Part shown: piece after piece, positions 1 through 54,618 of the stretch | Layout of the letters: each line of letters begins with the position of its first letter | How positions within the stretch are numbered: the first letter of the stretch is position 1 | IMG/VR virus record: IMGVR_UViG_3300037225_000325 | Span: 1 to 54,618 of that record | Length of the DNA stretch: 54,618 nucleotides | Origin: a virus | Taxonomy: Duplodnaviria; Caudoviricetes | Strand: one strand, 5' to 3' | Translations under genes and position numbers: made by a program | The notes under the pieces: model-generated | Database searches by the model: none | What the model saw: the letters and a program-made list of their open reading frames with translations, nothing else | Told to the model about the DNA's origin: nothing

Positions 1-1767
1 TGGTTTCCCTGTTTCACCGCCTATTTTTGTATCTTTAGGTAAAATGCCGTTCTTCTTCATTTCATCATGGGCTTCTTTGGTGTCGATAGTCCCCGGTTCG
101 CCATTGGGGAGGGTATAGGTAGCATAGGGCTTGGTTGGGCCTGTGGGCTCGCCCTTCCTTTCTGCACCTAGGCCCGGAACCCCTGCTTTCAACACACTGA
201 CCTGAGTATCGAATCTATTCAAGGCACTTAGAGCGTATGCCTTGTTCGGCGTTCTAGGCCCCGGCACTACGTCTGCAATCGCTGCTCGCAGCATATCAGA
301 TCCTTGACCCATTCCAGATATACCTCGAAGAGCAAAGGCGCTTTCACGAAGGTTCTTCACGGCCGTCACATACTCTATTTCATCTGGGGTGAGCGTCTTT
401 GCGATATCGGTGGCAAGGAAGTTTTTAATAGTGCTGCCATCATCCGGCACCTTCAAAACTTGGGCGAATTTGGCAACCTGCTTTTGGGAAAAGTCGCCCT
501 TCAAGTTGTTCAAGGCATCGATAACCTGCTTCGATGAAGTTTGGATCTCATTGAAGGCTGCAAGCCTTGGCTTGACGAATTTAGCTGCTCCCTCTCCGAC
601 ATACATACTGCCAAATCCCTTTCTCTTGTTTTCCTCGTTTGCTTTAACGATCTCCTCTTTAGACTTCAGATCGAAGTCTCCGGTATTCGTGTTATAAACA
701 GACATCGGCGTAGAAAGCATGGCCAGTATTCTTTGCGCCCCGTATGCCTCTTGTCCTGCCGTCTGATAGTGCCCAAAAGCCTTTATGTATTGAGGCGTCC
801 CCCTGAGTTTAGGATCAACCTTGTAAACCATTTCAAACGCCCTGACGTTTGCGGGAATCCCAGCCAGTTCTTCTCTTTTCCCTGCCGCCACATTCGCCTG
901 TGCATTCCTGAGCATTGCTTGGAGCTTAGTGTTGGTTCCCGCCTGAGAAATAAGTCCGCCTATTGCGGCGTTTTTGTCCTCATAGGGCATTTTTTTGTTA
1001 TTCAAGATTTCATTAAGGTCATTCCTGATTTTCTGAGTACGGAATAGAAATTCAGGCTGACCTGGTGCCACCGCTGGTTGAGCTGAAACGGGAGGAACTG
1101 GCGTATCGGGTACGGGGGCCGCCACCGGTGGTTGTGCCCCGCCTCCTATGTTCGTCCCTGCCGCGATCCTGTTCCTTATGGCGTCTACCTGCTGCGGGAT
1201 AGGCTGACCACCCGCTACGGGAGCCGGGGCCGCCGTAGGCTGTGCCGAAGTCCCCGGAGCCATAGTATTCACCGGTTGCTGCGGAACAATGCTCCCCGGC
1301 ATTCCTCCGCCGCCCGTCATGGCCGAGTTGAACATATTCATTCCAGCTTCAGGTTCTCCCGCTGTGACGAAAGCCTTTCCCATTCCGGCCTGCAATTCCA
1401 TCCCCTTCATCGACCGGGCCAACATCATATTCGTAAAAGCCTGCCGTTCTTCCCCTGCCTTCACGGGATGTCTTGTAGTGAAGGAATTCCAGGTCTGTGG
1501 ATTGGCGTATCCTGCTGAGGTCCAAACATCGTCAGAGCTCTCCGGCTTAGGATGGGTGATTTGAGACAGCTCCTTGGTCGCATTTACGTTCTCTTCGCTG
1601 ATGTCATATTGCAACTTAGCCGCTTTATTCTGAATCCCATGAGCCTGCCTCTGGTCCAAAAAGCTGGCAATCTTCATAGCGGTCTCGCCCTGATTCGGCT
1701 GCCAATAGTCGGCAAGGGTCTTAGGCGTCTGCGTGTTAGCTTGAGGAAGAAGTGCCGTCCAATCCAT
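1..1767 (-). CDS. Putative DNA ejection/internal virion protein (P22 gp20/gp16 position); runs off window start
   Basis: Not in the ORF track. Manually translated as open from ATG 1767 (MDWTALLPQANTQ..., RBS AGGAGG upstream) to base 1, 589 codons with a Pro/Ala-rich linker. Follows the gp7-like gene. Confidence 0.7.
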   Translation of the reverse strand, partial: MDWTALLPQANTQTPKTLADYWQPNQGETAMKIASFLDQRQAHGIQNKAAKLQYDISEENVNATKELSQITHPKPESSDDVWTSAGYANPQTWNSFTTRHPVKAGEERQAFTNMMLARSMKGMELQAGMGKAFVTAGEPEAGMNMFNSAMTGGGGMPGSIVPQQPVNTMAPGTSAQPTAAPAPVAGGQPIPQQVDAIRNRIAAGTNIGGGAQPPVAAPVPDTPVPPVSAQPAVAPGQPEFLFRTQKIRNDLNEILNNKKMPYEDKNAAIGGLISQAGTNTKLQAMLRNAQANVAAGKREELAGIPANVRAFEMVYKVDPKLRGTPQYIKAFGHYQTAGQEAYGAQRILAMLSTPMSVYNTNTGDFDLKSKEEIVKANEENKRKGFGSMYVGEGAAKFVKPRLAAFNEIQTSSKQVIDALNNLKGDFSQKQVAKFAQVLKVPDDGSTIKNFLATDIAKTLTPDEIEYVTAVKNLRESAFALRGISGMGQGSDMLRAAIADVVPGPRTPNKAYALSALNRFDTQVSVLKAGVPGLGAERKGEPTGPTKPYATYTLPNGEPGTIDTKEAHDEMKKNGILPKDTKIGGETGKP

Positions 1768-1770
1768 AGC

Positions 1771-2814
1771 CTACCCTCCTGTACCGAAATACCCTGTACT
1801 ACCGCTCAGGTAATCAGACCAGTTGGTTCCGGTTCCGGCGCCAGAAGACATCCCCCCCGTACCAGTCAAATAGGAAGAGGGGTTGCTATTCTGCTTCAGC
1901 GCGTTCAGTATGGCCTGCTGGTTCTGGTAATTCAAGTAGAGGCCCGCCGTGCCCGTAGCCGTGTTCCCCACCCCGGTCAGGGCATTTGTATAGGCGTTGG
2001 ATTGCCCCAAAGTGCCCGCTGCTGTAGCCGATCCCGCTCCCGCCGCATACTGGGCCGTTCCGGTTCCTGAATAGATACCGGCTTCATTCGTCGCCACACT
2101 CTGCCCCGCCCCGCCCGTGTTGCCGGTGAGCATATTATAAAGGTTCTGCTTTGACGAGGTATCTTCGGCGTACATTTCAGGTTGAAAAGTGCCGGAAATG
2201 TAATTAGCGATGTCAGTCGCCTGGTTGCCCGATCCGAACCCCCCACTTGCCGCCCTTTGTGCGGCTATCTCCTGCATGGAGAGGTCAACCATGCCCCCGC
2301 CTGAACCGCCACTCTGCATAGCCGTATTCAAATTGAATGGTTGACTCAGGTATCCGGCAGGAAGCCCACTGCTCCCCGTCGAGGATTGGGCTTGGGTATA
2401 CGCATCAGCCTGCTGTTTCTGCTGTGTGAGTTGGTTTAACGTCTGGACGTCCTGTGCATATTCACCGGCATGGGCTTCTTTAGCCTTTGCACTTCCACTA
2501 CTCTGCCATGCCGAAACCTTTGCATTTGCCGCATCGAGGTCCGCTTGCTGCTGTGCCCCCCATACCGGCTGTGTCCCCATGTTCCCCGTGAGGTAATACT
2601 GGAGCATGTCGTAGAGCTTATTTCCCCCTACCGCATAGGGTTCGAGGGCGCCTACCGCCGACTGTTGACCGCCCACCATCATAGATTCGGCGCCGTACTG
2701 AGACAGGGCGGCTTGGTTTGCGGCATCCTTGGCCGAACTCGATCCTATCCAGGCAGAACCTAAGTTCCCCGCTGCGCTCACTCCCGCTGCTGCCAACATT
2801 GCTGTAAGAGGCAT
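1771..2814 (-). CDS. DNA ejection (pilot) protein, P22 gp7-like
   Basis: Gly/Ala/Gln-rich. N-terminal MPLTAMLAAAGVSAAGNLGSAWIGSSSAKDAA and a LEPYAVGG motif are typical of podovirus DNA-transfer proteins. Lies after the tail hub and GNAT genes. Confidence 0.7.
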   Translation of the reverse strand: MPLTAMLAAAGVSAAGNLGSAWIGSSSAKDAANQAALSQYGAESMMVGGQQSAVGALEPYAVGGNKLYDMLQYYLTGNMGTQPVWGAQQQADLDAANAKVSAWQSSGSAKAKEAHAGEYAQDVQTLNQLTQQKQQADAYTQAQSSTGSSGLPAGYLSQPFNLNTAMQSGGSGGGMVDLSMQEIAAQRAASGGFGSGNQATDIANYISGTFQPEMYAEDTSSKQNLYNMLTGNTGGAGQSVATNEAGIYSGTGTAQYAAGAGSATAAGTLGQSNAYTNALTGVGNTATGTAGLYLNYQNQQAILNALKQNSNPSSYLTGTGGMSSGAGTGTNWSDYLSGSTGYFGTGG

Positions 2815-2815
2815 A

Positions 2816-3256
2816 TCATAACTCCTTGGAGAACATTGTCTCTTTAGGGACGTATCCCAACGACTCATACATCTTTACATTTTCTTCCGGCATGAGGTGG
2901 TTCCATCCTATGATAAGGACGGTTGCTCCCTTCTCAATGGCCCACGAGTCGAACGCCTTGAGCATCCTGTACCCGAGCTTGCCCCGGGACTGAGGAATCA
3001 CATATCCAAAAAGAAGGGCCGCCATAAGCTCCCCCGTGAGCATCAACGGGAAGGACAGACCGGCAAAAACACCCTTATACCCATCGCCATTGGTGGCAAA
3101 GAAAACAACCCCCTTTCCGGTCGCGATGGCTTCCTCCCATATCTTGACGAAAAATGGTTCGTTCAGTGCTTTCTTTCCCTTGAGTTCCACAAGCATTTCC
3201 TTTACCAGTGGAACGATGAGGGGGACTTCGTTCGGCCTGAGCTTATCGATGATCAT
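2816..3256 (-). CDS. GNAT-family acetyltransferase
   Basis: YVIPQSRGKLG acetyl-CoA-binding-like motif and C-terminal MYESLGY. Sits between tail and ejection genes as in many podoviruses. Confidence 0.7.
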   Translation of the reverse strand: MIIDKLRPNEVPLIVPLVKEMLVELKGKKALNEPFFVKIWEEAIATGKGVVFFATNGDGYKGVFAGLSFPLMLTGELMAALLFGYVIPQSRGKLGYRMLKAFDSWAIEKGATVLIIGWNHLMPEENVKMYESLGYVPKETMFSKEL

Positions 3257-3260
3257 ATGC

Positions 3261-3482
3261 TCATCCTATGTACTGCCATACGGTCCCCGTCCACCTGTAA
3301 AACCCCGCGCCACTTCCAAAATTCAAATTAACACCATCTGCGTAAACCCTCATTCCGACGTATGGTTTCTGCGGAGTCACTTTTCCATAGTTCGTGTTTG
3401 ATGGATCGTCAAACTGTCCAAGGGCGGTATACCAGTCGAGATAACTGGAAAATACCGGATGAGAAAAGCCCTTATCAGTCAA
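3261..3482 (-). CDS. Small virion/tail-associated protein
   Basis: 73 aa, overlaps the gp10-like stop codon. PQKPYVGMRVYADG...GFYRWTG motif. Confidence 0.55.
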   Translation of the reverse strand: MTDKGFSHPVFSSYLDWYTALGQFDDPSNTNYGKVTPQKPYVGMRVYADGVNLNFGSGAGFYRWTGTVWQYIG

Positions 3483-4965
3483 CGTAGCCCCCGATAATTA
3501 CCCGTTTGCATGGATCGCTTATCATTATCCGTGCTATCATCCCGTAAGGGAAAAGCCCTACCCTTCTCCACACAGCCCTCTTGGCGTACTCTCCGATGGC
3601 CCCGAGGGATGTCCCGTAATCTCCGGACCACGTATGGCCGCCATCTGCCGAGAAGGAAAATACTATATTCCCCCCGACGCCCATTTCAGCATCTACTATG
3701 AGCCGGTTGATCCTGATGCTGTTAAGTTCTCCCTTCTTGTCTGCAAGGATTTGAGCGGTTCTGAAGGCAACGATAGGAGTGCCGCCATCATCCTGGTACA
3801 CAGAATCGGTCATCTGATAGATGTTCCCGCTTTTCCAATCACCCACAAGGTGCATATTGTTGAAATAGGCGTAGCAATTACTAAGGTGGCGGTTCGTCTG
3901 ATATATGTAGGCTGCCCCGTAGCTCGACCGTTCATGCCACGCCATCATGGGATCGGGGATAGTGGAGTCAAAAACAAAGGTCTGGTTCATTGAAGGGGAT
4001 GTTACGACCCAGAAACTATGGCCGTCTGCTTCGTAACAATAGCTGAATGCGTCCGTCCATGGGGTCCATTTCTGCATTTGGAACGTAATGGCGGGAGGGG
4101 AGATAACCTGCACAGCATCACTTGAAATCTGTACGGCTCCTATGAAACTTGGTCCGTCGTTCACCCGCCGCGCTCCGAGCATAAAAAGCCCGCCGTTCCC
4201 CCTCGCTACAGAAGCCGGCGCAGGAGTCCCGTAGTCCATGACGGCGGCTGTCATACGGGAGAATGGGAAGCCTTGGGCGGTAGCTATCCCGGCGTTGTAC
4301 CAAATCTCCGTTGTCACTTGCTTTACAAAGAAGAGCTGCTGCTGTTCGTACCAGATTGATTGAACGGGGTCCGGGGTCGCTTCGATGGACGCTACGGCCA
4401 GCGTACTCCAGTTCAGGCCGTTGTAAAGATCGGAACAGAAGACATTCATCGAATTGGCTTGGGCTACAACAAAATACCCGTCTGCGAATTCGAGGGCAGT
4501 AACTCCTGTCGAGGGGAAGCCGCACGTTCCATAGCCTCCGCTGCCCGCGAAAAAGGCGCTACTGGTAAATGTATACGTGACGACGTTGTAGATGTAGCCA
4601 AGCACCCCATCAACTATCATGAGCTGGTTCCCGCCGACTCCGCCAACGGCCAGCCCGTTGTCCTTCATAATTACCCTGCCGATAGATGTCCCGAGCGATG
4701 CCAACGGGGCGGATACTGTGCCGGAGGTATTGACCGAGTAGAGGTTTGTCCCTGCTACCACGTAGAGAAGCCCGTTAAATACGTGCATTTTACGAACCAC
4801 ATACGCCCCAGCATTGGTCCATAGTGTCGTTCCCGGCGTCCCAACTAGGGAGAAAGGAGATTTTGACCCCTTGGCGTTCATCTCTACGAAAAAATTGACG
4901 AGGCGGGAGGCATCTATGTTTGACGAGCGGCCTATGTAGCCGGGGCCTACGAGCTCAAAGATCAT
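3475..4965 (-). CDS. Packaged-DNA stabilization / tail hub protein, P22 gp10-like
   Basis: 496 aa, beta-propeller-like. C-terminal FSFSADGGHTW...GAIGEY...WRRVG...ISDP signature; synteny fits. Confidence 0.8.
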   Translation of the reverse strand: MIFELVGPGYIGRSSNIDASRLVNFFVEMNAKGSKSPFSLVGTPGTTLWTNAGAYVVRKMHVFNGLLYVVAGTNLYSVNTSGTVSAPLASLGTSIGRVIMKDNGLAVGGVGGNQLMIVDGVLGYIYNVVTYTFTSSAFFAGSGGYGTCGFPSTGVTALEFADGYFVVAQANSMNVFCSDLYNGLNWSTLAVASIEATPDPVQSIWYEQQQLFFVKQVTTEIWYNAGIATAQGFPFSRMTAAVMDYGTPAPASVARGNGGLFMLGARRVNDGPSFIGAVQISSDAVQVISPPAITFQMQKWTPWTDAFSYCYEADGHSFWVVTSPSMNQTFVFDSTIPDPMMAWHERSSYGAAYIYQTNRHLSNCYAYFNNMHLVGDWKSGNIYQMTDSVYQDDGGTPIVAFRTAQILADKKGELNSIRINRLIVDAEMGVGGNIVFSFSADGGHTWSGDYGTSLGAIGEYAKRAVWRRVGLFPYGMIARIMISDPCKRVIIGGYVD

Positions 4966-5711
4966 GAATAGTTGCCCGAATATGGCCCGACATATATGTC
5001 GTAGGCGTTCCGGCTCTTCTTCGGGAGATCAACCATCATCGTCCCTGGTCTGGTGTTCATGGCTACGATGTTGCCCATTGCTCGCGCTTTCATGCCCTTT
5101 AAGTGGGGCGGAAAAGGCTTCCCGTCATCACGGTACTGAGGCCACAACACTTCATCAAGGCTGTACCTCAAGGCCATGTAATAAGCCGACTGAAAAATGA
5201 CGGTGTCGGTAGGGACGGAGAATTCCGTCAGGGGCTTCTGCTGTCCAATGAAAAGCGTGTACACAATGGAGGCATCCGGGATCGGGTAGGCGTAGATGAT
5301 GCCCATTTGTGATGTCTGCTGCGTGGGACCGGGATCATAGATAATCTCGGTAGGCCGGGCAGTCGAGATCAGTGAGTCTTCATAGGTGTCGTAGATCCCC
5401 TTATCTATTATATCGCAGGGGTAACGGACATTGAGGGCATCCTGAATGAAAGCGTTGTCTATCTTCGATGGCTTCGAGGTGTTGAAGTCCTGGCCGTACC
5501 CGATGGTATAGATATACTTCCCCGCCGTCAGGGGGAAGTTCTCCATGATCGAAGCAAGTACCATCAGGGATTCTATGGACCACTGGTCGAGGATGTAATT
5601 GAGGTCGTTCAGAGCATCGGCAATTTCAGAGGCGGCGGGAGCCTCATTCATTTTAAGCGCGCCTATGTCGCGGAACGACTTCTTGATGAGATCGCCGACA
5701 AGGACGACCAT
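4962..5711 (-). CDS. Head-to-tail adaptor, P22 gp4-like
   Basis: N-terminal DLIKKSFRDIGAL...EIADALNDLNYILDQW pattern. Directly upstream of the gp10-like gene. Confidence 0.7.
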   Translation of the reverse strand: MVVLVGDLIKKSFRDIGALKMNEAPAASEIADALNDLNYILDQWSIESLMVLASIMENFPLTAGKYIYTIGYGQDFNTSKPSKIDNAFIQDALNVRYPCDIIDKGIYDTYEDSLISTARPTEIIYDPGPTQQTSQMGIIYAYPIPDASIVYTLFIGQQKPLTEFSVPTDTVIFQSAYYMALRYSLDEVLWPQYRDDGKPFPPHLKGMKARAMGNIVAMNTRPGTMMVDLPKKSRNAYDIYVGPYSGNYS

Positions 5712-6070
5712 TACGCAGATCCTTCAGCGACCGCCGATTTCTTTTTCTTCAGTTCCTTCAGAGTCAATTCGGTCTCTGCAATCTTGGCCTGAAGTATCTT
5801 GGTTTCGGTGAAGGCAACAGGGGTATCTTCCCACCCGCTCTCCCTGAGCACCAGTTCTTCATCCTCGTTGTTGACCGTCTTGGGTTCATGGATAACATGG
5901 TACATCATCTTCGGGTATGCCTGGTGACGATAGCCGGGCCGCCAGCCTTCCCGGACGGCTTCGGTTTCCTCAGCGTCGTTGTTTACCCTACGGACCCCAT
6001 CAAGCTTATCGTGATAGAGAAATAGGGGCCATTCCTTCTTCATTTTTACCTGACCGATGTTTACAACCAT
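5711..6070 (-). CDS. Hypothetical phage protein with two internal repeats
   Basis: Repeats WPLFLYH...VNNDAEE..GW and YPKMMYH...VNNEDEE..GW, followed by a coiled-coil tail. Confidence 0.6.
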   Translation of the reverse strand: MVVNIGQVKMKKEWPLFLYHDKLDGVRRVNNDAEETEAVREGWRPGYRHQAYPKMMYHVIHEPKTVNNEDEELVLRESGWEDTPVAFTETKILQAKIAETELTLKELKKKKSAVAEGSA

Positions 6071-6072
6071 AT

Positions 6073-6222
6073 TTAGTGCCCTCCCTTCTTTTTCTTGTCA
6101 GACCGTTCGATAATGCTCTTCTGGATCATGGCGTTTCGCTTCGTTGTGGACTTGGCCTTAGTTCCGGAAGGGGTAGCTACGCGATAGCGTCCTGACTTTA
6201 ACTTCTTGACTGTCACTGGCAT
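6073..6222 (-). CDS. Small basic protein (49 aa)
   Basis: Manual translation MPVTVKKLKSGRYRVATPSGTKAKSTTKRNAMIQKSIIERSDKKKKGGH; RBS GGAGG. Confidence 0.6.
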   Translation of the reverse strand: MPVTVKKLKSGRYRVATPSGTKAKSTTKRNAMIQKSIIERSDKKKKGGH

Positions 6223-6256
6223 ACATCCTCCAGAGGGGGAATGAATCCCCCATGAG

Positions 6257-6355
6257 CTACTTCTTTTTGCCTTTCGACTTCACCGTTGTCTTGGCCTTCG
6301 GTGCATAGCCGAAGTGGCTCTGTGTCTTTGACACGCTAGCCTTCTTTTTAGTCAT
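6257..6355 (-). CDS. Lys-rich micro-protein (32 aa)
   Basis: MTKKKASVSKTQSHFGYAPKAKTTVKSKGKKK; RBS GGGAGGTG; start overlaps the end of the upstream GT gene. Confidence 0.55.
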   Translation of the reverse strand: MTKKKASVSKTQSHFGYAPKAKTTVKSKGKKK

Positions 6356-8999
6356 GAGTTCTCACCTCCCTTTTTAACGGGATGAAGTGACGTTCTTTAT
6401 CGAACGGCACGGTTTGGACTATCTTTGTGAGATGATCGGTTTGCCCATACACAAGGTCTTTGTCGAGGTTCCACGCTTCCTTGAACTTATCCCATGCCTC
6501 TATCATCTGGCGGTTGTAAGTAGTGTTGCCCCTCCCCTGCGGGCCACCTGTGTGGTGAATATACATCCCATTATCTATCAGGACCTGCAGTCCGGAAAGG
6601 AAACACCTGATTGTATAGTCTTCATCGTCAAACCCGAATGGCCCGAACGACCTTATATCGCCGATGGTATCAAGACATTGCCTCGTGACAAACCAGAAAA
6701 ATGATGGCATCCTTGATATGCTCCACAACTGTCCTTTGTGGGCGGGGTCATTCGACCATTTCTCAGCGAAGGCTTCGAGGTCCGCTATGTCACCATTATA
6801 GGTGACGGGGATATCTATTTGCTGCGGACCGGACACGTAATTTGAACGAGGACCGATGATGCCGACGTTTGGGATAACGCTAGTCCAATACAGGCATTTG
6901 TCGGCCCAACCTTTTGTCAGAATGACATCATTGTCCATAACAACAACGTCTTTTCCCTTCGCTTCTCCGAAGAGCCTTGACCTTGCGGCAGGGACGCCTA
7001 CGTTCTCGCTCAACTCAATAAGTCTTATATCCGTCTGTTCCCTTAAGTAACCAAGGCTTGCATCGGTAGACCCGTTGTCGAGAACAATAATTTCATAGCT
7101 GTGGTTCCCGATAGTACGTCTTACCGAGTCGAGACACTTCTGAATATGACCATCTCCGTTGTAATTGGGGATCAACAGAGATATTTCAGGTTGTTTTTCC
7201 TCTGAATAAGCTGTGCCGTTCGGGAGGAGGTAGGAAAGGTCAACCTCTTCGTGAACCCCCTTCGGGACATAATCGTCAAACTTGCCGATATCGATCCTGT
7301 AGCCTTTGTCAAAGAGCGCAGCGAGGCGTTCTATGGAGTATCTTGAATCCCTCCCGCTCTTGTTACCTGTAAAGATGGTCTGGACCTTATTAAGCGGGTT
7401 TGCAAAGGCGCGTGAGTTGCCGTCAAAAAGAAGGAGAGGTCTGGTATCCTTGAATTGATCTTTGCTCCAATCAAGGAAAGCTTCAAGAGTATTCGGGTTT
7501 GAGTAGGCAGGCATTTCAAGCAACGGGAGTACATCGGCTACCCGATATATGGAAGATGAGAGATCAAAAGGGTATCCAAAGTCTAAGTCATGATCCGCCC
7601 AGGGATACTTCCATGTTTCCGGCGCTGTTTGAGCCGTGTCCAGCATGTAACAGTGGGTCGTGTTCCAGCCCAGTCGTAGGGATACGACTAGAAGTTTCGG
7701 GTCGTCGTCTAATTCATAAACGCAATCCTTAGCAGAGAAGTCCTTCACAAAAACCGTATCGTCAGTCAGGAACAGGACGTAATCGTAGCCTTCGACGGCA
7801 GAGAGGAGGTCGGATCGGAAGTCGGTATCTCTGGTAAATTGGGCATTGATTGGATACGGTTCTCCTGGAACAGTCCTAGTGGGATTCCAGGTGTTCTGAT
7901 ACTGTTCATGAAACCTTACGCCCGAATCTGTCCATAAAACATGGATCTTCATGCTGTCAAGGTCGCTACAATGTCTCGCCAAGCTTCGTAAGCATCCGTC
8001 CAACTGCATCGCCCTGTCCTTGCTGAATATCACACAGACCGTATCCTTTGTCGGGGCCGTCTTGACCATCATCTCCTCCCTTTTTGGTGCAGCGTATTCG
8101 ATAATCTCCTGGTACAGTGTTTCCCAGGAATACTTTCTCAGGCCTCCGTCCCTTACCCACTGGTCCATCCGATCTCTATAGGCACGTATCCTATCAGTGC
8201 TGCGGAGGAGTTCGGAGAGCCGGGCATCGAGCTCCTTATACGACGTGAAATGCCTGAAGTCGATGAATAGGTTTCGGGGAATGTGGTCAATGATATCTGG
8301 GGCTCCAAGATAGATGGGGATGGTGCCCGCTTCGATGCAGTCCAGAATCTTCTCCGTCACATAACCTTGGGCGAGTTCCGGATGATTCGTGTTTTCAAAA
8401 CATAGGCTGAAGACGTACCTGCTGAGAGTCGTCAGCTTATTCCCCTTTGGTATCTCCCCCCTGTAATTGGGGAGGTTGAAGGAAGGCACGCCGTAAACAT
8501 CGAAGGGTATGTCGGAATTATCATCCCACCACTTAGCCGCTTCAAGGCGCTTGCTGTAAAGTTCGGACGGTACACGGGAAGACTTGTTCCCCGCTATCAT
8601 GCAAATTCCGGTCGTGCGAGGATTGGCAGGATAGAGTTTTTTCCTGCTTGATGCCGACTCGGTCATGGTCCCCTCTGTCGTGGGCCATCCTGATCGCGTA
8701 TAAGGCACGTAGGTGAACTTTTCGGGCTGAAGCAGGGTAAGTGCCTTGAAGTGGGTGAAGATATGGTCGAAGCAATCCCAGAGCGCAAAATTGTACTGTT
8801 CTGGAGTTACCACTACTGGCTCTGACAAGAAAAGGAAATTGAACCCTGGTTGCCTCTGCTTGAAGCTGTATGAGTTCAGATAGAGATACGCCACGCAACC
8901 GGGAATGGCCTCTCTTGAAAACTGAAATGTGTGGCCTCCATATTCGACCGTCCGCTCTTCATCCGGAGCGATATGGGCGTAGACAATGTTTGTTTTCAT
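6348..8999 (-). CDS. Trimodular glycosyltransferase: GT10 (fucosyltransferase-like) + GT-A domain + GT2
   Basis: FSLCFENT...GYVTEKILD...GTIPIYLG matches the GT10 motif. The middle domain has IFSKDRAMQLD...FLTDD. The C-terminal GT2 has LLIPNYNG...DNGSTD...MDND...DDEDY. Confidence 0.85.
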   Translation of the reverse strand: MKTNIVYAHIAPDEERTVEYGGHTFQFSREAIPGCVAYLYLNSYSFKQRQPGFNFLFLSEPVVVTPEQYNFALWDCFDHIFTHFKALTLLQPEKFTYVPYTRSGWPTTEGTMTESASSRKKLYPANPRTTGICMIAGNKSSRVPSELYSKRLEAAKWWDDNSDIPFDVYGVPSFNLPNYRGEIPKGNKLTTLSRYVFSLCFENTNHPELAQGYVTEKILDCIEAGTIPIYLGAPDIIDHIPRNLFIDFRHFTSYKELDARLSELLRSTDRIRAYRDRMDQWVRDGGLRKYSWETLYQEIIEYAAPKREEMMVKTAPTKDTVCVIFSKDRAMQLDGCLRSLARHCSDLDSMKIHVLWTDSGVRFHEQYQNTWNPTRTVPGEPYPINAQFTRDTDFRSDLLSAVEGYDYVLFLTDDTVFVKDFSAKDCVYELDDDPKLLVVSLRLGWNTTHCYMLDTAQTAPETWKYPWADHDLDFGYPFDLSSSIYRVADVLPLLEMPAYSNPNTLEAFLDWSKDQFKDTRPLLLFDGNSRAFANPLNKVQTIFTGNKSGRDSRYSIERLAALFDKGYRIDIGKFDDYVPKGVHEEVDLSYLLPNGTAYSEEKQPEISLLIPNYNGDGHIQKCLDSVRRTIGNHSYEIIVLDNGSTDASLGYLREQTDIRLIELSENVGVPAARSRLFGEAKGKDVVVMDNDVILTKGWADKCLYWTSVIPNVGIIGPRSNYVSGPQQIDIPVTYNGDIADLEAFAEKWSNDPAHKGQLWSISRMPSFFWFVTRQCLDTIGDIRSFGPFGFDDEDYTIRCFLSGLQVLIDNGMYIHHTGGPQGRGNTTYNRQMIEAWDKFKEAWNLDKDLVYGQTDHLTKIVQTVPFDKERHFIPLKREVRTHD

Positions 9000-9706
9000 G
9001 CAGCCACCTTCTTATTGAAGAGAAAGCAGCCGCAGCCCGCGATATTCTCGTATTTAGAGGGTAGGTAAACATTCCGGTTAAGGTCGCCAAGCCCAGGATC
9101 ATCGGGGATGAATGCAAATTCAACCAGTCGGAGAGAATCAAGCGCGCGGGTAATCTGCTCGAAGCCAAAGATTCTGTGAGCGTTGTAGAAGATCGTGGGC
9201 TTTCCCATCGGCACGGCAAAAAGCAACTGTCCACCGGGAGCCAACACACGCTGCAACTCCTTCATAGCCTTCAGGTCGCCATCGGGATCAAGGGGATCTC
9301 CGTAGCGCCCCAGACCGACGTGCTCGACGACATGCAGGCAGGACAGAGAACTGATGCTGTCATCCGGGAACGGCAGGGCTTTCAGGTCAGCCTGACCGGT
9401 CTGCAACCCAGGAAGATTGATCGCGGCAGGGCGGAAATCATAGAAGGTCATAGGGACGAACTGGCTGACAATCGTCGCCCATATGAAGAAAGATCCTATG
9501 TCTACGTGTTTCTCCGGGCGTGTCTTTGCCAGAACGCTTGCGGCCCAGGCGGTATGGAGAGTGTACTGTCGGTCATAGCTGGTGATGTTGTTATCCTCAC
9601 CGAGACAGGGCCAGATGACTTGCGGGTCGAAGTCAAATCGTTTCTCTGTCTGTTTGAGAAGACTGGCAAAAAGGTATAGGTTTTGACGGAACTTTTCGGG
9701 ATGGAT
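8996..9706 (-). CDS. DUF268-like SAM-dependent methyltransferase; lacks a canonical start codon
   Basis: The frame is open well upstream of ATG 9451 (YDRQYTLHTAWAASVLAKTRPEKHVDIGS). Also CLHVVEHVGLGRYGDPLDPDGD and NAHRIF motifs. RBS GGAGG lies 6 nt before an in-frame ATC at 9706. Confidence 0.75.
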   Translation of the reverse strand: MHPEKFRQNLYLFASLLKQTEKRFDFDPQVIWPCLGEDNNITSYDRQYTLHTAWAASVLAKTRPEKHVDIGSFFIWATIVSQFVPMTFYDFRPAAINLPGLQTGQADLKALPFPDDSISSLSCLHVVEHVGLGRYGDPLDPDGDLKAMKELQRVLAPGGQLLFAVPMGKPTIFYNAHRIFGFEQITRALDSLRLVEFAFIPDDPGLGDLNRNVYLPSKYENIAGCGCFLFNKKVAA

Positions 9707-9720
9707 GGTGCACCTCCATA

Positions 9721-10707
9721 TTAGTACGCCTTGTCCTTTTTCAGAAAAGGCAAGCCCCTATTCGCAGCACCTTCGGAAAACTCCTGCCACCGCTGTTGAT
9801 TCAGCACGTTCCCCTCACTCCCGCATATCGCAGAGAGCATCTTGGCTGCTTCTTTGAAGTCCGCATTAAATCCCAGGCATTCAAGGAGCAATTCCTTTGC
9901 CCGTTCAATCTCTGTCGTCTGCCCCGCTCCCGCCATGTTGAGATATGCCCAGGCAGTAGAGTGCAACGCATCGGGGTAGTGCTGGGTGAATTTACCCAGC
10001 TTCCTGCTATTGCGCCTGAATCTCTCCCCCCAATAGATCGCGCTCGGGAGATCAACCACAGCAAAATACTCCCTGACGGCAAGATATTGAAGCCTCAAAT
10101 CATTAGGATCAGCAGCAAGCTCCTCTCTCAAGATCGCCAGGTCTCGCGCCGTGTTTGGTCTGGGCTGGTATTGAATCATGATGGGGGGGGAGGGAGTAAA
10201 TGCGGCATACGGCGTGTATCTCGCCTCGTGAATCCTCCCCGCAAAATACATATTGCTGTTGTTTCGGAACGCTTTCTCCCTTGGAAATTTTCCACCACAG
10301 TTGTCGTACAGAACGCAGTTGACCACATCTATCTCGGGAGCCACGGTGTCGATTGCATATTTCAGGGCTGCAATAGCCCCCTTATCGGGGCGCTCGTCGG
10401 CGTCCATAAAAAGAATCCAGTCCGTATTGAGCAAATCGAATGACTTGTTGCGGGCCGCTGAGAAATCCACGCCGGTATAATCAGGCGGGGCCGGCCAGTT
10501 AAACTCACCTACCGATAATCTTTTTATTCCCATCTCCCGGAGAATATCGACCGTTTTGTCGTGCGAACCAGTGTCAACAACCGAAATCTGATCTACTCCT
10601 TTGCAGGCTTCAATACACTGCTTTATCTCGTTCTCCTCATTTTTGACAATCAAAGCCAGTCCGAGCGTCTGTCTCATCCTCCCTTTGCTTCCCTTAACCA
10701 GCTCCAT
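9721..10707 (-). CDS. GT2 glycosyltransferase with TPR-like C-terminus (SunS/flagellin-glycosyltransferase type)
   Basis: LIVKNEE...VVDTGSHDKT...DFSAARN...WILFMDADE...GRIHE motifs, followed by a helical repeat tail. Confidence 0.85.
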   Translation of the reverse strand: MELVKGSKGRMRQTLGLALIVKNEENEIKQCIEACKGVDQISVVDTGSHDKTVDILREMGIKRLSVGEFNWPAPPDYTGVDFSAARNKSFDLLNTDWILFMDADERPDKGAIAALKYAIDTVAPEIDVVNCVLYDNCGGKFPREKAFRNNSNMYFAGRIHEARYTPYAAFTPSPPIMIQYQPRPNTARDLAILREELAADPNDLRLQYLAVREYFAVVDLPSAIYWGERFRRNSRKLGKFTQHYPDALHSTAWAYLNMAGAGQTTEIERAKELLLECLGFNADFKEAAKMLSAICGSEGNVLNQQRWQEFSEGAANRGLPFLKKDKAY

Positions 10708-10788
10708 CCAGCCTCCTTTTTATTCGTGATGTGAAGCGGGGAAGGGGGAGGGAAAATCCCCCGCCCCGCCTCGTAGTGTCTGTGTCTG

Positions 10789-12561
10789 TTAGCGCCCGGC
10801 TATGATGCCAGCCGTCTTGAGTGCGTTGATGATTTCGTTCACTGCGTCAAAGACCCCGGCCTTACTGATCCCAATCGACTGGGAGCACGAATTGAAGGAG
10901 CCGTTGTTCGTGATAGGAGAAGGCGTGTTGAACGTCTCAAAGGTGTACATACCCGCGGGAGGTATGATCGCGGTAGCCGTAGCATTGACGAAGTTGACGG
11001 CTACGGTGTTGGCCGCGCTGACTCTGGCGCCCGCGACTGACAACCCGGCAGGAAGCACCGGTGTATTGACATTTGCCGCGCCGTTTGCAACTGTCCCCGT
11101 GACCGTGAAGGGAATCTCGGCTCCGCTGTTCGCTGTGATAGCGTATGTGGGAGCCTCGTACAACTGATAAACGGTTGAAGGAACCGCCGGGTTCTGACGT
11201 AAAACGCCCGAAGAATAGACTTCGTTCTGTGTAGGCGTTCCGGCGAGACCCGCCATGAAATCTACGTAAATGTTGCCCGTCCCGGCACGATAACCAGCCA
11301 GGGTCAACCCTGACTGATTCGAGGGCTTGGACACGCCAAGCACGACATCAGTAGCTAGAATACCGCCGACCGTGATGGTAAACTCGGTCGTCCCACCGGA
11401 TGTGACCCCCGTGCTAAATCCGTTCTGGTACTGATAAAGAAGGATGTTGCTTTCCGGCGGGAACCCGTTCGCTACCAGGAATCGGTAGTTGCCCGAAGGA
11501 GGCGTGACCACCGACGTAGACGGATTGATGAATGTGATACCGATCTGGTTCGGACCAGCCACTCGGACATTTCCGAAACCGCATCCGGATACGACACCAG
11601 AAGCGGCCATGTGAGCTTCCATCCCCACGCTAAAGGTGTTGCCGCCAACAAAAGAGACGGTCGGAGCGGCCTGATAGCCGCTTCCTATGTGGGTCATGAT
11701 TACTCCGACGACACCGCCTCCGGATACAACTGCTATCCCGCAAGCACCTGACCCGTAGGGGTAGGTCGCTGAGGCTGCCGGAGATTCAAGCATAAGCGCC
11801 GTTCCAACCACATTACCAGCCCCGGAGACGTTGGGATACCCGAAATTTGACGAAGACCCCGGAGAGAACGGTGAACCACCGATAATACCGCTAGCTCCCG
11901 ATCCTGGAAGAGCCGAAGTGACCCCGCCCAGAGGGCCACCGCCCGCAAAAACAACCTGGGGAGGCATGTAGTATCCCTGTCCGGCAGTCGTCACATAGAC
12001 ACCTACGACGTGCCCGGAGTTATCCAACACAGCCGAACCTGCCGCGTTCATCCCGCCAATGGTGAATATCTGTTCGGCGGAGGTTAATGATGCAACTGCA
12101 GCGGGGGTGATGGCTGAATACACGGTAGGGAATCCTGTAGCGATGACTGCTGTAAACAAGCCAGCTGCAGGAGTTGCAGCCAGGCCGGTCACGTTAATCT
12201 CATTCCCTATGAGCGTGTTGAGTGATACAGCACTGTTCCTGATGCCCGCGAAGCCAGAGCCAACGCTTATGGCTGAAACGGGGTTGATGGCAAGAAGGAA
12301 GTCCGTGGTAGCCACAAGAGCGCCGGATGTTCCGAGGCTAACGGTAAAAGCGAACTCCTGAGTAGACCCGCTAGCACAGCCGATGGGGGTAGCTCCGAAG
12401 GTGAAGGTGGTCAGTGTGCCCAGAGGCATGTTCTGGATATTCGCCTGCATGGGAGTGGTAAACTGAGGGATGGGGACTGCGCCCCACAAAGCCACTTTGG
12501 CCGAAGACGACTGTCCGAGGACTGTGCCGTCAGTGTTTGAATCGTCGAGAACCTTATACAT
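10789..12561 (-). CDS. Capsid decoration/head-fibre-like protein with a large Ser/Thr/Gly-rich insert
   Basis: Immediately follows the coat gene. N-terminal DDSNTDGTVLGQSSSAKVALWGAVP and C-terminal VNEIINALKTAGIIAG resemble short phage head-decoration proteins. Internal GxGY..P.V.F repeats. Confidence 0.6.
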   Translation of the reverse strand: MYKVLDDSNTDGTVLGQSSSAKVALWGAVPIPQFTTPMQANIQNMPLGTLTTFTFGATPIGCASGSTQEFAFTVSLGTSGALVATTDFLLAINPVSAISVGSGFAGIRNSAVSLNTLIGNEINVTGLAATPAAGLFTAVIATGFPTVYSAITPAAVASLTSAEQIFTIGGMNAAGSAVLDNSGHVVGVYVTTAGQGYYMPPQVVFAGGGPLGGVTSALPGSGASGIIGGSPFSPGSSSNFGYPNVSGAGNVVGTALMLESPAASATYPYGSGACGIAVVSGGGVVGVIMTHIGSGYQAAPTVSFVGGNTFSVGMEAHMAASGVVSGCGFGNVRVAGPNQIGITFINPSTSVVTPPSGNYRFLVANGFPPESNILLYQYQNGFSTGVTSGGTTEFTITVGGILATDVVLGVSKPSNQSGLTLAGYRAGTGNIYVDFMAGLAGTPTQNEVYSSGVLRQNPAVPSTVYQLYEAPTYAITANSGAEIPFTVTGTVANGAANVNTPVLPAGLSVAGARVSAANTVAVNFVNATATAIIPPAGMYTFETFNTPSPITNNGSFNSCSQSIGISKAGVFDAVNEIINALKTAGIIAGR

Positions 12562-12611
12562 GGTTGATCTCCTTGTTATGTTTGTCGTAAAACCTCAGTA
12601 ATTGCAAGTAC

Positions 12612-13868
12612 TTACCCCGTAATTCTGCAGATAAGCTCAGGCCTGGTGCAAGCATATCCGGCCAGCACGTCGGCCCTTGCCGGGAACTGAGTGTTCGTGA
12701 TGTCGTAAGCCCTGACAATGAGGATCGAGATGTTCTGATAGGACTCACGGGCTGCAAAGTCAACGCCCGAAGGCATCACGAGGTCAGCCGTCGCCATAGT
12801 GAAGGCATCGCCGTGGAATGCAAGGTTGACCGGGTAGTATGTCGCGCTCGAACCGGAAAGCAGAGTGATCGCCCCGCCCGTTGCCGGGGAAGCATTGACC
12901 GTGCCGTATGCGGAGCCCGAAACGGCGGGTGTGATCGCCGGGTAGATAGGAATGGTCATGTTCCCGCCGCCGTCCGCCGTAGCGTTTGAGGTCACAACAA
13001 ACGTGGCGTTGTAGCCCGTGTTCGGTTTCTGGTTTTCGGGGTTCACATGGTAAATCCCGGCAACCATGATAATCTCACCCGCATTCAGGACCGAGCCCGC
13101 CGTCCATCCATTTGTGAGAAGGTTGGAGCCGACCTGTGAAGCACCATTTACGAGGACAGTTCCGCTTCGTGTCCCGGTGAGCAGGGTATTGATGTTCTGG
13201 TCCATCGCCCAATCAAAGTCAAGCGCATGGATCATGACGCCCTGCATGTACTGTTCGGCAATTTGTTTACTGGATTCGTAGAGGCCGGACAGACCCTTCA
13301 CCGTAGCCGCCATGGCCCACTGATTTACGATGATTTCCCTTCTCTTGTCCCTTGGCGCCGACATGCCGTCGAGAAGTGCGCCGGCATAGAGAGGCCAGTC
13401 GGGGCTGCTGTAGTCGAGAAGGATATTTGCAACTGGGGTCCATCCTGCCGTTCCCGGAAGCGTACCAGCCGTTCCCATCTGCATGAAGCCGTTATAGCCG
13501 AGCCCGAGGGCATCGATATCCATAGCGGTCGCCATCGCGGGAAGAGCAGGGTCGAGAACCTGTTTCCTGAAGTTCTGGACGGACAGGGAAAGTTCGTTCT
13601 GGGTGAAGTTAAGGCCCACCTGATACTGATACTGCAAAGTGAGCGGCACAGTATCTTCCTGGAAAGACTGAACGACCAGGGCGGACTGCCTGCTGACGGT
13701 AGGTCTCCATGGACGCTTGATGTTGAAGTTTGAGCCTATCTTGGCGCCTTCTTTCTTGAACTCGGCGTTGTACTGCTTGTCGATAACCTGAATCAACTTC
13801 GCATTGTTGTGAAGAACATCGATAGCATTGATTGCTACCTCTGTGCTGGTTAGTGTTTTGTTTGGCAT
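12612..13868 (-). CDS. Major capsid protein, P22 gp5 family
   Basis: 418 aa with AKIG...IKRP, NLAFHGDAFTMATADL and YDITNTQFPARADVLAGY...RPEL motifs. Confidence 0.9.
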   Translation of the reverse strand: MPNKTLTSTEVAINAIDVLHNNAKLIQVIDKQYNAEFKKEGAKIGSNFNIKRPWRPTVSRQSALVVQSFQEDTVPLTLQYQYQVGLNFTQNELSLSVQNFRKQVLDPALPAMATAMDIDALGLGYNGFMQMGTAGTLPGTAGWTPVANILLDYSSPDWPLYAGALLDGMSAPRDKRREIIVNQWAMAATVKGLSGLYESSKQIAEQYMQGVMIHALDFDWAMDQNINTLLTGTRSGTVLVNGASQVGSNLLTNGWTAGSVLNAGEIIMVAGIYHVNPENQKPNTGYNATFVVTSNATADGGGNMTIPIYPAITPAVSGSAYGTVNASPATGGAITLLSGSSATYYPVNLAFHGDAFTMATADLVMPSGVDFAARESYQNISILIVRAYDITNTQFPARADVLAGYACTRPELICRITG

Positions 13869-13883
13869 ATCGGGTCTCCTTGT

Positions 13884-14810
13884 TTATGCTTTCTGAGCCC
13901 TCACCCTCTTGATATATTCATCGGGGTTGGTCTTGGCGAGTTCCGAAAGGTCGCCGGAAACCACCGTCCCGTTATTTCCACCAACGGGGGTATGGGGAAC
14001 AGGAGCTTTACTTCTGGGTTTTGCGGTTGTCGGGGTATTTTCAAGCGCCCCGATGATTTTTCCAAGTTCCAAAAATACGGTAAAGGGGTTCCCTCCGGGC
14101 TTTTCAACCCACTGTCCATTCTGTTGCACGAGAGGGGCAAGGTTATAAATGCGCTTCGCTTCGTCCCTGTTTTCGTGAAGATAACGGATCAGTTGAGGCC
14201 CTTCCTCCCGCATCATGATTACGGCACGCATAGCGGTTGACATAGGCAAAGTCGGGTCTTCGGCGATTTCCGCGATAGCAGGATCTTCTTCGGCTGCTTT
14301 CTTCATGCGGTCCTGATGCGCCGTAATGACCTTATTGACTTGCTCGGCTTGGCTCGTCTGGGCGATCCTCCCCTGAAGCTCCTGCACCGCCTGGTGTTTG
14401 CCCATTTCGATAAGCCATGTATCCTTGGCGTCCTCGTAGGCTTCCCAGTCGGGGAAATCTTCAGGCTTCGGTTTTGCAGGCGGTCCTGCGGCTGGTGCAG
14501 CCACCTGGGGCGGCTGAACGGTCTGTTCTGCAGGAGGCTTGATCGTACCTTCCGAACGGCCCTTCCAGTATTCCCGCTGTGCGACAAGTTCATTGATGCG
14601 GTCTTCGGCGGTCTTCGGCTTTTTCACCGGTACTGTCGAGGGTGCGGCTTCCTTGGTTTCATCCGTGGTTTCGACAGGGGGTGTCTCTGTTGAGGTTGAC
14701 GGCTCCGCCGTCTGCGGCTGGTCGGAAGTCTGATCTCCCGTTACTTCTGGTCCTGCGGTTGACGGGTCCGCCGTTTCGTCTATCGTGCCATCCTGCACGG
14801 GTTCTGCCAT
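13884..14810 (-). CDS. Scaffolding protein
   Basis: Acidic/Pro-rich N-terminus, PKPEDFPDWEAYEDA, coiled coil, C-terminal KAPVP...DEYIKRVR. Directly upstream of the coat gene. Confidence 0.8.
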   Translation of the reverse strand: MAEPVQDGTIDETADPSTAGPEVTGDQTSDQPQTAEPSTSTETPPVETTDETKEAAPSTVPVKKPKTAEDRINELVAQREYWKGRSEGTIKPPAEQTVQPPQVAAPAAGPPAKPKPEDFPDWEAYEDAKDTWLIEMGKHQAVQELQGRIAQTSQAEQVNKVITAHQDRMKKAAEEDPAIAEIAEDPTLPMSTAMRAVIMMREEGPQLIRYLHENRDEAKRIYNLAPLVQQNGQWVEKPGGNPFTVFLELGKIIGALENTPTTAKPRSKAPVPHTPVGGNNGTVVSGDLSELAKTNPDEYIKRVRAQKA

Positions 14811-14828
14811 AATCGATCTCCTTTGAAC

Positions 14829-14870
14829 AAAAAATAAGGGCTACTCACCACTTTCATGGCGGTAGCCCTT
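14829..14870 (-). terminator. Rho-independent terminator-like hairpin upstream of the scaffold gene
   Basis: Minus strand AAGGGCTAC-CGCCATGAAAGTGGTGA-GTAGCCCTT followed by ATTTTTT. Confidence 0.6.
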
Positions 14871-14895
14871 TGGGTCTCCTATTTTGAGACTTAGG

Positions 14896-14925
14896 GTTCC
14901 AATCCACGCCCCGCTCGGGGGCGAC
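14896..14925 (-). CRISPR. Solitary type I-C CRISPR-repeat-like unit (no array, no cas genes)
   Basis: Minus strand GTCGCCCCCGAGCGGGGCGTGGATTGGAAC, versus the canonical I-C pattern GTCGC-stem-GCGTGGATTGAAAC. 6-bp CGCCCC/GGGGCG stem. Only one copy seen. Confidence 0.7.
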
Positions 14926-14931
14926 TAAAGA

Positions 14932-15096
14932 CTATTCTTTATCTTCCTCCCGTCTGCTGTAAGGCTTCGGCATGTCAACAACAAACATTTTTTTAATCTT
15001 TCCAGCCTCTTCCCTTTCGATGGTTCTGAATGAAGCTGCCCGCTGAAGAAGCATGGCATGTTCTATTTTCAAAAAACATTCTAACACATCATTCAT
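14932..15096 (-). CDS. Hypothetical protein (54 aa)
   Basis: Manual translation MNDVLECFLKIEHAMLLQRAASF...; ATGA overlap with the upstream gene. Confidence 0.5.
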   Translation of the reverse strand: MNDVLECFLKIEHAMLLQRAASFRTIEREEAGKIKKMFVVDMPKPYSRREEDKE

Positions 15097-15419
15097 TCCG
15101 CCAACTCCCTTAACCTCCGTTGAAGTCCTTGAAGCATTTTGATCAGGTCTACAACGTCTTTTCTCTTCAGTGAGACGCTTACTGTCTCCTTATGGCTATA
15201 CACCCTGTTGGGGGGCAAGTCAAGAAGTTTCTTTGTATCAACAGCATAATCTGACGAACACTCTCGCGAATGCCTGGGAGGAGCGTGTAGAATATTTTCA
15301 AAGTAGTCCAATTGTATTTCCTCCGGAGTCATGCCAGTACCCTCCTCACCTGTCCCCTTTGCGTCAGATACATGCTTTCTTCCCACTCTTTCCTGGTAGG
15401 ACGGCCTGAGTTTTTCCAT
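15093..15419 (-). CDS. Hypothetical protein
   Basis: 108-aa ORF co-oriented within the head operon. Confidence 0.5.
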   Translation of the reverse strand: MEKLRPSYQERVGRKHVSDAKGTGEEGTGMTPEEIQLDYFENILHAPPRHSRECSSDYAVDTKKLLDLPPNRVYSHKETVSVSLKRKDVVDLIKMLQGLQRRLRELAE

Positions 15420-15715
15420 GTGAGAACTTCCCCTTCTGAGGTTATGGTTCCCATTATCTCATCCTCGCGCGTGACCATGAGTTCTTCGCCTTCATAGGTG
15501 AGCTGCATGGCCCTGGCAGTGTCGATGATCACCCTGTCGCCCACGTGAAGAGACATGGGGATGAACTTCCCCTTGTCGGTGATACGGCCCGGCCCGGTGA
15601 CGATGATCGTTCCGCTCCATAAGGTAGATTGGTAAACTTCCGGGACGAAAATGCTGCCTATCTTCTCGATGGGGGGGTCACATTTCACAATCACTTTATC
15701 CTGATTCGTTCTCAT
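15329..15715 (-). CDS. groES: Co-chaperonin GroES-like protein
   Basis: DKVIVK...GSIFVP...GTIIVTGPGR...G.FIPMSLHVGDRV...EGEELMVTREDEIMG follows the GroES pattern. Confidence 0.85.
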   Translation of the reverse strand: MRTNQDKVIVKCDPPIEKIGSIFVPEVYQSTLWSGTIIVTGPGRITDKGKFIPMSLHVGDRVIIDTARAMQLTYEGEELMVTREDEIMGTITSEGEVLTWKNSGRPTRKEWEESMYLTQRGQVRRVLA

Positions 15716-15975
15716 GCCGGGTCTCCCTTCTTTAGCGGTAGCACGCTGGCCAACGTCATGTTCTTCTTTTTTTGCTTTCTGGGAAACAGTGCCATCACCT
15801 GTTCATAGGTCTCCTGACACAGGAAGTTCCCGAAGCCTGCAATGGCAATTTTCGATCCAACCAAGTCCCCCGCTTCCGAAATAAGCGGTTCAATGAAGAC
15901 GGGAGCTGTCGGTGGGATGACTATGGAAAAAGGTCTCCCCCCTTGATGCGGTACGGCGGTAAGCTCAACGATCAT
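15712..15975 (-). CDS. Hypothetical protein
   Basis: 87 aa; RBS AAGGAGG; translationally coupled to GroES. Confidence 0.55.
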   Translation of the reverse strand: MIVELTAVPHQGGRPFSIVIPPTAPVFIEPLISEAGDLVGSKIAIAGFGNFLCQETYEQVMALFPRKQKKKNMTLASVLPLKKGDPA

Positions 15976-16063
15976 TGGGGCCCTCCTTCCGTAATAGACC
16001 TTGCATCAAAGATTAGCGCATCGGCCCTTGTCCGATGATTTACTCCCCAATAAATCACTCCCA

Positions 16064-18490
16064 TTATTCTCCTCCCGGGGAGAAAACATCGGAGATCGCC
16101 TGCAACGCAATTCTCCTGACTTCCTTGTCGGTCTTATCTGATTCCTTGGCCATCTCCAGCAACTTCGCCTTCGTCTGGAGCATGATGTTTTGTTCCTTAA
16201 TTTTGGCGTTGTTCTGCTTGAGTTCTTCCGTCTTCGCCTTCTGCATGAGGAGTTGCATCTGGGGGGGGACGGGCGGCTGAGGACGGGCGGGTTCCCCTTC
16301 TTTCGGGGGTAGTATGTGGGGCGGGATCATCCGTCTTAGTGTGTCGGCATACTCACCACCGTCAGCGAGGTTCATGTTTTTGACAGTGAAGTATTTATCC
16401 ACGGGGTTCATCTTCTGACCCTGTGTCGCCACAATCATCATCTGTTCTGCCGCCTCTTCCCTGGCTGTGCTGAACGGAGGGCCAACCTTAATAATAACAT
16501 CGTAGTCGCCCTTAGACAAGTCATTGTATTTTGACTTCGGCTCATCCTTCACGTGGGGCTGTAATTCCTTGGGATCAATCCCGGTGTACCGCCCTGGTGC
16601 CTTCTGGATTTTCTTGAACGCTTCCGCATACGGCGTGTTGACCGGCATGAATGAAAGGGTCTGGTCCTCTTCGCCCAGCATCACTCGAACATCTCGTGGA
16701 GTATCGTAGACTTCCGGTATCATCTCGTTTATGATACGTCCCCCGTGGGTAATGCCCCGGTGAAGGTTGTCTATGAACGCGAAAGTTCCAACATCGGAAG
16801 GCGCCCTCTTTCCTCTTACGGCGGCCCCGGTTCGGGAAGGGTCTTCGGAGGCCATGGTATCGGACCGCGACATCCCCACGGCATCCTCTATGTAGGCACG
16901 CACATCCGCCGCATACTGGAACAACTGCACAGGCATCGTACCAACGCCTACCCTCGTGGGAGGGGGGATGAGGTGGCTATTCCCATTATCATCGACCAGT
17001 ACCTGAGCTTTATAGGGCAGCCACGCATAGTTCTGGATGTTAGCAGCCTGATAGAAATGGTCGAAGGGCTGGATCTGTTCCGGCGTTCCTATCCATGGGC
17101 TATGCGGCAACATGGCTGTAAGTTCGCCCTTGCTCGTCTCTACCCAGTTGAGAAGCCTTTGCGGGTCTTTTGCGTTCCTTATGAGGCTTCGGGTGATCGA
17201 CTTGCCATCAAGGTTTTTCTCCGGACCTTTGACGATAATAACCGGGATGTACCGGCCTGGTATATCGTTGGGGCCGTCAAGTATTTGGTCGGGGGCAATA
17301 GCATAATGCTTCACCTTCGGAACCTTCTTCGTGGCCTTCTTGCTTATCTTGAGGCTGTCGGGCAATGGCGGCATGGTAAAATCAGGAGTCGGCGGAACGG
17401 CGTCCGGCATTGGTTTGGGAACGACGGGAACGGGGCTGCCGCCTGTCGGAGGAACCATAGCGGGAGCAGGGCCAGTTGGCATCCCCGGCTGAGGCTGGGA
17501 AGGCACTGGAGAGAAGGAACCCAACCCCAACCGGGACCCGCCCATCCCGGGCTGAGCAGGCGCTCCCAACGCGCCGGCTGGTGGTTGTGCGGGCATGGCC
17601 GAGGTAAGCATCCTTGCCATCTGTTTCATCTCAAGGGCTTCCTTTTGTTTTTCCTCCCACTGTTTCTTCTTCTCCTTCACTTCTTCTTCGAGGAGGATGT
17701 CATCGTTTTCCATGAGGCAAAATGTTTTTTCTTCCTCTTCAACAACATAGTAATCGGCAATCCAAAACGCGTCTTCTTCAAACCAAAGCTCCATACTTGA
17801 GCCGCCGCGAGACTTGAAGTCCTCTACGTCGGGGACTTTCTTGCTGGGGTATCTTTCCTCAAAATCATCATTCGAAATCTTCTCAAGGATGAAAAGGTAC
17901 TTTCCGTCTGAATACACCTGCGATGTGGCATGACTGTCGGGATAGACGAGAAGTGGATTCTTGATTCTCTGCATGTAGATTTCTTGAAGAAAAGGATTGT
18001 CCTCGCAATAGCGGGTAAGGATTCTCCATGCCCCATACCCGCAACTGGCCATCATCTCCCCGGCATAGTCGTAAATCGCATCGGCTTCCGAATCGTATTC
18101 GATGCCATGAATGATCGCCTGCCTCGACTTCGCAATCTGCATGTTGCCTTCGGCGTCCGAGGGGATCACCTTGATGTGGGCCTTGTTAAGCCTCATCTCT
18201 CCGACAAGTTGGTTGACCGGGCGGTTCAGTTCATCCAAGGTAAGGCACGGACGCTTGAGAATCTTTCTGAGGGCTACGTCATCGCTCGACCACTGGTTTT
18301 CTCCGCCCATGAGAAATCTCTGATCATCGGCGGCGGCATCCCTATTCTCCTTGTCGGCCTTTACTTCGCGCTCGTAACGCTTCCGCATCTTCTCAAGAAA
18401 CTTCTTTGCCTTCTCCCCCTTGAGTTCATCTTTCTTCTTCTCCTCGGCTTCCTCTTCGCTTAGTGGCTTGTCTTTCTTGTTGTCATCCAT
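16064..18490 (-). CDS. Portal protein, P22 gp1-like, with Pro-rich insertion
   Basis: DDQRF..GENQW...RPCLT...GYGAWRI...KDPQRLLNW...G.YDV..KVGPPFSTAREEA motifs. Follows TerL. Confidence 0.9.
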   Translation of the reverse strand: MDDNKKDKPLSEEEAEEKKKDELKGEKAKKFLEKMRKRYEREVKADKENRDAAADDQRFLMGGENQWSSDDVALRKILKRPCLTLDELNRPVNQLVGEMRLNKAHIKVIPSDAEGNMQIAKSRQAIIHGIEYDSEADAIYDYAGEMMASCGYGAWRILTRYCEDNPFLQEIYMQRIKNPLLVYPDSHATSQVYSDGKYLFILEKISNDDFEERYPSKKVPDVEDFKSRGGSSMELWFEEDAFWIADYYVVEEEEKTFCLMENDDILLEEEVKEKKKQWEEKQKEALEMKQMARMLTSAMPAQPPAGALGAPAQPGMGGSRLGLGSFSPVPSQPQPGMPTGPAPAMVPPTGGSPVPVVPKPMPDAVPPTPDFTMPPLPDSLKISKKATKKVPKVKHYAIAPDQILDGPNDIPGRYIPVIIVKGPEKNLDGKSITRSLIRNAKDPQRLLNWVETSKGELTAMLPHSPWIGTPEQIQPFDHFYQAANIQNYAWLPYKAQVLVDDNGNSHLIPPPTRVGVGTMPVQLFQYAADVRAYIEDAVGMSRSDTMASEDPSRTGAAVRGKRAPSDVGTFAFIDNLHRGITHGGRIINEMIPEVYDTPRDVRVMLGEEDQTLSFMPVNTPYAEAFKKIQKAPGRYTGIDPKELQPHVKDEPKSKYNDLSKGDYDVIIKVGPPFSTAREEAAEQMMIVATQGQKMNPVDKYFTVKNMNLADGGEYADTLRRMIPPHILPPKEGEPARPQPPVPPQMQLLMQKAKTEELKQNNAKIKEQNIMLQTKAKLLEMAKESDKTDKEVRRIALQAISDVFSPGGE

Positions 18491-18508
18491 TGGGTCTCCT
18501 GTTCCCTA

Positions 18509-20584
18509 TCATTCCATCGGCACCGAAAGAGGCGCATCAAGTCTCGCGATGAGTTCTTGATATTGGTCCCCCTTGTCTTCCTCAAGATCGTGGTACTTCA
18601 GCCCGGTCTGACTGAAGCGGCCTATGCACTCAGGAAAGTGACCGCCGTCCGAGGGTTTCCCGTTGTCCTCATAGACCCACCGCTCTATCTGTTTTATGGT
18701 TTCAGTACAATGCGCCTGCACGAAGAACAGCGGCGGCTCGTGAGTCATCCACTCATCGACCTTGGCAATGTAGTTCTTTTCGGCCTTGGACCCTGACCGG
18801 AGTTTGAGCTTGTATTTCTTCAGGAGACGCTGGATTTCGTCAAAGGAATCCTCACTCTGTCCAAATCGGTTTTTGGCATATGACGAATCACCTTTTGCCA
18901 AGGCATCTATCTCTATCCATTCTTCGAGGCGCCACGATTCCCTCTTCCACCTTCTCACTATGTTATCAACTATCTCGCTGTTTCTAAGGTGGTCCCATAC
19001 TTCATCGACAATAAAGTTCCTTCCCCACGGGTCTACCGCACGGAAGGAGATTGCGATGTTCTCGTTCGGATGAAAGTCGATCTGGACATCTACCGGCCAA
19101 TCCGTAGGCACGCTGAAGTCTTTCACCCTGTGAACATCAAGCACAAAGTGCTTCCAGCACCTTCCCATAAGGTGCTTTGGTTCCCCGAACACCCGGGGGA
19201 TGCGCTCTGAATCATCCTCCAACTCCTTGATGAAGCGATGTATCTGGAGCTTCTGTAGGACATAGACAAGGGCATCCTGTATGAACTCCTGTCCGAACTC
19301 GTTGACGAAGGTGACAGTCTTGTTCCCGACCCAATCCTTGATAAGTTTTTCCGTCTCGGGGAGATTCTTGGTTTGGCGGGCTTCCTGCTTCTGCACGACG
19401 AGGATGCTCTTAGCCTGCTCATCTGTAAGCCCAGCCTTCATGAGAACGTTCATATCGTTGTCGTAGAGGTGAGGGGCATCCCAAAGGGAGATATTCGCTA
19501 TCACCTTCACGTCAGCTCTTTGTGCGAGAATGAGTTCATCAAATATCCATGCCTCCTTCAGGGGTGTCATCGACATGAAGACGCGACCTCCCGTCATGAA
19601 AAGACCACGGGACATTCCAACCCAGATAGGCTTCGGAGGCGGCTCATCTGCCCACCATGCCGTTGCTTTAAAAGACTCAAACAAATCCTTATCCTGCCGG
19701 TATGTCCTCAAAGCGAATGTGCTTCCCGTAGGCTTGTGTTTCCAGTCGGTTTCTATTCCTACGTTGTTCTTGCTTGTCTCCCATTCCCCGTCCTTGCTGT
19801 TGTTAGCCCCAACGGCAAACCTCTTTAAAATCGGGACCAGCACCTTCCCTGCGTGCTCTTCCCAATCCTCCCCGGTGATGATGATGTCAACCGGTGGCTT
19901 TATTCCGAGGCTTGACGGCATGAAGAACTTATCCCCTATCCGAACGGCTCCCTTGAAGGTATCGGGCACGGGGTTCCATGGTTCGTACCCCTTCGCCCAT
20001 GAATGGACGAGAGCGGCGCCCGTATACGATTTTCCCACCTTATTGCTCACTGGGTTTATCACTATCAAAAACCCTTCCCGAAAAGCTTCCATGGTAGCCT
20101 GCTGGTACGAATAGGGGCGGAAGAACTCTATCTGGTGAGACTGGATGTAGTCGTTCAGGAATACAATCCTTCCGTATTCCTTGCGCTCGATCTGCTCCTC
20201 TCCTTCCTGAAGGGCGGCCAGCACGCGGGAAAGCTCCTCGGGGTCGTTGTTGATTTGTTGCAGAAACTTTTCGGCAGCATTCTCTTCCTTCTCTGTGGGG
20301 ACTTTGTCGAGAATGTCCATGTGCGGAGAAGAAAGGATTTTCTTTATCGGGGAGGGAATGGTCTTTGCCCTGGCGGGCTTCTTCGGAAGGAGAGCGGCGA
20401 TTTTTCTTCTTTCTTCCCTATTTCTCCTTCTCCTGTCTATCCCCTTTTCCTTCCGGGTCTGCTTCTTTAGGGGTTTGCCGGCGGCCTTGGCAGCGTAATA
20501 TTTTTCCCAATAGCGAGCACGGCCCTCTGCGGCCCTCTGCTTGAGTTCAGGATCTGCAAACCCCGGCCCGTGCTTCTTCGGCAC
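18509..20584 (-). CDS. terL: Terminase large subunit
   Basis: Walker A-like SNKVGKS, Walker B WWADEPPP, motif III SMTP, and a nuclease domain with IDFHP. Upstream of portal. Confidence 0.85.
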   Translation of the reverse strand: MPKKHGPGFADPELKQRAAEGRARYWEKYYAAKAAGKPLKKQTRKEKGIDRRRRNREERRKIAALLPKKPARAKTIPSPIKKILSSPHMDILDKVPTEKEENAAEKFLQQINNDPEELSRVLAALQEGEEQIERKEYGRIVFLNDYIQSHQIEFFRPYSYQQATMEAFREGFLIVINPVSNKVGKSYTGAALVHSWAKGYEPWNPVPDTFKGAVRIGDKFFMPSSLGIKPPVDIIITGEDWEEHAGKVLVPILKRFAVGANNSKDGEWETSKNNVGIETDWKHKPTGSTFALRTYRQDKDLFESFKATAWWADEPPPKPIWVGMSRGLFMTGGRVFMSMTPLKEAWIFDELILAQRADVKVIANISLWDAPHLYDNDMNVLMKAGLTDEQAKSILVVQKQEARQTKNLPETEKLIKDWVGNKTVTFVNEFGQEFIQDALVYVLQKLQIHRFIKELEDDSERIPRVFGEPKHLMGRCWKHFVLDVHRVKDFSVPTDWPVDVQIDFHPNENIAISFRAVDPWGRNFIVDEVWDHLRNSEIVDNIVRRWKRESWRLEEWIEIDALAKGDSSYAKNRFGQSEDSFDEIQRLLKKYKLKLRSGSKAEKNYIAKVDEWMTHEPPLFFVQAHCTETIKQIERWVYEDNGKPSDGGHFPECIGRFSQTGLKYHDLEEDKGDQYQELIARLDAPLSVPME

Positions 20585-20634
20585 TATTTTTTCTCCTTTT
20601 TGTCTTTCTTCTTGGCTTTCTTCTTCACGGTCAT
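20584..20634 (-). CDS. Lys-rich micro-peptide (16 aa) coupled to the TerL start
   Basis: AGGAGGTG then ATG, giving MTVKKKAKKKDKKEKK. Its TAG overlaps the TerL GTG. Confidence 0.4.
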   Translation of the reverse strand: MTVKKKAKKKDKKEKK

Positions 20635-20748
20635 CACCTCCTCGTAGCTAAATGATCCAACAGCACATGAACTGCGGGCCGTATTTCCAGTCATTCCATG
20701 AAAGGAATATATCGTCAAGGGGCTCGCCTTCTTCGTCTGGATGTCTCA

Positions 20749-21042
20749 TTACTGCCACCGCTTCGTAAACGGGTTGTACTTCGGCTGATAACCCGGCTGC
20801 CGGTAGTCGAACTGTTTCTCGTGGGGATTATACTGAAGTCGATCTCCGGGCTGTGTGCGCTGGAACTGGTTTGCATACGGGTTGTACTGCAACTGGTCGT
20901 TCTGCCCGTGATAGCCCGGCCTGGGGGGAACCCCGTTGTCATAGCCGTTGACCGGAGTACCCCCAAGCAGAAGGAGGAGAGATGAGATGATTGATAGAGT
21001 AAGGGAGACCCGCTTGACTCTGTAGAATAGTTTTGGGGTCAT
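20749..21042 (-). CDS. Small exported/membrane protein with three YNP repeats
   Basis: Hydrophobic N-terminal segment, then LQYNPY / LQYNPH / PKYNPF. Confidence 0.6.
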   Translation of the reverse strand: MTPKLFYRVKRVSLTLSIISSLLLLLGGTPVNGYDNGVPPRPGYHGQNDQLQYNPYANQFQRTQPGDRLQYNPHEKQFDYRQPGYQPKYNPFTKRWQ

Positions 21043-21097
21043 GTCTGAGGTCTCCCTGAGTGGTTGATTTTCCAAGTAAGTACTTCGGTGGGTTGGA

Positions 21098-21430
21098 TCA
21101 ATAGTTCCCCTCCAGAGTGATAAGGTTATTGTCAATGAGCACCTGGGCAAGTCCGTTTGAAAGGCCTTCTATCAGGCGTTCCTTTTCTTCTTCCTTGCCA
21201 ATCTTGTCCATGCAGTAAATTATATCTACGCAGTGTACGATCTCGTGAAAGAAAGTCTCCAGAAGAGCCGAGTCGGGTCTCTGGTTCCCATTGCAGTCAA
21301 CCCCGCTGATTCGTATTTCCTTCAAGGCGTGGTCGGCCTGCCCCTGATAATCATCCCTTTCCCTGAAGTGGTGGGGGTAGATAACCGTGTAGGTGTGGGG
21401 TCCGATCTTGAGGGAAGGGGGGAAGGTCAT
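21098..21430 (-). CDS. HExxH metallopeptidase-like protein
   Basis: MTFPPSLKIGPHTYTV...ETFFHEIVHC...E..I.GLSNGL.QVL.DN. Confidence 0.65.
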   Translation of the reverse strand: MTFPPSLKIGPHTYTVIYPHHFRERDDYQGQADHALKEIRISGVDCNGNQRPDSALLETFFHEIVHCVDIIYCMDKIGKEEEKERLIEGLSNGLAQVLIDNNLITLEGNY

Positions 21431-21636
21431 GCCGCCATTTCCTTGTAGGTCAGTCGGGCAACTTCCCGGTCCGTGATGTGCTGGTAGGACTTCAGAACAC
21501 CATCCGCCCTGACGTGGTAAATCTGACCGGTAGAGTGAAGGGAGAGGACTGAGCCATCGGGCAGGGTGGTCTCTTCGATGACAGTGAGCCAAGGCTTGAA
21601 GGCATCACAGGAGGGCCCAGACCATCGGGTACTCAT
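21427..21636 (-). CDS. Hypothetical protein
   Basis: 69 aa; ATGA coupling on both sides. Confidence 0.5.
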   Translation of the reverse strand: MSTRWSGPSCDAFKPWLTVIEETTLPDGSVLSLHSTGQIYHVRADGVLKSYQHITDREVARLTYKEMAA

Positions 21637-22055
21637 AGTTCGGCGCCTCCGTCTTGGGTGAAGTCCTTCGGAGTAACCCGGATTATCTTCTTCCATTTTT
21701 TCTTGTCGGTAAGCCAGTAGATGTTCGGCTGGCCCTTCACCCGGTCAACCTTGATAAGTCGGTGAAGTTCGAGTAACTTGATGGATTTGATAACGGTGTG
21801 GGGTCCCATCCCTAATTTTTCTGAGAGAAAGGCAATAGAAGGAAAGCAGGTCTGATCTGCTCCAACGTGGCGGCACAAGGCAAAATAAACCATCGACACG
21901 CCGGATTCGAAGAGCCTCGCCCATCCGTTTAGGTACGCATCGTCAACCATGAAGAACTTGTCGCGTAAGTCCCTGATTTCAAAGGGATCAGTGTTTCCCT
22001 TTTTTAATTCCTTCCTGCGTTTCTTGATTCGTAACTGTATGACTTTACTACTCAT
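21633..22055 (-). CDS. Winged-HTH (HTH_36-like) DNA-binding protein
   Basis: VYFALCRH...CFPSIAFLSEKLGMG..TVIKSIK.LE...LI...N.Y.L pattern. Confidence 0.75.
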   Translation of the reverse strand: MSSKVIQLRIKKRRKELKKGNTDPFEIRDLRDKFFMVDDAYLNGWARLFESGVSMVYFALCRHVGADQTCFPSIAFLSEKLGMGPHTVIKSIKLLELHRLIKVDRVKGQPNIYWLTDKKKWKKIIRVTPKDFTQDGGAEL

Positions 22056-22582
22056 TTTTCACCACCAGTGTCTGAAATGTCACTACTACCAGTGTCTGTA
22101 CAGACACACGAAGGTAACACACTTATGCGCCCTTGAATTCCCGTGTGGTCTTTCTGTGAAGCTATAGTCGAACGACTGGCCTCGGAAATCTTCATGCTTC
22201 TACCTTGTACGCCATATCGAGGAAGCTGTCAAGGATAATCTTCGTCTTCGGGGAGGGGGAAGGGACTTTTATGAAAATCGTAAACACGGGGGGACATGAG
22301 AATAATAATCAGGCCGCAAACCGCCACGGGCAGGCCCCGGTAGGGCCAGGGCATCACGGGGGTAGGAGACGGGACGCACGGACCATTGACACGGCTGAGA
22401 GAGGGCCAGGTGACAGAGAGGATGAAGACACGAGACCTCGAAGGTAGAGAGACAATCGTTACCATGACAATGGTACAGATAAGGAGTATTATGGTAAAAA
22501 CGCTGTGCTGTATCTACTGGGAATGATTAACGATATTGAATTGCGGTTGACGGCCCTGATAAGTGGGTTGCAATGGGCATAA

Positions 22583-23146
22583 TCAGCCCTCAATTTCCCT
22601 CTTCGGGGTGCCGACTATCCCACTTGTAAGCATCTTTTGAGCTTCCAGCACTACTTTGATCTGAGAAAGGCGGATCTCTTTGGCGGCCCTAAGTTGCTCG
22701 ATCTCCATGGTAACGGCACCGGAATCAACGATGGAGGTAGACTCCCCGCGCTCCAGACGCTCGCTCTGATGGTCGTAGTAGCGGCCTCCCTGCATGGTGT
22801 GGACAATCTCTTTTTGTAATCGCACGTCTTGTTCGAGGAGATTAACCGGGTTAGACAGCCAGCTCTCTACAATCAGGTCCTCTACCGCCTGTTTTTTGGC
22901 CTGGCTCAGAGTGAGTATATCTGCATGGTTGTTAGCATAACACCTGATCTGTAGCCGCAATGGCTCTATGCTCTCCAAATATCGCGTTACCGTAGAGACA
23001 GCGACTCCCTGATGTTTGGCTATGTCCGTAGCCGTGACGCCTTGTGCCGCAAGGGTCTGTGTTTTGTCTCGGTCCAATTTTTGGGCGCGATGGCGTCTCA
23101 GCAGTATTGCGGTCTCTGGGGCAGTATCGGGCAGTATTTTACCCAT
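22583..23146 (-). CDS. HTH protein, probable terminase small subunit
   Basis: TDIAKHQGVAVSTVTRYL HTH and C-terminal ERLERGEST motif. Upstream of TerL. ATG lies 6 nt after a TATAAT box. Confidence 0.6.
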   Translation of the reverse strand: MGKILPDTAPETAILLRRHRAQKLDRDKTQTLAAQGVTATDIAKHQGVAVSTVTRYLESIEPLRLQIRCYANNHADILTLSQAKKQAVEDLIVESWLSNPVNLLEQDVRLQKEIVHTMQGGRYYDHQSERLERGESTSIVDSGAVTMEIEQLRAAKEIRLSQIKVVLEAQKMLTSGIVGTPKREIEG

Positions 23147-23152
23147 TTGGTT

Positions 23153-23181
23153 ATTATAGGGTAGTATTTTTCCTTTGTCAA
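23153..23181 (-). promoter_or_regulatory. Consensus sigma70 promoter for the TerS-like gene
   Basis: TTGACA (23181-23176), 17-nt spacer, TATAAT (23158-23153). Confidence 0.8.
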
Positions 23182-23477
23182 GTCCCTCGCTCCTCGAAGA
23201 CGCCGATTCCCAGACATACCTGGCCGAGTGCAATCAGGCGATGGAAGCGGCAGGGCTGCATGTTGAGAAAGTAGGCTATTGCCCTTTACTCGTAGCCGAG
23301 CACCTTCTTGTGCAAGCCGAGTGGGCATTGATGGACGTCATGGAATCGGTAACAGGCATCAGCAAGGACGATGTTTACGGCGACATGCGAAAGAAATACC
23401 TTGATTTGATTCTGAGCATGCTATCCCCACTCGTAAAGAATCCACTCAAGAGGAGCGTGAACCATGAACCTCACTAG
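23175..23477 (+). pseudogene. Probable 5'-truncated phage gene remnant
   Basis: Protein-like sequence (YLAEC...GYCPLLVAE...RKKYLDL), but the only early start is a TTG inside the opposing promoter with no RBS. Confidence 0.4.
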
Positions 23478-23655
23478 AACCCAGCGCATCTTGATCTCCA
23501 TGGGCACCCGGGCCCTGGACAAGCAGACGCCGGTCTGGGACACGAAACAAATCCTGACAGTGATTGATGACCTGGCCGCGCAACAAGGAATCACCTTGAC
23601 GATATTGGAAAAAGTGCCTATCGTGATAGAGATAGGAAGGAGATTTGGAGTATGA
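23464..23655 (+). CDS. Hypothetical protein
   Basis: 63 aa; RBS GAGGAG. Confidence 0.55.
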   Translation: MNLTRTQRILISMGTRALDKQTPVWDTKQILTVIDDLAAQQGITLTILEKVPIVIEIGRRFGV

Positions 23656-23706
23656 ACCACGTTTTCATTGGGATAAAAAATAAGTTGTTTTTTATGAAAA
23701 TAATGC

Positions 23707-23735
23707 TTGACATCCCTGATTATCTGTGCTAATCT
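23707..23735 (+). promoter_or_regulatory. Strong sigma70 promoter of the plus-strand island
   Basis: TTGACA, 17-nt spacer, TGc-TAATCT (extended -10), with an AT-rich UP-like tract upstream. Confidence 0.75.
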
Positions 23736-23777
23736 ATATATATGATCGAGATACAAAATAAAACACCGGAGGGCACA

Positions 23778-24062
23778 ATGAAAAAGGTTTGCAGAATAAA
23801 TCTTTTTGGTGAAGATGTACAGGTTTATCAGAGCGCCCATTTTTGCTATGCGACGACATCCGAGGGTATTTGGACTGCGGACGATCCCACGGCTCCCGAT
23901 GACAGATGGACGCCGCTTGACGAGACCATAGAGCGCCTCCGTGGAGCGGTAACACAATCCTATCGGACCATTACCGAGCTTTGCCGCGACAATGACGATC
24001 CACTTGCCAGCAATGCAGGGCTTATCCGCCCACTGCTCAGACAAGCTGTGCCGGGGCTGTAA
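23778..24062 (+). CDS. Small acidic hypothetical protein
   Basis: RBS GGAGG before MKKVCRINLFGE; an alternative near-leaderless start lies at 23742. Confidence 0.6.
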   Translation: MKKVCRINLFGEDVQVYQSAHFCYATTSEGIWTADDPTAPDDRWTPLDETIERLRGAVTQSYRTITELCRDNDDPLASNAGLIRPLLRQAVPGL

Positions 24063-24063
24063 G

Positions 24064-24498
24064 ATGGCTAACACAACTCCCGTCCTTGTCAGACTTTCTC
24101 CCGAAAAACTCGCCTTCCTGGATTCTGAGGCCGCACGTCTCGGGGTCCCAAGGGCAACGGTGATCCAATTGATGATAGAGGATAGCAAAAACCAGAAGGG
24201 GGATAAAATGACATTCAACGGGTCTCCGAAACAAAACAAATGGGCGGCGGAAATACTGAAGAGCGCAGCATTGACAGATGAGCAAATCGACAACCTCCTG
24301 AGATGGGGAGGCCCCACGATGTATAAAGCGGGCGTGATGGACGTAACGATAATCATAGACAACCGTAGCAGGCTCACGGCCTATGCTGATGCCCTCGGAA
24401 AACACTATCAGAAAACGGCTGAGGAAAAACAGGCTGTTGCTAATGAGGCTGCCAACATTGTTCACCACATCGCCGATTTTCACACCGGGAGAAATTAA
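24064..24498 (+). CDS. Ribbon-helix-helix domain in frame with a GSxKQxxWA-motif protein (internal start at 24208)
   Basis: PVLVRLSPEKLAFLDSEAARLGVPRATVIQ is RHH-like. It is followed by MTFNGSPKQNKWAAEI, which has its own purine-rich RBS. Confidence 0.6.
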   Translation: MANTTPVLVRLSPEKLAFLDSEAARLGVPRATVIQLMIEDSKNQKGDKMTFNGSPKQNKWAAEILKSAALTDEQIDNLLRWGGPTMYKAGVMDVTIIIDNRSRLTAYADALGKHYQKTAEEKQAVANEAANIVHHIADFHTGRN

Positions 24499-24499
24499 C

Positions 24500-24649
24500 A
24501 TGTCTAACTCAACCCCCGTCCTCGTCCGCCTCTCCCCCGACAAAATCGCGTTCCTGGACTCCGCGGCCGCCCGGCTCGGGGTCCCAAGGGCAACGGTGAT
24601 CCAATTGTGGATCGCCGAGAAACAGTGCGCGGGGAAAAAGGGGAAATAG
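24500..24649 (+). CDS. Ribbon-helix-helix (CopG-like) regulator, paralogue of the 24064 N-terminus
   Basis: MSNSTPVLVRLSPDKIAFLDSAAARLGVPRATVIQLWI. Confidence 0.7.
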   Translation: MSNSTPVLVRLSPDKIAFLDSAAARLGVPRATVIQLWIAEKQCAGKKGK

Positions 24650-24912
24650 GCGCCTCCGGCGGCCCTTTCTTTTGCCTGTGTCTCAGCATAGAACCTCTTT
24701 CTTTCCTGTCCCTTTTCCGGGTGGTCCGGGGGAAGCAGCCAAAGAGGTTCGATAGTCCAGGGGCCCTAAAGTGAGCTTGGGACAGTCGAGGTCGTCAAAG
24801 ATCCCGGTATGCCGGTTGAGAGAAGACGATGGACCCTCGATGGATTTGATACGACTTCCATATACCCTTTCGGGCGAGGGAGGCGGAACCGCTTAGAACT
24901 CCCCCATAGCAC

Positions 24913-24947
24913 AGAAAAACGGGCACCCTGATTTCTCAAAGTGCCCG
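24913..24947 (-). terminator. Rho-independent terminator
   Basis: CGGGCACTTTGA-GAAA-TCAGGGTGCCCG followed by TTTTTCT on the minus strand. Confidence 0.75.
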
Positions 24948-25047
24948 ATATGCTTTCGGCGTTTGTGGAGAACAGAAGGCACGAGGCTTTTTTGTTCACG
25001 CCGGGGAAGCCTACATCAAATTGTTGTCTACTATTCTCCACATCCTT

Positions 25048-25076
25048 AGTGTAGAGACCTTACGGATGGATGTCAA
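25048..25076 (-). promoter_or_regulatory. sigma70 promoter
   Basis: TTGACA, 17-nt spacer, TACACT. Confidence 0.65.
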
Positions 25077-25195
25077 GGTTTATTTTGTCCGGCCCGTAAC
25101 CTTACCGCCCTTGGTAGCCTCTCGGCCCCTATACCCAGGCAAATGAGTTTGTGGAGTTGTGGCGATAAATTCTCGGGCCGGACGTTTGTCAAATT

Positions 25196-25504
25196 CTATC
25201 CCTCCACGGGCGCCGCAGGCTCTGCCGGTTTCGCTGCTGCTTCGAGGGTATCTGCCAGAGCATTGAGCTTGTCTACGGCTGTTTCGATGGCCGGGGTGTC
25301 GTCTATTCCGTATGCCTGCGAGACCTGATCGGCCAGGGCCTTAATCTCCGTCACTGCATCATTCACCGCCGTCTGAATCTTGATTACCACTGCCGCCAAA
25401 TCGTCTAACGCTGCCATGATTCGTGCCTCCATGTTTTTGATTTCCTGCAACTCCTGCAGGATTGAAGCCCGGTTCCACCGTTTCCACCATATCGGATATC
25501 CCAA
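25196..25504 (-). CDS. Coiled-coil hypothetical protein
   Basis: RBS AAAGGAGG before a TTG start; IMAALDDLAAVV... heptad pattern. Confidence 0.6.
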   Translation of the reverse strand: MGYPIWWKRWNRASILQELQEIKNMEARIMAALDDLAAVVIKIQTAVNDAVTEIKALADQVSQAYGIDDTPAIETAVDKLNALADTLEAAAKPAEPAAPVEG

Positions 25505-25559
25505 GTTACCTCCTTTCCTTGCTCCTGGCGTTCGGTGACGCAACTTTCATAGCGTGAGG

Positions 25560-26042
25560 CTACCTTGTCATTCTTTCCTCTGCAAGCACTGCGACCCCCA
25601 GAGCGGCAAAGTTGTGGTCACTCCACCCCGGCACCGTCAATGAGCCCGACTTGCTCCGTTTGTGGGCCATTCCAAATCTTTCCACCATACATTCTTTGAG
25701 CCACCTGTCCGCACCTTTCTTCTCGATGCTGAACGCCTTCAGGACATCGCTTCGGGGTATCTTCCATACCGGAAGCGTGACGCCCTTAGCGGCCTGCTCG
25801 AAACGTCCTACCCATTCGCAGGTTTCCAGGGTATCATTGCCTACCTGCTGGCCATAGGACCGAATGCGTTCGATAACGACAAGACCTACTTTTGCTATAA
25901 CCCCTTCACGGAAGCTTGGCAGCGATAGAAATTCACACATCTTTTCGTTTTCTATGTGGCCTGGCTCGCCCGTTTGCTTGTCTGTATCCCAAAGGACGTA
26001 CGCGCTCATTGTCTGACCCGGATCGATAGCAAGTAGCTTCAC
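25560..26042 (-). CDS. RuvC-like Holliday junction resolvase
   Basis: LLAIDPG...VVIE...D...DHNFAALGVA, an RNase H-fold pattern. Confidence 0.7.
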   Translation of the reverse strand: MKLLAIDPGQTMSAYVLWDTDKQTGEPGHIENEKMCEFLSLPSFREGVIAKVGLVVIERIRSYGQQVGNDTLETCEWVGRFEQAAKGVTLPVWKIPRSDVLKAFSIEKKGADRWLKECMVERFGMAHKRSKSGSLTVPGWSDHNFAALGVAVLAEERMTR

Positions 26043-26069
26043 TTTTCCCTCCTTTCCCTCTCGCTTATC

Positions 26070-26294
26070 CTAGCGCTCAGTATCGACGGGGAGACATAGC
26101 GGCACATCTTCATAGTTCTCTGTCCATTCCACATCAACATTCCGGCACGAGGCAACCACCACGAGAACATGGAAGCGCCGGCCGGGGTTATTCCTGGCAA
26201 GCCGTTCCGCTTCCTGGCGCGCGGATTGCTCCGTAAAATGTTTGACTCCCGGGCATCTGCTTCCCTCATTCCAAACCATCCAAAAAGCAGTCAT
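26070..26294 (-). CDS. Hypothetical phage protein
   Basis: FWMVW...P...H....A..EAERLA..NPG..F.VL, a recurrent phage motif; RBS GAGG. Confidence 0.65.
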   Translation of the reverse strand: MTAFWMVWNEGSRCPGVKHFTEQSARQEAERLARNNPGRRFHVLVVVASCRNVDVEWTENYEDVPLCLPVDTER

Positions 26295-26325
26295 GTCTTA
26301 TCCCTCCTCTGGGAAATCAGGGTCA

Positions 26326-26850
26326 TCACTGTAGTTTTCTAACCGCCTCTCTAAACGTGATCCCCTCTTTCTTCATTACAAAATCAATCGTATCCCCGTG
26401 CCATCCGCAAGAACCAGACCAACACTTAAAACGGTTGTGCCTTATACTCATGGACGGGCTGTTGTCATCATGAAAAGGACAGAGCATAAGGTTTCTCCTT
26501 ACGACAATTCCATACCCTTCCGCAAGGGCAACGGCATCCTGGGCCTTCGCAATATCCTTCTCGCCTTCCGTCACTTCGTTTCTGATTTCTCCCTTCATGG
26601 CTGCTCCCCGGTAGACGATCTCTTTCAAGTCCTTTCTGATCTGCTTCCCAAGTTCCTGAATATGGTAAATTTCCAAGGCGCGAGGCCAGTTATTGCCTGG
26701 AGGCGTCCTGTCAAACCGAGCGTTATGGCCCCACAAGAGCACGAGGTTATCTGTAATCCTATTCTCCAGATATTCAATCCGGCGCTCGTGTTTCCACTCA
26801 TCGGGAAACTCAGCCTTAAACTCAGCCATTCTCTCGGTTTGACTTCTCAT
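26326..26850 (-). CDS. CHC2 zinc-finger (primase-type) protein
   Basis: CPFHDDNSPS...FKCWSGSCGWHGDTIDFVM...F.EAV. Confidence 0.8.
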   Translation of the reverse strand: MRSQTERMAEFKAEFPDEWKHERRIEYLENRITDNLVLLWGHNARFDRTPPGNNWPRALEIYHIQELGKQIRKDLKEIVYRGAAMKGEIRNEVTEGEKDIAKAQDAVALAEGYGIVVRRNLMLCPFHDDNSPSMSIRHNRFKCWSGSCGWHGDTIDFVMKKEGITFREAVRKLQ

Positions 26851-27628
26851 AGTATCTGTTCTCCATTCGGTTTAGGGTAAGGGGGATTTTTATGTCTATG
26901 ATGCCGCGGCGCCTGTTCTTCGCAATCTTGCACACAGTGAGGCTCTTGTCTTCTGGGTGGCGCCACACGTAAAGGACGGTATCTGCCTCTTGTTCGATGA
27001 AGGATGAATCCCGGATGCTCCCAAGCCCAAGCTCTCCGTCCTGATCCCTTGTTTTCATGGTATGACAGACCAGAAACATAATCATCCGGCGCGTCACGGC
27101 TATCCTTTTGAGGTCCCGCACTACTTGGCCGATGACCATACTCATGTTCTGGCGGGCTATCAGGCCCACGAGAAAGTGAAGGTGATCTATGTAAACCGCT
27201 TTAACGTCATGCTTCACATTGGCTTCAATAACCCTATCCTCTATCCATGCCGAAGTTTTGTCTTTCAAGGCGAGGGGCATGAAGATGTGTCCGTGATAGT
27301 CAAGGTGGATCTTATCGGCAAATTCCTGCTCTTCCATCTCGTACGAGAACCACAGGGGCAGGATGGACTTTTCCATGAGAGATTGGGTGAAGGTCTGGCA
27401 AAGGGTAGTCTTTCCATGCCCGGATATGCCCGACACTACAACAAGCTGTCCGGGATAGAAACCGCCGTCAAGGGCCTTGTCGAGGGAAGCCAGCCCCGAC
27501 TGAACAGGTTTAAGCCGCTCCCGGCCGGCGTACTTCTGGACAAGAATCTCCTTGAGAGAAACAACCCGGTCTTCTCCCTCGTAGGAAGAAAGGGTAAGTT
27601 CCTTGTCTATAGTTTCAGATATTGTCAA
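26822..27628 (-). CDS. DnaB-like replicative helicase (C-terminal domain)
   Basis: Walker A GISGHGKT, IDHLH, RDSSFIEQEAD, IAKNRRG. Probable TTG start at 27628 after GAGG. Confidence 0.85.
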   Translation of the reverse strand: MTISETIDKELTLSSYEGEDRVVSLKEILVQKYAGRERLKPVQSGLASLDKALDGGFYPGQLVVVSGISGHGKTTLCQTFTQSLMEKSILPLWFSYEMEEQEFADKIHLDYHGHIFMPLALKDKTSAWIEDRVIEANVKHDVKAVYIDHLHFLVGLIARQNMSMVIGQVVRDLKRIAVTRRMIMFLVCHTMKTRDQDGELGLGSIRDSSFIEQEADTVLYVWRHPEDKSLTVCKIAKNRRRGIIDIKIPLTLNRMENRYYEKSNRENG

Positions 27629-28307
27629 GATTGACCTCGGATGCCCATAAAGATTGAGTTGGTTTGGATATGGGTTTATCTGCCCGGTTAAGCCAGTTGA
27701 CAGCGGTGCGTCTGGTACAGGTCCGGCTGTTAGTCTTACACCAAGCCTCACACTTGGCTATCTGAAGGTCTATATCGATGCCTTTATAGGCTGGAGACTC
27801 TTTCAACATGCGTAGCCATTCTTCGTCTGTCATCTTTTTCGGTCGTTTTCCGTTCTTCTTTTCAGGGGGAATAATAGGGGGTTTAGAAGATGAAGAAGAA
27901 GAAGAAGAAGAAGAAGGGGCCGTTACATCATGCGTTACATCTGCGTTACATGCCTTGTCTCTGTAACGGTGTATCCTTGCAAGTCCTTGTTTTCTAACCC
28001 TTTCCTCACGTACCATGCGTCTATTTTCTACCGTTACAATTTCGTTTCCTTCATCGTTACAAAACGTTACATCACCTATATTTAGGGCGGAAATTTCGCG
28101 CAATGCTGTTTGTAATTCTTCATGGTGACAGCCAAACATCTGTGCTAATTGTGGAACAGGACCAGTTAATTTACCCCGGTCAGGAGCATCCCACATGCAG
28201 CACAACATTTCGTGCCACACCCCACGGGTAGACATGGATGCCATTTGAACCTGTGTGTCTCGTCTCCAATCGCCGGGGTAGAACTGAAAAGCAGGTGCTT
28301 TGTTCAT
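27615..28307 (-). CDS. Replication initiator (DUF1376/YdaU-like N-terminus)
   Basis: PAFQFYPGDW N-terminus, poly-Ser linker and NWL.RA C-terminus. Upstream of the helicase. Confidence 0.75.
   Translation of the reverse strand: MNKAPAFQFYPGDWRRDTQVQMASMSTRGVWHEMLCCMWDAPDRGKLTGPVPQLAQMFGCHHEELQTALREISALNIGDVTFCNDEGNEIVTVENRRMVREERVRKQGLARIHRYRDKACNADVTHDVTAPSSSSSSSSSSKPPIIPPEKKNGKRPKKMTDEEWLRMLKESPAYKGIDIDLQIAKCEAWCKTNSRTCTRRTAVNWLNRADKPISKPTQSLWASEVNLDNI
27921..28072. repeat. CGTTACA iterons inside the initiator gene (probable origin)
   Basis: CGTTACA occurs three times at 27921-27950, inverted near 27962, and again near 28032, 28055 and 28065. Adjacent to a GAA tract. Confidence 0.55.
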
Positions 28308-28483
28308 AAGATGGACGGGCCTCCCTTTCGCTGTTGCGAGGCAGCTATGGATGAGAGGTTGGTCTCAGCGAGAGGCCCGCCGCTTCTTAACTTACTTTCA
28401 TTTGTGAACATAATTTATCCAAAACGCCTCGCATACCAACAGTGAAACATACCCCGAGGAGCTTGTCAAACTATTTCTTATTA

Positions 28484-28672
28484 TCAGAGGGTTTTAGCTT
28501 GAAGATCAAAAAAATCCTCCTGCCGCCGGCATATGACTACCTTCCCTTCCCTGTCCATGAGGTAATGCCAACTGTGTGAAATAAAACCCCTACTTCCCCC
28601 GCTGGCTTCTATTGTGCAGGCTCTTCCCGTTGTCCTGGTGTACTCTTTGCAATACTCTTCTTGCCACGTCAT
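28484..28672 (-). CDS. Hypothetical protein
   Basis: 62 aa; ATGA-coupled. Confidence 0.5.
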   Translation of the reverse strand: MTWQEEYCKEYTRTTGRACTIEASGGSRGFISHSWHYLMDREGKVVICRRQEDFFDLQAKTL

Positions 28673-29448
28673 CCCTTCCCCTTCATATCCAGACAGTCCT
28701 TGCACGTCACCTCTGACCATATCCCCGTGAGCTTATACGTCTTGGGACATCTTGTCTTGACGCCATCGATCACGCATACCTGAGAATCGCCCCGGTTGCA
28801 GAACGGCCTGCCTTCGATGCCATAGTGGAGCTTTTTCTTATAGTCGTAGTAGGGCAATAGATAGCCTGGATGCCGCTTGAGAAACCTTGGCATCTCTGTT
28901 TTTGTCCTCTTCACCCGGCAGTCATGGCAATACTTTGTTGCTGATGATGTTCTCAAGATAGCCGTGCCACAATCGACACATGGTTGATAAGTGGACGGAT
29001 CTGCCAGCCCTTCAGGTCCGCCCTGGGTTCCGCTGTCTCTTCCTGAAGATCGTGTTGAAGTAACCCCCTCTGAGGGTATGGGCTGGACAACATGATTAGT
29101 CTGGTTTAGGTCATGCGCATCACCCCCCGGTATTGCAACTTTTGATTGCTTCCATATTGCAACTGATTGCAACTTATTCCCGCCCTCCCGGTCGCTCACC
29201 TGTTCGATGCGCATTTTACAGTCGGCGTTATCACCGTCAGGGGCCTTGTCGGCCCACCCCGAACCACGTCTTGGTGACGCAGTGCCCGGTATTGGACGGG
29301 AAATCTTCTTCGTGTGATCGGCGGTCTGGAGCGTCAAGGGGAAGCCGGAGTTGAAGTCCTTGACCAGTTTCCGCCATTGGTCGCTGTCCTTGTCCAGTGA
29401 GCCGAAGGATAGGTTGAGAGATTCGCAATACTGCCTGAAATCGATCAT
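28669..29448 (-). CDS. Hypothetical protein with C-terminal Cys-rich zinc fingers
   Basis: CVDCG...YCHDC and H...C...CKDC motifs. Confidence 0.55.
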   Translation of the reverse strand: MIDFRQYCESLNLSFGSLDKDSDQWRKLVKDFNSGFPLTLQTADHTKKISRPIPGTASPRRGSGWADKAPDGDNADCKMRIEQVSDREGGNKLQSVAIWKQSKVAIPGGDAHDLNQTNHVVQPIPSEGVTSTRSSGRDSGTQGGPEGLADPSTYQPCVDCGTAILRTSSATKYCHDCRVKRTKTEMPRFLKRHPGYLLPYYDYKKKLHYGIEGRPFCNRGDSQVCVIDGVKTRCPKTYKLTGIWSEVTCKDCLDMKGKG

Positions 29449-29642
29449 TTAGGCGCCTTGAACTTGAACGTCAATTCAGGGTATGCTTTCTCATAGGCAT
29501 CTTTCACAGAAGAAGCTATGAACTCAATCCCACACTTCCCCTGTTCTTCGGCTACCCTGAGAGCAAGCTCTTTATCAACCGTGAACTTGACCCCCCGGCG
29601 AAGGTACGACATGAAGGCTTTGGAATAGATTCGAGTTTTCAT
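29445..29642 (-). CDS. Small Cro-like regulator, probably leaderless
   Basis: First gene of the leftward operon; ATG 7 nt after the -10 box; similar to the C-terminus of 30849..31367. Confidence 0.5.
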   Translation of the reverse strand: MKTRIYSKAFMSYLRRGVKFTVDKELALRVAEEQGKCGIEFIASSVKDAYEKAYPELTFKFKAPK

Positions 29643-29649
29643 AATAGGA

Positions 29650-29759
29650 AGCGTACACCATAAGTGAAAGGTTGTCAAGCCCTGAATTGTGTACCCGTCA
29701 AACTTTTTTCAAAAATAGTTCATTTGGTGCTTGACAAGGGTTCACCCGTAGTGTAAGAT
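29650..29759. promoter_or_regulatory. Divergent promoter pair
   Basis: Leftward TTGACA(29678-29673)-17-TACGCT. Rightward TTGACA(29731-29736)-17-TAAGAT, with a GGGTTCACCC near-palindrome in the spacer. Confidence 0.7.
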
Positions 29760-29931
29760 TACCTTAACGATGGAAACAGGAGACACCAAGATGAAATGGC
29801 ATTTGCCCTGGACGACAAATACTTTAAACCACTGGCCCGGGCAACTTAAATCATGCTGCCCATCTCTCAAATCCACACTCTCTCACATCGGCGTATTGCT
29901 CTGTGGGTGGGCGGCAAAAAAGGAGGAAAGA

Positions 29932-30810
29932 ATGGCTACTTTTACGATTATGCACCTATTCAATGATTCAGTCCTGTTTGAGATTGAGGCCGATAGTTTC
30001 ATAAAAGCCGTTGAAGCGGCGCTTAAAGCACGTGCCGACCTTCAGGGTGCCAACCTTCGGGGTGCCAACCTTCGGGGTGCCAACCTTCGGGGTGCCGTCC
30101 TTCGGGATGCCAACCTTCAGGGTGCCGACCTTCAGGGTGCCGTCCTTTGGGGTGCCAACCTTCAGGATGCCAACCTTCGGGGTGCCGACCTTCGGGGTGC
30201 CAACCTTCGGGGTGCCGACCTTCGGGGTGCCGTCCTTCGGGATGCCAACCTTCAGGATGCCAACCTTCAGGGTGCCGACCTTCGGGGTGCCAACCTTTGG
30301 GGTGCCAACCTTCGGGGTGCCAACCTTCGGGGTGCCGACCTTCAGGGTGCCGACCTTCAGGGTGCCAACCTTTGGGGTGCCAACCTTCGGGATGCCAACC
30401 TTCAGGATGCCAACCTTCAGGGGGCCGACCTTCGGGGTGCCGACCTTCAGGGTGCCAACCTTCGGGGTGCCAACCTTCGGGGTGCCAACCTTCGGGGTGC
30501 CAACCTTCGGGGTGCCGACCTTCGGGATTTTCTCAGCACTAATTCCGTCCAAACAGTACTTACTATCACCGATTGGGGGCAACTGCCCGATGATCTTACC
30601 CTCGAACTAATGCGCCACGATGCCGAATCGTGCGGGGAAGAGGCAATGACTGTATGGGCCAAGGGCGGGGCCTGCCCGTTTAATAACAGTGTCCGTGATT
30701 ATAAATTCACCGAGAGCCACGCCCTATGGCAACCAGGTCCGCCCACGATGAGAGGCCGCAAGTTGCTTGAAGCGCTTTGGGTCAGCAAAGGAGGCCGCAT
30801 ATGGGATTGA
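29932..30810 (+). CDS. Pentapeptide-repeat protein
   Basis: 33 A(D/N/V)L(R/Q/W)(G/D) repeats; RBS AAGGAGG before MATFTI. Confidence 0.9.
   Translation: MATFTIMHLFNDSVLFEIEADSFIKAVEAALKARADLQGANLRGANLRGANLRGAVLRDANLQGADLQGAVLWGANLQDANLRGADLRGANLRGADLRGAVLRDANLQDANLQGADLRGANLWGANLRGANLRGADLQGADLQGANLWGANLRDANLQDANLQGADLRGADLQGANLRGANLRGANLRGANLRGADLRDFLSTNSVQTVLTITDWGQLPDDLTLELMRHDAESCGEEAMTVWAKGGACPFNNSVRDYKFTESHALWQPGPPTMRGRKLLEALWVSKGGRIWD
30031..30525 (+). repeat. 15-bp tandem repeat x33 (ggtgccaaccttcgg variants)
   Basis: Directly visible in the sequence. Confidence 0.95.
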
Positions 30811-30848
30811 GTACGGCAAGCCGACAACTCATTACGGAAGGAACAATA

Positions 30849-31367
30849 GTGAGTGGCAAAGAAAAAGTTTTCATGGACGAGATAGCAGACAACAAAAAGA
30901 GGTATGTCTACCACCCCTGTACCTTCTACTTTCTCGGCGGAAGTAAGTACACGCCCGACTTCTTCTGCATCGAGGATCGGGAATACATTGAAGTCGTAGG
31001 ATCAAGACAGGCATTTCATTACAATAAAGAGAAATATATCAAAATGGGAGAAGAATACCCCGACATGAAATTTACCATCATCAACCTAAGCGATGACGAG
31101 TACACGTATGCCACAAATCCAGCTAAGGGAAATCATAAGGGCCCGTCAAGGATTTGGGCGGAAGAGACGTCGGTAAAAATGGGGATTTCTTATACAACAA
31201 TTCTTACCTACTTACGCGGAAAAGGAAAGATTTACACGGCCATGTTCCCTTTAGCAGAGGCATTGGCGGCCTTTTCTGGGCTAAAACCAACAGACTATAT
31301 ACATCCCTCAAAACGCATAATATACGAGATATCAAAGGAGACCCTAATGCCCGAGGCCACCCCATGA
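30849..31367 (+). CDS. PD-(D/E)xK nuclease-like domain plus HTH
   Basis: YTPDFF...YIEVVG motif; C-terminal MGISYTTILTYLRG HTH. Start position uncertain. Confidence 0.6.
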   Translation: MSGKEKVFMDEIADNKKRYVYHPCTFYFLGGSKYTPDFFCIEDREYIEVVGSRQAFHYNKEKYIKMGEEYPDMKFTIINLSDDEYTYATNPAKGNHKGPSRIWAEETSVKMGISYTTILTYLRGKGKIYTAMFPLAEALAAFSGLKPTDYIHPSKRIIYEISKETLMPEATP

Positions 31368-31433
31368 GACACGCTTTCAAATCGGCTCGCGGCTCAGGTG
31401 GTGGGGGGTGGCACAAAAAAGGAGGAGAGAAAT

Positions 31434-32357
31434 ATGTGTGAGTTCGTCTCGTTTATCGAATACAAAGATGATGTCTGGTTCCTCACAAACGATTGTCTCA
31501 GAACCAAGGAAGGGAAGGCTCTTCGGAAGTATCTCGGAGATCAATTTACCAACGACATTAGGGGGCATGGAGCTATCCGGCGCTACTACGGCATACCAAA
31601 GGATAAGGGGGTGAATGAGGAAATCACCCGTTTTGATACGCCCAATACGTTTCCCCCCAAGATCGTTGAGGCCATCAAAGATGGAGCGTTTTCCATGATT
31701 TCCCCGCTTCCTATGGGTATTTTGAGGCAGCCCCTCTATGCTGACTACTATGCCAAACGGCAGCTCCTCGATGCTGACTATAATGCCAAACGGCAGCTCC
31801 TCGATGCTGACCGCTATGCCAAACGGCAGCTCCTCTATGCTGACCGCTATGCCAAACGGCAGCCCCTCGATGCTGACTATAATGCCAAACGGCAGCCCCT
31901 CGATGCTGACTATAATGCCAAACGGCAGCTCCTCGATGCTGACTATGATGCCAAACGGCAGCCCCTCGATGCTGACTATGATGCCAAACGGCAGCTCATC
32001 GATGCTGACTACTATGCCAAACGGCAGCCCCTCTATGCTGACTACTATGCCAAACGGCAGCCCCTCGATGCTGACTATGATGCCAAACGGCAGCCCCTCG
32101 ATGCTGACCGCTATGCCAAACGGCAGCTCCTCGATGCTGACTATAATGCCAAACGGCAGCCCCTCGATGCTGACTATAATGCCAAACGGCAGCTCCTCGA
32201 TGCTGACTACTATGCCAAACGGCAGCTCCTCGATGCTGACCGCTATGCCAAACGGCAGCTCCTCGATGCTGACTACTATGCCAAGCTGAAGCCCCTCGAT
32301 GTGGCAACATGGAAATTGATAGCCGATAGGGAGAATAGGATTGAGGTATGGCAATGA
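31434..32357 (+). CDS. 11-residue (hendecad) repeat protein
   Basis: 17 copies of RQ(P/L)(L/I)(D/Y)AD(Y/R)(Y/N/D)AK after an MCEFVS...HGAI N-terminal domain. Confidence 0.85.
   Translation: MCEFVSFIEYKDDVWFLTNDCLRTKEGKALRKYLGDQFTNDIRGHGAIRRYYGIPKDKGVNEEITRFDTPNTFPPKIVEAIKDGAFSMISPLPMGILRQPLYADYYAKRQLLDADYNAKRQLLDADRYAKRQLLYADRYAKRQPLDADYNAKRQPLDADYNAKRQLLDADYDAKRQPLDADYDAKRQLIDADYYAKRQPLYADYYAKRQPLDADYDAKRQPLDADRYAKRQLLDADYNAKRQPLDADYNAKRQLLDADYYAKRQLLDADRYAKRQLLDADYYAKLKPLDVATWKLIADRENRIEVWQ
31725..32285 (+). repeat. 33-bp tandem repeat x17
   Basis: Variants of cggcagctcctcgatgctgactataatgccaaa. Confidence 0.95.
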
Positions 32358-32533
32358 ACAATGACTGGACTTCCGAACTCGCCCGGATGAAGACGGAGAA
32401 TGAGAAGTACAGGACGATGCTTGAGCGGATAGCGAGGTGGGGCAGCCCCATCTATGGACCACGGGACTATACCTCCCAGGATGCCCAGGACATGAGGAGA
32501 TGGGCCATAAAAGCCATGGAGGTTAAACCATGA
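32354..32533 (+). CDS. Hypothetical protein
   Basis: ATGA-coupled small ORF. Confidence 0.5.
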   Translation: MNNDWTSELARMKTENEKYRTMLERIARWGSPIYGPRDYTSQDAQDMRRWAIKAMEVKP

Positions 32534-32808
32534 CACCACAAGCCAACATCATAATCCTTGCTGCGATCTTTGGAATTGCCTGGGCGATTTATCGCCACGT
32601 AACCAGGCCCCGCTCCACTTCCCCGACGAGTGCCTGGGGGTATCGGCCAAACTGTATTGGGAAGCCAGATAGCCCCGTCGATACCCTCTCGCCCTGTTGG
32701 ATGTTCAAGAGGTTGAGGGAGGCGGGGTATACGCCAAAAACAACGACTGTTTCCATTCATTATGTGGCGTCCATGCCCAAAAGAAAACCGAAGGAGGTAT
32801 TCCCATGA
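32530..32808 (+). CDS. Small membrane-anchored protein
   Basis: N-terminal TM segment IIILAAIFGIAWAIY; RBS GGAGG. Confidence 0.55.
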   Translation: MTPQANIIILAAIFGIAWAIYRHVTRPRSTSPTSAWGYRPNCIGKPDSPVDTLSPCWMFKRLREAGYTPKTTTVSIHYVASMPKRKPKEVFP

Positions 32809-33125
32809 ACGATGCAGACTTTGACCTTTTAAACCGTCTGGATAAGCTGGCGCGGGACTTTACAGCCCTTTACTCTGACCACATATTCGGCGTAGATAAA
32901 AACAGGGTGCATTTGTCCCCTGAGTGCTTCAAGCGGCTATTTGCTGACAGGCTTGATATTGAATGGGGGATATGCGGGAGTAGTTACGAGGCATCTGTCA
33001 CCATCAACGGTATCAGGTTCCATGCCCTTATGGCCCCTATCTATAAAGAACTTTCCGACGAGACGAAGGCCCAGATGATGGGAAGGCCCGTCTTCGTCGA
33101 GGGACTTGGGGAAGTGGTGCTATGA
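32805..33125 (+). CDS. Hypothetical protein
   Basis: RBS AAGGAGG before MNDADF. Confidence 0.55.
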   Translation: MNDADFDLLNRLDKLARDFTALYSDHIFGVDKNRVHLSPECFKRLFADRLDIEWGICGSSYEASVTINGIRFHALMAPIYKELSDETKAQMMGRPVFVEGLGEVVL

Positions 33126-33346
33126 TTCTCCGTGATGATTTAGGCGAGGCTGAGGACCACACCCCTACACTTACCCTTAAGCGTGAGGAGAAAACGACCC
33201 AGAAGGGCGACAGCGACGAGGTAGACTGGCAAGACAGGGTAGAGAGGCAGAAGGAGACTACCGACATGCAGAATAAGTGGTACTGCCCTCGGTGCAGGCG
33301 GTGGCATCGGGATTATGATTGCAGTTTTTGCAATGGCAACGACTAA
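33122..33346 (+). CDS. Small zinc-ribbon protein
   Basis: CPRC...CSFC. Confidence 0.5.
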   Translation: MILRDDLGEAEDHTPTLTLKREEKTTQKGDSDEVDWQDRVERQKETTDMQNKWYCPRCRRWHRDYDCSFCNGND

Positions 33347-33356
33347 GGAGGAGAAG

Positions 33357-34292
33357 ATGGAAGAGATAGCAAGGTATGACGCACAGCATGGTGTAGTTAA
33401 TTTCGAGGATTATGCCATGAACACGGCCAGCTTGGTTAAGCAGGTCAAATTGATTCAGGACGTGATGGCCCAGGTAATGAAGGACGGGGAACACTACGGG
33501 AAAATCCCAGGCACCAACAAGCCCACCCTTCTGAAGCCTGGAGCGGAAAAGCTCTGTATGGTCTTCAGGCTCGAACCTGACTACGCGATCATCAGGGAGT
33601 TTAGGGAGGACACCTTTATTGCCTACACGGTGAAATGCACCCTGAAGCATATCCCCACGGGGCAGTCGATAGCTTCGGGTGTCGGCTCCTGCAACAGCCG
33701 TGAAGAAAAGTACCGCTGGCGGTATCAGGAAGATGCAACTGATAAGCAGGTTCCGAAGGAATACTGGGCCGCTCGGACTGCTGGCGACACCAAGGAAATG
33801 AAGCGTCTGATAGGTGAAGGGATGAGGACCGTAAAGGTCGAGGGCGTGTGGTGGATCGCCAATGCCACTAAGGTTGCGAATGACAACCCGTGGGACCTGG
33901 ATAACACCATTATGAAAATGGCTTGTAAGCGGGCCCTGGTTGCAGCCACCCTGAACGCTACGGCAGCATCGGACATCTTTACTCAGGATGTCGAGGACAT
34001 GCCGAGTGACTTAGTGGGCCACCAGAATGGGGATATGAAGAGCAAAGAACCCGTGAAGCAACCGCAGGCAAAGTCATCCACTGACGGCAATTCTACCCGC
34101 CTCTCTGAAGCCCAGATGAGGAAGATTCAAGTCGAGTTTTCCCGCCTGAAGGTGGCCGAGGCCGACAAGCATAAATGGGTCTGTGATGCCCTTGGACTCC
34201 CAGCCCTTGAGAGCATGAAGGATTTGACCGTGGCCCAGGCCATAAGCCTGATTGACACTATGACGAAGATGGAGGCCCCGAAAGGTGAATAG
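33357..34292 (+). CDS. Putative single-strand annealing/recombination protein
   Basis: HYGKIPGTNKPTLLKPGAEKL...KMACKRALVAA...SDIFTQDVED motifs; adjacent to an exonuclease-like gene. Confidence 0.65.
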   Translation: MEEIARYDAQHGVVNFEDYAMNTASLVKQVKLIQDVMAQVMKDGEHYGKIPGTNKPTLLKPGAEKLCMVFRLEPDYAIIREFREDTFIAYTVKCTLKHIPTGQSIASGVGSCNSREEKYRWRYQEDATDKQVPKEYWAARTAGDTKEMKRLIGEGMRTVKVEGVWWIANATKVANDNPWDLDNTIMKMACKRALVAATLNATAASDIFTQDVEDMPSDLVGHQNGDMKSKEPVKQPQAKSSTDGNSTRLSEAQMRKIQVEFSRLKVAEADKHKWVCDALGLPALESMKDLTVAQAISLIDTMTKMEAPKGE

Positions 34293-34896
34293 CCCCTACT
34301 CCTTCGACCCAGAAGGACACATTCACCGCCTGAATGGTCACATCGTCCCAGGCGCCACCACGCTCCTACATGATGAGAATTTCGTCGATGACCGATGGTT
34401 TACCACTTGGGGCCGAGACAAGGGAACCGCCTTTCACCGGGCCAAGCAACTTTACAATATGAATGACCTTGACTGGGATAGCGTAGACCTACAGATCGAA
34501 GGCTACTTGAGGGCATATATCAAATGGCTTGAGGAATCCCGGTTCAAGGTCGTCCACTGTGAGGAGCCGGTCTGGTCCCTGATATGGGGCTTTGCGGCCA
34601 TCCCTGACGATGTGGGCTACTTTCCCAATGATTCAGTAATAAGTATCGTTGAGGACAAGACGTGGTCCGTGCAGCCATGGGTGAGGCTACAGACGGCCCT
34701 GTGTCAGATAGGTCTGCAAGAGGTCCACCCTGAGTATACGAGGGTGAAGCGGTACGGGTTGGAATTGAGGGAGAACGGGACGTATTCGATGCCAGAAGAA
34801 TATCGGGACCGGAGCGACATAGGCGTTGCGCAGGCGTTGGTGACGGTTCACAAGTGGAAAGCAAATAATCTCAAGAATGGAGGAAGACATGAGTAG
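34285..34896 (+). CDS. PD-(D/E)xK (Cas4/RecB-like) phage exonuclease
   Basis: GTAFH...E...PD...EDKT...LQTA motifs. Confidence 0.65.
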   Translation: MNSPYSFDPEGHIHRLNGHIVPGATTLLHDENFVDDRWFTTWGRDKGTAFHRAKQLYNMNDLDWDSVDLQIEGYLRAYIKWLEESRFKVVHCEEPVWSLIWGFAAIPDDVGYFPNDSVISIVEDKTWSVQPWVRLQTALCQIGLQEVHPEYTRVKRYGLELRENGTYSMPEEYRDRSDIGVAQALVTVHKWKANNLKNGGRHE

Positions 34897-35074
34897 GTTC
34901 ATAGCATCCGCACAACAGGATAGGGACTTCGCATTATCAATTATGCCCGATGTCCTAGAGGACGCCGTTGACTGGATAAGCGGCAATCTAATCCCGGAAG
35001 AGGTTTTCTCGGAAAAAGACCTTGACGATTGGGCCATTTCTTACGGCTACACAAAGGAGGAGCGACATGAGTGA
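34889..35074 (+). CDS. Small acidic protein
   Basis: RBS GGAGG; LEDAVDWI..NL.PEEVF...L..WA...GY motif. Confidence 0.6.
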   Translation: MSRFIASAQQDRDFALSIMPDVLEDAVDWISGNLIPEEVFSEKDLDDWAISYGYTKEERHE

Positions 35075-35732
35075 AGCAGCATTGCAGTTGATCGAGACGC
35101 AAGAGGTAGAATCGAAAGCGCTAGCAATCCCTGAACAAGCCAAGGCTATCAAGATCGTGGACGCCGTGACCTATGTCCAGGCCGGGGAGACGTTGAAGGT
35201 TATCAAGGGTATCCGCAAGGAGATTGACGCTACTTTTGACCCGATTATCGAGGCCGCGCACCAGGCCCACAAGATCGCTATTGATAAGAAGAAGAAGGCC
35301 GATGCCCCCTTGGTGGAAGCAGAGAATTACCTGAAGCCTGCTATCTTTGCCTATGCCGTAGAACAGGAGCGCAAGAGGAAGGCCGAAGATGGCCGCTTGT
35401 GGAAGATTGCCCGGAAAGAGGAAGAGGATAGGCGCATGGCCGAAGCCCTATCAGCCGAGGCAGAAGGCAACCATGAGGAAGCTGAAGAGATTATACAGGC
35501 TCCTGTCTATGTTCCCCCCGTGGTGGTAGAGAAGCAGACACCGACAGTATCCGGCGTGTCGATGGTCACCACGTGGAAGTTCCGCATCGTGGACGAACTT
35601 AAAGTACCCCGTGGATACCTCAAGGTTGATGAGATCAAGATAGGGGGCGTAGTCCGGGCCATGAAGGGAGCCACGAGCATAAGTGGTGTGGAAGCGTATC
35701 CAGAGACAGGGGTTAGGAGCGGATCAAGATAA
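35067..35732 (+). CDS. Coiled-coil phage protein of the recombination module
   Basis: Long coiled coil plus C-terminal WKFRIVD..KVPR.YL..DE.KI..VVR..KG...I.GV motif. Confidence 0.65.
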   Translation: MSEAALQLIETQEVESKALAIPEQAKAIKIVDAVTYVQAGETLKVIKGIRKEIDATFDPIIEAAHQAHKIAIDKKKKADAPLVEAENYLKPAIFAYAVEQERKRKAEDGRLWKIARKEEEDRRMAEALSAEAEGNHEEAEEIIQAPVYVPPVVVEKQTPTVSGVSMVTTWKFRIVDELKVPRGYLKVDEIKIGGVVRAMKGATSISGVEAYPETGVRSGSR

Positions 35733-35743
35733 AGGAGGCCCAC

Positions 35744-36013
35744 TTGAAACACATCACATCCGAGCTTTTACAGGAATTGCCGGCTGATGGTAATTCGACA
35801 CTTCCGGATTCTGCCCCGAAGAAAGGCCACAAGAAGCCCTATATCCTGTTCCCCGCGGATGACCCTACCAACGGGATCGAACAACCCGCCCTCGGCTCCC
35901 GGTGCGAGTCCTGCGATACCGCCACATGGGTAAGCGGCCTCTTCATGGGCTGCAAGTTGCCGGCGGACCAGAAGTGCAAGGATCTGGAGAATCAGCCTCA
36001 CCAAGGGGCATAA
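35744..36013 (+). CDS. Hypothetical Cys-containing protein
   Basis: RBS AAAGGAGG; TTG start. Confidence 0.45.
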   Translation: MKHITSELLQELPADGNSTLPDSAPKKGHKKPYILFPADDPTNGIEQPALGSRCESCDTATWVSGLFMGCKLPADQKCKDLENQPHQGA

Positions 36014-36026
36014 AAAGGAGGACGTT

Positions 36027-36479
36027 ATGTCACAGTATTATGTAGGAGTAAAGATCGTGTTTGCCTGGTCGGAAGTGAAGGATGGTAAAGAAGGGTATGC
36101 CGTCAAGTATCCCGATGGCTATACCTCGTGGTCTCCAAAGGACGTTTTTGAATCGGCTTATCTTCCCATGGGTGATGGTAACGATAACTCCGTCACTCAG
36201 GCCATGGTGGACCTGTTCACGGGCAAGGAGTACGTTGCGAGGGATGAGGATGACGGGAAGACAACCGTAGTCCAGTGCAAACTGGCTTCTGGCTTCATGG
36301 AGTACGGGGTAAGCTCCTGTGTTGACCCAAAGAATTACGACTCCATTATTGGGTCAGAACTGGCCCTCAAGAGGATCAAGGATGTTGTCTGGAAGTGCCT
36401 CGGTTTCGTGGTCCAGTGGGGCAAATTCGGCATCAATACAAACATAGGATTGAACGCAAAAGCCCGTAACGAGGGTTAA
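36027..36479 (+). CDS. Phage gp49/gp66-family protein (Acb4-like nucleotide-sponge candidate) with an N-terminal GY.SWSPK domain
   Basis: YVGVKIV.A...GY.V.YPDGY.SWSPKDVFE.AY, then L.SGF...G.SSCVDP.NYD..IG...A...I...VW...GF. Confidence 0.65.
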   Translation: MSQYYVGVKIVFAWSEVKDGKEGYAVKYPDGYTSWSPKDVFESAYLPMGDGNDNSVTQAMVDLFTGKEYVARDEDDGKTTVVQCKLASGFMEYGVSSCVDPKNYDSIIGSELALKRIKDVVWKCLGFVVQWGKFGINTNIGLNAKARNEG

Positions 36480-36500
36480 GACCCTCAATAATAAGGCTGT

Positions 36501-36535
36501 ACCCGGTTCGGCCCCACCGGGTTATCAAAAGGGCC
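36501..36535 (+). ncRNA. H-type pseudoknot element, copy 1
   Basis: P1 ACCCGGT/ACCGGGT; loop GGCCC pairs with downstream GGGCC across an A-rich linker. Confidence 0.55.
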
Positions 36536-36547
36536 AATGGTGAAAAG

Positions 36548-36778
36548 ATGGGTAAGGGTGATCGGTTCTCGTCCATAAGGCGAAAGCAGGCTGCGATTAA
36601 AACGGCAGAAGCTACCGGCCAGATTGCGGATAGCCTTGAGGTACGCATGGCATTGCTGGACCGCATGAAAAACGGAGAGATAACGCTTGAACAGCTTCGG
36701 GATGAACTGAAGAGAATCAAACGGGGAGCGAAGGCGGCGGGAATGACTACCCGAGAACAAGCATACCGGGAGGGGTGA
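36548..36778 (+). CDS. Hypothetical basic protein
   Basis: 76-aa ORF co-oriented with the early arm. Confidence 0.6.
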   Translation: MGKGDRFSSIRRKQAAIKTAEATGQIADSLEVRMALLDRMKNGEITLEQLRDELKRIKRGAKAAGMTTREQAYREG

Positions 36779-36829
36779 AAAGATGGCTGACATTTTATCC
36801 GATTTACGAGATGCCGACGAGAGGGGAAG

Positions 36830-39013
36830 ATGAACTATAAGGATTTTCTCACCTCTAAGCGTCTCATTGTAGGATCATCGGGCATATCGGTTTATGATTC
36901 CGACATCCATCAGATGCTATTTCCCTTTCAGCGTGACCTTGTTAGATGGGCCTGCAAGAAAGGCAAGTCTGCCATTTTTGCAGATACCGGCCTTGGCAAG
37001 ACCTTCATGCAACTTGAATGGGCACGGCTCATGGCCAAGAAGGCCTTCATAGTCGCCCCTCTCTCCGTGGCAAGGCAGACAGTCAAGGAAGCGCAAAAGA
37101 TAGGCATCACGGTCAATTACTGCCGTTCCCAGGCGCAAACCACGGACGGCCTGAATATCACCAACTATGAAATGATAGAAGCGTTTGACCCCTCAGCCTT
37201 CGATGCCGTGGTCCTTGATGAATCATCCATTTTGAAATCAATAGCAGGGAAGATAAAAGCCAAAATGATAGAAATGTTCGCGGAGACCCCTTATCGTCTA
37301 TGCTGTACGGCTACCCCGGCCCCGAATGACATAGCTGAGATTGCCAACCATGCGGAGTTTTTGGGTATTATGTCGCGGGTAGATATGCTTGCAACCTTCT
37401 TTGTCCATGACGATGAAGGGTGGCGGCTTAAAGGCCATGCTGAAGAACCGTTCTACCGATGGATGGCATCGTGGGGCATGTCGATCAGAAAACCGTCAGA
37501 CCTCGGATACGATGACGATGGGTACATTTTACCGCCTCTTACGATTGAGCCGGTGTTTGTCGATACGACTGTGGCCCCGGATGGTCAGTTATTCTTTACT
37601 GGCTTGAAGGGCATAACTGACAGGTCTGCGGTACGGAAGGCGACCGTGCATGACCGGATGACTTTGGCCGCGTCTCTCGTCAACGGTGACGGGGAACAAT
37701 GGATTATATGGTGCGGATTGAACGATGAGGCCGATGGAATAGCGCGGCTTCTGTCGGATTCAGTCAACATTAAGGGGTCCATGTCGATTGAGGCAAAGAT
37801 AGCAGGGATTGAAGGGTTTCAAGATGGAATGATAAGGACGCTCATTTCAAAACCAAAAATAGCCGGGCATGGCCTGAATATGCAAATGTGCCATAACATG
37901 GTATTTCTCGGGCTGTCTGATTCCTACGAGGCCTATTATCAGTGCATCAGACGCTGTTATCGATTCGGACAGACCAAGCCCGTAAGGGTCTTTATCGTCC
38001 TGTCTGAAATGGAGCGGGATATTTTCAGGAATGTTCAAAACAAGGAAAGGGAGGCCCGGAAGATGGGAGACCGATTGATCGAACACGTTAAACAGTACGA
38101 GAAGGCGGAGATTGAAGAACTGGGCATGGAGTTTATCTACGAGACGGAGACCGTTAAGCACGATGAATACACGATGATGCTCGGTGATTCCGTGGAGAGG
38201 ATGAAGGAAATACGGAATAACTCCATCGGATTATCGGTGTTTTCGCCGCCGTTCATGTCGCTGTACACCTATTCCCCCACTGAGCACGACGTAGGAAATA
38301 GTCGGGGAGAAGAAGAGTTTTTCGGTCACTTCGGGTTTATCATGGACGAGTTGAAGCGCGTCACCAAGCCGGGACGGTTGTGTTGCGTCCATGTTGCCCA
38401 AGTCCCTGCCATGCTTGTCCGTGACGGGTATATCGGGATGAAAGATTTCAGAGGCAAAACCATCATGGCTTACGAGGACCACGGATGGATTTATCAGGGC
38501 GAGTGTTGCATCGACAAAGACCCCCAAGCCCAGGCCATCAGGACACATAGCAAGGGTTTGTTGTTCGCTCAGTTGAAGCGGGATGCCTCATGGCTACGTC
38601 CCGCCCTTGCCGATTACATTCTGGTATTCAGGGCACCAGGAGACAACGAAAGCGCTATCCTTCCAGACCTTACAAATGATGAATGGATCGAGTTCGCAAG
38701 GCCTATTTGGTATGGAATCCGAGAGACAGACACCTTGAACTTCACTGAGGCCCGTACCGACAAAGATGAGCGGCATATATGCCCCTTACAGCTTGGCACG
38801 ATAGAGCGGTGTATCCGGCTTTGGAGTAATGCAGGCGATACCGTCCTGTCTCCTTTCGCCGGGATAGGGTCAGAGGGGTATCAGGCTTTGAAACTTGGCA
38901 GGAGGTTTGTAGGTATCGAATTGAAGAAGGCGTACTACCAGACAGCCCTGAAAAACCTTGAATTGGCCCTGAAAGAACGGAATGCCGGGACACTCTTCGA
39001 GGCCACTCTATGA
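36830..39013 (+). CDS. SNF2-like helicase fused to an N4/N6 DNA methyltransferase
   Basis: DTGLGKT, LDES, TAT and RCYRFGQ helicase motifs; SPPF catalytic and PFAGIGS SAM-binding motifs. Confidence 0.9.
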   Translation: MNYKDFLTSKRLIVGSSGISVYDSDIHQMLFPFQRDLVRWACKKGKSAIFADTGLGKTFMQLEWARLMAKKAFIVAPLSVARQTVKEAQKIGITVNYCRSQAQTTDGLNITNYEMIEAFDPSAFDAVVLDESSILKSIAGKIKAKMIEMFAETPYRLCCTATPAPNDIAEIANHAEFLGIMSRVDMLATFFVHDDEGWRLKGHAEEPFYRWMASWGMSIRKPSDLGYDDDGYILPPLTIEPVFVDTTVAPDGQLFFTGLKGITDRSAVRKATVHDRMTLAASLVNGDGEQWIIWCGLNDEADGIARLLSDSVNIKGSMSIEAKIAGIEGFQDGMIRTLISKPKIAGHGLNMQMCHNMVFLGLSDSYEAYYQCIRRCYRFGQTKPVRVFIVLSEMERDIFRNVQNKEREARKMGDRLIEHVKQYEKAEIEELGMEFIYETETVKHDEYTMMLGDSVERMKEIRNNSIGLSVFSPPFMSLYTYSPTEHDVGNSRGEEEFFGHFGFIMDELKRVTKPGRLCCVHVAQVPAMLVRDGYIGMKDFRGKTIMAYEDHGWIYQGECCIDKDPQAQAIRTHSKGLLFAQLKRDASWLRPALADYILVFRAPGDNESAILPDLTNDEWIEFARPIWYGIRETDTLNFTEARTDKDERHICPLQLGTIERCIRLWSNAGDTVLSPFAGIGSEGYQALKLGRRFVGIELKKAYYQTALKNLELALKERNAGTLFEATL

Positions 39014-39222
39014 CCTGGCCCTGGTATCACTTCGTTCTGTCCTCCATGGCCGTCCTTGGTGTCTACCTCAACAATCACAAGCGCCGTGGATGCTTCTACC
39101 TTTGGATGGTCACAAACGCCGCATGGGGGGTTATCAATTACAGTCACGGTCTGCCAGTGGAGGCCATGCAGAACACGGTATTCCTTGGACTGGCCTTTCA
39201 TGGATGGTGGAAATGGAAATAG
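39010..39222 (+). CDS. Small membrane protein (PnuC-like fragment)
   Basis: Three hydrophobic segments; CFYLWMVTN...GWWKW. Confidence 0.55.
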   Translation: MTWPWYHFVLSSMAVLGVYLNNHKRRGCFYLWMVTNAAWGVINYSHGLPVEAMQNTVFLGLAFHGWWKWK

Positions 39223-39265
39223 GCTCTCAACGGGCTCTGTGGAAAAGGCCCTTTTTCAATGGTAT

Positions 39266-39301
39266 CCCGGTTCGGCGCCTACCGGGTTAAAAACAAGGCG
39301 C
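39266..39301 (+). ncRNA. H-type pseudoknot element, copy 2
   Basis: P1 CCCGGT/ACCGGG; loop GCGCCT pairs with downstream AGGCGC. Confidence 0.55.
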
Positions 39302-39314
39302 GTGGGGTGAAACC

Positions 39315-39452
39315 ATGGATTGGATAAAAGTTTCTGACAAGATGCCTGCACCGGGCATGTTTGCTGACCTTCCGTGGTTCGAGGTCTACGAAGGAGATAA
39401 GCTTGTTACTCGCCTCAATGCTGCCCACGTGACAGAGGTAACCTATGCCTAA
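39315..39452 (+). CDS. Hypothetical protein (45 aa)
   Basis: MDWIKVSDKMP..., a common phage N-terminal motif. Confidence 0.5.
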   Translation: MDWIKVSDKMPAPGMFADLPWFEVYEGDKLVTRLNAAHVTEVTYA

Positions 39453-39687
39453 ACTCTACCAACCAGCTAACGGAGATGAGGGTGACTACTTCCAGGGCGA
39501 CTGGTGTTGTCGTTGCGAGAAGGACCGGGCCGCATGGCAGGATGACGACTTTGAGAATGGGTGTAAAATCCTTGCGCGGACCTATTACACCAACACCAAC
39601 GATGAGGATTTTCCGCAGGAGTGGCGCTACTGTCTCGACACGCCGGTATGTACGGCATTTGAGGAAGCAACCCATGCCAACAGTTAA
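39445..39687 (+). CDS. Cys-rich hypothetical protein
   Basis: YQPANGDEG..F...WC..C..D...C.IL...P.EW......CTAF, a recurrent phage motif. Confidence 0.6.
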   Translation: MPKLYQPANGDEGDYFQGDWCCRCEKDRAAWQDDDFENGCKILARTYYTNTNDEDFPQEWRYCLDTPVCTAFEEATHANS

Positions 39688-39721
39688 GGAGATTATTGAA
39701 GAAGCGGAGGAGGAGTGAGCC

Positions 39722-40000
39722 ATGATTTGGCAATTACACTGGCAATACAAGGATGGGCATACAGAGTTTAAGAGCCAGCATGAGTTTGCGGAAGGCGACG
39801 ACATGCCCAAGGAAGTCACATTGTGGATAGATGCCGCAAGAATATCCTTTCCTCTCCCTGAAGGCGTTCAGTGGCTAATGGTCAGCGAAGAATCGGAATA
39901 CTTCACGAGAGGCTGTCCCTACCCCATAAAAGGCGATGACGGAACAGCCCAGGACTGCATTGACAAGGGGCATTGTGCGTGTGATGAGGGGAAGAAATGA
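39722..40000 (+). CDS. Hypothetical protein, paralogue A
   Basis: MIWQLHWQYKDG...CPYPIKGDDGTAQDCIDKGHCAC. Confidence 0.6.
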   Translation: MIWQLHWQYKDGHTEFKSQHEFAEGDDMPKEVTLWIDAARISFPLPEGVQWLMVSEESEYFTRGCPYPIKGDDGTAQDCIDKGHCACDEGKK

Positions 40001-40311
40001 ATAATAAGGACTGCGAAAAAATAGGATTCATCCTTAGTACAAGCAGAACCCAGGAAGAATTAATGGACCGCTTGTTTGAATTAGACACAAGAATAGAGAC
40101 AGAATACAAGGCGTTTGAGGATGTCCAAGGCCGCAGTGACGAGGTAGATGCTCTCGTCGAAAAGAAATTGGTAGATAGACTTGGCCCCAATTATGGCCTT
40201 ATGAAGGCGGCAACAAAAGAGTTGTATAGAGAAATATATAAAGAAGCCCGAGAGTTAGTGTACGGAGAAGACTATCACCCTTCTCTTTTCACGCATAGGA
40301 AACGGAGGTAA
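39997..40311 (+). CDS. Hypothetical protein
   Basis: ATGA-coupled. Confidence 0.55.
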   Translation: MNNKDCEKIGFILSTSRTQEELMDRLFELDTRIETEYKAFEDVQGRSDEVDALVEKKLVDRLGPNYGLMKAATKELYREIYKEARELVYGEDYHPSLFTHRKRR

Positions 40312-40482
40312 GGTTTTGACCGACCAGGCCGCCATTGTCCGCATCCCTATCAAGCCCCGCGTCCGGTTTTGTTGGTGGTGTTCCAGGAGACTCAGGGCCA
40401 ATTATCACGTAGAAGTCGAGGTAGACGGCCACATGAGGGTGATGCACAAGACGTGTAACAAATTACGCATGAAGGAGGAAAG

Positions 40483-40779
40483 ATGATCTGGCAATTACAC
40501 TGGCAATTCAAGGATGGACGCACAAAGTTTAAAACCCAGAAGTGGATGTCTGTAGCTACCCCTGATGTAGTTCGTCCTTGGATAGAATACACTCAGGCTC
40601 GGTTCCCGTTGCCTCCTGACGCACAATGGCTATTGCTCAACCAGGATGACCCCAGATTTGCGGGAGTAGATGAGGATACCGACGATGGCCCCTGCCCCTA
40701 TCCCATCAAAGGCGATGACGGCACGGCTACGGACTGCATTGACAAGGGGCATTGTGCGTGTGAGGAGAGGAAGAAGTGA
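40483..40779 (+). CDS. Hypothetical protein, paralogue B
   Basis: MIWQLHWQFKDG...CPYPIKGDDGTATDCIDKGHCAC. Confidence 0.6.
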   Translation: MIWQLHWQFKDGRTKFKTQKWMSVATPDVVRPWIEYTQARFPLPPDAQWLLLNQDDPRFAGVDEDTDDGPCPYPIKGDDGTATDCIDKGHCACEERKK

Positions 40780-40881
40780 CCGACCTTGACCACATCCTCC
40801 GCATCCTCAAGATCACCCTCCAGACACCGAGTGTGCATGACAGGTTGCTGAGGGATGCGGCAGAAGCTATAGAGCGCTATT

Positions 40882-41466
40882 ATGAAAAGGAGATTGAACG
40901 CATTTATGGAAAATCAAGCCCGCTTTCACCCAGAAATAAAGACTGAAACACTTATTAAAATGCACAAAGAAGGGTTGTCTGGTAGAGATATCGCCAAAAT
41001 AGTGGGGATTCACAACGCAAGTGTATACAAGAGGCTTAAAGGCGCGGGATACATCATAGAAGATAAGTCTCGCGTTGTGAAGTTGAAGCATAAGAGAGGC
41101 CAATATAAATATTTCAATAGCAAATCTATCCAACAAAGAATTGAAGAGAACAGTATGGCAATCCCGGACACCGGCTGTGTCTTATGGACAGGATGTACCT
41201 CTTATCAAGGTTATGCCCAAACAAGGTTTATGAGGAAAACATTAAATGTGCATCGGGTTGTCTGGGAATTATACAACGGGCCTATTCTGGATGGGTTGTG
41301 GGTTCTCCACCATTGTGACACGCCCGCATGTATTAACCCGCTCCATCTTTTTCTTGGAACTCATCAAGACAACATGCAGGACCGGCAAGATAAGCATAGA
41401 AACTACAAAGGTAAGCACGCCGATTGGACATATCCGTGCTTATTCAAGGGCGGAACATGGCGATAG
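40882..41466 (+). CDS. HNH endonuclease with N-terminal HTH
   Basis: CVLWTG...VHRVVW...VLHHCDTPACINPLHLFLGTHQDN; locally AT-rich; start may be 40906. Confidence 0.85.
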   Translation: MKRRLNAFMENQARFHPEIKTETLIKMHKEGLSGRDIAKIVGIHNASVYKRLKGAGYIIEDKSRVVKLKHKRGQYKYFNSKSIQQRIEENSMAIPDTGCVLWTGCTSYQGYAQTRFMRKTLNVHRVVWELYNGPILDGLWVLHHCDTPACINPLHLFLGTHQDNMQDRQDKHRNYKGKHADWTYPCLFKGGTWR

Positions 41467-42002
41467 ATAAAGGGCAGGACCGGAAACGGCCTAATGGCAG
41501 TATACCCTGCCACGGTAATGCGGCATCGAGCGCAGCCCCGCACCAGAGCGCGAACCTGGAGCATGAAGGCACTGGCAAAGCGCAGGAGGGTGCGACCGGA
41601 CCTGCCCCCTTACAAGAAAACCCAAAGCCGGAAATGGACATTCATGAGGCCGGTACAAAGCGGAACAGGCTGCCCGTCAGACACGAAAGGTCAGCAACGA
41701 CAGGGGTCGAATGTCCGGCCCCTGCCCCCACTTGTGATGATTGCGATAGCCAAGAAGGACGGCACTACTGTTTGCTTCACGGGAAGCCGATGACGAACAT
41801 GGACATAACTTGTTGTGCTGAATTTGAGGAAAAAGGGCAGGACCGTATGCTTGAAGGCGTGCTAAGCGGCCTTAGCGACCATGGACAACGCGAAGGTGAG
41901 AGTGTCACTCTTGAAACTACGCCGCGACCGGAGACAGCCTGATTGAAGGGCCATGCGGCCCCTGCCCTTATAAATTGCCGTACTCATCACGGAGGATTAG
42001 AG

Positions 42003-42209
42003 ATGGACATTGAAAGGTTGAGGGAACAGTGGGAACGCATCACCCATGAGGGCCTTATGAATGGGATTCCATGCCGGGAGATTGTTGATGCTCTCTTGGC
42101 GACGGAGACGGGACGGACCATAATAGATCGGATAGCCTGGGAAAAGAATGGGGACATAAACAACCTTGTTTACCGGCCCCAAACCATCAAAGACGTCCTG
42201 GAGGATTAG
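42003..42209 (+). CDS. Hypothetical protein
   Basis: RBS GGAGG before MDIERL. Confidence 0.55.
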   Translation: MDIERLREQWERITHEGLMNGIPCREIVDALLATETGRTIIDRIAWEKNGDINNLVYRPQTIKDVLED

Positions 42210-42211
42210 AG

Positions 42212-42571
42212 ATGGACAACGCCACGAAATCAATGGAGGATTTAATAGCAGATACTTCTAAGATGTCAACAGAGGAATACAATCTACTGTTTGCAAGGGC
42301 AATGCGTGATTTGGGCTGGCATCACGAGAGTGACGATTCACCGCTGGAAAGGGTATATGATTGTCAACCTTGTGATGACAGTAACATCGCTGATTGTGAT
42401 TTGTCGTTTATGTGTCCTACCTGTCCAAAGCCAACAGATAAAGTGTGGAAGCCCCTCACCTATTCCGAGGCGATGTCAATACTACAAGACATCGTTGAAG
42501 TGGCAGAACACGAGGACCAGTACGGGGATATCGGGAAGCTGTTGAAAGGGATAAGGAGGCAAAGAACATGA
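42212..42571 (+). CDS. Hypothetical Cys-containing protein
   Basis: RBS GGAGG. Confidence 0.55.
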   Translation: MDNATKSMEDLIADTSKMSTEEYNLLFARAMRDLGWHHESDDSPLERVYDCQPCDDSNIADCDLSFMCPTCPKPTDKVWKPLTYSEAMSILQDIVEVAEHEDQYGDIGKLLKGIRRQRT

Positions 42572-42918
42572 ACCCCCCAGAACGCGACCGGCTGTTGGTA
42601 GAGGCAATGGGTGATTGGATTCGGAGAAATCGTTATAGTGTGTGGAAGACTACTGTGGGTGCAGGGAAATTACCAGCTTTCGATTCAGAGGAACTTTTCT
42701 TACCTCTCTGGACCTGGGCCAAGGATGGAGATCACTCTCAGGACGTAGACACGTTCAAGGGGAAGGTGAAGGGAGGGTGGACATGGGAAGAGTTCATAAG
42801 TGCACAACACATCGTATACTTTTGGCAGGCAATGAAGATTGAACTCATCGGCCCTCAGTTCGCACAGCGGCTGGCAGATTTTCTTGAGACGAGGATAGAA
42901 AAGGAGGATACGTTATGA
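42568..42918 (+). CDS. Hypothetical protein
   Basis: ATGA-coupled; RBS AAGGAGG. Confidence 0.55.
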   Translation: MNPPERDRLLVEAMGDWIRRNRYSVWKTTVGAGKLPAFDSEELFLPLWTWAKDGDHSQDVDTFKGKVKGGWTWEEFISAQHIVYFWQAMKIELIGPQFAQRLADFLETRIEKEDTL

Positions 42919-43265
42919 AGTATAGGAAGAAACCAATAGAAGTTGAGGCGACACAATGGTTTAAAAATGGAGACCATCCACGGGATAACTCCCAACCGTA
43001 CCGCCCAATGGAAGAGGGAGAAACCTTGGATGATGTTTTGTCTGAAGGGCAAGTTGTTCGTTATTTCCGGCATCCTGAAGTAGAAGGTAGCCGGTCCTGT
43101 GAAAAATGCGGACAGCAAATGCACTATCACGGCTGGATTGATACTCTTGAAGGTGGCCACATTGTCTGCCCTAACGATTGGATTATCACTGGCATCAAGG
43201 GAGAATACTACCCCTGCAAGCCCGACATCTTTGAAGCTACGTATGAACTTGTCGATGAGGATTGA
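42915..43265 (+). CDS. Conserved phage protein (YRKKP...TLEG...YPCKPDIF, PGDYG-like)
   Basis: Recognisable motif set of a widespread phage family. Confidence 0.7.
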   Translation: MKYRKKPIEVEATQWFKNGDHPRDNSQPYRPMEEGETLDDVLSEGQVVRYFRHPEVEGSRSCEKCGQQMHYHGWIDTLEGGHIVCPNDWIITGIKGEYYPCKPDIFEATYELVDED

Positions 43266-43525
43266 AAAGTAAGGAGGAAGAAATGATACAAACAGAAACA
43301 CTTGACCAACTCTACCTTGAATGGTCTCAATTTACCGAGGCAAGGACGAAGAGGGAACTAAAGCTACTCAAGGCCGTGCAGTTGGCCTACAGGAAATGGC
43401 ACCTTGACGACCCTAATGTAGGATCGAATCAGTTATCAGAAGCGTTGCTACATGCTATCTGTGAAGCGATAGGTGATGAAGGGTATCAAGAGTGGATGAA
43501 GAGTATAGGACATGGAGAGAAGTAA
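43262..43525 (+). CDS. Hypothetical protein
   Basis: Last plus-strand gene; the true start is probably the internal MIQTETL after AAGGAGG. Confidence 0.55.
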   Translation: MKSKEEEMIQTETLDQLYLEWSQFTEARTKRELKLLKAVQLAYRKWHLDDPNVGSNQLSEALLHAICEAIGDEGYQEWMKSIGHGEK

Positions 43526-43549
43526 AGGGGCCACCTTCCGATGACCCCT
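43526..43549 (-). terminator. Terminator hairpin where the early and late operons converge
   Basis: AGGGGTCATC-GGAA-GGTGGCCCCT followed by TTACTT on the minus strand. Confidence 0.6.
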
Positions 43550-43554
43550 GAGTG

Positions 43555-43710
43555 CTACTTCCCGTCAGTTGCCGCCTTCGTCAACCATCCAAGGATTCCC
43601 GTACACACAGGCAAGAATACATCCTTCCCTGCGCCTGTCCCTGCCGCGAGACAGCAGATAGCCAACAGGACAAAGAGAGCCGCGTAGGTTTCAGTGAGTT
43701 TGGTATCCAT
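43555..43710 (-). CDS. Small two-TM protein, holin candidate
   Basis: Manual translation MDTKLTETYAALFVLLAICCLAAGTGAGKDVFLPVCTGILGWLTKAATDGK; RBS AGGAGG. Confidence 0.55.
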   Translation of the reverse strand: MDTKLTETYAALFVLLAICCLAAGTGAGKDVFLPVCTGILGWLTKAATDGK

Positions 43711-43718
43711 GTGCCCTC

Positions 43719-44072
43719 CTACAGCCCCGACCGGTTGATGTCCTGATTGGGGTCTGACTTAAATGCCGCAACTACAGCCGTGTCGATCTCCTTCATGGCA
43801 GCCGTGATCTCCGGCATCTTCGGTGCAATCACCGTGGCATAGGTATTGGCCGCACCGCCTGTTAAGCTCTGGCTCGCCACGATAGCCGCCATTTGAACGT
43901 TCTGCTCAAAGGACACCTGTGCCGTGGCGGGGTCTTCAATCTCCTGTGCTAAGTTGTAGGCGATAGGGATTGCCGAGGCGATGAGTTTGGTTACAGGGTC
44001 CGGATCGAACTGTGCGAAGATAGCTGCCAACTTTGAAAGTCCACTGAAAATAGACATGAAACTGAAAGCCAT
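43719..44072 (-). CDS. Hypothetical lysis-region protein
   Basis: RBS AAGGAGG; amphipathic N-terminus. Confidence 0.6.
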   Translation of the reverse strand: MAFSFMSIFSGLSKLAAIFAQFDPDPVTKLIASAIPIAYNLAQEIEDPATAQVSFEQNVQMAAIVASQSLTGGAANTYATVIAPKMPEITAAMKEIDTAVVAAFKSDPNQDINRSGL

Positions 44073-44084
44073 AACGTCCTCCTT

Positions 44085-44309
44085 TTATTCTACTGGTGTG
44101 AAGTCCACATAAAACGCCCTGCCAGGGAAAAACTGCTGCAATACCGCTGGATTGGTAATAAACATTTCCATGCTACCACTTGGTGTGGCTGCACAGAATC
44201 TCTGGTCTTCCGGAATGGACTTGTCGTAGGTGCAGTTGAACTTCGCCGTTGCACTCTCTCCCACATATTTTGTGACTGAACTGACTGTGAACTTTGCTCT
44301 TACTGCCAT
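44085..44309 (-). CDS. Conserved small phage protein (VRAKF...ATPSG...NP...YVDF)
   Basis: Recurrent phage motif; RBS AAGGAGG. Confidence 0.65.
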   Translation of the reverse strand: MAVRAKFTVSSVTKYVGESATAKFNCTYDKSIPEDQRFCAATPSGSMEMFITNPAVLQQFFPGRAFYVDFTPVE

Positions 44310-44323
44310 AACGTCCTCCTTTT

Positions 44324-44839
44324 TTATGGGACTACCCTTAAGGCATCTTTGAATGATAGATCGTCCCGCAGCATAACAGCGAGACGTATAGCTCTTGATT
44401 TTACCTCTCGTGCATACTCAGAGTCAAGCAAGTGGGCAGCCGCCTCGCGATAGAGTCCGGCGCGGAGGGATGCCAACATGTGCTTGAACTGGAGCACCTT
44501 GCCCACTCCCATGTTAAAGACCATGTCCAGAAGAACGTGCTGTCGGTTTTCGCTGAGGCCTGCATAGCAATCGATGTGGGAGCAGGCACGCTCTGCCACA
44601 TCAATGTCGTCCTCAAGCAGTCGTGTCTCTTCCGCCCGAGTGATGGTGTCTCCTACCTTGGAGATAGGCCTGCCGATAATGAAGTAACATGGAGACGCCT
44701 CGCAATTATGGCCCACGCCCACGCTGAGAATCCCCTTAGTGTCAAGATATGCCACCATACGCTCGCCCTCTTCACAGGTGAGTTGCCGTTCCTCATCGAC
44801 GTGGTAAATCAGTTGGCGCTTAAGTAGATCGGACGTCAT
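44324..44839 (-). CDS. Endolysin, T4-lysozyme-like (GH24)
   Basis: EEG....YLDTKG..SVGVGH catalytic region; DMVFNMG...F..ML......AA..LLDS. Confidence 0.85.
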   Translation of the reverse strand: MTSDLLKRQLIYHVDEERQLTCEEGERMVAYLDTKGILSVGVGHNCEASPCYFIIGRPISKVGDTITRAEETRLLEDDIDVAERACSHIDCYAGLSENRQHVLLDMVFNMGVGKVLQFKHMLASLRAGLYREAAAHLLDSEYAREVKSRAIRLAVMLRDDLSFKDALRVVP

Positions 44840-44848
44840 CCTTCACCT

Positions 44849-45190
44849 TCAATCCCCTGTCTTTTGCCTCAACAGAGTCTTTACATCACCCTGGATGATC
44901 TTCACCTCAGACCACAAATCATCTGACTTCTTCAATAGTTCGGCCCTGCTTTCCTTCTGACCTGTTTTCAGTTCTTCTATCTTCGCTGTCAGTCCTGAAT
45001 TTTTCTCCATCACCCCCTCATGGTCATAGCAATGGCCCTGGCACACGGCTGGTGAAGCTAAAGGTCTATTCAGTGCGAGATCAGTTCTTTTCGTGTCGCT
45101 TCCCAGACGCTTAATAACGACAGCCCCGGTGGTGACGATAAATGTGCTGAGAGGAATTGCAAGCAAGAGAGCTTCAGGCATGTCCATCAT
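44849..45190 (-). CDS. Membrane-anchored coiled-coil protein (holin/antiholin-like)
   Basis: N-terminal TM segment plus coiled coil; directly upstream of the endolysin. Confidence 0.55.
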   Translation of the reverse strand: MMDMPEALLLAIPLSTFIVTTGAVVIKRLGSDTKRTDLALNRPLASPAVCQGHCYDHEGVMEKNSGLTAKIEELKTGQKESRAELLKKSDDLWSEVKIIQGDVKTLLRQKTGD

Positions 45191-45233
45191 AGTGTCTACC
45201 CCTTTCCAGTGTCAGTGTGCGGTCCGCTCAAGG

Positions 45234-45386
45234 TTACATCCCCATTCCTATTCCCATCTGTGGCTGAGACTGATAAGCACCAGCATCGAGGATTACCACA
45301 AGGCTGCCTGCTGTATCGGTTATCCGTACTTTATTTGTTCCATCGAAAACATCTGCCGTACCTGTCCATACTGAGCCGTCGGTCAT
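45234..45386 (-). pseudogene. Paralogous copy of the C-terminus of the upstream beta-helix gene
   Basis: MTDGSVWTGTADVFDGTNKVRITDTAGSLVVILDAGAYQSQPQMGIGMGM aligns with LYTGKANVFDQTGTVRVTDGGGNEVVLTDAGGTQSLAQSAVGFGM. Confidence 0.6.
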
Positions 45387-45429
45387 GGTCACCTTACAGG
45401 ATTTCCGTTGTCAATAGTGGGTTCCATGG

Positions 45430-47535
45430 CTACATCCCAAAGCCCACCGCGGATTGCGCCAGGGACTGAGTTCCTCCTGCATCCGTTAGCACGACCTCGT
45501 TCCCCCCTCCATCCGTGACCCTCACGGTCCCGGTTTGGTCAAACACATTCGCCTTTCCCGTGTAGAGTCCGACCCCGGCCAGGAGTCCCCTCGCGGGAGA
45601 GCCGAACATTGTCTTAAAATTGCCGTTTGCAGGGTCAACCCACAGCGGATCACCATAGCGGCTATGAGATTCAGCACTGGCCTGCACTCCGTCGATCCCT
45701 GCCATCGCAACGTCAGCCTGGACCGCTGTTCTGTAGGCATTAAAATCGGTATAACCAGTGCCTTTGAAATTTGCTACATTGCCGCCATTGGGGCACCAGT
45801 ACACGTTATAGTCGATGTAGACACTGTTGATTGTTCCCCCGTTGGAAGCGATTACAACTGCTGTCCCTGAGTCTTTATCTGTGTGAATAGGGGTCCTATT
45901 TCTTATGACGAGTCCAGCCACCTTGACGTTGGCATTAGTCCCCGCCGATGGCTGAACATGAAAAGCGTGGCCGGCATAGGCAGCAGGGGTGTTGGAAGAC
46001 GAGGGAAGGTGGTCTATAGATATGTTTTGGAAGGCATCCTTTGTCACTCCGTTGGCACTTCCGTATGTCCCTACCCCGTTGACAATCATATCGTAGACAA
46101 TTCCCCACGTAAAACTATTACCTCCAGCCGCTCCGGTAACGGCATTGAGGCTCGGGCCTTGATAAGAATTGTACTGTTTGAATCTGGTAAGAGTATTCCC
46201 TGCCGAATTACCGCTAATCGACAGAAGACCACTCCCTCCTCCACTTCCACCGTAAGGATAGAATGACGTGGGGTAGGTAAAGGGCCAACTGCTGTCAGCC
46301 GTATAGCCGAGGTTGTATCCAGTAATATCGCTGAACGTGAAATTATTTCCGACTATCGAAATGCCTACACCTCTGATGTTATGAAAAAGAAGGTTCGAGC
46401 CAGTTGTCCCGCTTGCGCCGGTTGACAGGCCATACGCCCCGTTAGCTGCGCCCAAGTTATAGAATTGCTCATTGGTAAAACTTACAGTACCAGAAAATGT
46501 AGCCGCCATTGACATTCCGTTTAGGGCATCGTGGTACTTATTTCCGCTGGACGTGACCGGTCCCGTAGACGTCCCGTAGTAGTTTACAACGCTGGACCCT
46601 ACAAGTGTGACGGCACTGAAGTCGCTGTTTGTCACAGTTATCCCAGACGATCCAATGTCTCTGAACCAACCTTCATAGTTTGACCCGACGCCAGGTCCAA
46701 CAATGGTGACACCTGATACCGTAGGGCCGTTAGCCTGGTATAGATACAAAACTGTCCCAGCGGCGTACTTTATCGTACTATTTAGATAAGACGTGCTAAC
46801 CATCGCAGTCCCGTCAAAAATAGTAGCAGAATTGCCACCTTCCATATCGAGGTTAATCCACGACCTGTAGTTATGCTGATTCAGGACTGAGTAGTTTTTG
46901 TTGCTTGCGAGTATTGTCCCAGTGGTCGGGTCTTCTCCCACGTTGACATAGAGTAGCGTGCCTGTCGTTTTCCAGCAGACATGATTTGAGGTGGGAGTGG
47001 TGCAGCTTGCGTTGTCTTTCGTGTCAACCGTGAGGAAGATATCTGAACCGGCCTTGCGGTACACAGCGACCTTAACCTCTGTATCTGCCGTTGTATGGTA
47101 GACGTTGCTGCCGTCTGAGGTCCATGACAGGGTAGCAGGATCATAGAAGGCATACAGCTTTGGTTTCGCTCCTGTTCCGTAACTCGTAGTTGTAATCGTA
47201 TCATTACTGGCTGCCGTTCCCCCAGCTCCAGTGGTGGCGTAAAAGCTGTACCAAGTGTCCCCAGAGTTCATATATACGATCTCTCCGTGAGACAGGGTAC
47301 AGGCTTCGTTGCCGGACTTGTTGACGTCTTCAGGATGGTGCAGCCAGGGAGAGGCAAGCGTTCCGCTGTTGCTCGTGGCTCCTGCCGCTGCCACCCAGTA
47401 ACAGCGAGTCACAGTTGCGGGACAGGTTCCCGCGCCGCCAGCCGTCCCGTAGCCACCAGACACACAGGTCGCGGCGTGGCTGAACCCTGCCAGCACCAGA
47501 AAGATTGCAAGAGAAAGAAAGAGTTTGAGTTTCAT
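45430..47535 (-). CDS. Signal-peptide-bearing pectin-lyase-like beta-helix protein
   Basis: MKLKLFLSLAIFLVLAGFSHA signal; SNSGTLASPW, GDTWY, YGTGAKP, DYNVYW and DPLWVDPANGNF..GSPA motifs; RBS AGGAGG. Confidence 0.75.
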   Translation of the reverse strand: MKLKLFLSLAIFLVLAGFSHAATCVSGGYGTAGGAGTCPATVTRCYWVAAAGATSNSGTLASPWLHHPEDVNKSGNEACTLSHGEIVYMNSGDTWYSFYATTGAGGTAASNDTITTTSYGTGAKPKLYAFYDPATLSWTSDGSNVYHTTADTEVKVAVYRKAGSDIFLTVDTKDNASCTTPTSNHVCWKTTGTLLYVNVGEDPTTGTILASNKNYSVLNQHNYRSWINLDMEGGNSATIFDGTAMVSTSYLNSTIKYAAGTVLYLYQANGPTVSGVTIVGPGVGSNYEGWFRDIGSSGITVTNSDFSAVTLVGSSVVNYYGTSTGPVTSSGNKYHDALNGMSMAATFSGTVSFTNEQFYNLGAANGAYGLSTGASGTTGSNLLFHNIRGVGISIVGNNFTFSDITGYNLGYTADSSWPFTYPTSFYPYGGSGGGSGLLSISGNSAGNTLTRFKQYNSYQGPSLNAVTGAAGGNSFTWGIVYDMIVNGVGTYGSANGVTKDAFQNISIDHLPSSSNTPAAYAGHAFHVQPSAGTNANVKVAGLVIRNRTPIHTDKDSGTAVVIASNGGTINSVYIDYNVYWCPNGGNVANFKGTGYTDFNAYRTAVQADVAMAGIDGVQASAESHSRYGDPLWVDPANGNFKTMFGSPARGLLAGVGLYTGKANVFDQTGTVRVTDGGGNEVVLTDAGGTQSLAQSAVGFGM

Positions 47536-47545
47536 GGTGGCCCTC

Positions 47546-48574
47546 CTAATTCCCCGTCCAGGAACCGTTCTGACCAAGCAAATCCCAATAACCTGTCACT
47601 TCACACCCAAGAGTAATAGCGGTCTGTCGCACAGTTCCAGATATGATACCACCCGTACAGGTAGCTCCTGCCCCCGCCCCTGTGCAACATGCCCACGGAG
47701 CACCGGCGGCAGTACAGGATGTGGCTCCTGCCCAGTTAGTTGCGGCAAAGTAAAAAGTATCTGTCCCGTTTGGCCTTAGCTGAATCGTCTGTGCTGCAAT
47801 CACCATTTTCGATACCACCGTGCCAGCTACGGCTGGAGGCAATCCAATTATCTTGGTTGCCGTGGCTCCTGAGTTATTGCCTATGATAATTTGGGCATTG
47901 GGAACTTTCTTAACGGATACCGAAGATAGGACATAATTCACAGCCTCGCTTGCTACCTGAGAGAATACAGGGTCGGTTGTGTCCGCTGCTCCTGCCTTGA
48001 TATACCAAACCAACGTTCCGACAGTGGGAATGAATGTTGTTCCTGTCACGCCGCCCAAGGACACTCGGAACCCTGTGCCTGGAGTTGTAACGGCACTAAA
48101 GGTGGCCGTGACCATGTAGGTCGCACCCGCTTCGATTCCCATAGCGACGGTTTTGCTGAATGAGTTGGCCCCGTTAGTGGTGTCGTTGATAGTCATAGTG
48201 CCCGCTGCTTCCGCGAAGTACCCTGCACCTACAGTATGATGGACAACCGTATAGGCCGGGGCAGCTCCAAAAGCCGCAGCAAGTTCACTTCCTCTCGTCA
48301 GACCGACAGCAAGAGGGGGAGAGTAGCCTGTATAGGTCGCAAAGCCGCCCGTGGTATTTACCGCAGTAGCAAGCGCCGTCGCCACTCCCGTTCCCGGCGT
48401 GATTCCACCTAACGCTGTCCCACCGCTATTGGTCTGGATGTCGCCTGCAGAGCCGCCGGGGGTGGCAGAGCCGGAAGAGCCGCCACTATCGAACCCCCAG
48501 CCGAAAGCATATACGTTAGATGACGCCCACAGGGTAAAGAATGCGATAAGTATGAAACTGAGTAGTTTTTTCAT
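47546..48574 (-). CDS. Signal-peptide-bearing fibre-like protein with a Cys-rich motif
   Basis: MKKLLSFILIAFFTLWASSNVYA signal; PGGSAGDIQTN and GTGVATALA fibre motifs; CTAAGAPWACCTGAGAGATC. Confidence 0.7.
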   Translation of the reverse strand: MKKLLSFILIAFFTLWASSNVYAFGWGFDSGGSSGSATPGGSAGDIQTNSGGTALGGITPGTGVATALATAVNTTGGFATYTGYSPPLAVGLTRGSELAAAFGAAPAYTVVHHTVGAGYFAEAAGTMTINDTTNGANSFSKTVAMGIEAGATYMVTATFSAVTTPGTGFRVSLGGVTGTTFIPTVGTLVWYIKAGAADTTDPVFSQVASEAVNYVLSSVSVKKVPNAQIIIGNNSGATATKIIGLPPAVAGTVVSKMVIAAQTIQLRPNGTDTFYFAATNWAGATSCTAAGAPWACCTGAGAGATCTGGIISGTVRQTAITLGCEVTGYWDLLGQNGSWTGN

Positions 48575-48577
48575 GGT

Positions 48578-48937
48578 TTACATCCCCTGGTTCTTGTAGT
48601 AGACAATGCAGGTTGCCCCGGTCCCGGATATGCTTAGAAAAAGCCCTTTGTAGAAAACAGTTGGAAGAGCCGATCCGCCGCTATATGCCGCCCCGATCGT
48701 AATGCCAACGCCGACCACGTTCCCCGATGCAGCCGAGTCGTTGTCGTAGACCGTGCAGGTTGCAGTATTTGTCCCGTTGGTAAGTGCTTGAACCCCGCAG
48801 AGGGTCCCGCCTTTAGTTGTATTCTGAATTGTACCCGAACTCGTCTGAAGCCCGCTTGAGATGCAGGGCGAATCTGCTGCTCCCGCGAGAGACACTGTGG
48901 TCAGGAAAATAACTACGGCAAGGATTATTTTCTTCAT
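48578..48937 (-). CDS. Signal-peptide-bearing small beta-sandwich virion-accessory-like protein
   Basis: MKKIILAVVIFLTTVSLAGA signal; 4 Cys; VYDN..AASG...GL...I.GT...VYY; RBS AGGAGG. Confidence 0.7.
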   Translation of the reverse strand: MKKIILAVVIFLTTVSLAGAADSPCISSGLQTSSGTIQNTTKGGTLCGVQALTNGTNTATCTVYDNDSAASGNVVGVGITIGAAYSGGSALPTVFYKGLFLSISGTGATCIVYYKNQGM

Positions 48938-49162
48938 GGGGCCTCCTATGGTTTCAAAATCTGATATGTAAACGTCTGCCCTCCGGCTGTTAATAAGCAT
49001 TGAGGGCTTCCTGGTTGCCATGTGGGGTCGAAGAAACCTATCATATCCTAATTTCCTCTTAAAATTCTCCAGTTTGTCCCGTTGCTCTGCATATCACACC
49101 ATCTACTTAAAATCCTATCTATAGGCCGCAAATAGAAGGATTAGCATCTGCATAAGTTACCT

Positions 49163-51259
49163 CTAATTAGTTTCAATTTTCCATCCAAAAGTCCATGTAG
49201 TTACTCCTGGAACGGCGGTACAGTTGACAGTAAAATATGTTGCGCCTATCGTGTCTACCCATACAGCCCCAATAGGAGTGGTAGTTGTATTGGTGCCCGT
49301 AATTGTTATGTTTTCTGCAAGAGGTGTGACATCCAAGCCATGAGCAATAACAACTGATGTCGCAGCTGCAGCTATCACGTTTGAGCCATGGGCTGTCGTC
49401 TTCAGTAATCCAGTATTTCTTGTGATGTCATAGGTCAGCAGTTGAGCGTTGGTTAGGCCGGTTGCAAATTTCGTAGCGAATGAGTTAAGGGTTGCGTTGT
49501 TTCCAATGATTTTGAGGTTGCCTGCCGCAGGGACAGCCGATGATGAAAAAAGATAGAATGCAGTCTTTCCAGTCGCAGCACTGGTATCATTAGAGAAGTG
49601 GTTTCCAATTACCTCTGCGTACGTGTCTGTTGTCTGGGGATCGAGTACCAGAGTCTTGTTGCCCGTTGTTGCATTGACAGTCCCGGTCTGCCCTCCGTTA
49701 CTGCAATCATTAAAGGTGACGCCTTGTATCTTGCTGTACTTCGCCTGAGAGTATATCCCATACCCTTCACTGTTGATGTAGGTGCCCATGACCGTGAGCG
49801 AAGTCCCCGGCGCGGCGTATATTCCCTGAGTAATCCATGGTCCTGTCTGATCCAGATACCCAACTTGTTCTATCCGCCCACCCATGACGGTAAGAGAACC
49901 TGCAAGGATGCCAATGCCACGAGTCGCTGTTTTCGTTATGGAGGGGTTATTGACTAAGACATTTCCACTTACGATGTGTATTCCTTCCCAGATAACCGCC
50001 CCAGGGATGTTTGTATGAGAAATCTGAGGAGCATTCAGGATAACCGGGATGTAAGAGTCAATATGGATTGCCGCGCTGATAGCGGGAGTGCCACCCCCAG
50101 CCCAAGGGGACTCAACGAAAACGGGATCACTAACAGTGATGGCTCCTTTTTCCATACCCGCGTAGGTCCCTGTGATGTAAAGCCCGGCATAGACAGCCCT
50201 GTAGGATTGGATGAGGGATAATTGAATCATGTTGGCCCGATCTATCCAATAGTCGTACAGGTTGTGTTCTGCCTGGATGTTATGAACACGGATGTTTGCA
50301 GAAGCAGCGCCGATCTTTAACCCTGCCGTGCAAGAACTTAACCACAGATTGTGGATGGATACCCCGTTAGAGCCTGGGGCGATCTCTAAGGCAATAGTGG
50401 CGGCACCCATTCCACTTGATACATCACCTTGTATTATCTCCATGTCGCTAATGGTAGCCCCATTAGAGGCCATTTTAATAATGCCACCAGTTATCAAATG
50501 ACTACCGGCGAGAACTGTTGCTCCTTCTCCTGCTCCATAAAAGTTGAATCCCTCCCAAACTCCATTAGTAATTAAAACTTGTGAGGCTAAATAGTATCCA
50601 CCGGCGGGAACATAAACGCTTCCTCCAGTCCCGGTAGTCAAAACCGAGGCTATGGCACATTGAAACGCGGTACTGTTATCTGTTCCTACCAACGTAGAAT
50701 AGTTTAGACCAGCAATGGCCCCAAACATAGTTGGTGTGGCATAGGTAAGTCCACGAACTTGGCCGGAAGAGAAGCCGTAGAAGACTTGACAAAGCCCGGC
50801 ATTGAATGAAGCGTCAAAAGTTAATAGTCCAGTTCCGGTTTGTGTAATTCTCCCTGAGCCAGGTGCAACCATAATGGGGACAGTGCTGGTAAGACTTCCA
50901 GTGAAGGTAAGGGAAGAAGTTATAAACAGCCCCTTTCCAGCGGCTACGGCAGCAGTATGAGCAGCAGAAAGGGTAGCGTACATCCCGCTATTCACCATTC
51001 CAGCCAACCCTGGCCATAAATTGCCCAACTGTATTTTTCTGTTCATCGGCACAGTCAAGGGGTTCTTTACCGTCACTACAATGTCAGTGGCGGAAGGCGC
51101 AGTATCCTCAGTCAGTGTTTGTAATGGATAAGGCAAGGCATTACCCGAACATACCCACGAAGTCCCGTTCCAAAAACAAGGCGGGGACTGAGAAAAAGAA
51201 CTGCTGGCAAGAACCATGATCAGTAATGCCGCAATCGATAGTGTCCACAACTTTTTCAT
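49163..51259 (-). CDS. Signal-peptide-bearing tailspike-like protein (pectate_lyase_3-type beta helix)
   Basis: MKKLWTLSIAALLIMVLASSSFS signal; FGA...DNSTAFQCAI...VYVPAGGY; C-terminal V.IAHGL..TP. Confidence 0.8.
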   Translation of the reverse strand: MKKLWTLSIAALLIMVLASSSFSQSPPCFWNGTSWVCSGNALPYPLQTLTEDTAPSATDIVVTVKNPLTVPMNRKIQLGNLWPGLAGMVNSGMYATLSAAHTAAVAAGKGLFITSSLTFTGSLTSTVPIMVAPGSGRITQTGTGLLTFDASFNAGLCQVFYGFSSGQVRGLTYATPTMFGAIAGLNYSTLVGTDNSTAFQCAIASVLTTGTGGSVYVPAGGYYLASQVLITNGVWEGFNFYGAGEGATVLAGSHLITGGIIKMASNGATISDMEIIQGDVSSGMGAATIALEIAPGSNGVSIHNLWLSSCTAGLKIGAASANIRVHNIQAEHNLYDYWIDRANMIQLSLIQSYRAVYAGLYITGTYAGMEKGAITVSDPVFVESPWAGGGTPAISAAIHIDSYIPVILNAPQISHTNIPGAVIWEGIHIVSGNVLVNNPSITKTATRGIGILAGSLTVMGGRIEQVGYLDQTGPWITQGIYAAPGTSLTVMGTYINSEGYGIYSQAKYSKIQGVTFNDCSNGGQTGTVNATTGNKTLVLDPQTTDTYAEVIGNHFSNDTSAATGKTAFYLFSSSAVPAAGNLKIIGNNATLNSFATKFATGLTNAQLLTYDITRNTGLLKTTAHGSNVIAAAATSVVIAHGLDVTPLAENITITGTNTTTTPIGAVWVDTIGATYFTVNCTAVPGVTTWTFGWKIETN

Positions 51260-52969
51260 TTACCACCCTCTCCTTGCAACGACCCGTTGCAACCAGTGTG
51301 CCGCCGTTACGGCTCCGTACTGCCATGTTGAATAGGATAATGCGCCCAACGCCCCGCCCCCCGTTTGGTACTTAATACTATTCCGGTTCAAATGGTCAAG
51401 GGTTATGGGGACGTTTACCCCGTAAGCGTTGTTGACATCGCGTATCCACTGCGTTCTCATCCCCGTCGTATAGCCAAGCTCCCCCGTTACATTGACGAAA
51501 TCCAGCGTGGAAAAGAGAGGCATCACCCCTATATTGTGGGTAAAAGTGATGACCTGGCTTGCTGAGATTGTCGAGACCGCGATATCTCCTGAATCGTACA
51601 TCCCCTGATAAGCGTAGGGGATAATCCCTGTAATTGCCGATGCACCTGCCGTCGCCTCTCCTACGAAAACTTTCGTGGTTGGCACGGCAGCAGATCCGTT
51701 GCCCACATACATCTTCATTTCGGATATATTGAAGGTATACTGGTTTGAGGTGACGCTCGGGGTTCCATACCACTGATATACGGGGGCTAGTACCGTTGAC
51801 CCGCATGTCCCGTCAAAGGGATCAATCCAGAGATAATTAAGCCCGGAAGCCGTCAGCAATGTCCATGAAGCAGCCGTAAATGAGCCTACCAGGTCGGTAG
51901 TCCCGAACACCCCGTATGGAAGCCCTCCAGCGGTCCACTTTGTTCCCGTAACGACCAGGGGCACGGCAGCACTTAGATTTTGTGCTGCTATAACCAATGT
52001 GCCGGATGTCGCTGGGAGAAAATTAGGCAGGCCGCCAGTGGTAATGGGGCCAGACAGTACAGTGTGCCGCACTGGGACGAGGTTCTGCGGGAGAGTCAAT
52101 ATTTTCCCGTACCATGATGTTCCATCGCTAAAAATAGTTATCTCATCATACGGGACAAGCGTCGGGTTGACTTTTCCATCGACGGTCGCAATGATCGTGA
52201 CTGTGTACGTCGTGCCGGTATAGGCATTTTTGATCTTCAGCCACGAGCCGGGAGGAACAGTAGAAGCTCCAGGCAGTGTCAGGGTGATGCTCAATGCAAG
52301 TGCGCTGCTCACGACATAGGTCTGAAAAAGGCTTGCATAGGTAAAAACAGTATCAGCCGATAATGGCACTGTGGGGTAAAGGGGCATGGCGCTCCCAGAC
52401 CCTTGAGGATAAATGATACCGGAAGCCACGACCGAGACACTTGAATCAAGGGTGGTCGAGATCCAATTAACAGTCACGGTCGTAACCCCTCCACCCATCG
52501 AAACAGCCGAGACGTACCCGTAAATATACCCGCTCGTGACGGTGGCCTGTACAACCGTGCCAACTGAAAAAATAGACAGGAAGTTCCCCACCATGGAAAA
52601 TTGAGTTGGGCCTACATACAACGGCGCTACCGATTGAACGATGAACTGAAGGGTGGAGGGGACTTCGTTCGGCATTGACGAAACATTATCCTTTGACCAG
52701 ATAAGGTTGCCGTTGATGTCATAAAGCACAAGTTTTGTGTAACCGGTAAGCCACACATCGGCTTCTCCGTTTGAATCGAGGACTATGGGGTCTGTGTTGG
52801 CAGTCCCGCCCGTTGAATCGGTGTAGGTGGCCATAGGGTAGGTGGGAGGCGCCCCGAAAACGACAGCGGTCCCCGGCAGGACCGTGTAGAGATAACCTCC
52901 GGCCAGGGGAATCCCCGTACCAGGGTAAAAAGCCTTAAAGCGAGGTGTGGGGCACAGACTTACTGACAT
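51260..52969 (-). CDS. Tail fibre/spike with a P22-type head-binding N-terminal domain
   Basis: G.PLAGG.LYT...GT...ATYTD..G..ANT.PIVLD.NGEA.VWL; no signal peptide. Confidence 0.75.
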   Translation of the reverse strand: MSVSLCPTPRFKAFYPGTGIPLAGGYLYTVLPGTAVVFGAPPTYPMATYTDSTGGTANTDPIVLDSNGEADVWLTGYTKLVLYDINGNLIWSKDNVSSMPNEVPSTLQFIVQSVAPLYVGPTQFSMVGNFLSIFSVGTVVQATVTSGYIYGYVSAVSMGGGVTTVTVNWISTTLDSSVSVVASGIIYPQGSGSAMPLYPTVPLSADTVFTYASLFQTYVVSSALALSITLTLPGASTVPPGSWLKIKNAYTGTTYTVTIIATVDGKVNPTLVPYDEITIFSDGTSWYGKILTLPQNLVPVRHTVLSGPITTGGLPNFLPATSGTLVIAAQNLSAAVPLVVTGTKWTAGGLPYGVFGTTDLVGSFTAASWTLLTASGLNYLWIDPFDGTCGSTVLAPVYQWYGTPSVTSNQYTFNISEMKMYVGNGSAAVPTTKVFVGEATAGASAITGIIPYAYQGMYDSGDIAVSTISASQVITFTHNIGVMPLFSTLDFVNVTGELGYTTGMRTQWIRDVNNAYGVNVPITLDHLNRNSIKYQTGGGALGALSYSTWQYGAVTAAHWLQRVVARRGW

Positions 52970-52978
52970 AATGTTCTC

Positions 52979-54583
52979 CTATAGAAAGGGCTTTACGCCA
53001 AGTCCTTCCCCGACCTTTATTTTTTCGATCAGTTCATCGAAGGCAGTTTTTGACCATTCGATCCTCTGGGCATGAACCATCTCTATCCGTTCAAGACAGA
53101 GGTCTGTTGCTTCTTTTATCGTATTCCCTATCCCGATGACAGCCCCAAGGTTATCGCCCTTGTCCTGGGAAATCGAATAAATCTTGCTCTTGTCCCCGTA
53201 TTTGTTCCTGATCTTCACCCACTCTTCTATTTCTTTCGGATACTTGACTTCCACGTCGAAATTATCCTTCCCCGCCGAGGAGTGGAACTTGAGGATAGCC
53301 CCATATTTGGCCCCTATCTCTATCTTGGGCGGCTTCCCTCGGGCTACATCGCAGACGACACGGCTCCAGTTCTTGATGAGCTTACCGCACAGCACTTCAG
53401 ACGAGGGCGACCCGGCCCGGCAGCATATATCGAGCGGGAAGCACTTACCTTTCTTGGTGATGATGCTTTCCATCGAGTAGAGGCCCCGGTAGCCGGCGAG
53501 AGGCATAGTCTTCATGTCGGACGCCTTTTTGATCCCTTCTGCGGTGAAGAATGGAGCCATGCAGTCGTTTACATTCTTGATTATATGAGGTAAATCATCA
53601 TTTTTGTACATCCTTCCGATCAGGGCATCGCCTTTCTTCTCATACCCTATCATACCCCAGTCGCCGAATACGCCGTCCGAATTAACCCCGTCATATCCAG
53701 GCTCGCAGGCGGCGTCGAGGATGCTTTCACAGATGAAGACGATCTGTTCTTTCCTCACCCCGAGGTCATAGGCGAGTTTGTCCATGAAATAAAGGAAGTC
53801 CTCGATGGTATTGTCCACGCCATCAATCACGGTGGTCTCAAAATCTCCGCGATAGCACGATGACTTTATGACCAACTTGGCCCCCTTCGGCTGTTCCTTG
53901 CACCACTCTCTGAGTTCGTCTATCCCTCCCTCGATGATGGTACAGGGGATAACAGGCAGACCGGCTTTATCGAGGGTTTCCTTGAAGAGTATCCGGTCGA
54001 TCTCGTATATTTCTGCCAAACCACTACCAAAGACGAATTTCCCCCTGCTTCTCAGGTCTTCCTGCAGGGCCCCTTTGTAGAAGTCGAAGAAGGTGAACAG
54101 GTCAACGTCTTTGATGCCCGGCTCGAAGTATTCCAGGCGTTCGATGCCCTTAACGCCGTCCCCGATCATGGCCTTGTCGGACGTTGGAAACGAGGATTCC
54201 CACGGGCAGTAATATTCTCTCTTCTTGAACTCCGTCATTTCTTCAAGGATGTACCCGAAGAGTCCGAAGTCGTAGCACCGGACAGTCATATCGGAGATGT
54301 CGTCAGGGGCAGTCTTGATGCCTTTTGCCTCTTGATAATCCCCACTATGGAGTCCTTCTTCCTCGGCCTTATCCTTGATCTTCTGCCATGTAGGGTTATC
54401 GTGCATCTTGAGGAATCCTACGGCCTGCCTGCGGGTAAGGAAGAGCTTACCATCCGGGGAAAATCCTTTCATATCCTCTGTCACGTTCTTGAGTTTTTTG
54501 GCAGAGATAAGGCTCTTGTGCGAATCATTTTCACGGCCCGTGGTGATGGTATCGTCCTGCTTGATGGAGGGTTTTAGGGTCAT
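52979..54583 (-). CDS. PurD/GAR-synthetase-like ATP-grasp protein with a small N-terminal domain
   Basis: VFGS...EIDR...K......GLP, VIK, GYEKK and YRGLYSME...LDICCRAGSP ATP-grasp pattern. Confidence 0.7.
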   Translation of the reverse strand: MTLKPSIKQDDTITTGRENDSHKSLISAKKLKNVTEDMKGFSPDGKLFLTRRQAVGFLKMHDNPTWQKIKDKAEEEGLHSGDYQEAKGIKTAPDDISDMTVRCYDFGLFGYILEEMTEFKKREYYCPWESSFPTSDKAMIGDGVKGIERLEYFEPGIKDVDLFTFFDFYKGALQEDLRSRGKFVFGSGLAEIYEIDRILFKETLDKAGLPVIPCTIIEGGIDELREWCKEQPKGAKLVIKSSCYRGDFETTVIDGVDNTIEDFLYFMDKLAYDLGVRKEQIVFICESILDAACEPGYDGVNSDGVFGDWGMIGYEKKGDALIGRMYKNDDLPHIIKNVNDCMAPFFTAEGIKKASDMKTMPLAGYRGLYSMESIITKKGKCFPLDICCRAGSPSSEVLCGKLIKNWSRVVCDVARGKPPKIEIGAKYGAILKFHSSAGKDNFDVEVKYPKEIEEWVKIRNKYGDKSKIYSISQDKGDNLGAVIGIGNTIKEATDLCLERIEMVHAQRIEWSKTAFDELIEKIKVGEGLGVKPFL

Positions 54584-54618
54584 TCTTCCTCTTTCCCCAT
54601 CTTACGCCGTTTCACCCG
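54580..54618 (-). CDS. 3' end of an upstream gene (RVKRRKMGKEEE*), possibly the continuation of 1..1767
   Basis: TGA overlaps the ATP-grasp ATG; in frame with the ORF leaving base 1. Confidence 0.45.
   Translation of the reverse strand, partial: RVKRRKMGKEEE

Follow-up and report, generated by a model that had tools for sequence, protein, structure and literature searches.

A phage from IMG/VR carries in its head operon a single type I-C-like CRISPR repeat of 30 nt, which stands in sense orientation between a small orphan gene and the conserved leader of the scaffold gene. This repeat stands alone and there is no CRISPR array. We consider the chances about even that it acts as a Racr-type RNA anti-CRISPR. 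This decoy function is the reading that we rate most likely, because a small gene followed after 6 nt by a sense type I-C repeat corresponds to the layout of RacrIC1. As parts of it we infer transcription of the repeat, its binding and cleavage by Cas5c, inhibition of interference and a host that bears a type I-C system.

The repeat and its place in the head operon

The stretch of DNA that was analysed, here called the window, is the linear IMG/VR record IMGVR_UViG_3300037225_000325 of 54,618 bp, which is about 67% complete according to CheckV. DNA of the phage is present in runs of many studies labelled peat metagenome, and contigs of at least 99% identity occur in the four runs that were compared. 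All genes flanking the repeat are on the minus strand, which is also the sense strand of the repeat. In the direction of transcription the features are:

16064-18490, minus: P22-like portal gene (PF16510, E = 7e-114)
15329-15715, minus: Cpn10/GroES-like gene
15093-15332, minus: 79-aa ORF with an ATGA overlap with the Cpn10-like gene
15195-15223, minus: sigma-70-like promoter candidate TTGACT-N17-TATAGC inside the 79-aa ORF, about 270 nt upstream of the repeat
14932-15096, minus: 54-aa orphan ORF; its stop codon TAG lies 6 nt upstream of the repeat
between the 54-aa ORF and the scaffold gene: intergenic stretch of 121 nt
14925-14896, minus: solitary type I-C-like CRISPR repeat GTCGCCCCCGAGCGGGGCGTGGATTGGAAC, 30 nt
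14925-14924, minus: GU 5' overhang of the repeat
14923-14907, minus: stem-loop of the repeat, 6 bp with the pentaloop CGAGC (RNA fold)
between 14907 and 14906, minus: predicted Cas5c cut, placed according to PMC8524198
14906-14896, minus: 11-nt handle UGGAUUGGAAC, which begins with UGG
14890-14874, minus: GUCUC-AAAAUAG-GAGAC hairpin (RNA fold); the same stem exists in the repeat-less relative L140
14868-14829, minus: stem resembling an intrinsic terminator, with one bulge, and UUAUUUUUU; the scaffold start codon follows after 19 nt
13884-14810, minus: head scaffolding protein gene (phrog_8865, E = 2.7e-23), immediately downstream of the leader
12612-13868, minus: P22-like major capsid (coat) gene (PF11651, E = 1.3e-28; phrog_283, E = 1.7e-56)

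On the minus strand the stop codon TAG is followed by tcttta, GTCGCCCCCGAGCGGGGCGTGGATTGGAAC, CCTAA, GTCTC-AAAATAG-GAGAC, CCAAA, a long bulged stem and TTATTTTTT. Folding of 14935-14811 as RNA yielded three separate elements, the hairpin of the repeat, the GUCUC/GAGAC hairpin and the long stem with UUAUUUUUU. The minimum free energy was -46 kcal/mol with a z-score of -3.76, and none of 200 shuffled sequences folded equally well. The terminator was not called by a simple scanner because its stem is bulged.

The 30-mer is present once in the window when up to three mismatches are allowed, and not a single match was found in 100 shuffles. Alignment of the 30-mer with 150 nt on each side gave best local scores of just 8-9/30, thus there is no second repeat nearby. 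By the criteria of SRUFinder the repeat is intergenic, being located between the ORFs 15096-14932 and 14810-13884, and has neither a full nor a partial repeat within 100 bp. Six-frame searches of the whole window for Cas5d (PF09704) and Cas1 (PF01867) were negative, as were searches for integrase or Cas proteins among the ORFs covered (40 with PHROGs, 22 with Pfam and 10 with PADLOC, small ORFs in part). A preliminary description of this DNA had reported a type I-C-like 30-mer 6 nt after a stop codon on the late-sense strand, followed by a GTCTC/GAGAC hairpin and a terminator-like stem with a U-tract, and had noticed neither a second repeat nor a cas gene. The repeat was located accordingly, both downstream elements appeared in the fold, and mismatch search, flank alignment and six-frame searches bore out the solitude of the repeat.

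Kinship with type I-C array repeats

As described in PMC8524198, the Cas5c substrate is a hairpin with a 7-nt stem and a pentaloop, flanked by overhangs of 2 nt on the 5' side and 11 nt on the 3' side. According to the same source, recognition relies on U-G-G right after the cut, on the base of the stem and on the 3' overhang, while loop and 5' overhang are uncritical and may be changed. The phage repeat has all of these properties with a stem that is one pair short of the 7 bp of the examples given there.

The preliminary description had suggested a comparison of the 30-mer with known CRISPR repeats. An identical copy of the 30-mer turned up in none of the viral, genome and metagenome collections beyond the window itself. 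Repeats of the same class, on the other hand, are common. The pattern GTCGCCCC-N3-7-GGGGCGTGGATTGRAAY, which has 25 fixed positions (8 + 17), all derived from the window, and a free loop, matches at least 120 bacterial and archaeal loci, most of them multi-copy arrays. The loci listed contain 1170 repeat copies with 61 distinct repeats. Most of these copies are 32 nt long (1119), the others measure 31 nt (31 copies), 29 nt (18), 30 nt (1) and 28 nt (1). The tails are GAAAC in 1120 copies, GAAAT in 33, GGAAC in 16 and GGAAT in 1; 14 of the 17 copies listed with GGAAC or GGAAT belong to a single locus (L099). The closest array repeats among the matches listed are 3 edits away from the 30-mer, with 29/32 aligned columns and 2 gaps, and the commonest repeat is 4 edits away. 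Compared with the commonest 32-nt repeat, the phage copy is devoid of one C and one G, i.e. of one whole base pair. Because the pair is missing from both arms the hairpin of the phage repeat is preserved. In the handle a single position departs from the commonest array tail, with G instead of A at position 8, and 17 of the 1170 copies listed have this G too. A 6-bp stem is also found in a real array, namely in the 29-nt repeat of locus L021 with 18 copies.

Among the closest repeats listed is one with the GGAAC tail, present in 14 copies in L099. The array of this locus consists of 16 repeats and is situated directly downstream of cas1, cas4, cas7, csd1 (cas8c) and cas5d on the same strand; the Pfam E-values of these genes range from 1e-21 to 1e-151. 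The cas genes were checked at this one array locus, and from the position of the array beside the cas operon on the same strand we assign both the class and its reading direction to type I-C.

Within IMG/VR, 45 viral loci contain this stem class. There is a single match in 34 of them, and 23 stay lone when 11 loci are dropped, nine because they are near contig ends and two because of a second repeat tail nearby. Lone repeats of this stem class are therefore not rare in IMG/VR. A looser pattern for the GGAAC tail with 17 fixed bases found 18 loci across all IMG/VR, nearly all without a stem. These loci were rejected as repeats with the exception of L123, which has a repeat-like stem, since the rest look like chance matches and several are duplicate sequences. 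By chance the 25-base pattern should be rarer by a factor of about 4^8, but 45 viral loci and at least 120 genome loci contain it, which argues for resemblance by descent. In a search of 551 bases with Rfam, CRISPR-DR9 was placed exactly on 14896-14925; with 15.6 bits versus a gathering score of 45 and an E-value of 1.8 this match was too weak to be accepted, and no Rfam family reached its gathering score.

SRUFinder uses a catalogue of 17,823 repeats and cut-offs of at least 90% identity, at least 90% coverage and a BLASTn bit score of at least 41.1, as stated in the available part of PMC10651486. The phage repeat, whose identity to the closest one listed is about 90% with two gaps, may fall below these thresholds.

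The insertion and its neighbours in related phages

Searches with the coat protein as a query resulted in seven distinct related loci (L142 is on the same contig as L141 and was counted once). The identity of the coat proteins is 67-81% for L139, L140 and L141, 69-78% for L143, L144 and L146, and 34% for L145. A type I-C-like repeat was found in none of the seven loci, five of which cover the region before the scaffold gene. In L143 and L146 a promoter-like site is located directly before the scaffold gene and the hairpin and the terminator with its T-run are absent. In L139, L140 and L141 a short conserved peptide gene comes after the promoter-like site, and a hairpin and a terminator lie between this gene and the scaffold gene. 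This short gene corresponds to the C-terminal peptide (..KRKDVVDLIKMLQGLQRRLRELAE) of the 79-aa ORF, for which no Pfam family was found at E <= 1. The differences in the spacing of promoter and scaffold gene among the relatives indicate a variable accessory slot.

Homology between the window and L140 begins exactly at the first base 3' of the repeat, and there is none upstream of that point. The two share C(C/T)TAAGTCTCAA, GAGACC(C)AAAGG, GTTCAA(A)GGAGA and ATGGCAGAAC, and both have a terminator at this place with differing stem sequences. The presence of the leader in L140, which lacks the repeat, implies that the GUCUC hairpin and the terminator make up the scaffold gene's ancestral leader. 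Judged by this alignment, the newcomers in the phage are the 54-aa ORF and the repeat, both of which are extra relative to L140. The preliminary description had sketched a unit of handle, pseudo-spacer and 3' hairpin. The elements of this unit do exist, but hairpin and terminator belong to the leader shared with L140 and were not imported. A 20-mer of the hairpin had no match in viral contigs, and a blastn search of GenBank phages with 14811-15223 had no match either.

The insertion was seen in a second sample. A DNA contig from a different study (run X7) spans 14650-15323 and differs from the window in a single substitution (14741), without indels, which demonstrates that the repeat is present in an independent sample.

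A TTGAC(A/T) motif with a TATA-like box 17-18 nt further on follows the Cpn10-like gene in six of six cases (window, L139, L140, L141, L143 and L146). This conservation is what points to a putative promoter at 15223-15195; it escaped the consensus scanner as its -10 box is devoid of the final T.

Among 5.8 billion clusters a single homologue of the 54-aa protein was found, P0002 with 56 aa, which is encoded on a contig of 1,312 nt. The identity is 80% by BLASTP and 83% by pairwise alignment. Both proteins have identical ends and differ by an in-frame indel of two codons, which speaks for the 54-aa ORF being a real gene. Credible matches in Pfam, PDB, Atlas and the viral contigs were not found, and the ORF is absent from the relatives. 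The sole Pfam row, Glyco_hydro_1, was rejected with an E-value of 0.14 and 11 bits, i.e. below the cut-off of 22.6. AlphaFold modelled a single helix of residues 2-29 at low confidence (mean pLDDT 67.8). The GC content is 0.40 in the 54-aa ORF and 0.45 in the 79-aa ORF compared to 0.517 in the window and 0.559 in the scaffold gene. The product of the 54-aa ORF may be a candidate anti-CRISPR protein.

Contigs from RNA libraries (X18 and X20) covered 14565-14816, where the scaffold gene begins, and some further stretches of the phage. None of them covered 14823-14939, and contigs of this kind cannot show an absence of expression. One X20 fragment stops at 14816 beside adapter sequence.

Possible functions and comparison with known systems

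Solitary repeat units (SRUs) of viruses that imitate the repeats of crRNA and sequester Cas proteins are described as Racr in PMC10651486. If the phage repeat is of this kind, a single type I-C repeat would have been captured into the accessory slot of the head operon, either with or beside the 54-aa gene, between the conserved internal promoter candidate and the hairpin-terminator leader of the scaffold gene. A sense transcript would then run from the promoter candidate to the terminator over about 360 nt, or would arise by read-through from the portal gene. The RNA of the repeat would mimic pre-crRNA of the host, and Cas5c (Cas5d) of the host would bind to this RNA and cleave it between G19 and U20. 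Cas5c, probably together with Cas7 and Cas8c, would be tied up on a useless RNA in which the 11-nt handle leads into a structured leader, and the pool of functional Cascade would fall as with a Racr-type RNA anti-CRISPR. Since Cas5c stays with the 5' handle, the likelier sink would be the product that carries the handle and, after it, 67 nt of structured leader up to and including the terminator. Such a sink fits the sketch of the preliminary description, with both being inference throughout.

Several observations favour this decoy function. The geometry of the repeat matches the substrate and the recognition elements of Cas5c as far as given in PMC8524198, and the hairpin is preserved despite the missing base pair. 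The flanks of 8 and 17 nt are identical in at least 120 loci, and both the rare GGAAC tail and the 6-bp stem are also found in arrays. The repeat is intergenic, in sense orientation and 6 nt past a small orphan ORF, it is an insertion relative to L140 that is present in none of the seven relatives, and it persists in the independent sample. Lone repeats of the same class are found in other IMG/VR viruses. In addition, nine published SRU candidates were tested and found to be inhibitory according to the available text of PMC10651486.

Other observations argue against a decoy. There is no array with the exact repeat in three collections and the closest one listed is 3 edits away, hence no cognate Cas5c is known. 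With 29/32 columns and 2 gaps the repeat may miss the cut-offs of SRUFinder, as reported in the part of PMC10651486 available. Furthermore, none of 1102 spacers from 93 fetched type I-C arrays matched the phage over the full length; the best spacer match of 21/37 nt was dismissed because it is at chance level for 1102 queries. A profile of the coat protein detected nothing in five array-bearing genomes, and one distant match in 401 genomes of one phylum. The repeat is located in a late structural operon with a putative promoter, and anti-CRISPRs usually are early genes. The 54-aa ORF does not resemble any known Acr. The layout of a small ORF followed by a repeat was tried as additional support. 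An ORF of at least 40 aa ending not more than 30 nt upstream was counted at 6 of the 23 lone viral repeats compared to 492 of 4600 random positions (binomial P = 0.03). The ORFs before the lone viral repeats have 77-781 aa and thus are not Acr-sized, so that the excess is no real support.

It is rather unlikely that the repeat is an inert relic, a harmless intergenic hairpin left by illegitimate recombination with a host array or by hitch-hiking with the 54-aa cassette. A single lineage-specific copy that is absent from all seven relatives would be expected of a relic, as would the atypical length of 30 nt (1119 of the 1170 copies listed have 32 nt) and the rare GGAAC tail (16 of the 1170 listed). 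Terminal repeats of CRISPR arrays often are degenerate. The accessory slot is of low GC content like horizontally acquired morons, and the searches gave no evidence of a target, a host or expression. Yet all positions that are known to matter for Cas5c are intact and the base pair was lost on both arms. Also the sense orientation, the unchanged sequence in the independent sample and the recurrence of the class as lone repeats in viruses do not suit a relic. We regard as improbable that the repeat provides a guide of its own, i.e. that Cas5c cuts and the handle plus leader are loaded like a crRNA against relatives without the insert, or as a crlRNA (Cracr-like) that represses a host promoter via Cascade. 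For such a guide the junction would be well placed because the repeat abuts conserved phage sequence exactly where the homology to L140 starts and in the phage's own DNA the position of the PAM is filled by the repeat, which would preclude self-targeting. Viral type I-C Cracr RNAs have been reported as well (bioRxiv 10.1101/2024.10.29.618823, available part). The sequence at the junction in L140, the sole relative that can be aligned there, does not comply, however. It reads ..GCCGTAG followed directly by CTTAAGTCTC, thus TAG (CTT one step in) is found instead of TTC, which is the PAM of type I-C. In addition, the match of L140 to the would-be guide breaks off after about 12 nt, a second repeat that would set the 3' end is absent, and the would-be guide is nearly all hairpin and terminator. 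Neither the window nor 748,304 bases from the type I-C loci retrieved contained TTC followed by the initial 8 nt of the guide, and within the same sequences a 14-mer of the guide matched only itself at up to one mismatch.

An effect on the phage's own messenger would be less probable still. Processing of late read-through mRNA by Cas5c could create a Cas5c-capped scaffold-coat end with a 5'-OH, or could uncouple these genes from the upstream ones, and thereby tune scaffold and coat. The site is indeed between a low-copy gene (portal) and high-copy genes (scaffold and coat), and a 5'-OH end made by Cas6f is more stable than a 5'-PPP transcript according to the available text of PMC10651486. We nevertheless consider such processing quite improbable as a strong terminator separates the cut site from the scaffold gene, the relatives have the same genes without any repeat, and capsid synthesis that relies on a host defence enzyme would be fragile. 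The position of the repeat exactly at the 5' edge of the conserved leader implies that Cas5c or Cascade would assemble on the leader RNA of the phage itself. That this assembly has a function of its own, either as a protein-free one-repeat guide against leader-bearing relatives without the insert or by coupling termination and read-through before scaffold and coat to the type I-C system of the host, is a similarly slim prospect. We give least credence to the repeat being a recombination or attP-like site for entry into a host CRISPR array, which seems very improbable. SRUs as integration or recombination sites are a suggestion in the introduction of PMC10651486, and the near-identity to array repeats over 17 + 8 nt would agree with it. 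But no integrase was found among 40 ORFs searched with PHROGs in this record of about 67% completeness, a recombinase gene does not adjoin the repeat, and insertion would split the head operon.

If the repeat is active as a decoy, the phage would represent an environmental example, from peat, of a type I-C RNA anti-CRISPR. Such mimics could then occupy the accessory slot of a structural operon, and the adjoining orphan would be a candidate for a new type I-C anti-CRISPR protein. The decoy reading also predicts that the type I-C system of the host has repeats belonging to the GTCGCCCC...GGGGCGTGGATTGRAAC class, and this helps to narrow down the host. [quoted passage not shown] No new principle is opened since solitary repeat units and RacrIC1 have already been published.

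The closest known system is RacrIC1 of a Bifidobacterium pseudocatenulatum prophage, located 11 nt after an acrIC5 homologue in a bicistronic arrangement (Camara-Wilpert et al. 2023, PMC10651486, available part). Like RacrIC1, the phage repeat is a sense solitary type I-C repeat mimic just downstream of a small gene, at a distance of 6 nt compared to 11 nt, with no cas genes and no second repeat; this likeness is one of layout, taken from the description of RacrIC1 and not from a sequence comparison. In contrast to RacrIC1, the upstream gene is an orphan without homology to AcrIC5, and the site is a late head operon and no recognised anti-defence locus. With the SRUs of SRUFinder the repeat has in common that it is intergenic, full-length, without a partial repeat within 100 bp and without cas genes, and that it comes from an IMG/VR virus. 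It differs from them in not being immediately downstream of a promoter, the candidate being about 270 nt upstream. RacrIF1 of type I-F works on the same principle, competing with crRNA for Cas proteins by imitating a repeat. According to PMC10651486, the active product of RacrIF1 is the one upstream of the cut, and its activity requires Cas6f to remain attached to the hairpin; with Cas6f bound, this RNA nucleates a filament of Cas7f that contains neither Cas5f nor Cas8f. In type I-C, on the other hand, Cas5c remains bound to the 5' handle, on the downstream side of the cut, so that the mechanism of RacrIF1 is not simply transferable and a different aberrant complex would be expected.

Viral Cracr and crlRNAs, of which type I-C examples are known from the available part of the preprint (bioRxiv 10.1101/2024.10.29.618823), also are CRISPR-like RNAs borne by phages. 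Cracr form at least 9 PAM-proximal pairs with the promoter of host cas genes or of creT (Liu et al., bioRxiv 10.1101/2024.10.29.618823, available part). Here, by contrast, the repeat runs on into the phage's ancestral leader, and no promoter match was found in the fetched type I-C loci. Virus-borne mini-CRISPR arrays share the feature of a repeat in a virus without cas genes, whereas in this phage there is a single repeat for which no target was found. What distinguishes the repeat from these systems is that it lies in a head operon, directly where a conserved leader begins, and has an orphan gene as its neighbour.

Lone type I-C-like repeats in other viruses

Repeats of the same stem class as that of the window stood alone in 23 cases in unrelated viral contigs (IMG/VR loci L148-L192); two loci of this set, L148 and L164, are identical. 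An ORF ended at most 30 nt upstream in 6 of the 23, compared with 10.7% of random positions, and many of the 23 had a ribosome-binding site and a start codon just downstream.

The virus L123, found by its GGAAC tail, carries a further lone repeat:

6857-6887 of L123, minus strand of the locus: 31-nt I-C-like repeat with a GGAAC tail

An identical 12-nt sequence (GCAGTAGAGTTT) borders this repeat on either side, and a terminator-like hairpin lies about 50 nt 3' of the repeat. The flanking duplication might be a mark of how such repeats are inserted.

Other genes of the window

The following genes lie near the head operon or elsewhere in the window:

9721-10707 and 6348-8999, minus strand: two glycosyltransferase-like genes (PF00535; GtrB-like match)
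15329-15715, minus strand: Cpn10/GroES-like co-chaperonin gene (PF00166, E = 1.7e-14)
18509-20584, minus strand: 691-aa ORF
36830-39013, plus strand: SNF2-type helicase fused to a type II-like DNA methyltransferase, 727 aa (phrog_16, phrog_67; PADLOC MTase_II, E = 2e-28)
45430-54583, minus strand: six consecutive ORFs of 147-715 aa

The co-chaperonin gene, which is conserved in the relatives, lies between the genes for portal and scaffold. The glycosyltransferase-like pair is located amid structural genes downstream of the coat gene. The 691-aa ORF had no match in PHROG, Pfam or PADLOC; it is located directly upstream of the portal gene, the position expected for the large terminase. The helicase-methyltransferase fusion possibly has an anti-restriction role. 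None of the six consecutive ORFs matched a PHROG, and their single Pfam match was weak and pectate-lyase-like (in 49163-51259). Their products are probably tail proteins or receptor-binding proteins of a kind not yet sampled.

Promoter-like site and accessory slot ahead of the scaffold gene

Positions 15223-14811 of the window (minus strand) were compared with the stretch upstream of the scaffold gene in five related viral loci, L139, L140, L141, L143 and L146. A promoter-like site, TTGAC(A/T)-N17-18-TATA.., was conserved 3' of the Cpn10-like gene in all six sequences. In four of the six, the space between this site and the scaffold gene contains a gene for a short conserved peptide ending in ..RKLxERL*, together with a hairpin and an intrinsic terminator. 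Because only about 8 nt separate the -10 box from the peptide ATG in L139 and L140, the transcript of these two loci may be leaderless. The layout resembles that of a late promoter whose short RNA is terminated and requires read-through; alternatively, it resembles a moron slot.

Follow-up and report, generated by a model that had tools for sequence, protein, structure and literature searches.

The 54,618-nt stretch of viral DNA analysed here (the window; IMG/VR record IMGVR_UViG_3300037225_000325, Duplodnaviria, Caudoviricetes) carries two compact H-type pseudoknots, which are very probably members of a real pseudoknot family. The fold covaries, both window copies belong to the family, and its members lie in a range of contexts among other phages. 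The closest known relative of the family is the 3′-terminal pseudoknot of alpha-type two-piece tmRNA. The elements are probably not riboswitches; we give an even chance to the view that each is a constitutively folded, ligand-independent knot, likely a compact nuclease-resistant structure at an RNA end.

Both sequences were found where an earlier note on this DNA had placed two H-type pseudoknots (Table 1), and the fold is backed by covariation in the family. Each copy is about 35 nt in length, and the two have in common a 5-bp P1, UUCG from the start of L1, a junction A and an A-rich L3. The letters of P2 are unlike, yet P2 is paired in both copies, so the conserved P1 with differing but paired P2 described previously is borne out and now extends, for P2 covariation, to relatives from other phages.

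Table 1. Coordinates of the two pseudoknots and of neighbouring features in the window
Feature	Position	Strand	Remarks
Hairpin GAGGGT/ACCCTC	36471-36486	+	loop holds stop codon of ORF 36027-36479
AU-rich linker	36487-36500	+	carries -10-like AATAAT at 36487-36492, without -35
Pseudoknot copy 1	36502-36535	+	sequence present at these positions; in register with family alignment
Copy 1 P1	36502-36506/36517-36521	+	CCCGG/CCGGG, plus A36501-U36522
Copy 1 L1	36507-36509	+	UUC
Copy 1 P2	36510-36514/36531-36535	+	GGCCC/GGGCC, 5 bp
Copy 1 L2	36515-36516	+	CA
Copy 1 L3	36522-36530	+	
Shine-Dalgarno-like GGTGA (36539-43), 4-nt spacer, ATG 36548	36539-36550	+	heads 76-aa ORF 36548-36778, PHROG 38343
SNF2-type helicase fused to N6/N4 DNA methylase	36830-39013	+	Pfam, PHROGs
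70-aa ORF similar to C-terminal third of PnuC NMN transporter	39010-39222	+	Pfam PF04973, E 1.6e-7
Terminator-like hairpin GGGC/GCCC + T5	39232-39256	+	3′ of PnuC-like ORF
-10-like TTCAAT	39255-39260	+	overlaps tail of terminator-like hairpin
Pseudoknot copy 2	39266-39301	+	sequence present at these positions; P2 one column off family register
Copy 2 P1	39266-39270/39282-39286	+	
Copy 2 L1	39271-39274	+	UUCG
Copy 2 P2	39275-39280/39296-39301	+	GCGCCT/AGGCGC, 6 bp
Copy 2 L2	39281	+	A
Copy 2 L3	39287-39295	+	
Shine-Dalgarno-like GGTGA (39306-10), 4-nt spacer, ATG 39315	39306-39317	+	heads 45-aa ORF 39315-39452

The copies occupy two of the few intergenic gaps in a plus-strand block, each preceded by a hairpin and then an AU-rich linker. 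As had been noticed before, they flank the helicase-methylase ORF and are each followed by GGTGAAA (36539-36545 and 39306-39312), with 12 and 13 nt between P2 and the respective ATG. Both start codons look real; positions 7-76 of the PHROG 38343 profile align to residues 7-76 of the 76-aa product, and the start of the 45-aa product (MDWIKVSDKMP) is what we take to be a DUF551-like N-terminus, the product itself having no Pfam or PHROG match. The start of the PnuC-like ORF overlaps the helicase stop codon (ATGA). A scan for sigma-70 promoters and terminators returned nothing at either knot site, and there is no -35 for either of the -10-like hexamers; a promoter reading of AATAAT, absent from that scan, is therefore weak. 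The terminator-like hairpin is missing from the scan because its stem is too short.

The pattern CCGGTTCG-N4-10-ACCGG occurs twice in the window against 0.01 expected (100 shuffles). Among the 9158 hairpins of the sequence examined that have five-bp stems and 8-11-nt loops, 416 (4.5%) show a 5-bp Watson-Crick match between the loop and the downstream tail; that two related hairpins each keep such a match in different letters makes a chance origin unlikely. The nested-fold energies of the two elements are ordinary (z = +1.09 and +0.38), values which tell little since the program cannot score pseudoknots.

At the level of DNA, the element could instead be a repeat that flanks the helicase-methylase module, either an inverted repeat bound by a protein or a boundary of recombination; the GC-rich palindromic cores (GGCC, GCGC) would then account for the P2 match as a coincidence. 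A 2.7-kb module does lie between the copies, P1 forms an inverted repeat in the DNA with CCSGG sites, and the self-complementarity of both P2 cores means that pairing would be mimicked by a direct repeat as well. In addition, P2 is open to loss, as a natural strain variant of copy 1 shows; it was seen in contigs from two runs, each belonging to a different study. Its five substitutions (T36522C, T36525C, G36531C, G36532C and A36536C) are the sole differences across 353 nt. Two P2 pairs are broken by them and the first U of L3, elsewhere invariant, is changed, while the loop shows no compensation, so that this strain either can do without copy 1 or has it in altered form. No local template for the variant turned up, the search giving chance 9-mers only. 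However, the arms are 10 nt apart in copy 1 and 11 nt apart in copy 2, as would be expected of an RNA loop more than of an operator for a dimer, and in both copies the complement reading of P2 matches one more position than the direct-repeat reading. Relatives in unrelated phages, moreover, keep both helices via double changes, and where they fall in tmRNA and tRNA genes it is the transcribed strand that carries them; we regard a DNA repeat as extremely unlikely.

These relatives, in 36 viral contigs, were obtained after relaxing P1 in the IMG/VR scan. Twenty distinct non-window sequences were aligned by MAFFT, unfitted to structure; 97.2% of cells pair, compared to 72.3% in shuffles (0 of 500 as high), and the covariation score is 0.633, compared to 0.205 in shuffles and at most 0.142 in slid controls. 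Seven of the 11 pairs change on both sides, three in P1 and four in P2. Adding the window copies brings the alignment to 23 distinct rows, in which 95.6% of cells are paired. Since the pattern used to gather the members came from the window, GGTTCGG, ACC, TTA and AA are invariant by construction, and since the sequences represent about four lineages, the covariation stands on few independent events. The P2 covariation in homologues that the earlier note had put forward as a check is seen, through double changes in both helices, and the covariance-model search of phage sequences that it also proposed groups the window copies with relatives elsewhere (models R1-R3).

Model R3, built without the window copies, finds copy 1 at 31.5 bits (E 1.9e-8) and copy 2, as a local match, at 17.1 bits (E 1e-3), the next-best match in the window scoring 8.5 bits; copy 2 reaches 30.7 bits with R1 and 37.7 bits with R2. 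A locus chosen by pattern (L105) scores 16.7 bits with R3, so that copy 2 does no better and its membership rests mainly on its own 6-bp P2. In the fixed alignment three of its six P2 cells are unpaired; the pairs form in a register shifted by one column, with L1 at 4 nt. There is no third copy in the window, the next match of R2 (filters off) being at 10 bits and R1 giving nothing more at E up to 1.

Several narrower searches returned no relatives. The 19 loci that an exact-P1 scan found in IMG/VR all lack both P2 and an A-rich tail, and the same scan of contigs gave four metagenome and two genome loci with no clear relative, although L105, from these contig scans, may be a borderline member. 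The element is absent at the matching place in the closest loci among 80 with helicase-methylase relatives, and downstream in the 13 closest of 80 loci with relatives of a gp49-like gene; R1 found nothing on loci L001-L085. The 76-aa and 80-aa ORFs have no relatives in IMG/VR. Against cultured phages, blastn of each 55-57-nt element gave chance matches only, and just 4% of a 3.1-kb stretch was matched. Narrow pseudoknot descriptors showed no excess over reversed-sequence controls (14 versus 33 and 44 versus 55). The motif was not found described in open-licence literature, as far as its accessible portions go, on preQ1-I phage variants, two-piece tmRNA, cyanophage tmRNA or tRNA-like RNAs, or GGUUCGG pseudoknots; the 10,006 candidate viral RNAs of PMC10690425 may include it.

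The settings of the family are diverse. At L195 and at L300/L229 the knot follows the stop of the tag ORF in a permuted tmRNA and aligns with the last ~37 positions of the alpha_tmRNA consensus (RF01849), which covers the whole L195 knot at high posterior probability. L195 and the window copies stand in one alignment and are found by one model. The supposition that the motif is unrelated to anything known thus finds no support, the same motif forming the 3′-terminal pseudoknot region of the RF01849 consensus. This pseudoknot corresponds to the 3′ "protruding" region of the Rfam model, and is counted as PK2 in the available text of PMC3985003. No tmRNA was identified in the window itself (0 Rfam gathering matches, 0 for RF01849 on the record and 0 by ARAGORN). 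With the record estimated to be 67% complete, the phage may carry one elsewhere.

In cyanophage tRNA arrays (23 contigs plus S-RIM50 and S-RIM8) GCCA comes after the knot and a tRNA comes next, directly or 2-4 nt further on, so that RNase P cleavage would put an RNA end at or near the knot; at L216 no tRNA was called by ARAGORN or Rfam at once after knot and GCCA. Cyanophage S-RIM50 offers an unannotated example of the element in the 117-nt spacer that separates its tRNA-Thr from its tRNA-Ala. In mitochondria tRNAs punctuate transcripts, and a mimic of the tRNA acceptor/T-arm could recruit RNase P, RNase Z and the CCA-adding enzyme and so cut the polycistronic early transcript at cistron borders. 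P1, the junction A and P2 add up to 11-12 layers, near the 12 bp of the acceptor/T-arm, and the conserved GCCA and tRNA of the cyanophage group are in keeping with such a role. So are the probable processing of permuted tmRNA precursors by RNase P and tRNase Z, as worded in the portion of a review at hand (PMC3985003), and the ACCU tail of Caulobacter chain A, which is modelled as copied from an ACCA end in the accessible part of PMC1168896. The window copies, however, are followed by AAUGG and GUGGG, with no NCCA-like tail, none is conserved in the T4-like group, and the stack has no T-loop at its far end. We therefore consider tRNA mimicry quite unlikely.

The T4-like group comprises eight aligned marine phage loci in which an invariant TAAATAAGTAT abuts the knot and the coding sequence upstream has diverged. 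With T4 spacing, the +1 of this late-promoter-like motif would presumably be the first base of P1. A CA-rich unstructured leader follows the knot. The cyanomyovirus late promoter is given as NATAAATA in the part of PMC2984593 consulted.

The genes downstream of the knot share nothing across the family (76-aa PHROG 38343 protein, 45-aa ORF, 92-aa ORF). The knot lies 12-13 nt from the ATG in the window but ~31-36 nt away in the T4-like group, and its geometry relative to the ribosome site has therefore not been conserved. Ribosomal protein S1 is known to bind pseudoknots, including the tmRNA pseudoknot region, and gp32 nucleates on the pseudoknot in its leader; the knot could similarly be a docking site, either one that enhances translation by binding S1 or the 30S platform, or the operator of a phage RNA-binding protein in the manner of the T4 gene 32 leader. 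Besides these precedents, the reading is consistent with the CA-rich leader of the T4-like group, and both window copies end 3-4 nt before GGTGA with an identical spacing from Shine-Dalgarno to ATG. Docking is nonetheless unlikely given that no candidate binding protein is common to the family, that the distance to the start codon ranges from 12 to 36 nt, and that there is no start codon for the knot to act on where it lies in a tRNA array or at the 3′ end of a tmRNA; furthermore, Enterobacter phage Tyrion and a Klebsiella phage have homologues of the 76-aa gene without the element.

The explanation that we favour is a ligand-independent knot at an RNA end or boundary, for which a role in stability has, in our estimate, a little less than an even chance. 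P1 and P2 would stack through the one invariant A, with the A-rich L3 along P1. The knots would then lie at, or a few nt from, the 5′ ends of two mRNA segments (36502 to ~39256, and 39266 onward), each segment arising either from initiation at the weak -10-like site or from cleavage in the AU-rich linker just upstream. So placed, a knot would shield the downstream message from 5′-end-dependent decay and keep the adjacent Shine-Dalgarno sequence clear of upstream structure. For this phage we infer both the position at an RNA end and the protection from decay; among 20 runs listed for this DNA none is of RNA. Among the cis-regulatory options listed in the earlier note, it is the nuclease block that fits the settings of the family best; the riboswitch variant is not upheld.

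A broader proposal, which we put forward as speculative and rather unlikely as a whole, is that of a portable phage knot with the preQ1-I fold and its own invariant adenine in the ligand slot. Such a knot would form the close of tmRNA coding pieces, the end of a tRNA-like small RNA with a GCCA tail in the tRNA arrays of cyanophages, and the head of messages, whether late or early, as a general RNA end-cap against exonucleases and 5′-end-dependent decay; it might possibly be a ligand-free source, or a decay product, of preQ1-I aptamers. If true, phages would use one 35-nt fold in mRNA leaders, in tmRNA and in tRNA-like RNAs, three kinds of RNA in all, as a reusable end structure and not a gene-specific regulator. 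It would offer a testable model of how the borders and lifetimes of segments in long transcripts are determined by phages, and would place a twin that needs no ligand next to a riboswitch fold that is among the smallest, which bears on the origin of aptamers.

As to known families, neither element belongs to one in Rfam, as the search proposed earlier has established. The best match in Rfam 15 is PreQ1 (RF00522), for copy 2 only, at 12.5 bits (E 1.2) against a cut-off of 39; nothing in Rfam matches the 66-nt slice of copy 1 at E up to 10, neither copy has a match at gathering, and guanidine-III and other compact pseudoknot riboswitch classes give none at E up to 10. With the family missing from Rfam, such elements go unannotated. 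PreQ1 is, all the same, the only Rfam family matching either 66-nt slice, and the likeness to preQ1-I is considerable: a compact ~34-nt H-type pseudoknot beside a ribosome-binding site, with a 5-bp P1 closed by G-C, UUC in L1 and an A-rich L3 able to line the P1 minor groove. A preQ1-I-fold variant could therefore be envisaged in which an A retunes the pocket to another ligand, whose binding stabilises P2 and alters downstream translation; a PnuC-like ORF lies just upstream of copy 2. In the accessible text of PMC11625349 the specificity cytosine is strictly conserved in all three preQ1-I types and lies directly 5′ of the P1 3′ strand, in a UC or AC motif. In the family this position is A in 23 of 23 distinct rows, as it is in the cmscan alignment of copy 2 to RF00522, in agreement with the substitution noted earlier; the C that follows forms a pair with the last G of P1. 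L2 is 1-2 nt in the window copies versus ~5 nt in preQ1-I, and P2 has 5-6 strong, mostly G-C pairs versus 3-4; at -8.8 and -9.8 kcal/mol for P2 alone, it should fold without ligand. Unlike preQ1-I, the Shine-Dalgarno sequence is no part of P2, GGTGA starting 3-4 nt after it. None of the 30 window ORFs scanned by Pfam, of ~85 in a crude call, matches a queuosine (Que/Tgt) gene. Together with the unlike downstream genes and the many copies in stable RNAs (tmRNA or tRNA arrays), these features make the riboswitch variant very unlikely.

The comparison with the 3′-terminal pseudoknot of alpha-type two-piece tmRNA, which rests on the RF01849 consensus line, is closer. The order of parts is the same, with P1 ending in GG, UUCGG leading into P2, the junction A, CC opening the P1 3′ strand, an A-rich L3 and then the P2 3′ strand, and the consensus line itself shows the P2 complementarity. 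The window copies differ in standing alone in mRNA intergenic gaps beside start codons, and L3 begins with UUA as against CAACAGAA in the alpha tmRNA consensus. Caulobacter chain A ends in "pk3 and ACCU tail", according to the accessible part of PMC1168896. Unlike alpha-type tmRNA, the window copies have no ACU/ACCU tail after them. The T4 gene 32 operator is a pseudoknot in the leader of the ssDNA-binding protein gene, followed by an unstructured A/U-rich tract, and the ompA leader hairpin is a 5′-terminal stabiliser of bacterial mRNA. Our elements would resemble both in placing a stable structure near the 5′ end of a message, before an unstructured leader. They differ from the gene 32 operator in that the downstream ORFs are PHROG 38343 and the 45-aa ORF and not gene 32, and in having neither UUAAA-type repeats after the knot nor sequence similarity to it.

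The window comprises an IMG/VR virus record in full (54,618 bases) and belongs to a tailed phage, as its P22-like portal and coat genes indicate; the record is classed as "linear" with an estimated completeness of 67%, and its DNA is contained in peat metagenome runs. The earlier note described two compact H-type pseudoknots lying 12-13 nt before ATG codons, and our reading of the sequence bears out both at the positions given: the core pattern occurs twice in the window where 0.01 occurrences are expected by chance. A 5-bp match between loop and tail arises by chance in 416 of 9158 comparable hairpins (~4.5%). Both copies are followed by GGTGAAA and an ATG, the gap between helix P2 and the start codon being 12 and 13 nt, respectively. 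Gaps in this plus-strand gene block are few; one holds copy 1 and another copy 2. In the 76-aa ORF after copy 1, everything from residue 7 onward matches PHROG 38343. Searches with R1 and R2, two covariance models of the phage GGUUCGG pseudoknot family, revealed no third copy in the window.

Each copy is preceded by a hairpin and then an AU-rich linker, in which a -10-like hexamer is so positioned that transcription would start at the knot. Neither hexamer possesses a -35 element, and a scan for consensus promoters and terminators listed nothing at either linker.

Features of the window, of two cyanophage genomes (L337, L338) and of IMG/VR loci
Feature	Sequence	Position	Strand	Description
ORF sharing 33-nt array	window	31377-32462	-	
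ORF sharing 33-nt array	window	31398-32357	+	
Hairpin 5' of copy 1	window	36471-36486	+	loop contains the stop codon of the upstream ORF
-10-like AATAAT	window	36487-36492		linker before copy 1
Pseudoknot copy 1	window	36502-36535	+	P1 CCCGG/CCGGG; L1 UUC; P2 GGCCC/GGGCC; L2 CA; L3 9 nt
Helicase-methylase fusion gene	window	36830-39013	+	flanked by copy 1 and copy 2
Hairpin and T5 5' of copy 2	window	39232-39251 plus T5	+	resembles a weak terminator
-10-like TTCAAT	window	39255-39260		linker before copy 2
Pseudoknot copy 2	window	39266-39301	+	P1 as copy 1; L1 UUCG; P2 GCGCCU/AGGCGC; L2 A; L3 9 nt
~115-nt cyanophage element	L337 (KU594605.1 Cyanophage S-RIM50)	543-659		
~115-nt cyanophage element	L338 (KX349286.1 S-RIM8)	543-660		
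~115-nt cyanophage element	23 IMG/VR loci	e.g. L260 4698-4836		

Several other features of the window deserve mention. A PnuC-like ORF of 70 aa (39010-39222), the start codon of which overlaps the helicase-methylase stop, has a Pfam match (E 1.6e-7) to the C-terminal third only of the NMN transporter PnuC, which leaves two readings, a small membrane protein and a truncated relic. Just 3' of copy 2 lie two paralogous small ORFs (39722-40000 and 40483-40779; 92 and 98 aa), the ends of which are 86-88% identical in DNA and 761-779 nt apart. Two tandem arrays are also present: at least 31 copies of a 15-nt unit (29942-30616) within a pentapeptide-repeat ORF (29770-30810), and 16 copies of a 33-nt unit (31627-32400) within ORFs that overlap on both strands.

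Relatives of the two knots at first proved elusive. When the exact P1 was demanded, scans of IMG/VR, metagenome contigs and genome contigs gave 19, four and two loci, respectively, all of them chance matches. The element was not found at the matching places of the closest among 80 helicase-methylase loci and of 13 among 80 gp49-like loci, and generic pseudoknot descriptors gave no excess over reversed-sequence controls. The successful scan left the three outer P1 pairs free in the pattern and returned at least 114 loci; two narrower scans followed. Members scoring 36-55 bits with R1 are found in at least 36 IMG/VR contigs, the window excluded, while other pattern matches mostly lack P2 and remain below 25 bits. 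Five other viral records searched whole hold one copy each. A metagenome contig (L105, 2424-2464) carries a possible further member, with a 4-bp P1, two G-U pairs in P2, an A-rich 9-nt L3 and a score of 16.7 bits with R3, the model built without the window's copies.

The family occurs in four contexts. In group B (three contigs: L195, L300 and L229) the knot lies in a permuted tmRNA gene, 3' of the stop that ends the tag reading frame. The L195 knot aligns to the RF01849 (alpha_tmRNA) consensus over its final ~37 positions, where the order of motifs is identical and the P2 complement is visible. In the coding piece of two-piece tmRNA, pseudoknots are described as flanking the tag frame on both sides (PMC3985003), and the 3' end of the 213-nt Caulobacter chain A is given as "pk3 and ACCU tail" (PMC1168896). 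The older alpha tmRNA model includes protruding terminal regions, and the covariance model leaves the pseudoknot stems unmodelled (PMC11915505).

Group A comprises 23 contigs and the cultured cyanophages S-RIM50 and S-RIM8, in which the knot lies within tRNA arrays; the GenBank records of both phages leave the knot-bearing spacer unannotated. On its 5' side the knot is flanked by a hairpin whose GUCCAAA-type loop is conserved, and on its 3' side by a conserved GCCA, followed at 0 or 2-4 nt by a tRNA; at one locus (L216) no tRNA is called immediately after the GCCA by ARAGORN or Rfam. Together with an 8-bp helix that encloses another hairpin, these parts make up an element of ~115 nt, which neither program calls. 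The GUCCAAA-type loop resembles an anticodon loop reading CCA, and the whole has the appearance of a small tRNA-like RNA with a pseudoknot; its 3' end would be set at or near GCCA by RNase P cutting the next tRNA. The knot might be viewed as a mimic of the tRNA acceptor recruiting RNase P or RNase Z, which suits the GCCA tails of group A and the ACCU tails of group B; the window's copies, however, carry no such tail.

Group C consists of 10 contigs of T4-like marine myophages, with genes including PstS, gp33-like and gp59-like. The knot is intergenic, and a 92-aa ORF begins with its ATG ~31-36 nt downstream. The sequence NATAAATA, described as the cyanomyovirus late-promoter motif (PMC2984593), is present in four of eight group C loci, the remaining four differing at one position. 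Directly 5' of the knot, TAAATAAGTAT is invariant in the eight aligned loci, in spite of divergence in the coding sequence farther upstream. If the spacing from promoter to start is as in T4, transcription would begin at the first base of P1. The window's two copies constitute group D.

Covariation was assessed on 20 distinct non-window sequences aligned with MAFFT without structure fitting, counting 11 pairs of both helices. Paired cells amount to 97.2% (95.6% when the window's copies are included, giving 23 distinct rows) against 72.3% in shuffles; for the covariation score the corresponding values are 0.633 and 0.205. None of 500 shuffles attained either observed value, though related sequences may beat every shuffle even without structure. 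Sliding the structure by 1-3 columns lowers the score to at most 0.142. Changes on both sides occur in seven of the 11 pairs, three in P1 and four in P2, which extends to the relatives in other phages the earlier observation that P2 varies between the window's copies yet stays paired. The invariance of GGTTCGG, ACC, TTA and AA was demanded by the search pattern, members were chosen partly for their pairing, and the rows represent about four lineages and therefore few independent covariation events. Despite these four caveats a real H-type pseudoknot is the best reading, because the slid controls score low and double changes affect both helices. A repeat acting at the DNA level is unlikely, given this covariation and the occurrence of the knot inside RNA genes.

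R3 gives 31.5 bits (E 1.9e-8) for copy 1 and, in a local match, 17.1 bits (E 1e-3) for copy 2, the next-best match in the window reaching 8.5 bits. On 524 kb of other loci the top score is the 16.7 bits of L105, itself picked by pattern and perhaps a borderline member, so the score of copy 2 alone does not discriminate. Judged by its sequence, the membership of copy 2 rests on a P1 identical to that of copy 1, the A at the helix junction, the A-rich 9-nt L3 and a perfect 6-bp P2, which is one column out of the family register owing to an L1 of 4 nt.

A position at the end of an RNA, predicted in groups A and C, is the feature common to the three contexts outside the window: the knot would form the 3' end of tmRNA coding pieces and of the GCCA-tailed RNAs and, in the T4-like group, the 5' end predicted for a late message. 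The associated genes share nothing across contexts. Evaluated alone, P2 contributes -8.8 (copy 1) and -9.8 kcal/mol (copy 2). By extension, we infer that the window's knots would head two RNA segments (36502 to ~39256, and 39266 onward) and protect them from 5'-end-dependent decay, while the nearby Shine-Dalgarno sequence would stay open beside each knot. The knots may instead serve for docking of S1, the 30S subunit or a phage protein, which would suit the fixed geometry of the window's copies. Against the reading of the knots as RNA ends counts the distance to the ATG, 12-13 nt in the window versus 31-36 nt in group C. No RNA data set holding the window DNA was found among the 20 runs listed.

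Comparable leader positions were seen elsewhere. On the minus strand of L001/L006 (~4390-4470 of the L001 reverse complement) a near-consensus promoter (TTGACA, 17 nt, extended -10) is followed after 7 nt by a hairpin with the CCGGTTCG...ACCGG stem of the window's copies, then AAGGAG and ATG; lacking P2, this structure is a simple hairpin at the 5' terminus. Three gut-type phage contigs (L155 1447-1483; L165 and L169 2885-2921) carry an AU-rich sequence able to form a pseudoknot, immediately 5' of AAAGGAGG and ~25 nt beyond the end of the gp49-like gene. Its location equals that of copy 1 but its sequence is unlike, and it may be due to chance or be a terminator.

Comparison of contigs from four peat runs with 36300-39500 of the window reveals a strain variant of copy 1. 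In run X10 a 1277-nt contig spans 36300-36652 (353 nt) and departs from the window at just five positions, each a change to C, which lie within 15 nt in the 3' half of copy 1 (T36522C, T36525C, G36531C, G36532C and A36536C); elsewhere in the 3.2 kb the long X10 contigs match the window exactly. Run X12, which belongs to a different study, has a contig with the same five near its end, and neither run shows any change in copy 2. Clustered as they are in otherwise identical DNA, the changes point to a single patch event, for which no template was found in the window. They cost P2 two of its pairs, which no change of the loop strand restores, and replace the first U of L3, a base invariant throughout the family; a new 5-bp hairpin is predicted that could enclose the Shine-Dalgarno sequence and start codon. 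In some strains copy 1 is thus dispensable, lost or rewired, which weakens any claim that it is essential and is silent on the fold of the reference allele.

As to known RNA families, Rfam 15 gave no match to the whole window at gathering thresholds and nothing relevant in 36400-39400 at E up to 10. When 66-nt slices around each copy were searched with the laxest filters, copy 1 matched no family, and the sole match of copy 2 was to PreQ1 with 12.5 bits, short of the 39-bit cut-off; this check, suggested in the earlier note, leaves neither copy covered by a described Rfam family. The alignment places an A in the column of the ligand-pairing cytosine, reported as strictly conserved across all three preQ1-I types (PMC11625349). 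Both copies therefore resemble the preQ1-I fold and lie outside that family. The reading as a riboswitch variant fares poorly: the RNA-end contexts, unrelated genes, strong P2 and replaced specificity cytosine argue against a metabolite sensor, and from these comparisons we favour a structure that marks an RNA terminus or boundary independently of any ligand. The knot appears to be new in its use as a stand-alone module of phage tRNA arrays and mRNA leaders; Rfam 15 has no model of this module and open-licence full texts yielded no description, although the large viral RNA screen of PMC10690425 may include it. The type of fold is already known, and its closest relative has been described as part of alpha-type tmRNA.

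What the first reader, a model, noticed from the sequence alone, without database searches (positions are those of the whole stretch)
45430..52969. Four consecutive spike/fibre-like late genes all carry Sec signal peptides: possible periplasmic maturation of virion appendages
Seen: between the head-binding tail fibre (no signal) and the endolysin, four co-oriented genes begin with classic n/h/c signal peptides: MKKLWTLSIAALLIMVLASSSFS, MKKIILAVVIFLTTVSLAGA, MKKLLSFILIAFFTLWASSNVYA and MKLKLFLSLAIFLVLAGFSHA. The mature parts are Cys-rich (CFWNGTSWVC; CVSGG...CPATVTRC; CTAAGAPWACCTGAGAGATC) and carry tailspike, beta-helix or fibre motifs. Known: tailed-phage virions assemble in the cytoplasm, so structural proteins normally lack signal peptides, and disulfides form in the periplasm. 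Inference: these receptor-binding or depolymerase parts are exported, oxidatively folded and docked onto the cytoplasmic fibre at lysis. Alternatively they are secreted enzymes that degrade surface polysaccharide to aid release or exclude superinfection.
Basis: partly seen in the sequence, partly recalled or inferred. Interest (0 to 1): 0.88.

Follow-up and report, generated by a model that had tools for sequence, protein, structure and literature searches.

The report
Phage spike-like proteins carrying export signals
Four neighbouring late genes of an uncultured short-tailed phage encode spike- or fibre-like sugar-binding proteins that start with bacterial export signals, so they probably fold outside the cytoplasm where phage particles are built, which is unusual and still unexplained.

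Summary
Four consecutive minus-strand genes (g1-g4, 45430-51259) lie between a fibre gene and the lysis genes. Each begins with a Sec-type leader: basic start, 14-15 hydrophobic residues, small residues at -3/-1. Three of the four starts have strong ribosome-binding sites.

- **Leaders are conserved.** For g4 (a beta-helix, NosD-like protein), 37 of 69 homologues pass a strict leader test and only 6 start cleanly without one. All g3 relatives found carry a leader.
- **The cluster recurs.** The g3/g4 pair, with leaders, appears in three other phage loci.
- **g1 looks like a rerouted tailspike.** Its body occurs in relatives behind the fibre's N-terminal domain. In g1 a leader stands there instead.
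- **Related phages go further.** In two phages with the same tail-module families, the fibre with that N-terminal domain itself carries a leader and 20-34 cysteines.

Export is likely (about 0.85). What happens afterwards is open:
- free, disulfide-stabilised glycan-degrading or glycan-binding proteins: about 0.4, my choice
- parts that join the particle at lysis: about 0.3

"Cys-rich" is overstated. SignalP was not available, and no tool could test docking. Earlier notes of this scan report the same oddity on other DNA. My five literature searches found no description of it.

The parts
51260..52969 (-). Fibre gene (569 aa) with no leader. Residues 1-105 are a modular N-terminal domain found on many receptor-binding-type proteins. 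Its TAA stop is followed directly, in the same frame, by the ATG of g1.
   Evidence: The N-terminal 110 residues have 178 relatives (E <= 0.01) carrying varied C-terminal Pfam domains: Collar, Pect-lyase_RHGA_epim, Beta_helix, SGNH, Peptidase_S74. The whole protein has no Pfam or PHROG family. It has 2 Cys.
49163..51259 (-). g1, 698 aa. Leader at residues 1-23 (51191-51259), then a Cys-x8-Cys loop and a right-handed beta-helix body of tailspike/depolymerase type.
   Evidence: - Weak PF12708 match: E 4.9e-5, 23.7 bits, below the cut-off of 27.
- ESM Atlas neighbours are beta-helix clusters of phages and bacteria, scores about 0.9; these are leads only.
- Residues 85-211 are 39% identical to residues 97-222 of the leaderless 659-aa tailspike of L011 (E 9e-11).
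- 6 proteins that carry the fibre's N-terminal domain match g1 residues 94-283.
- There is no match to the N-terminal-domain HMM.
48578..48937 (-). g2, 119 aa. Leader at residues 1-20 (48878-48937). The mature part is 99 aa with 4 Cys. No family found.
   Evidence: (AGGAGG 5 nt before the ATG). A protein of 115-123 aa sits at the same position in L003, L006 and L011; two of the three have a leader-like start. None shows detectable similarity to g2.
47546..48574 (-). g3, 342 aa. Leader at residues 1-23 (48506-48574), then a Gly-rich segment, a probable beta-sandwich core, and a Cys-loop insertion near the C-terminus.
   Evidence: The relatives P0073 (57% identity), P0074 and the L011 261-aa protein (37% identity, E 1e-30) all start with a leader. 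The AlphaFold model was poor (pLDDT 41), so no fold call was made.
45430..47535 (-). g4, 701 aa. Leader at residues 1-21 (47473-47535), then a right-handed beta-helix of the NosD/Beta_helix kind with Cys in the mature N-terminal part (C24 and C79 invariant in the 7-sequence alignment A2).
   Evidence: - 70 library matches, the query's own sequence among them.
- 13-14 of the 22 aligned sequences (g4 and 21 relatives) match Pfam NosD/Beta_helix, although g4 itself matches none.
- C24 and C79 are invariant in alignment A2.
- AlphaFold model: pLDDT 77.7.
- Foldseek finds beta-helix glycoside hydrolases and lyases, phage depolymerases and periplasmic AlgG, with low TM-scores of 0.2-0.33.
44849..45190 (-). 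113-aa protein with an N-terminal membrane span and a coiled-coil tail. It resembles an inner-membrane spanin or a holin. The same kind of gene sits next to the leader-bearing genes in L003 and L011.
   Evidence: Sequence read. No family. Counterparts: L003 8569-8973 and L011 10329-10784. No lipoprotein partner was found in the window.
44324..44839 (-). Endolysin (phage lysozyme).
   Evidence: PF00959, E 1.8e-13; phrog_7, E 5.9e-19.
43526..43549 (-). Terminator-like hairpin after the last minus-strand gene. It probably marks the end of the late transcription unit that holds the fibre gene, g1-g4 and the lysis genes.
   Evidence: 10-pair stem with 6 G-C pairs. Terminator-like sites are not enriched overall, so this is a weak indication.

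Best explanation
**Proposed mechanism.** g1-g4 are proteins of the receptor-binding module that have been rerouted through the Sec pathway.
1. They are made late, from the same transcription unit as the fibre and the lysis genes.
2. The leader takes them across the inner membrane, where it is cut off.
3. The two large beta-helices (g1, g4) and the two smaller proteins (g2, g3) fold in the oxidising periplasm, with short disulfide loops.
4. My committed reading is that they then act as free proteins, not fixed to the particle. They bind or cut envelope or matrix polysaccharide, first from the periplasm and, once the lysis genes open the cell, outside it. This would ease escape of progeny and remove receptor-bearing debris or matrix around neighbouring cells.

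**What is shown and what is inferred.**
- Shown: the leaders exist and are conserved in relatives. g4 is a beta-helix of a family whose members mostly carry leaders. The g1 body is of a kind that relatives carry behind the fibre's N-terminal domain.
- Inferred: actual export and cleavage, disulfide formation, glycan-directed activity, and absence from the particle.

**Odds.** Export itself about 0.85. The whole statement, including 'free, not docked', about 0.4.
For: **Leaders and starts.**
- All four genes pass every leader criterion, against 2 other ORFs of 79.
- Strong ribosome-binding sites precede the leader-giving starts of g1, g2 and g4; the g3 site is weaker.

**g4 family.**
- 37 of 69 homologues pass the strict leader test.
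- About 13 more have an evident hydrophobic start by eye.
- 6 begin cleanly at the mature motif with no leader. The remaining roughly 13 are fragments or unclear.
- In alignment A2 all 7 sequences have a leader, and C24 and C79 are invariant.

**g3 family.** 3 of 3 relatives have a leader.

**Recurrence in phage loci.** The leader-bearing g3/g4 pair recurs in 3 further loci with phage structural or lysis genes:
- L003, a complete phage with terminal repeats and an unrelated coat protein;
- L006, inside a Syntrophobacteraceae genome bin;
- L011, which is syntenic: tailspike, small protein, g3, g4, membrane/coiled-coil protein, lysozyme.

**Cellular relatives.** g4 relatives in cellular contexts also look secreted: L008, L009, L013, L014 and others.

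**Fold.** The g4 model is a beta-helix that Foldseek places among glycoside hydrolases and lyases, phage capsule depolymerases and periplasmic AlgG.

**g1 has a leader where relatives have the N-terminal domain.**
- The L011 tailspike carries K1-lyase_C (55.7 bits).
- Six proteins with the fibre's N-terminal domain share g1's residues 85-283.
- An HMM of that domain finds none of g1-g4.

**Precedents read in papers.**
- VexL, a bacterial periplasmic beta-helix capsule depolymerase with a signal peptide and stabilising disulfides (PMC6003464, passages).
- Phage PBR31 gp40, an esterase with a signal peptide beside the lysis genes (PMC10975493, passage).
- Sec-exported endolysins (PMC6116005, passages).
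- Viral NosD-like proteins, one of them with a signal peptide (PMC13452462, section 22).
Against: - SignalP was not run and no experiment exists.
- No catalytic residues were identified. Foldseek TM-scores are low (0.2-0.33), so enzyme activity is a fold-level guess.
- g2 and g3 have no assignable function. A set of four exported proteins, with the g3/g4 pair conserved, is more than a single free depolymerase would need.
- The genes sit in the receptor-binding module. The fibre's stop abuts the g1 start, which suggests coupled, equimolar synthesis as expected for partners.
- In L029 and L030, phages with the same tail-module PHROG families, the fibre that has the N-terminal domain itself carries a leader and 20-34 Cys. 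This is hard to reconcile with 'exported means not on the particle'.
- A minority of g4 relatives, some on viral contigs (L004/L024, L025), have no leader.
Confidence: 0.4

Rival explanations
1. **Particle parts added at lysis.** g1-g4 are exported and fold with disulfides in the periplasm. They attach to the finished, fibre-bearing particles only when lysis mixes the two compartments. The particle would then carry a branched set of receptor-binding proteins, part of it built outside the cytoplasm.
For: - Position: directly after the fibre gene, with the stop abutting the g1 start.
- The g1 body is of tailspike type.
- L029 and L030 share phrog_12985 and phrog_578 with the window. There, the gene after the ejection proteins has a 20-residue leader directly in front of the fibre N-terminal domain (HMM E about 1e-34 at residues 27-115) and 34 or 20 Cys. 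It is followed by two more leader-bearing genes. The leaderless counterpart in L031 has 0 Cys.
- 4 of 120 relatives of the N-terminal domain have such a leader.
- From established knowledge, recalled and not from any call: P22 tailspikes attach to finished tailspike-less particles in vitro, so late addition is biochemically feasible.
- Earlier notes of this scan describe the same pattern in other phages. They are unchecked and are not independent evidence.
Against: - g1-g4 lack the N-terminal domain, and no other docking element was recognised.
- That the domain is a particle anchor is inferred only from its modular distribution.
- Most g4 relatives are cellular secreted proteins.
- The particle already has a leaderless fibre.
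- Dilution at lysis would work against efficient docking.
Confidence: 0.3
2. **Protection of the infected or lysogenic cell.** The exported proteins trim or mask surface polysaccharide receptors from the periplasm. Other phages, or the cell's own progeny phage, then cannot adsorb (superinfection exclusion or surface conversion). They may work together with the phage's glycosyltransferases.
For: - Two glycosyltransferase genes sit in the late region: 6348-8999 (GT2 plus a GT10-like domain) and 9721-10707 (GT2).
- A GT-like gene lies next to the 803-aa leader-bearing protein in L003.
- One relative lies in a bacterial genome bin, possibly as a prophage (L006).
- The distribution is patchy: 3 of 96 genomes of that order.
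Against: - No integrase or repressor was identified in the parts of the window I annotated.
- The genes lie in the late structural/lysis unit, not in an early or lysogeny-expressed position.
- Exclusion proteins are usually small. Four genes totalling 5.6 kb would be costly.
Confidence: 0.12
3. **The hydrophobic N-termini are not used for export.** The proteins stay in the cytoplasm and assemble onto particles in the ordinary way. The segment would serve another purpose, such as membrane contact during infection, or leaderless isoforms would be made from downstream starts.
For: - Some g4 relatives start exactly at the mature motif with no leader: 6 of 69.
- The small protein at the g2 position in L006 has no leader.
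Against: - All four segments have the full n/h/c layout with small -3/-1 residues.
- Leaders are conserved in kind but not in sequence across relatives, as expected for functional signal peptides.
- Cysteine content tracks the presence of a leader: 34 and 20 against 0.
- No ATG lies just after any of the four leaders (sequences).
Confidence: 0.06

Closest known systems
Podovirus tailspikes and phage capsule depolymerases (P22 and HK620 tailspikes, LKA1 gp49, Klebsiella K1 lyase)
   Same: - Right-handed beta-helix body (g4 model and Foldseek matches; g1).
- Position at the end of the tail-gene block, next to a fibre gene.
- g1 shares a module with an L011 tailspike that carries the K1-lyase_C domain.
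   Different: - These tailspikes have an N-terminal particle-binding domain and no signal peptide.
- g1-g4 have a Sec-type leader and lack the fibre's N-terminal domain.
- Trimer state and presence on the particle were not testable.
VexL, the bacterial periplasmic Vi-antigen depolymerase (PMC6003464, passages read)
   Same: A beta-helix enzyme with a signal peptide and disulfides said to stabilise its N- and C-termini, adapted to the oxidising periplasm. That is the layout proposed here for g1 and g4.
   Different: VexL is cellular and encoded with capsule genes. No sequence relationship to it was found or tested. Catalytic residues of g1 and g4 are unknown.
Virus-encoded NosD-like proteins of sediment phages (PMC13452462, section 22 read)
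   Same: - The g4 family matches Pfam NosD/Beta_helix in 13-14 of the 22 aligned sequences, g4 included.
- That paper reports such genes near structural genes, with glycosyltransferases on the same contigs, and one with a SignalP-predicted leader.
- It proposes roles in adsorption, lysis or adhesion without deciding among them.
   Different: - g4 itself does not reach Pfam significance.
- The paper does not describe a run of several leader-bearing genes in the receptor-binding module, or conservation of leaders across a family.
- Its supplements were not available to me.
Sec-exported and signal-anchor-release endolysins (PMC6116005, passages), and phage PBR31 gp40, an esterase with a signal peptide by the lysis genes (PMC10975493, passage)
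   Same: Late phage proteins that use the host Sec system and wait in the envelope until lysis. They are encoded beside lysis genes, as g4 is here and in L011.
   Different: Those are peptidoglycan or lipid hydrolases of the lysis pathway. They are not large beta-helix or fibre-like proteins of the receptor-binding module.
WceF of Pantoea stewartii, a bacterial tailspike-like glycan hydrolase (PMC7949094, search listing and abstract only)
   Same: A tailspike-like fold used as an exported, non-virion enzyme acting on exopolysaccharide.
   Different: It is chromosomal and encoded in an exopolysaccharide operon. No homology to it was tested here.

Membership tests
Sec-type (signal peptidase I) signal peptide | Basic n-region, hydrophobic h-region of about 10-15 residues, small uncharged residues at -3 and -1 | tested here: met
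   All four pass my four-criterion scan. The -3/-1 residues are S/S, A/A, V/A and S/A (sequences). This is a home-made heuristic, not SignalP.
Sec-type (signal peptidase I) signal peptide | Not a Tat signal (no twin arginine) and not a lipoprotein signal (no Cys at +1 after a lipobox) | tested here: met
   None of the four n-regions has RR. The lipobox scan of the whole window found only one unrelated frame, read from two starts, at 36433-36666.
Sec-type (signal peptide) function | Actual export and cleavage | not testable with these tools
   This needs reporter fusions or N-terminal sequencing. Indirect support: leaders are conserved in relatives, and Cys content tracks leader presence.
Podovirus tailspike / virion depolymerase | N-terminal particle-binding domain | tested here: not met
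   An HMM built from 103 distinct N-termini of fibre relatives hits the fibre (E 1.7e-43). For g2-g4 the best E is 0.62 or worse, and g1 is not reported at all.
Podovirus tailspike / virion depolymerase | Right-handed parallel beta-helix body | tested here: met
   - g4: AlphaFold model pLDDT 77.7, with Foldseek matches to beta-helix enzymes and tailspikes.
- g1: weak PF12708 match and Atlas structural neighbours.
- Not met or unknown for g2 and g3.
Podovirus tailspike / virion depolymerase | Homotrimer present on the particle | not testable with these tools
   There is no cultured phage. A trimer of g1 or g4 exceeds the 1000-residue limit of the complex tool.
Pfam NosD (PF05048) / Beta_helix (PF13229) | Significant match to the family model | tested here: inconclusive
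   g4 itself matches no family at E <= 0.01. 13 (NosD) and 14 (Beta_helix) of the 22 sequences of alignment A1 (g4 and 21 relatives) match. The copper-shuttling His-Met-Met motif of true NosD was not examined.
Pfam Pect-lyase_RHGA_epim (PF12708), for g1 | Score at or above the gathering cut-off | tested here: inconclusive
   23.7 bits against a cut-off of 27, E 4.9e-5, over residues 193-254 only.
Periplasmic polysaccharide depolymerase of the VexL kind | Signal peptide plus beta-helix plus disulfides plus lyase or hydrolase catalytic site | tested here: inconclusive
   The leader and the beta-helix are met. Conserved Cys are present (C24 and C79). The catalytic site was not identified. No sequence relationship was shown.

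The most novel reading that the evidence does not exclude
In this group of uncultured short-tailed phages, part or all of the host-recognition apparatus is exported by Sec and folded with disulfides in the periplasm. It joins the cytoplasmically built particle only at lysis. That would be a two-compartment assembly route not described for tailed phages. Here it would apply to g1-g4. In the relatives L029 and L030 it would apply to the fibre with the N-terminal domain itself.
Probability: 0.3. Interest if true: 0.9.

Novelty: new variant of a known kind. Interest (0 to 1): 0.64.

Why it matters
- **Assembly.** Tailed-phage particles are taken to be assembled wholly in the cytoplasm, and annotation pipelines treat a signal peptide as a mark against a structural role. 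A conserved run of exported tailspike- and fibre-like proteins would show one of two things. Either phages routinely free such proteins as disulfide-stabilised extracellular enzymes, or receptor-binding parts can be made in another compartment and added at lysis.
- **Annotation.** Both readings change how receptor-binding and depolymerase genes of uncultured soil and sediment phages should be called.
- **Enzyme discovery.** The genes point to a source of oxidatively stabilised glycan-degrading enzymes.
- **Testability.** The question can be tested with simple export reporters and particle proteomics.

Tried and rejected
**Complex prediction.** I submitted the fibre (569 aa) with g1 residues 24-215. 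The verdict was 'no answer' (score 0.00), which is no evidence either way.

**g3 structure.** With only 4 sequences in the alignment the model was unusable (pLDDT 41), so I ran no fold search on it.

**Searches that found nothing or nothing useful.**
- g1 in 5.8 billion proteins: only itself.
- g1, g3 and g4 by tblastn against 50,697 GenBank phage records: one 64-residue match for g1 and none for g3 or g4.
- Megablast of 44000-54618 against the same collection: none.
- PDB sequence searches for g1, the fibre and the L011 tailspike: nothing meaningful.
- Single-protein scans of viral contigs with g1 and with the 534-aa upstream protein: nothing. The fibre gave one partial relative, L002.
- Rfam and tRNA scans of the window: nothing.
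- Promoter and terminator scans: no enrichment.

**Pairwise comparisons.** g1, g2 and g3 against the L003 proteins at matching positions, and g2 against the L011 small protein, showed no similarity. 'Conserved module' therefore rests on homology only for g3 and g4, and otherwise on position, size and leaders.

**Spanin partner.** No lipoprotein partner for the 113-aa membrane protein was found in the window.

**Readings considered and rejected.**
- Lipoproteins: no lipobox.
- Tat substrates: no twin arginine.
- True NosD copper chaperone: the context is phage, and g4 does not match Pfam.

**Literature.** Five full-text searches found no paper describing exported tail fibres or tailspikes of tailed phages.

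Full report
**What the window is.** It is a 54.6-kb linear viral contig, estimated 67% complete. It carries a P22-type coat protein, a portal, scaffold and terminase genes, and tail-module families phrog_12985 and phrog_578. The nearest cultured relatives share at most 38% coat identity. The finding lies in a minus-strand run:
- a 534-aa protein of unknown family;
- a 569-aa fibre;
- g1, g2, g3 and g4;
- a 113-aa protein with a membrane span and a coiled coil;
- a phage lysozyme;
- two small genes;
- a terminator-like hairpin.

**The observation.**
- All four genes are present at the stated places.
- For g2 and g4 the leader-giving start is an internal ATG of a longer ORF, preceded by AGGAGG. 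g1 has AAGGAGAGGGTGG. g3 has a weaker site.
- Each N-terminus has two Lys, 14-15 hydrophobic residues, no acidic residue, and small residues at -3/-1. None has a twin arginine or a lipobox.
- In my own scan of 79 crude ORFs, six passed all four criteria, and four of those were g1-g4.
- Four such genes placed at random among 50-70 genes would be adjacent with probability about 1e-4.
- SignalP was not available.
- 'Cys-rich' is too strong. Mature g1, g3 and g4 have 1.0-1.6% Cys and g2 has 4%. That is above most of the phage's other structural proteins (0-1.0%, most 0.7% or less) but not above its glycosyltransferases or helicase. The quoted Cys loops do exist.

**What the proteins are: g4.**
- It has 70 matches in the 1.8-billion-protein library, the query's own sequence among them.
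- g4 itself matches no Pfam model. Of the 22 sequences of alignment A1 (g4 and 21 relatives), 14 match Beta_helix and 13 match NosD.
- With a 22-sequence alignment, AlphaFold gives a right-handed beta-helix (pLDDT 77.7).
- Foldseek places the model among beta-helix glycoside hydrolases and lyases, the Klebsiella K1 lyase, phage tailspikes and periplasmic AlgG. TM-scores are low (0.2-0.33), so this is a statement about fold only.

**What the proteins are: g1, g3 and g2.**
- g1 has a sub-threshold PF12708 match. Its Atlas neighbours are beta-helix clusters of phages and bacteria; these are leads only.
- g3 has three relatives and no family. Its model was unusable.
- g2 has no relatives that I could find with the family libraries.

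- g4: of 69 relatives, 37 pass the strict test, about 13 more have an obvious hydrophobic start, and 6 begin exactly at the mature motif with no leader. The remaining roughly 13 are fragments or unclear.
- In a 7-sequence alignment the leaders align in kind but not in sequence, and two Cys of the mature N-terminal part (C24, C79) are invariant.
- All three g3 relatives have leaders.
- Leaderless homologues therefore exist but are a minority.

**Context of g4 relatives (phage).** The relatives fetched lie in both phage and cellular settings. In every locus with clear phage structural or lysis genes and a long match, the g4 relative has a leader and is preceded by a leader-bearing, Gly-rich protein at the g3 position. 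A 115-123-aa protein stands before that.
- L003 is a complete 47.9-kb phage with terminal repeats and an unrelated coat protein. Its cluster lies between terminase and portal, beside a membrane/coiled-coil gene, and a further 803-aa leader-bearing protein lies upstream.
- L006 lies in a Syntrophobacteraceae genome bin, between structural genes and a fibre gene.
- L011 is syntenic with the window: tailspike, small Cys-rich protein, g3 homologue (37% identity), g4 homologue, membrane/coiled-coil protein, lysozyme, lipoprotein.
- Two weaker matches on viral or unassigned contigs have no leader: L004/L024 and the first gene of L025.

**Context of g4 relatives (cellular) and likely host.**
- Cellular relatives include L005, L008, L009, L013, L014 and L021. 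They mostly have leaders and no phage neighbours.
- Within the order of the L006 genome, only 3 of 96 genomes have a match, a patchy pattern.
- The organism labels of L006 and of one fibre relative, a Syntrophorhabdales bin, suggest an anaerobic Gram-negative host. This is inference.

**g1 looks like a tailspike body that has a leader in place of the N-terminal domain.**
- The fibre's first 110 residues form a widespread modular domain. It has 178 relatives of many lengths, with C-terminal Collar, Pect-lyase, Beta_helix, SGNH or Peptidase_S74 domains. That is what one expects of a particle-attachment module, but its role is inferred.
- An HMM of this domain does not find g1-g4.
- g1 residues 85-211 are 39% identical to residues 97-222 of the leaderless L011 tailspike, which carries K1-lyase_C.
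- Six proteins that begin with the fibre's domain match g1 residues 94-283. Two of them (P0097, P0101) also share the fibre's first 230 or so residues.
- Relatives therefore have, in one chain, what the window splits in two: a fibre with the N-terminal domain, and a beta-helix that has a leader where that domain would be.

**A result that cuts the other way.**
- Four of 120 relatives of the N-terminal domain have a leader in front of it.
- Two viral contigs, L029 and L030, share phrog_12985 and phrog_578 with the window. In both, the gene after the ejection proteins, which is the usual fibre position, has a 20-residue leader abutting the domain (HMM E about 1e-34 at residues 27-115) and 34 or 20 Cys.
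- Two more leader-bearing genes follow it.
- The leaderless counterpart in L031 has no Cys.
- If that domain is a particle anchor, those phages export their main fibre.

**Reading.** Export of g1-g4 is likely (about 0.85). Beyond that, two accounts compete.
- I favour free, disulfide-stabilised proteins that bind or degrade glycans, acting in the envelope and after lysis (0.4). The reasons are that g1 lacks the N-terminal domain its relatives have, that the g4 family is largely one of secreted cellular proteins, and that precedents exist: VexL, PBR31 gp40, exported endolysins and viral NosD-like proteins (PMC6003464, PMC10975493, PMC6116005, PMC13452462).
- Addition to the particle at lysis is close behind (0.3). 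The reasons are the position in the receptor-binding module, the fibre stop abutting the g1 start, the conserved multi-gene set, and the L029/L030 fibres.
- Surface conversion or superinfection exclusion (0.12) and unused leaders (0.06) are less likely.

**Novelty.**
- Five literature searches found no description of exported tail fibres or tailspikes. The nearest is the 2026 report of viral NosD-like genes, one of them with a signal peptide.
- None of g1, g3 and g4 has a relative among 50,697 GenBank phage records, apart from one 64-residue match for g1.
- Earlier notes of this scan report the same oddity on other DNA. I treat them as leads. The L029/L030 evidence is from my own calls.

Noticed in passing
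window 51257-51262: The fibre's TAA stop is followed at once by the g1 ATG in the same reading frame. Read-through of this one stop would fuse the fibre to g1, leaving the 'leader' as an internal hydrophobic segment. Abutting genes share a frame one time in three by chance, so this may mean only translational coupling.
   Followed up: no
window 6348-8999 and 9721-10707 (minus strand): Two glycosyltransferase genes lie inside the structural block, between the coat and tail genes. One is 883 aa with a GT10-like (fucosyltransferase) domain and a GT2 domain. The other is a 328-aa GT2. L003 also has a GT-like gene (2815-4452) next to its 803-aa leader-bearing protein.
   Followed up: partly
L029 7998-11843, L030 7998-10880, L031 7968-8765: The same fibre N-terminal domain occurs with a 20-residue leader on 1281-aa and 960-aa proteins that have 34 and 20 Cys. 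It occurs without a leader on a 265-aa protein that has 0 Cys. On this small sample, leader presence tracks cysteine content sharply.
   Followed up: partly
window 47650-47740 (g3 residues about 279-306); proteins P0026 and P0033: g3 carries an insertion of short Gly/Ala-rich Cys loops that its relatives P0073 and the L011 homologue lack. Similar Cys-Thr-Gly...Cys-Thr-Gly loops are inserted in two g4 relatives.
   Followed up: no
C-termini of g4 and relatives (window 45430-45560; P0003, P0005, P0014, P0017): After the conserved end of the beta-helix, g4-family proteins have a short low-confidence tail. In four of the six aligned relatives it ends in Phe or Tyr (g4 and the L011 homologue end in Gly-Met). 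It may be a sorting or anchoring signal of unknown kind.
   Followed up: no
window 29770-30810 (plus strand): A 346-aa pentapeptide-repeat protein (PF00805, E 5e-86) lies in the early or replication region.
   Followed up: no
window 52979-54583 (minus strand): A 534-aa protein with 14 Cys lies just upstream of the fibre. It has no Pfam or PHROG family and no relative in viral contigs.
   Followed up: partly
window 20749-21150 (minus strand): From an internal Met, this ORF next to the probable large terminase gene gives a leader- or membrane-span-like N-terminus. L003 has a membrane/coiled-coil gene in the matching place, after its terminase.
   Followed up: no
L011 7072-7896: In the syntenic relative, a 274-aa protein with a weak GHL10 (glycoside-hydrolase-like) match and no leader lies between the g3 and g4 homologues. 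The window has no counterpart.
   Followed up: no
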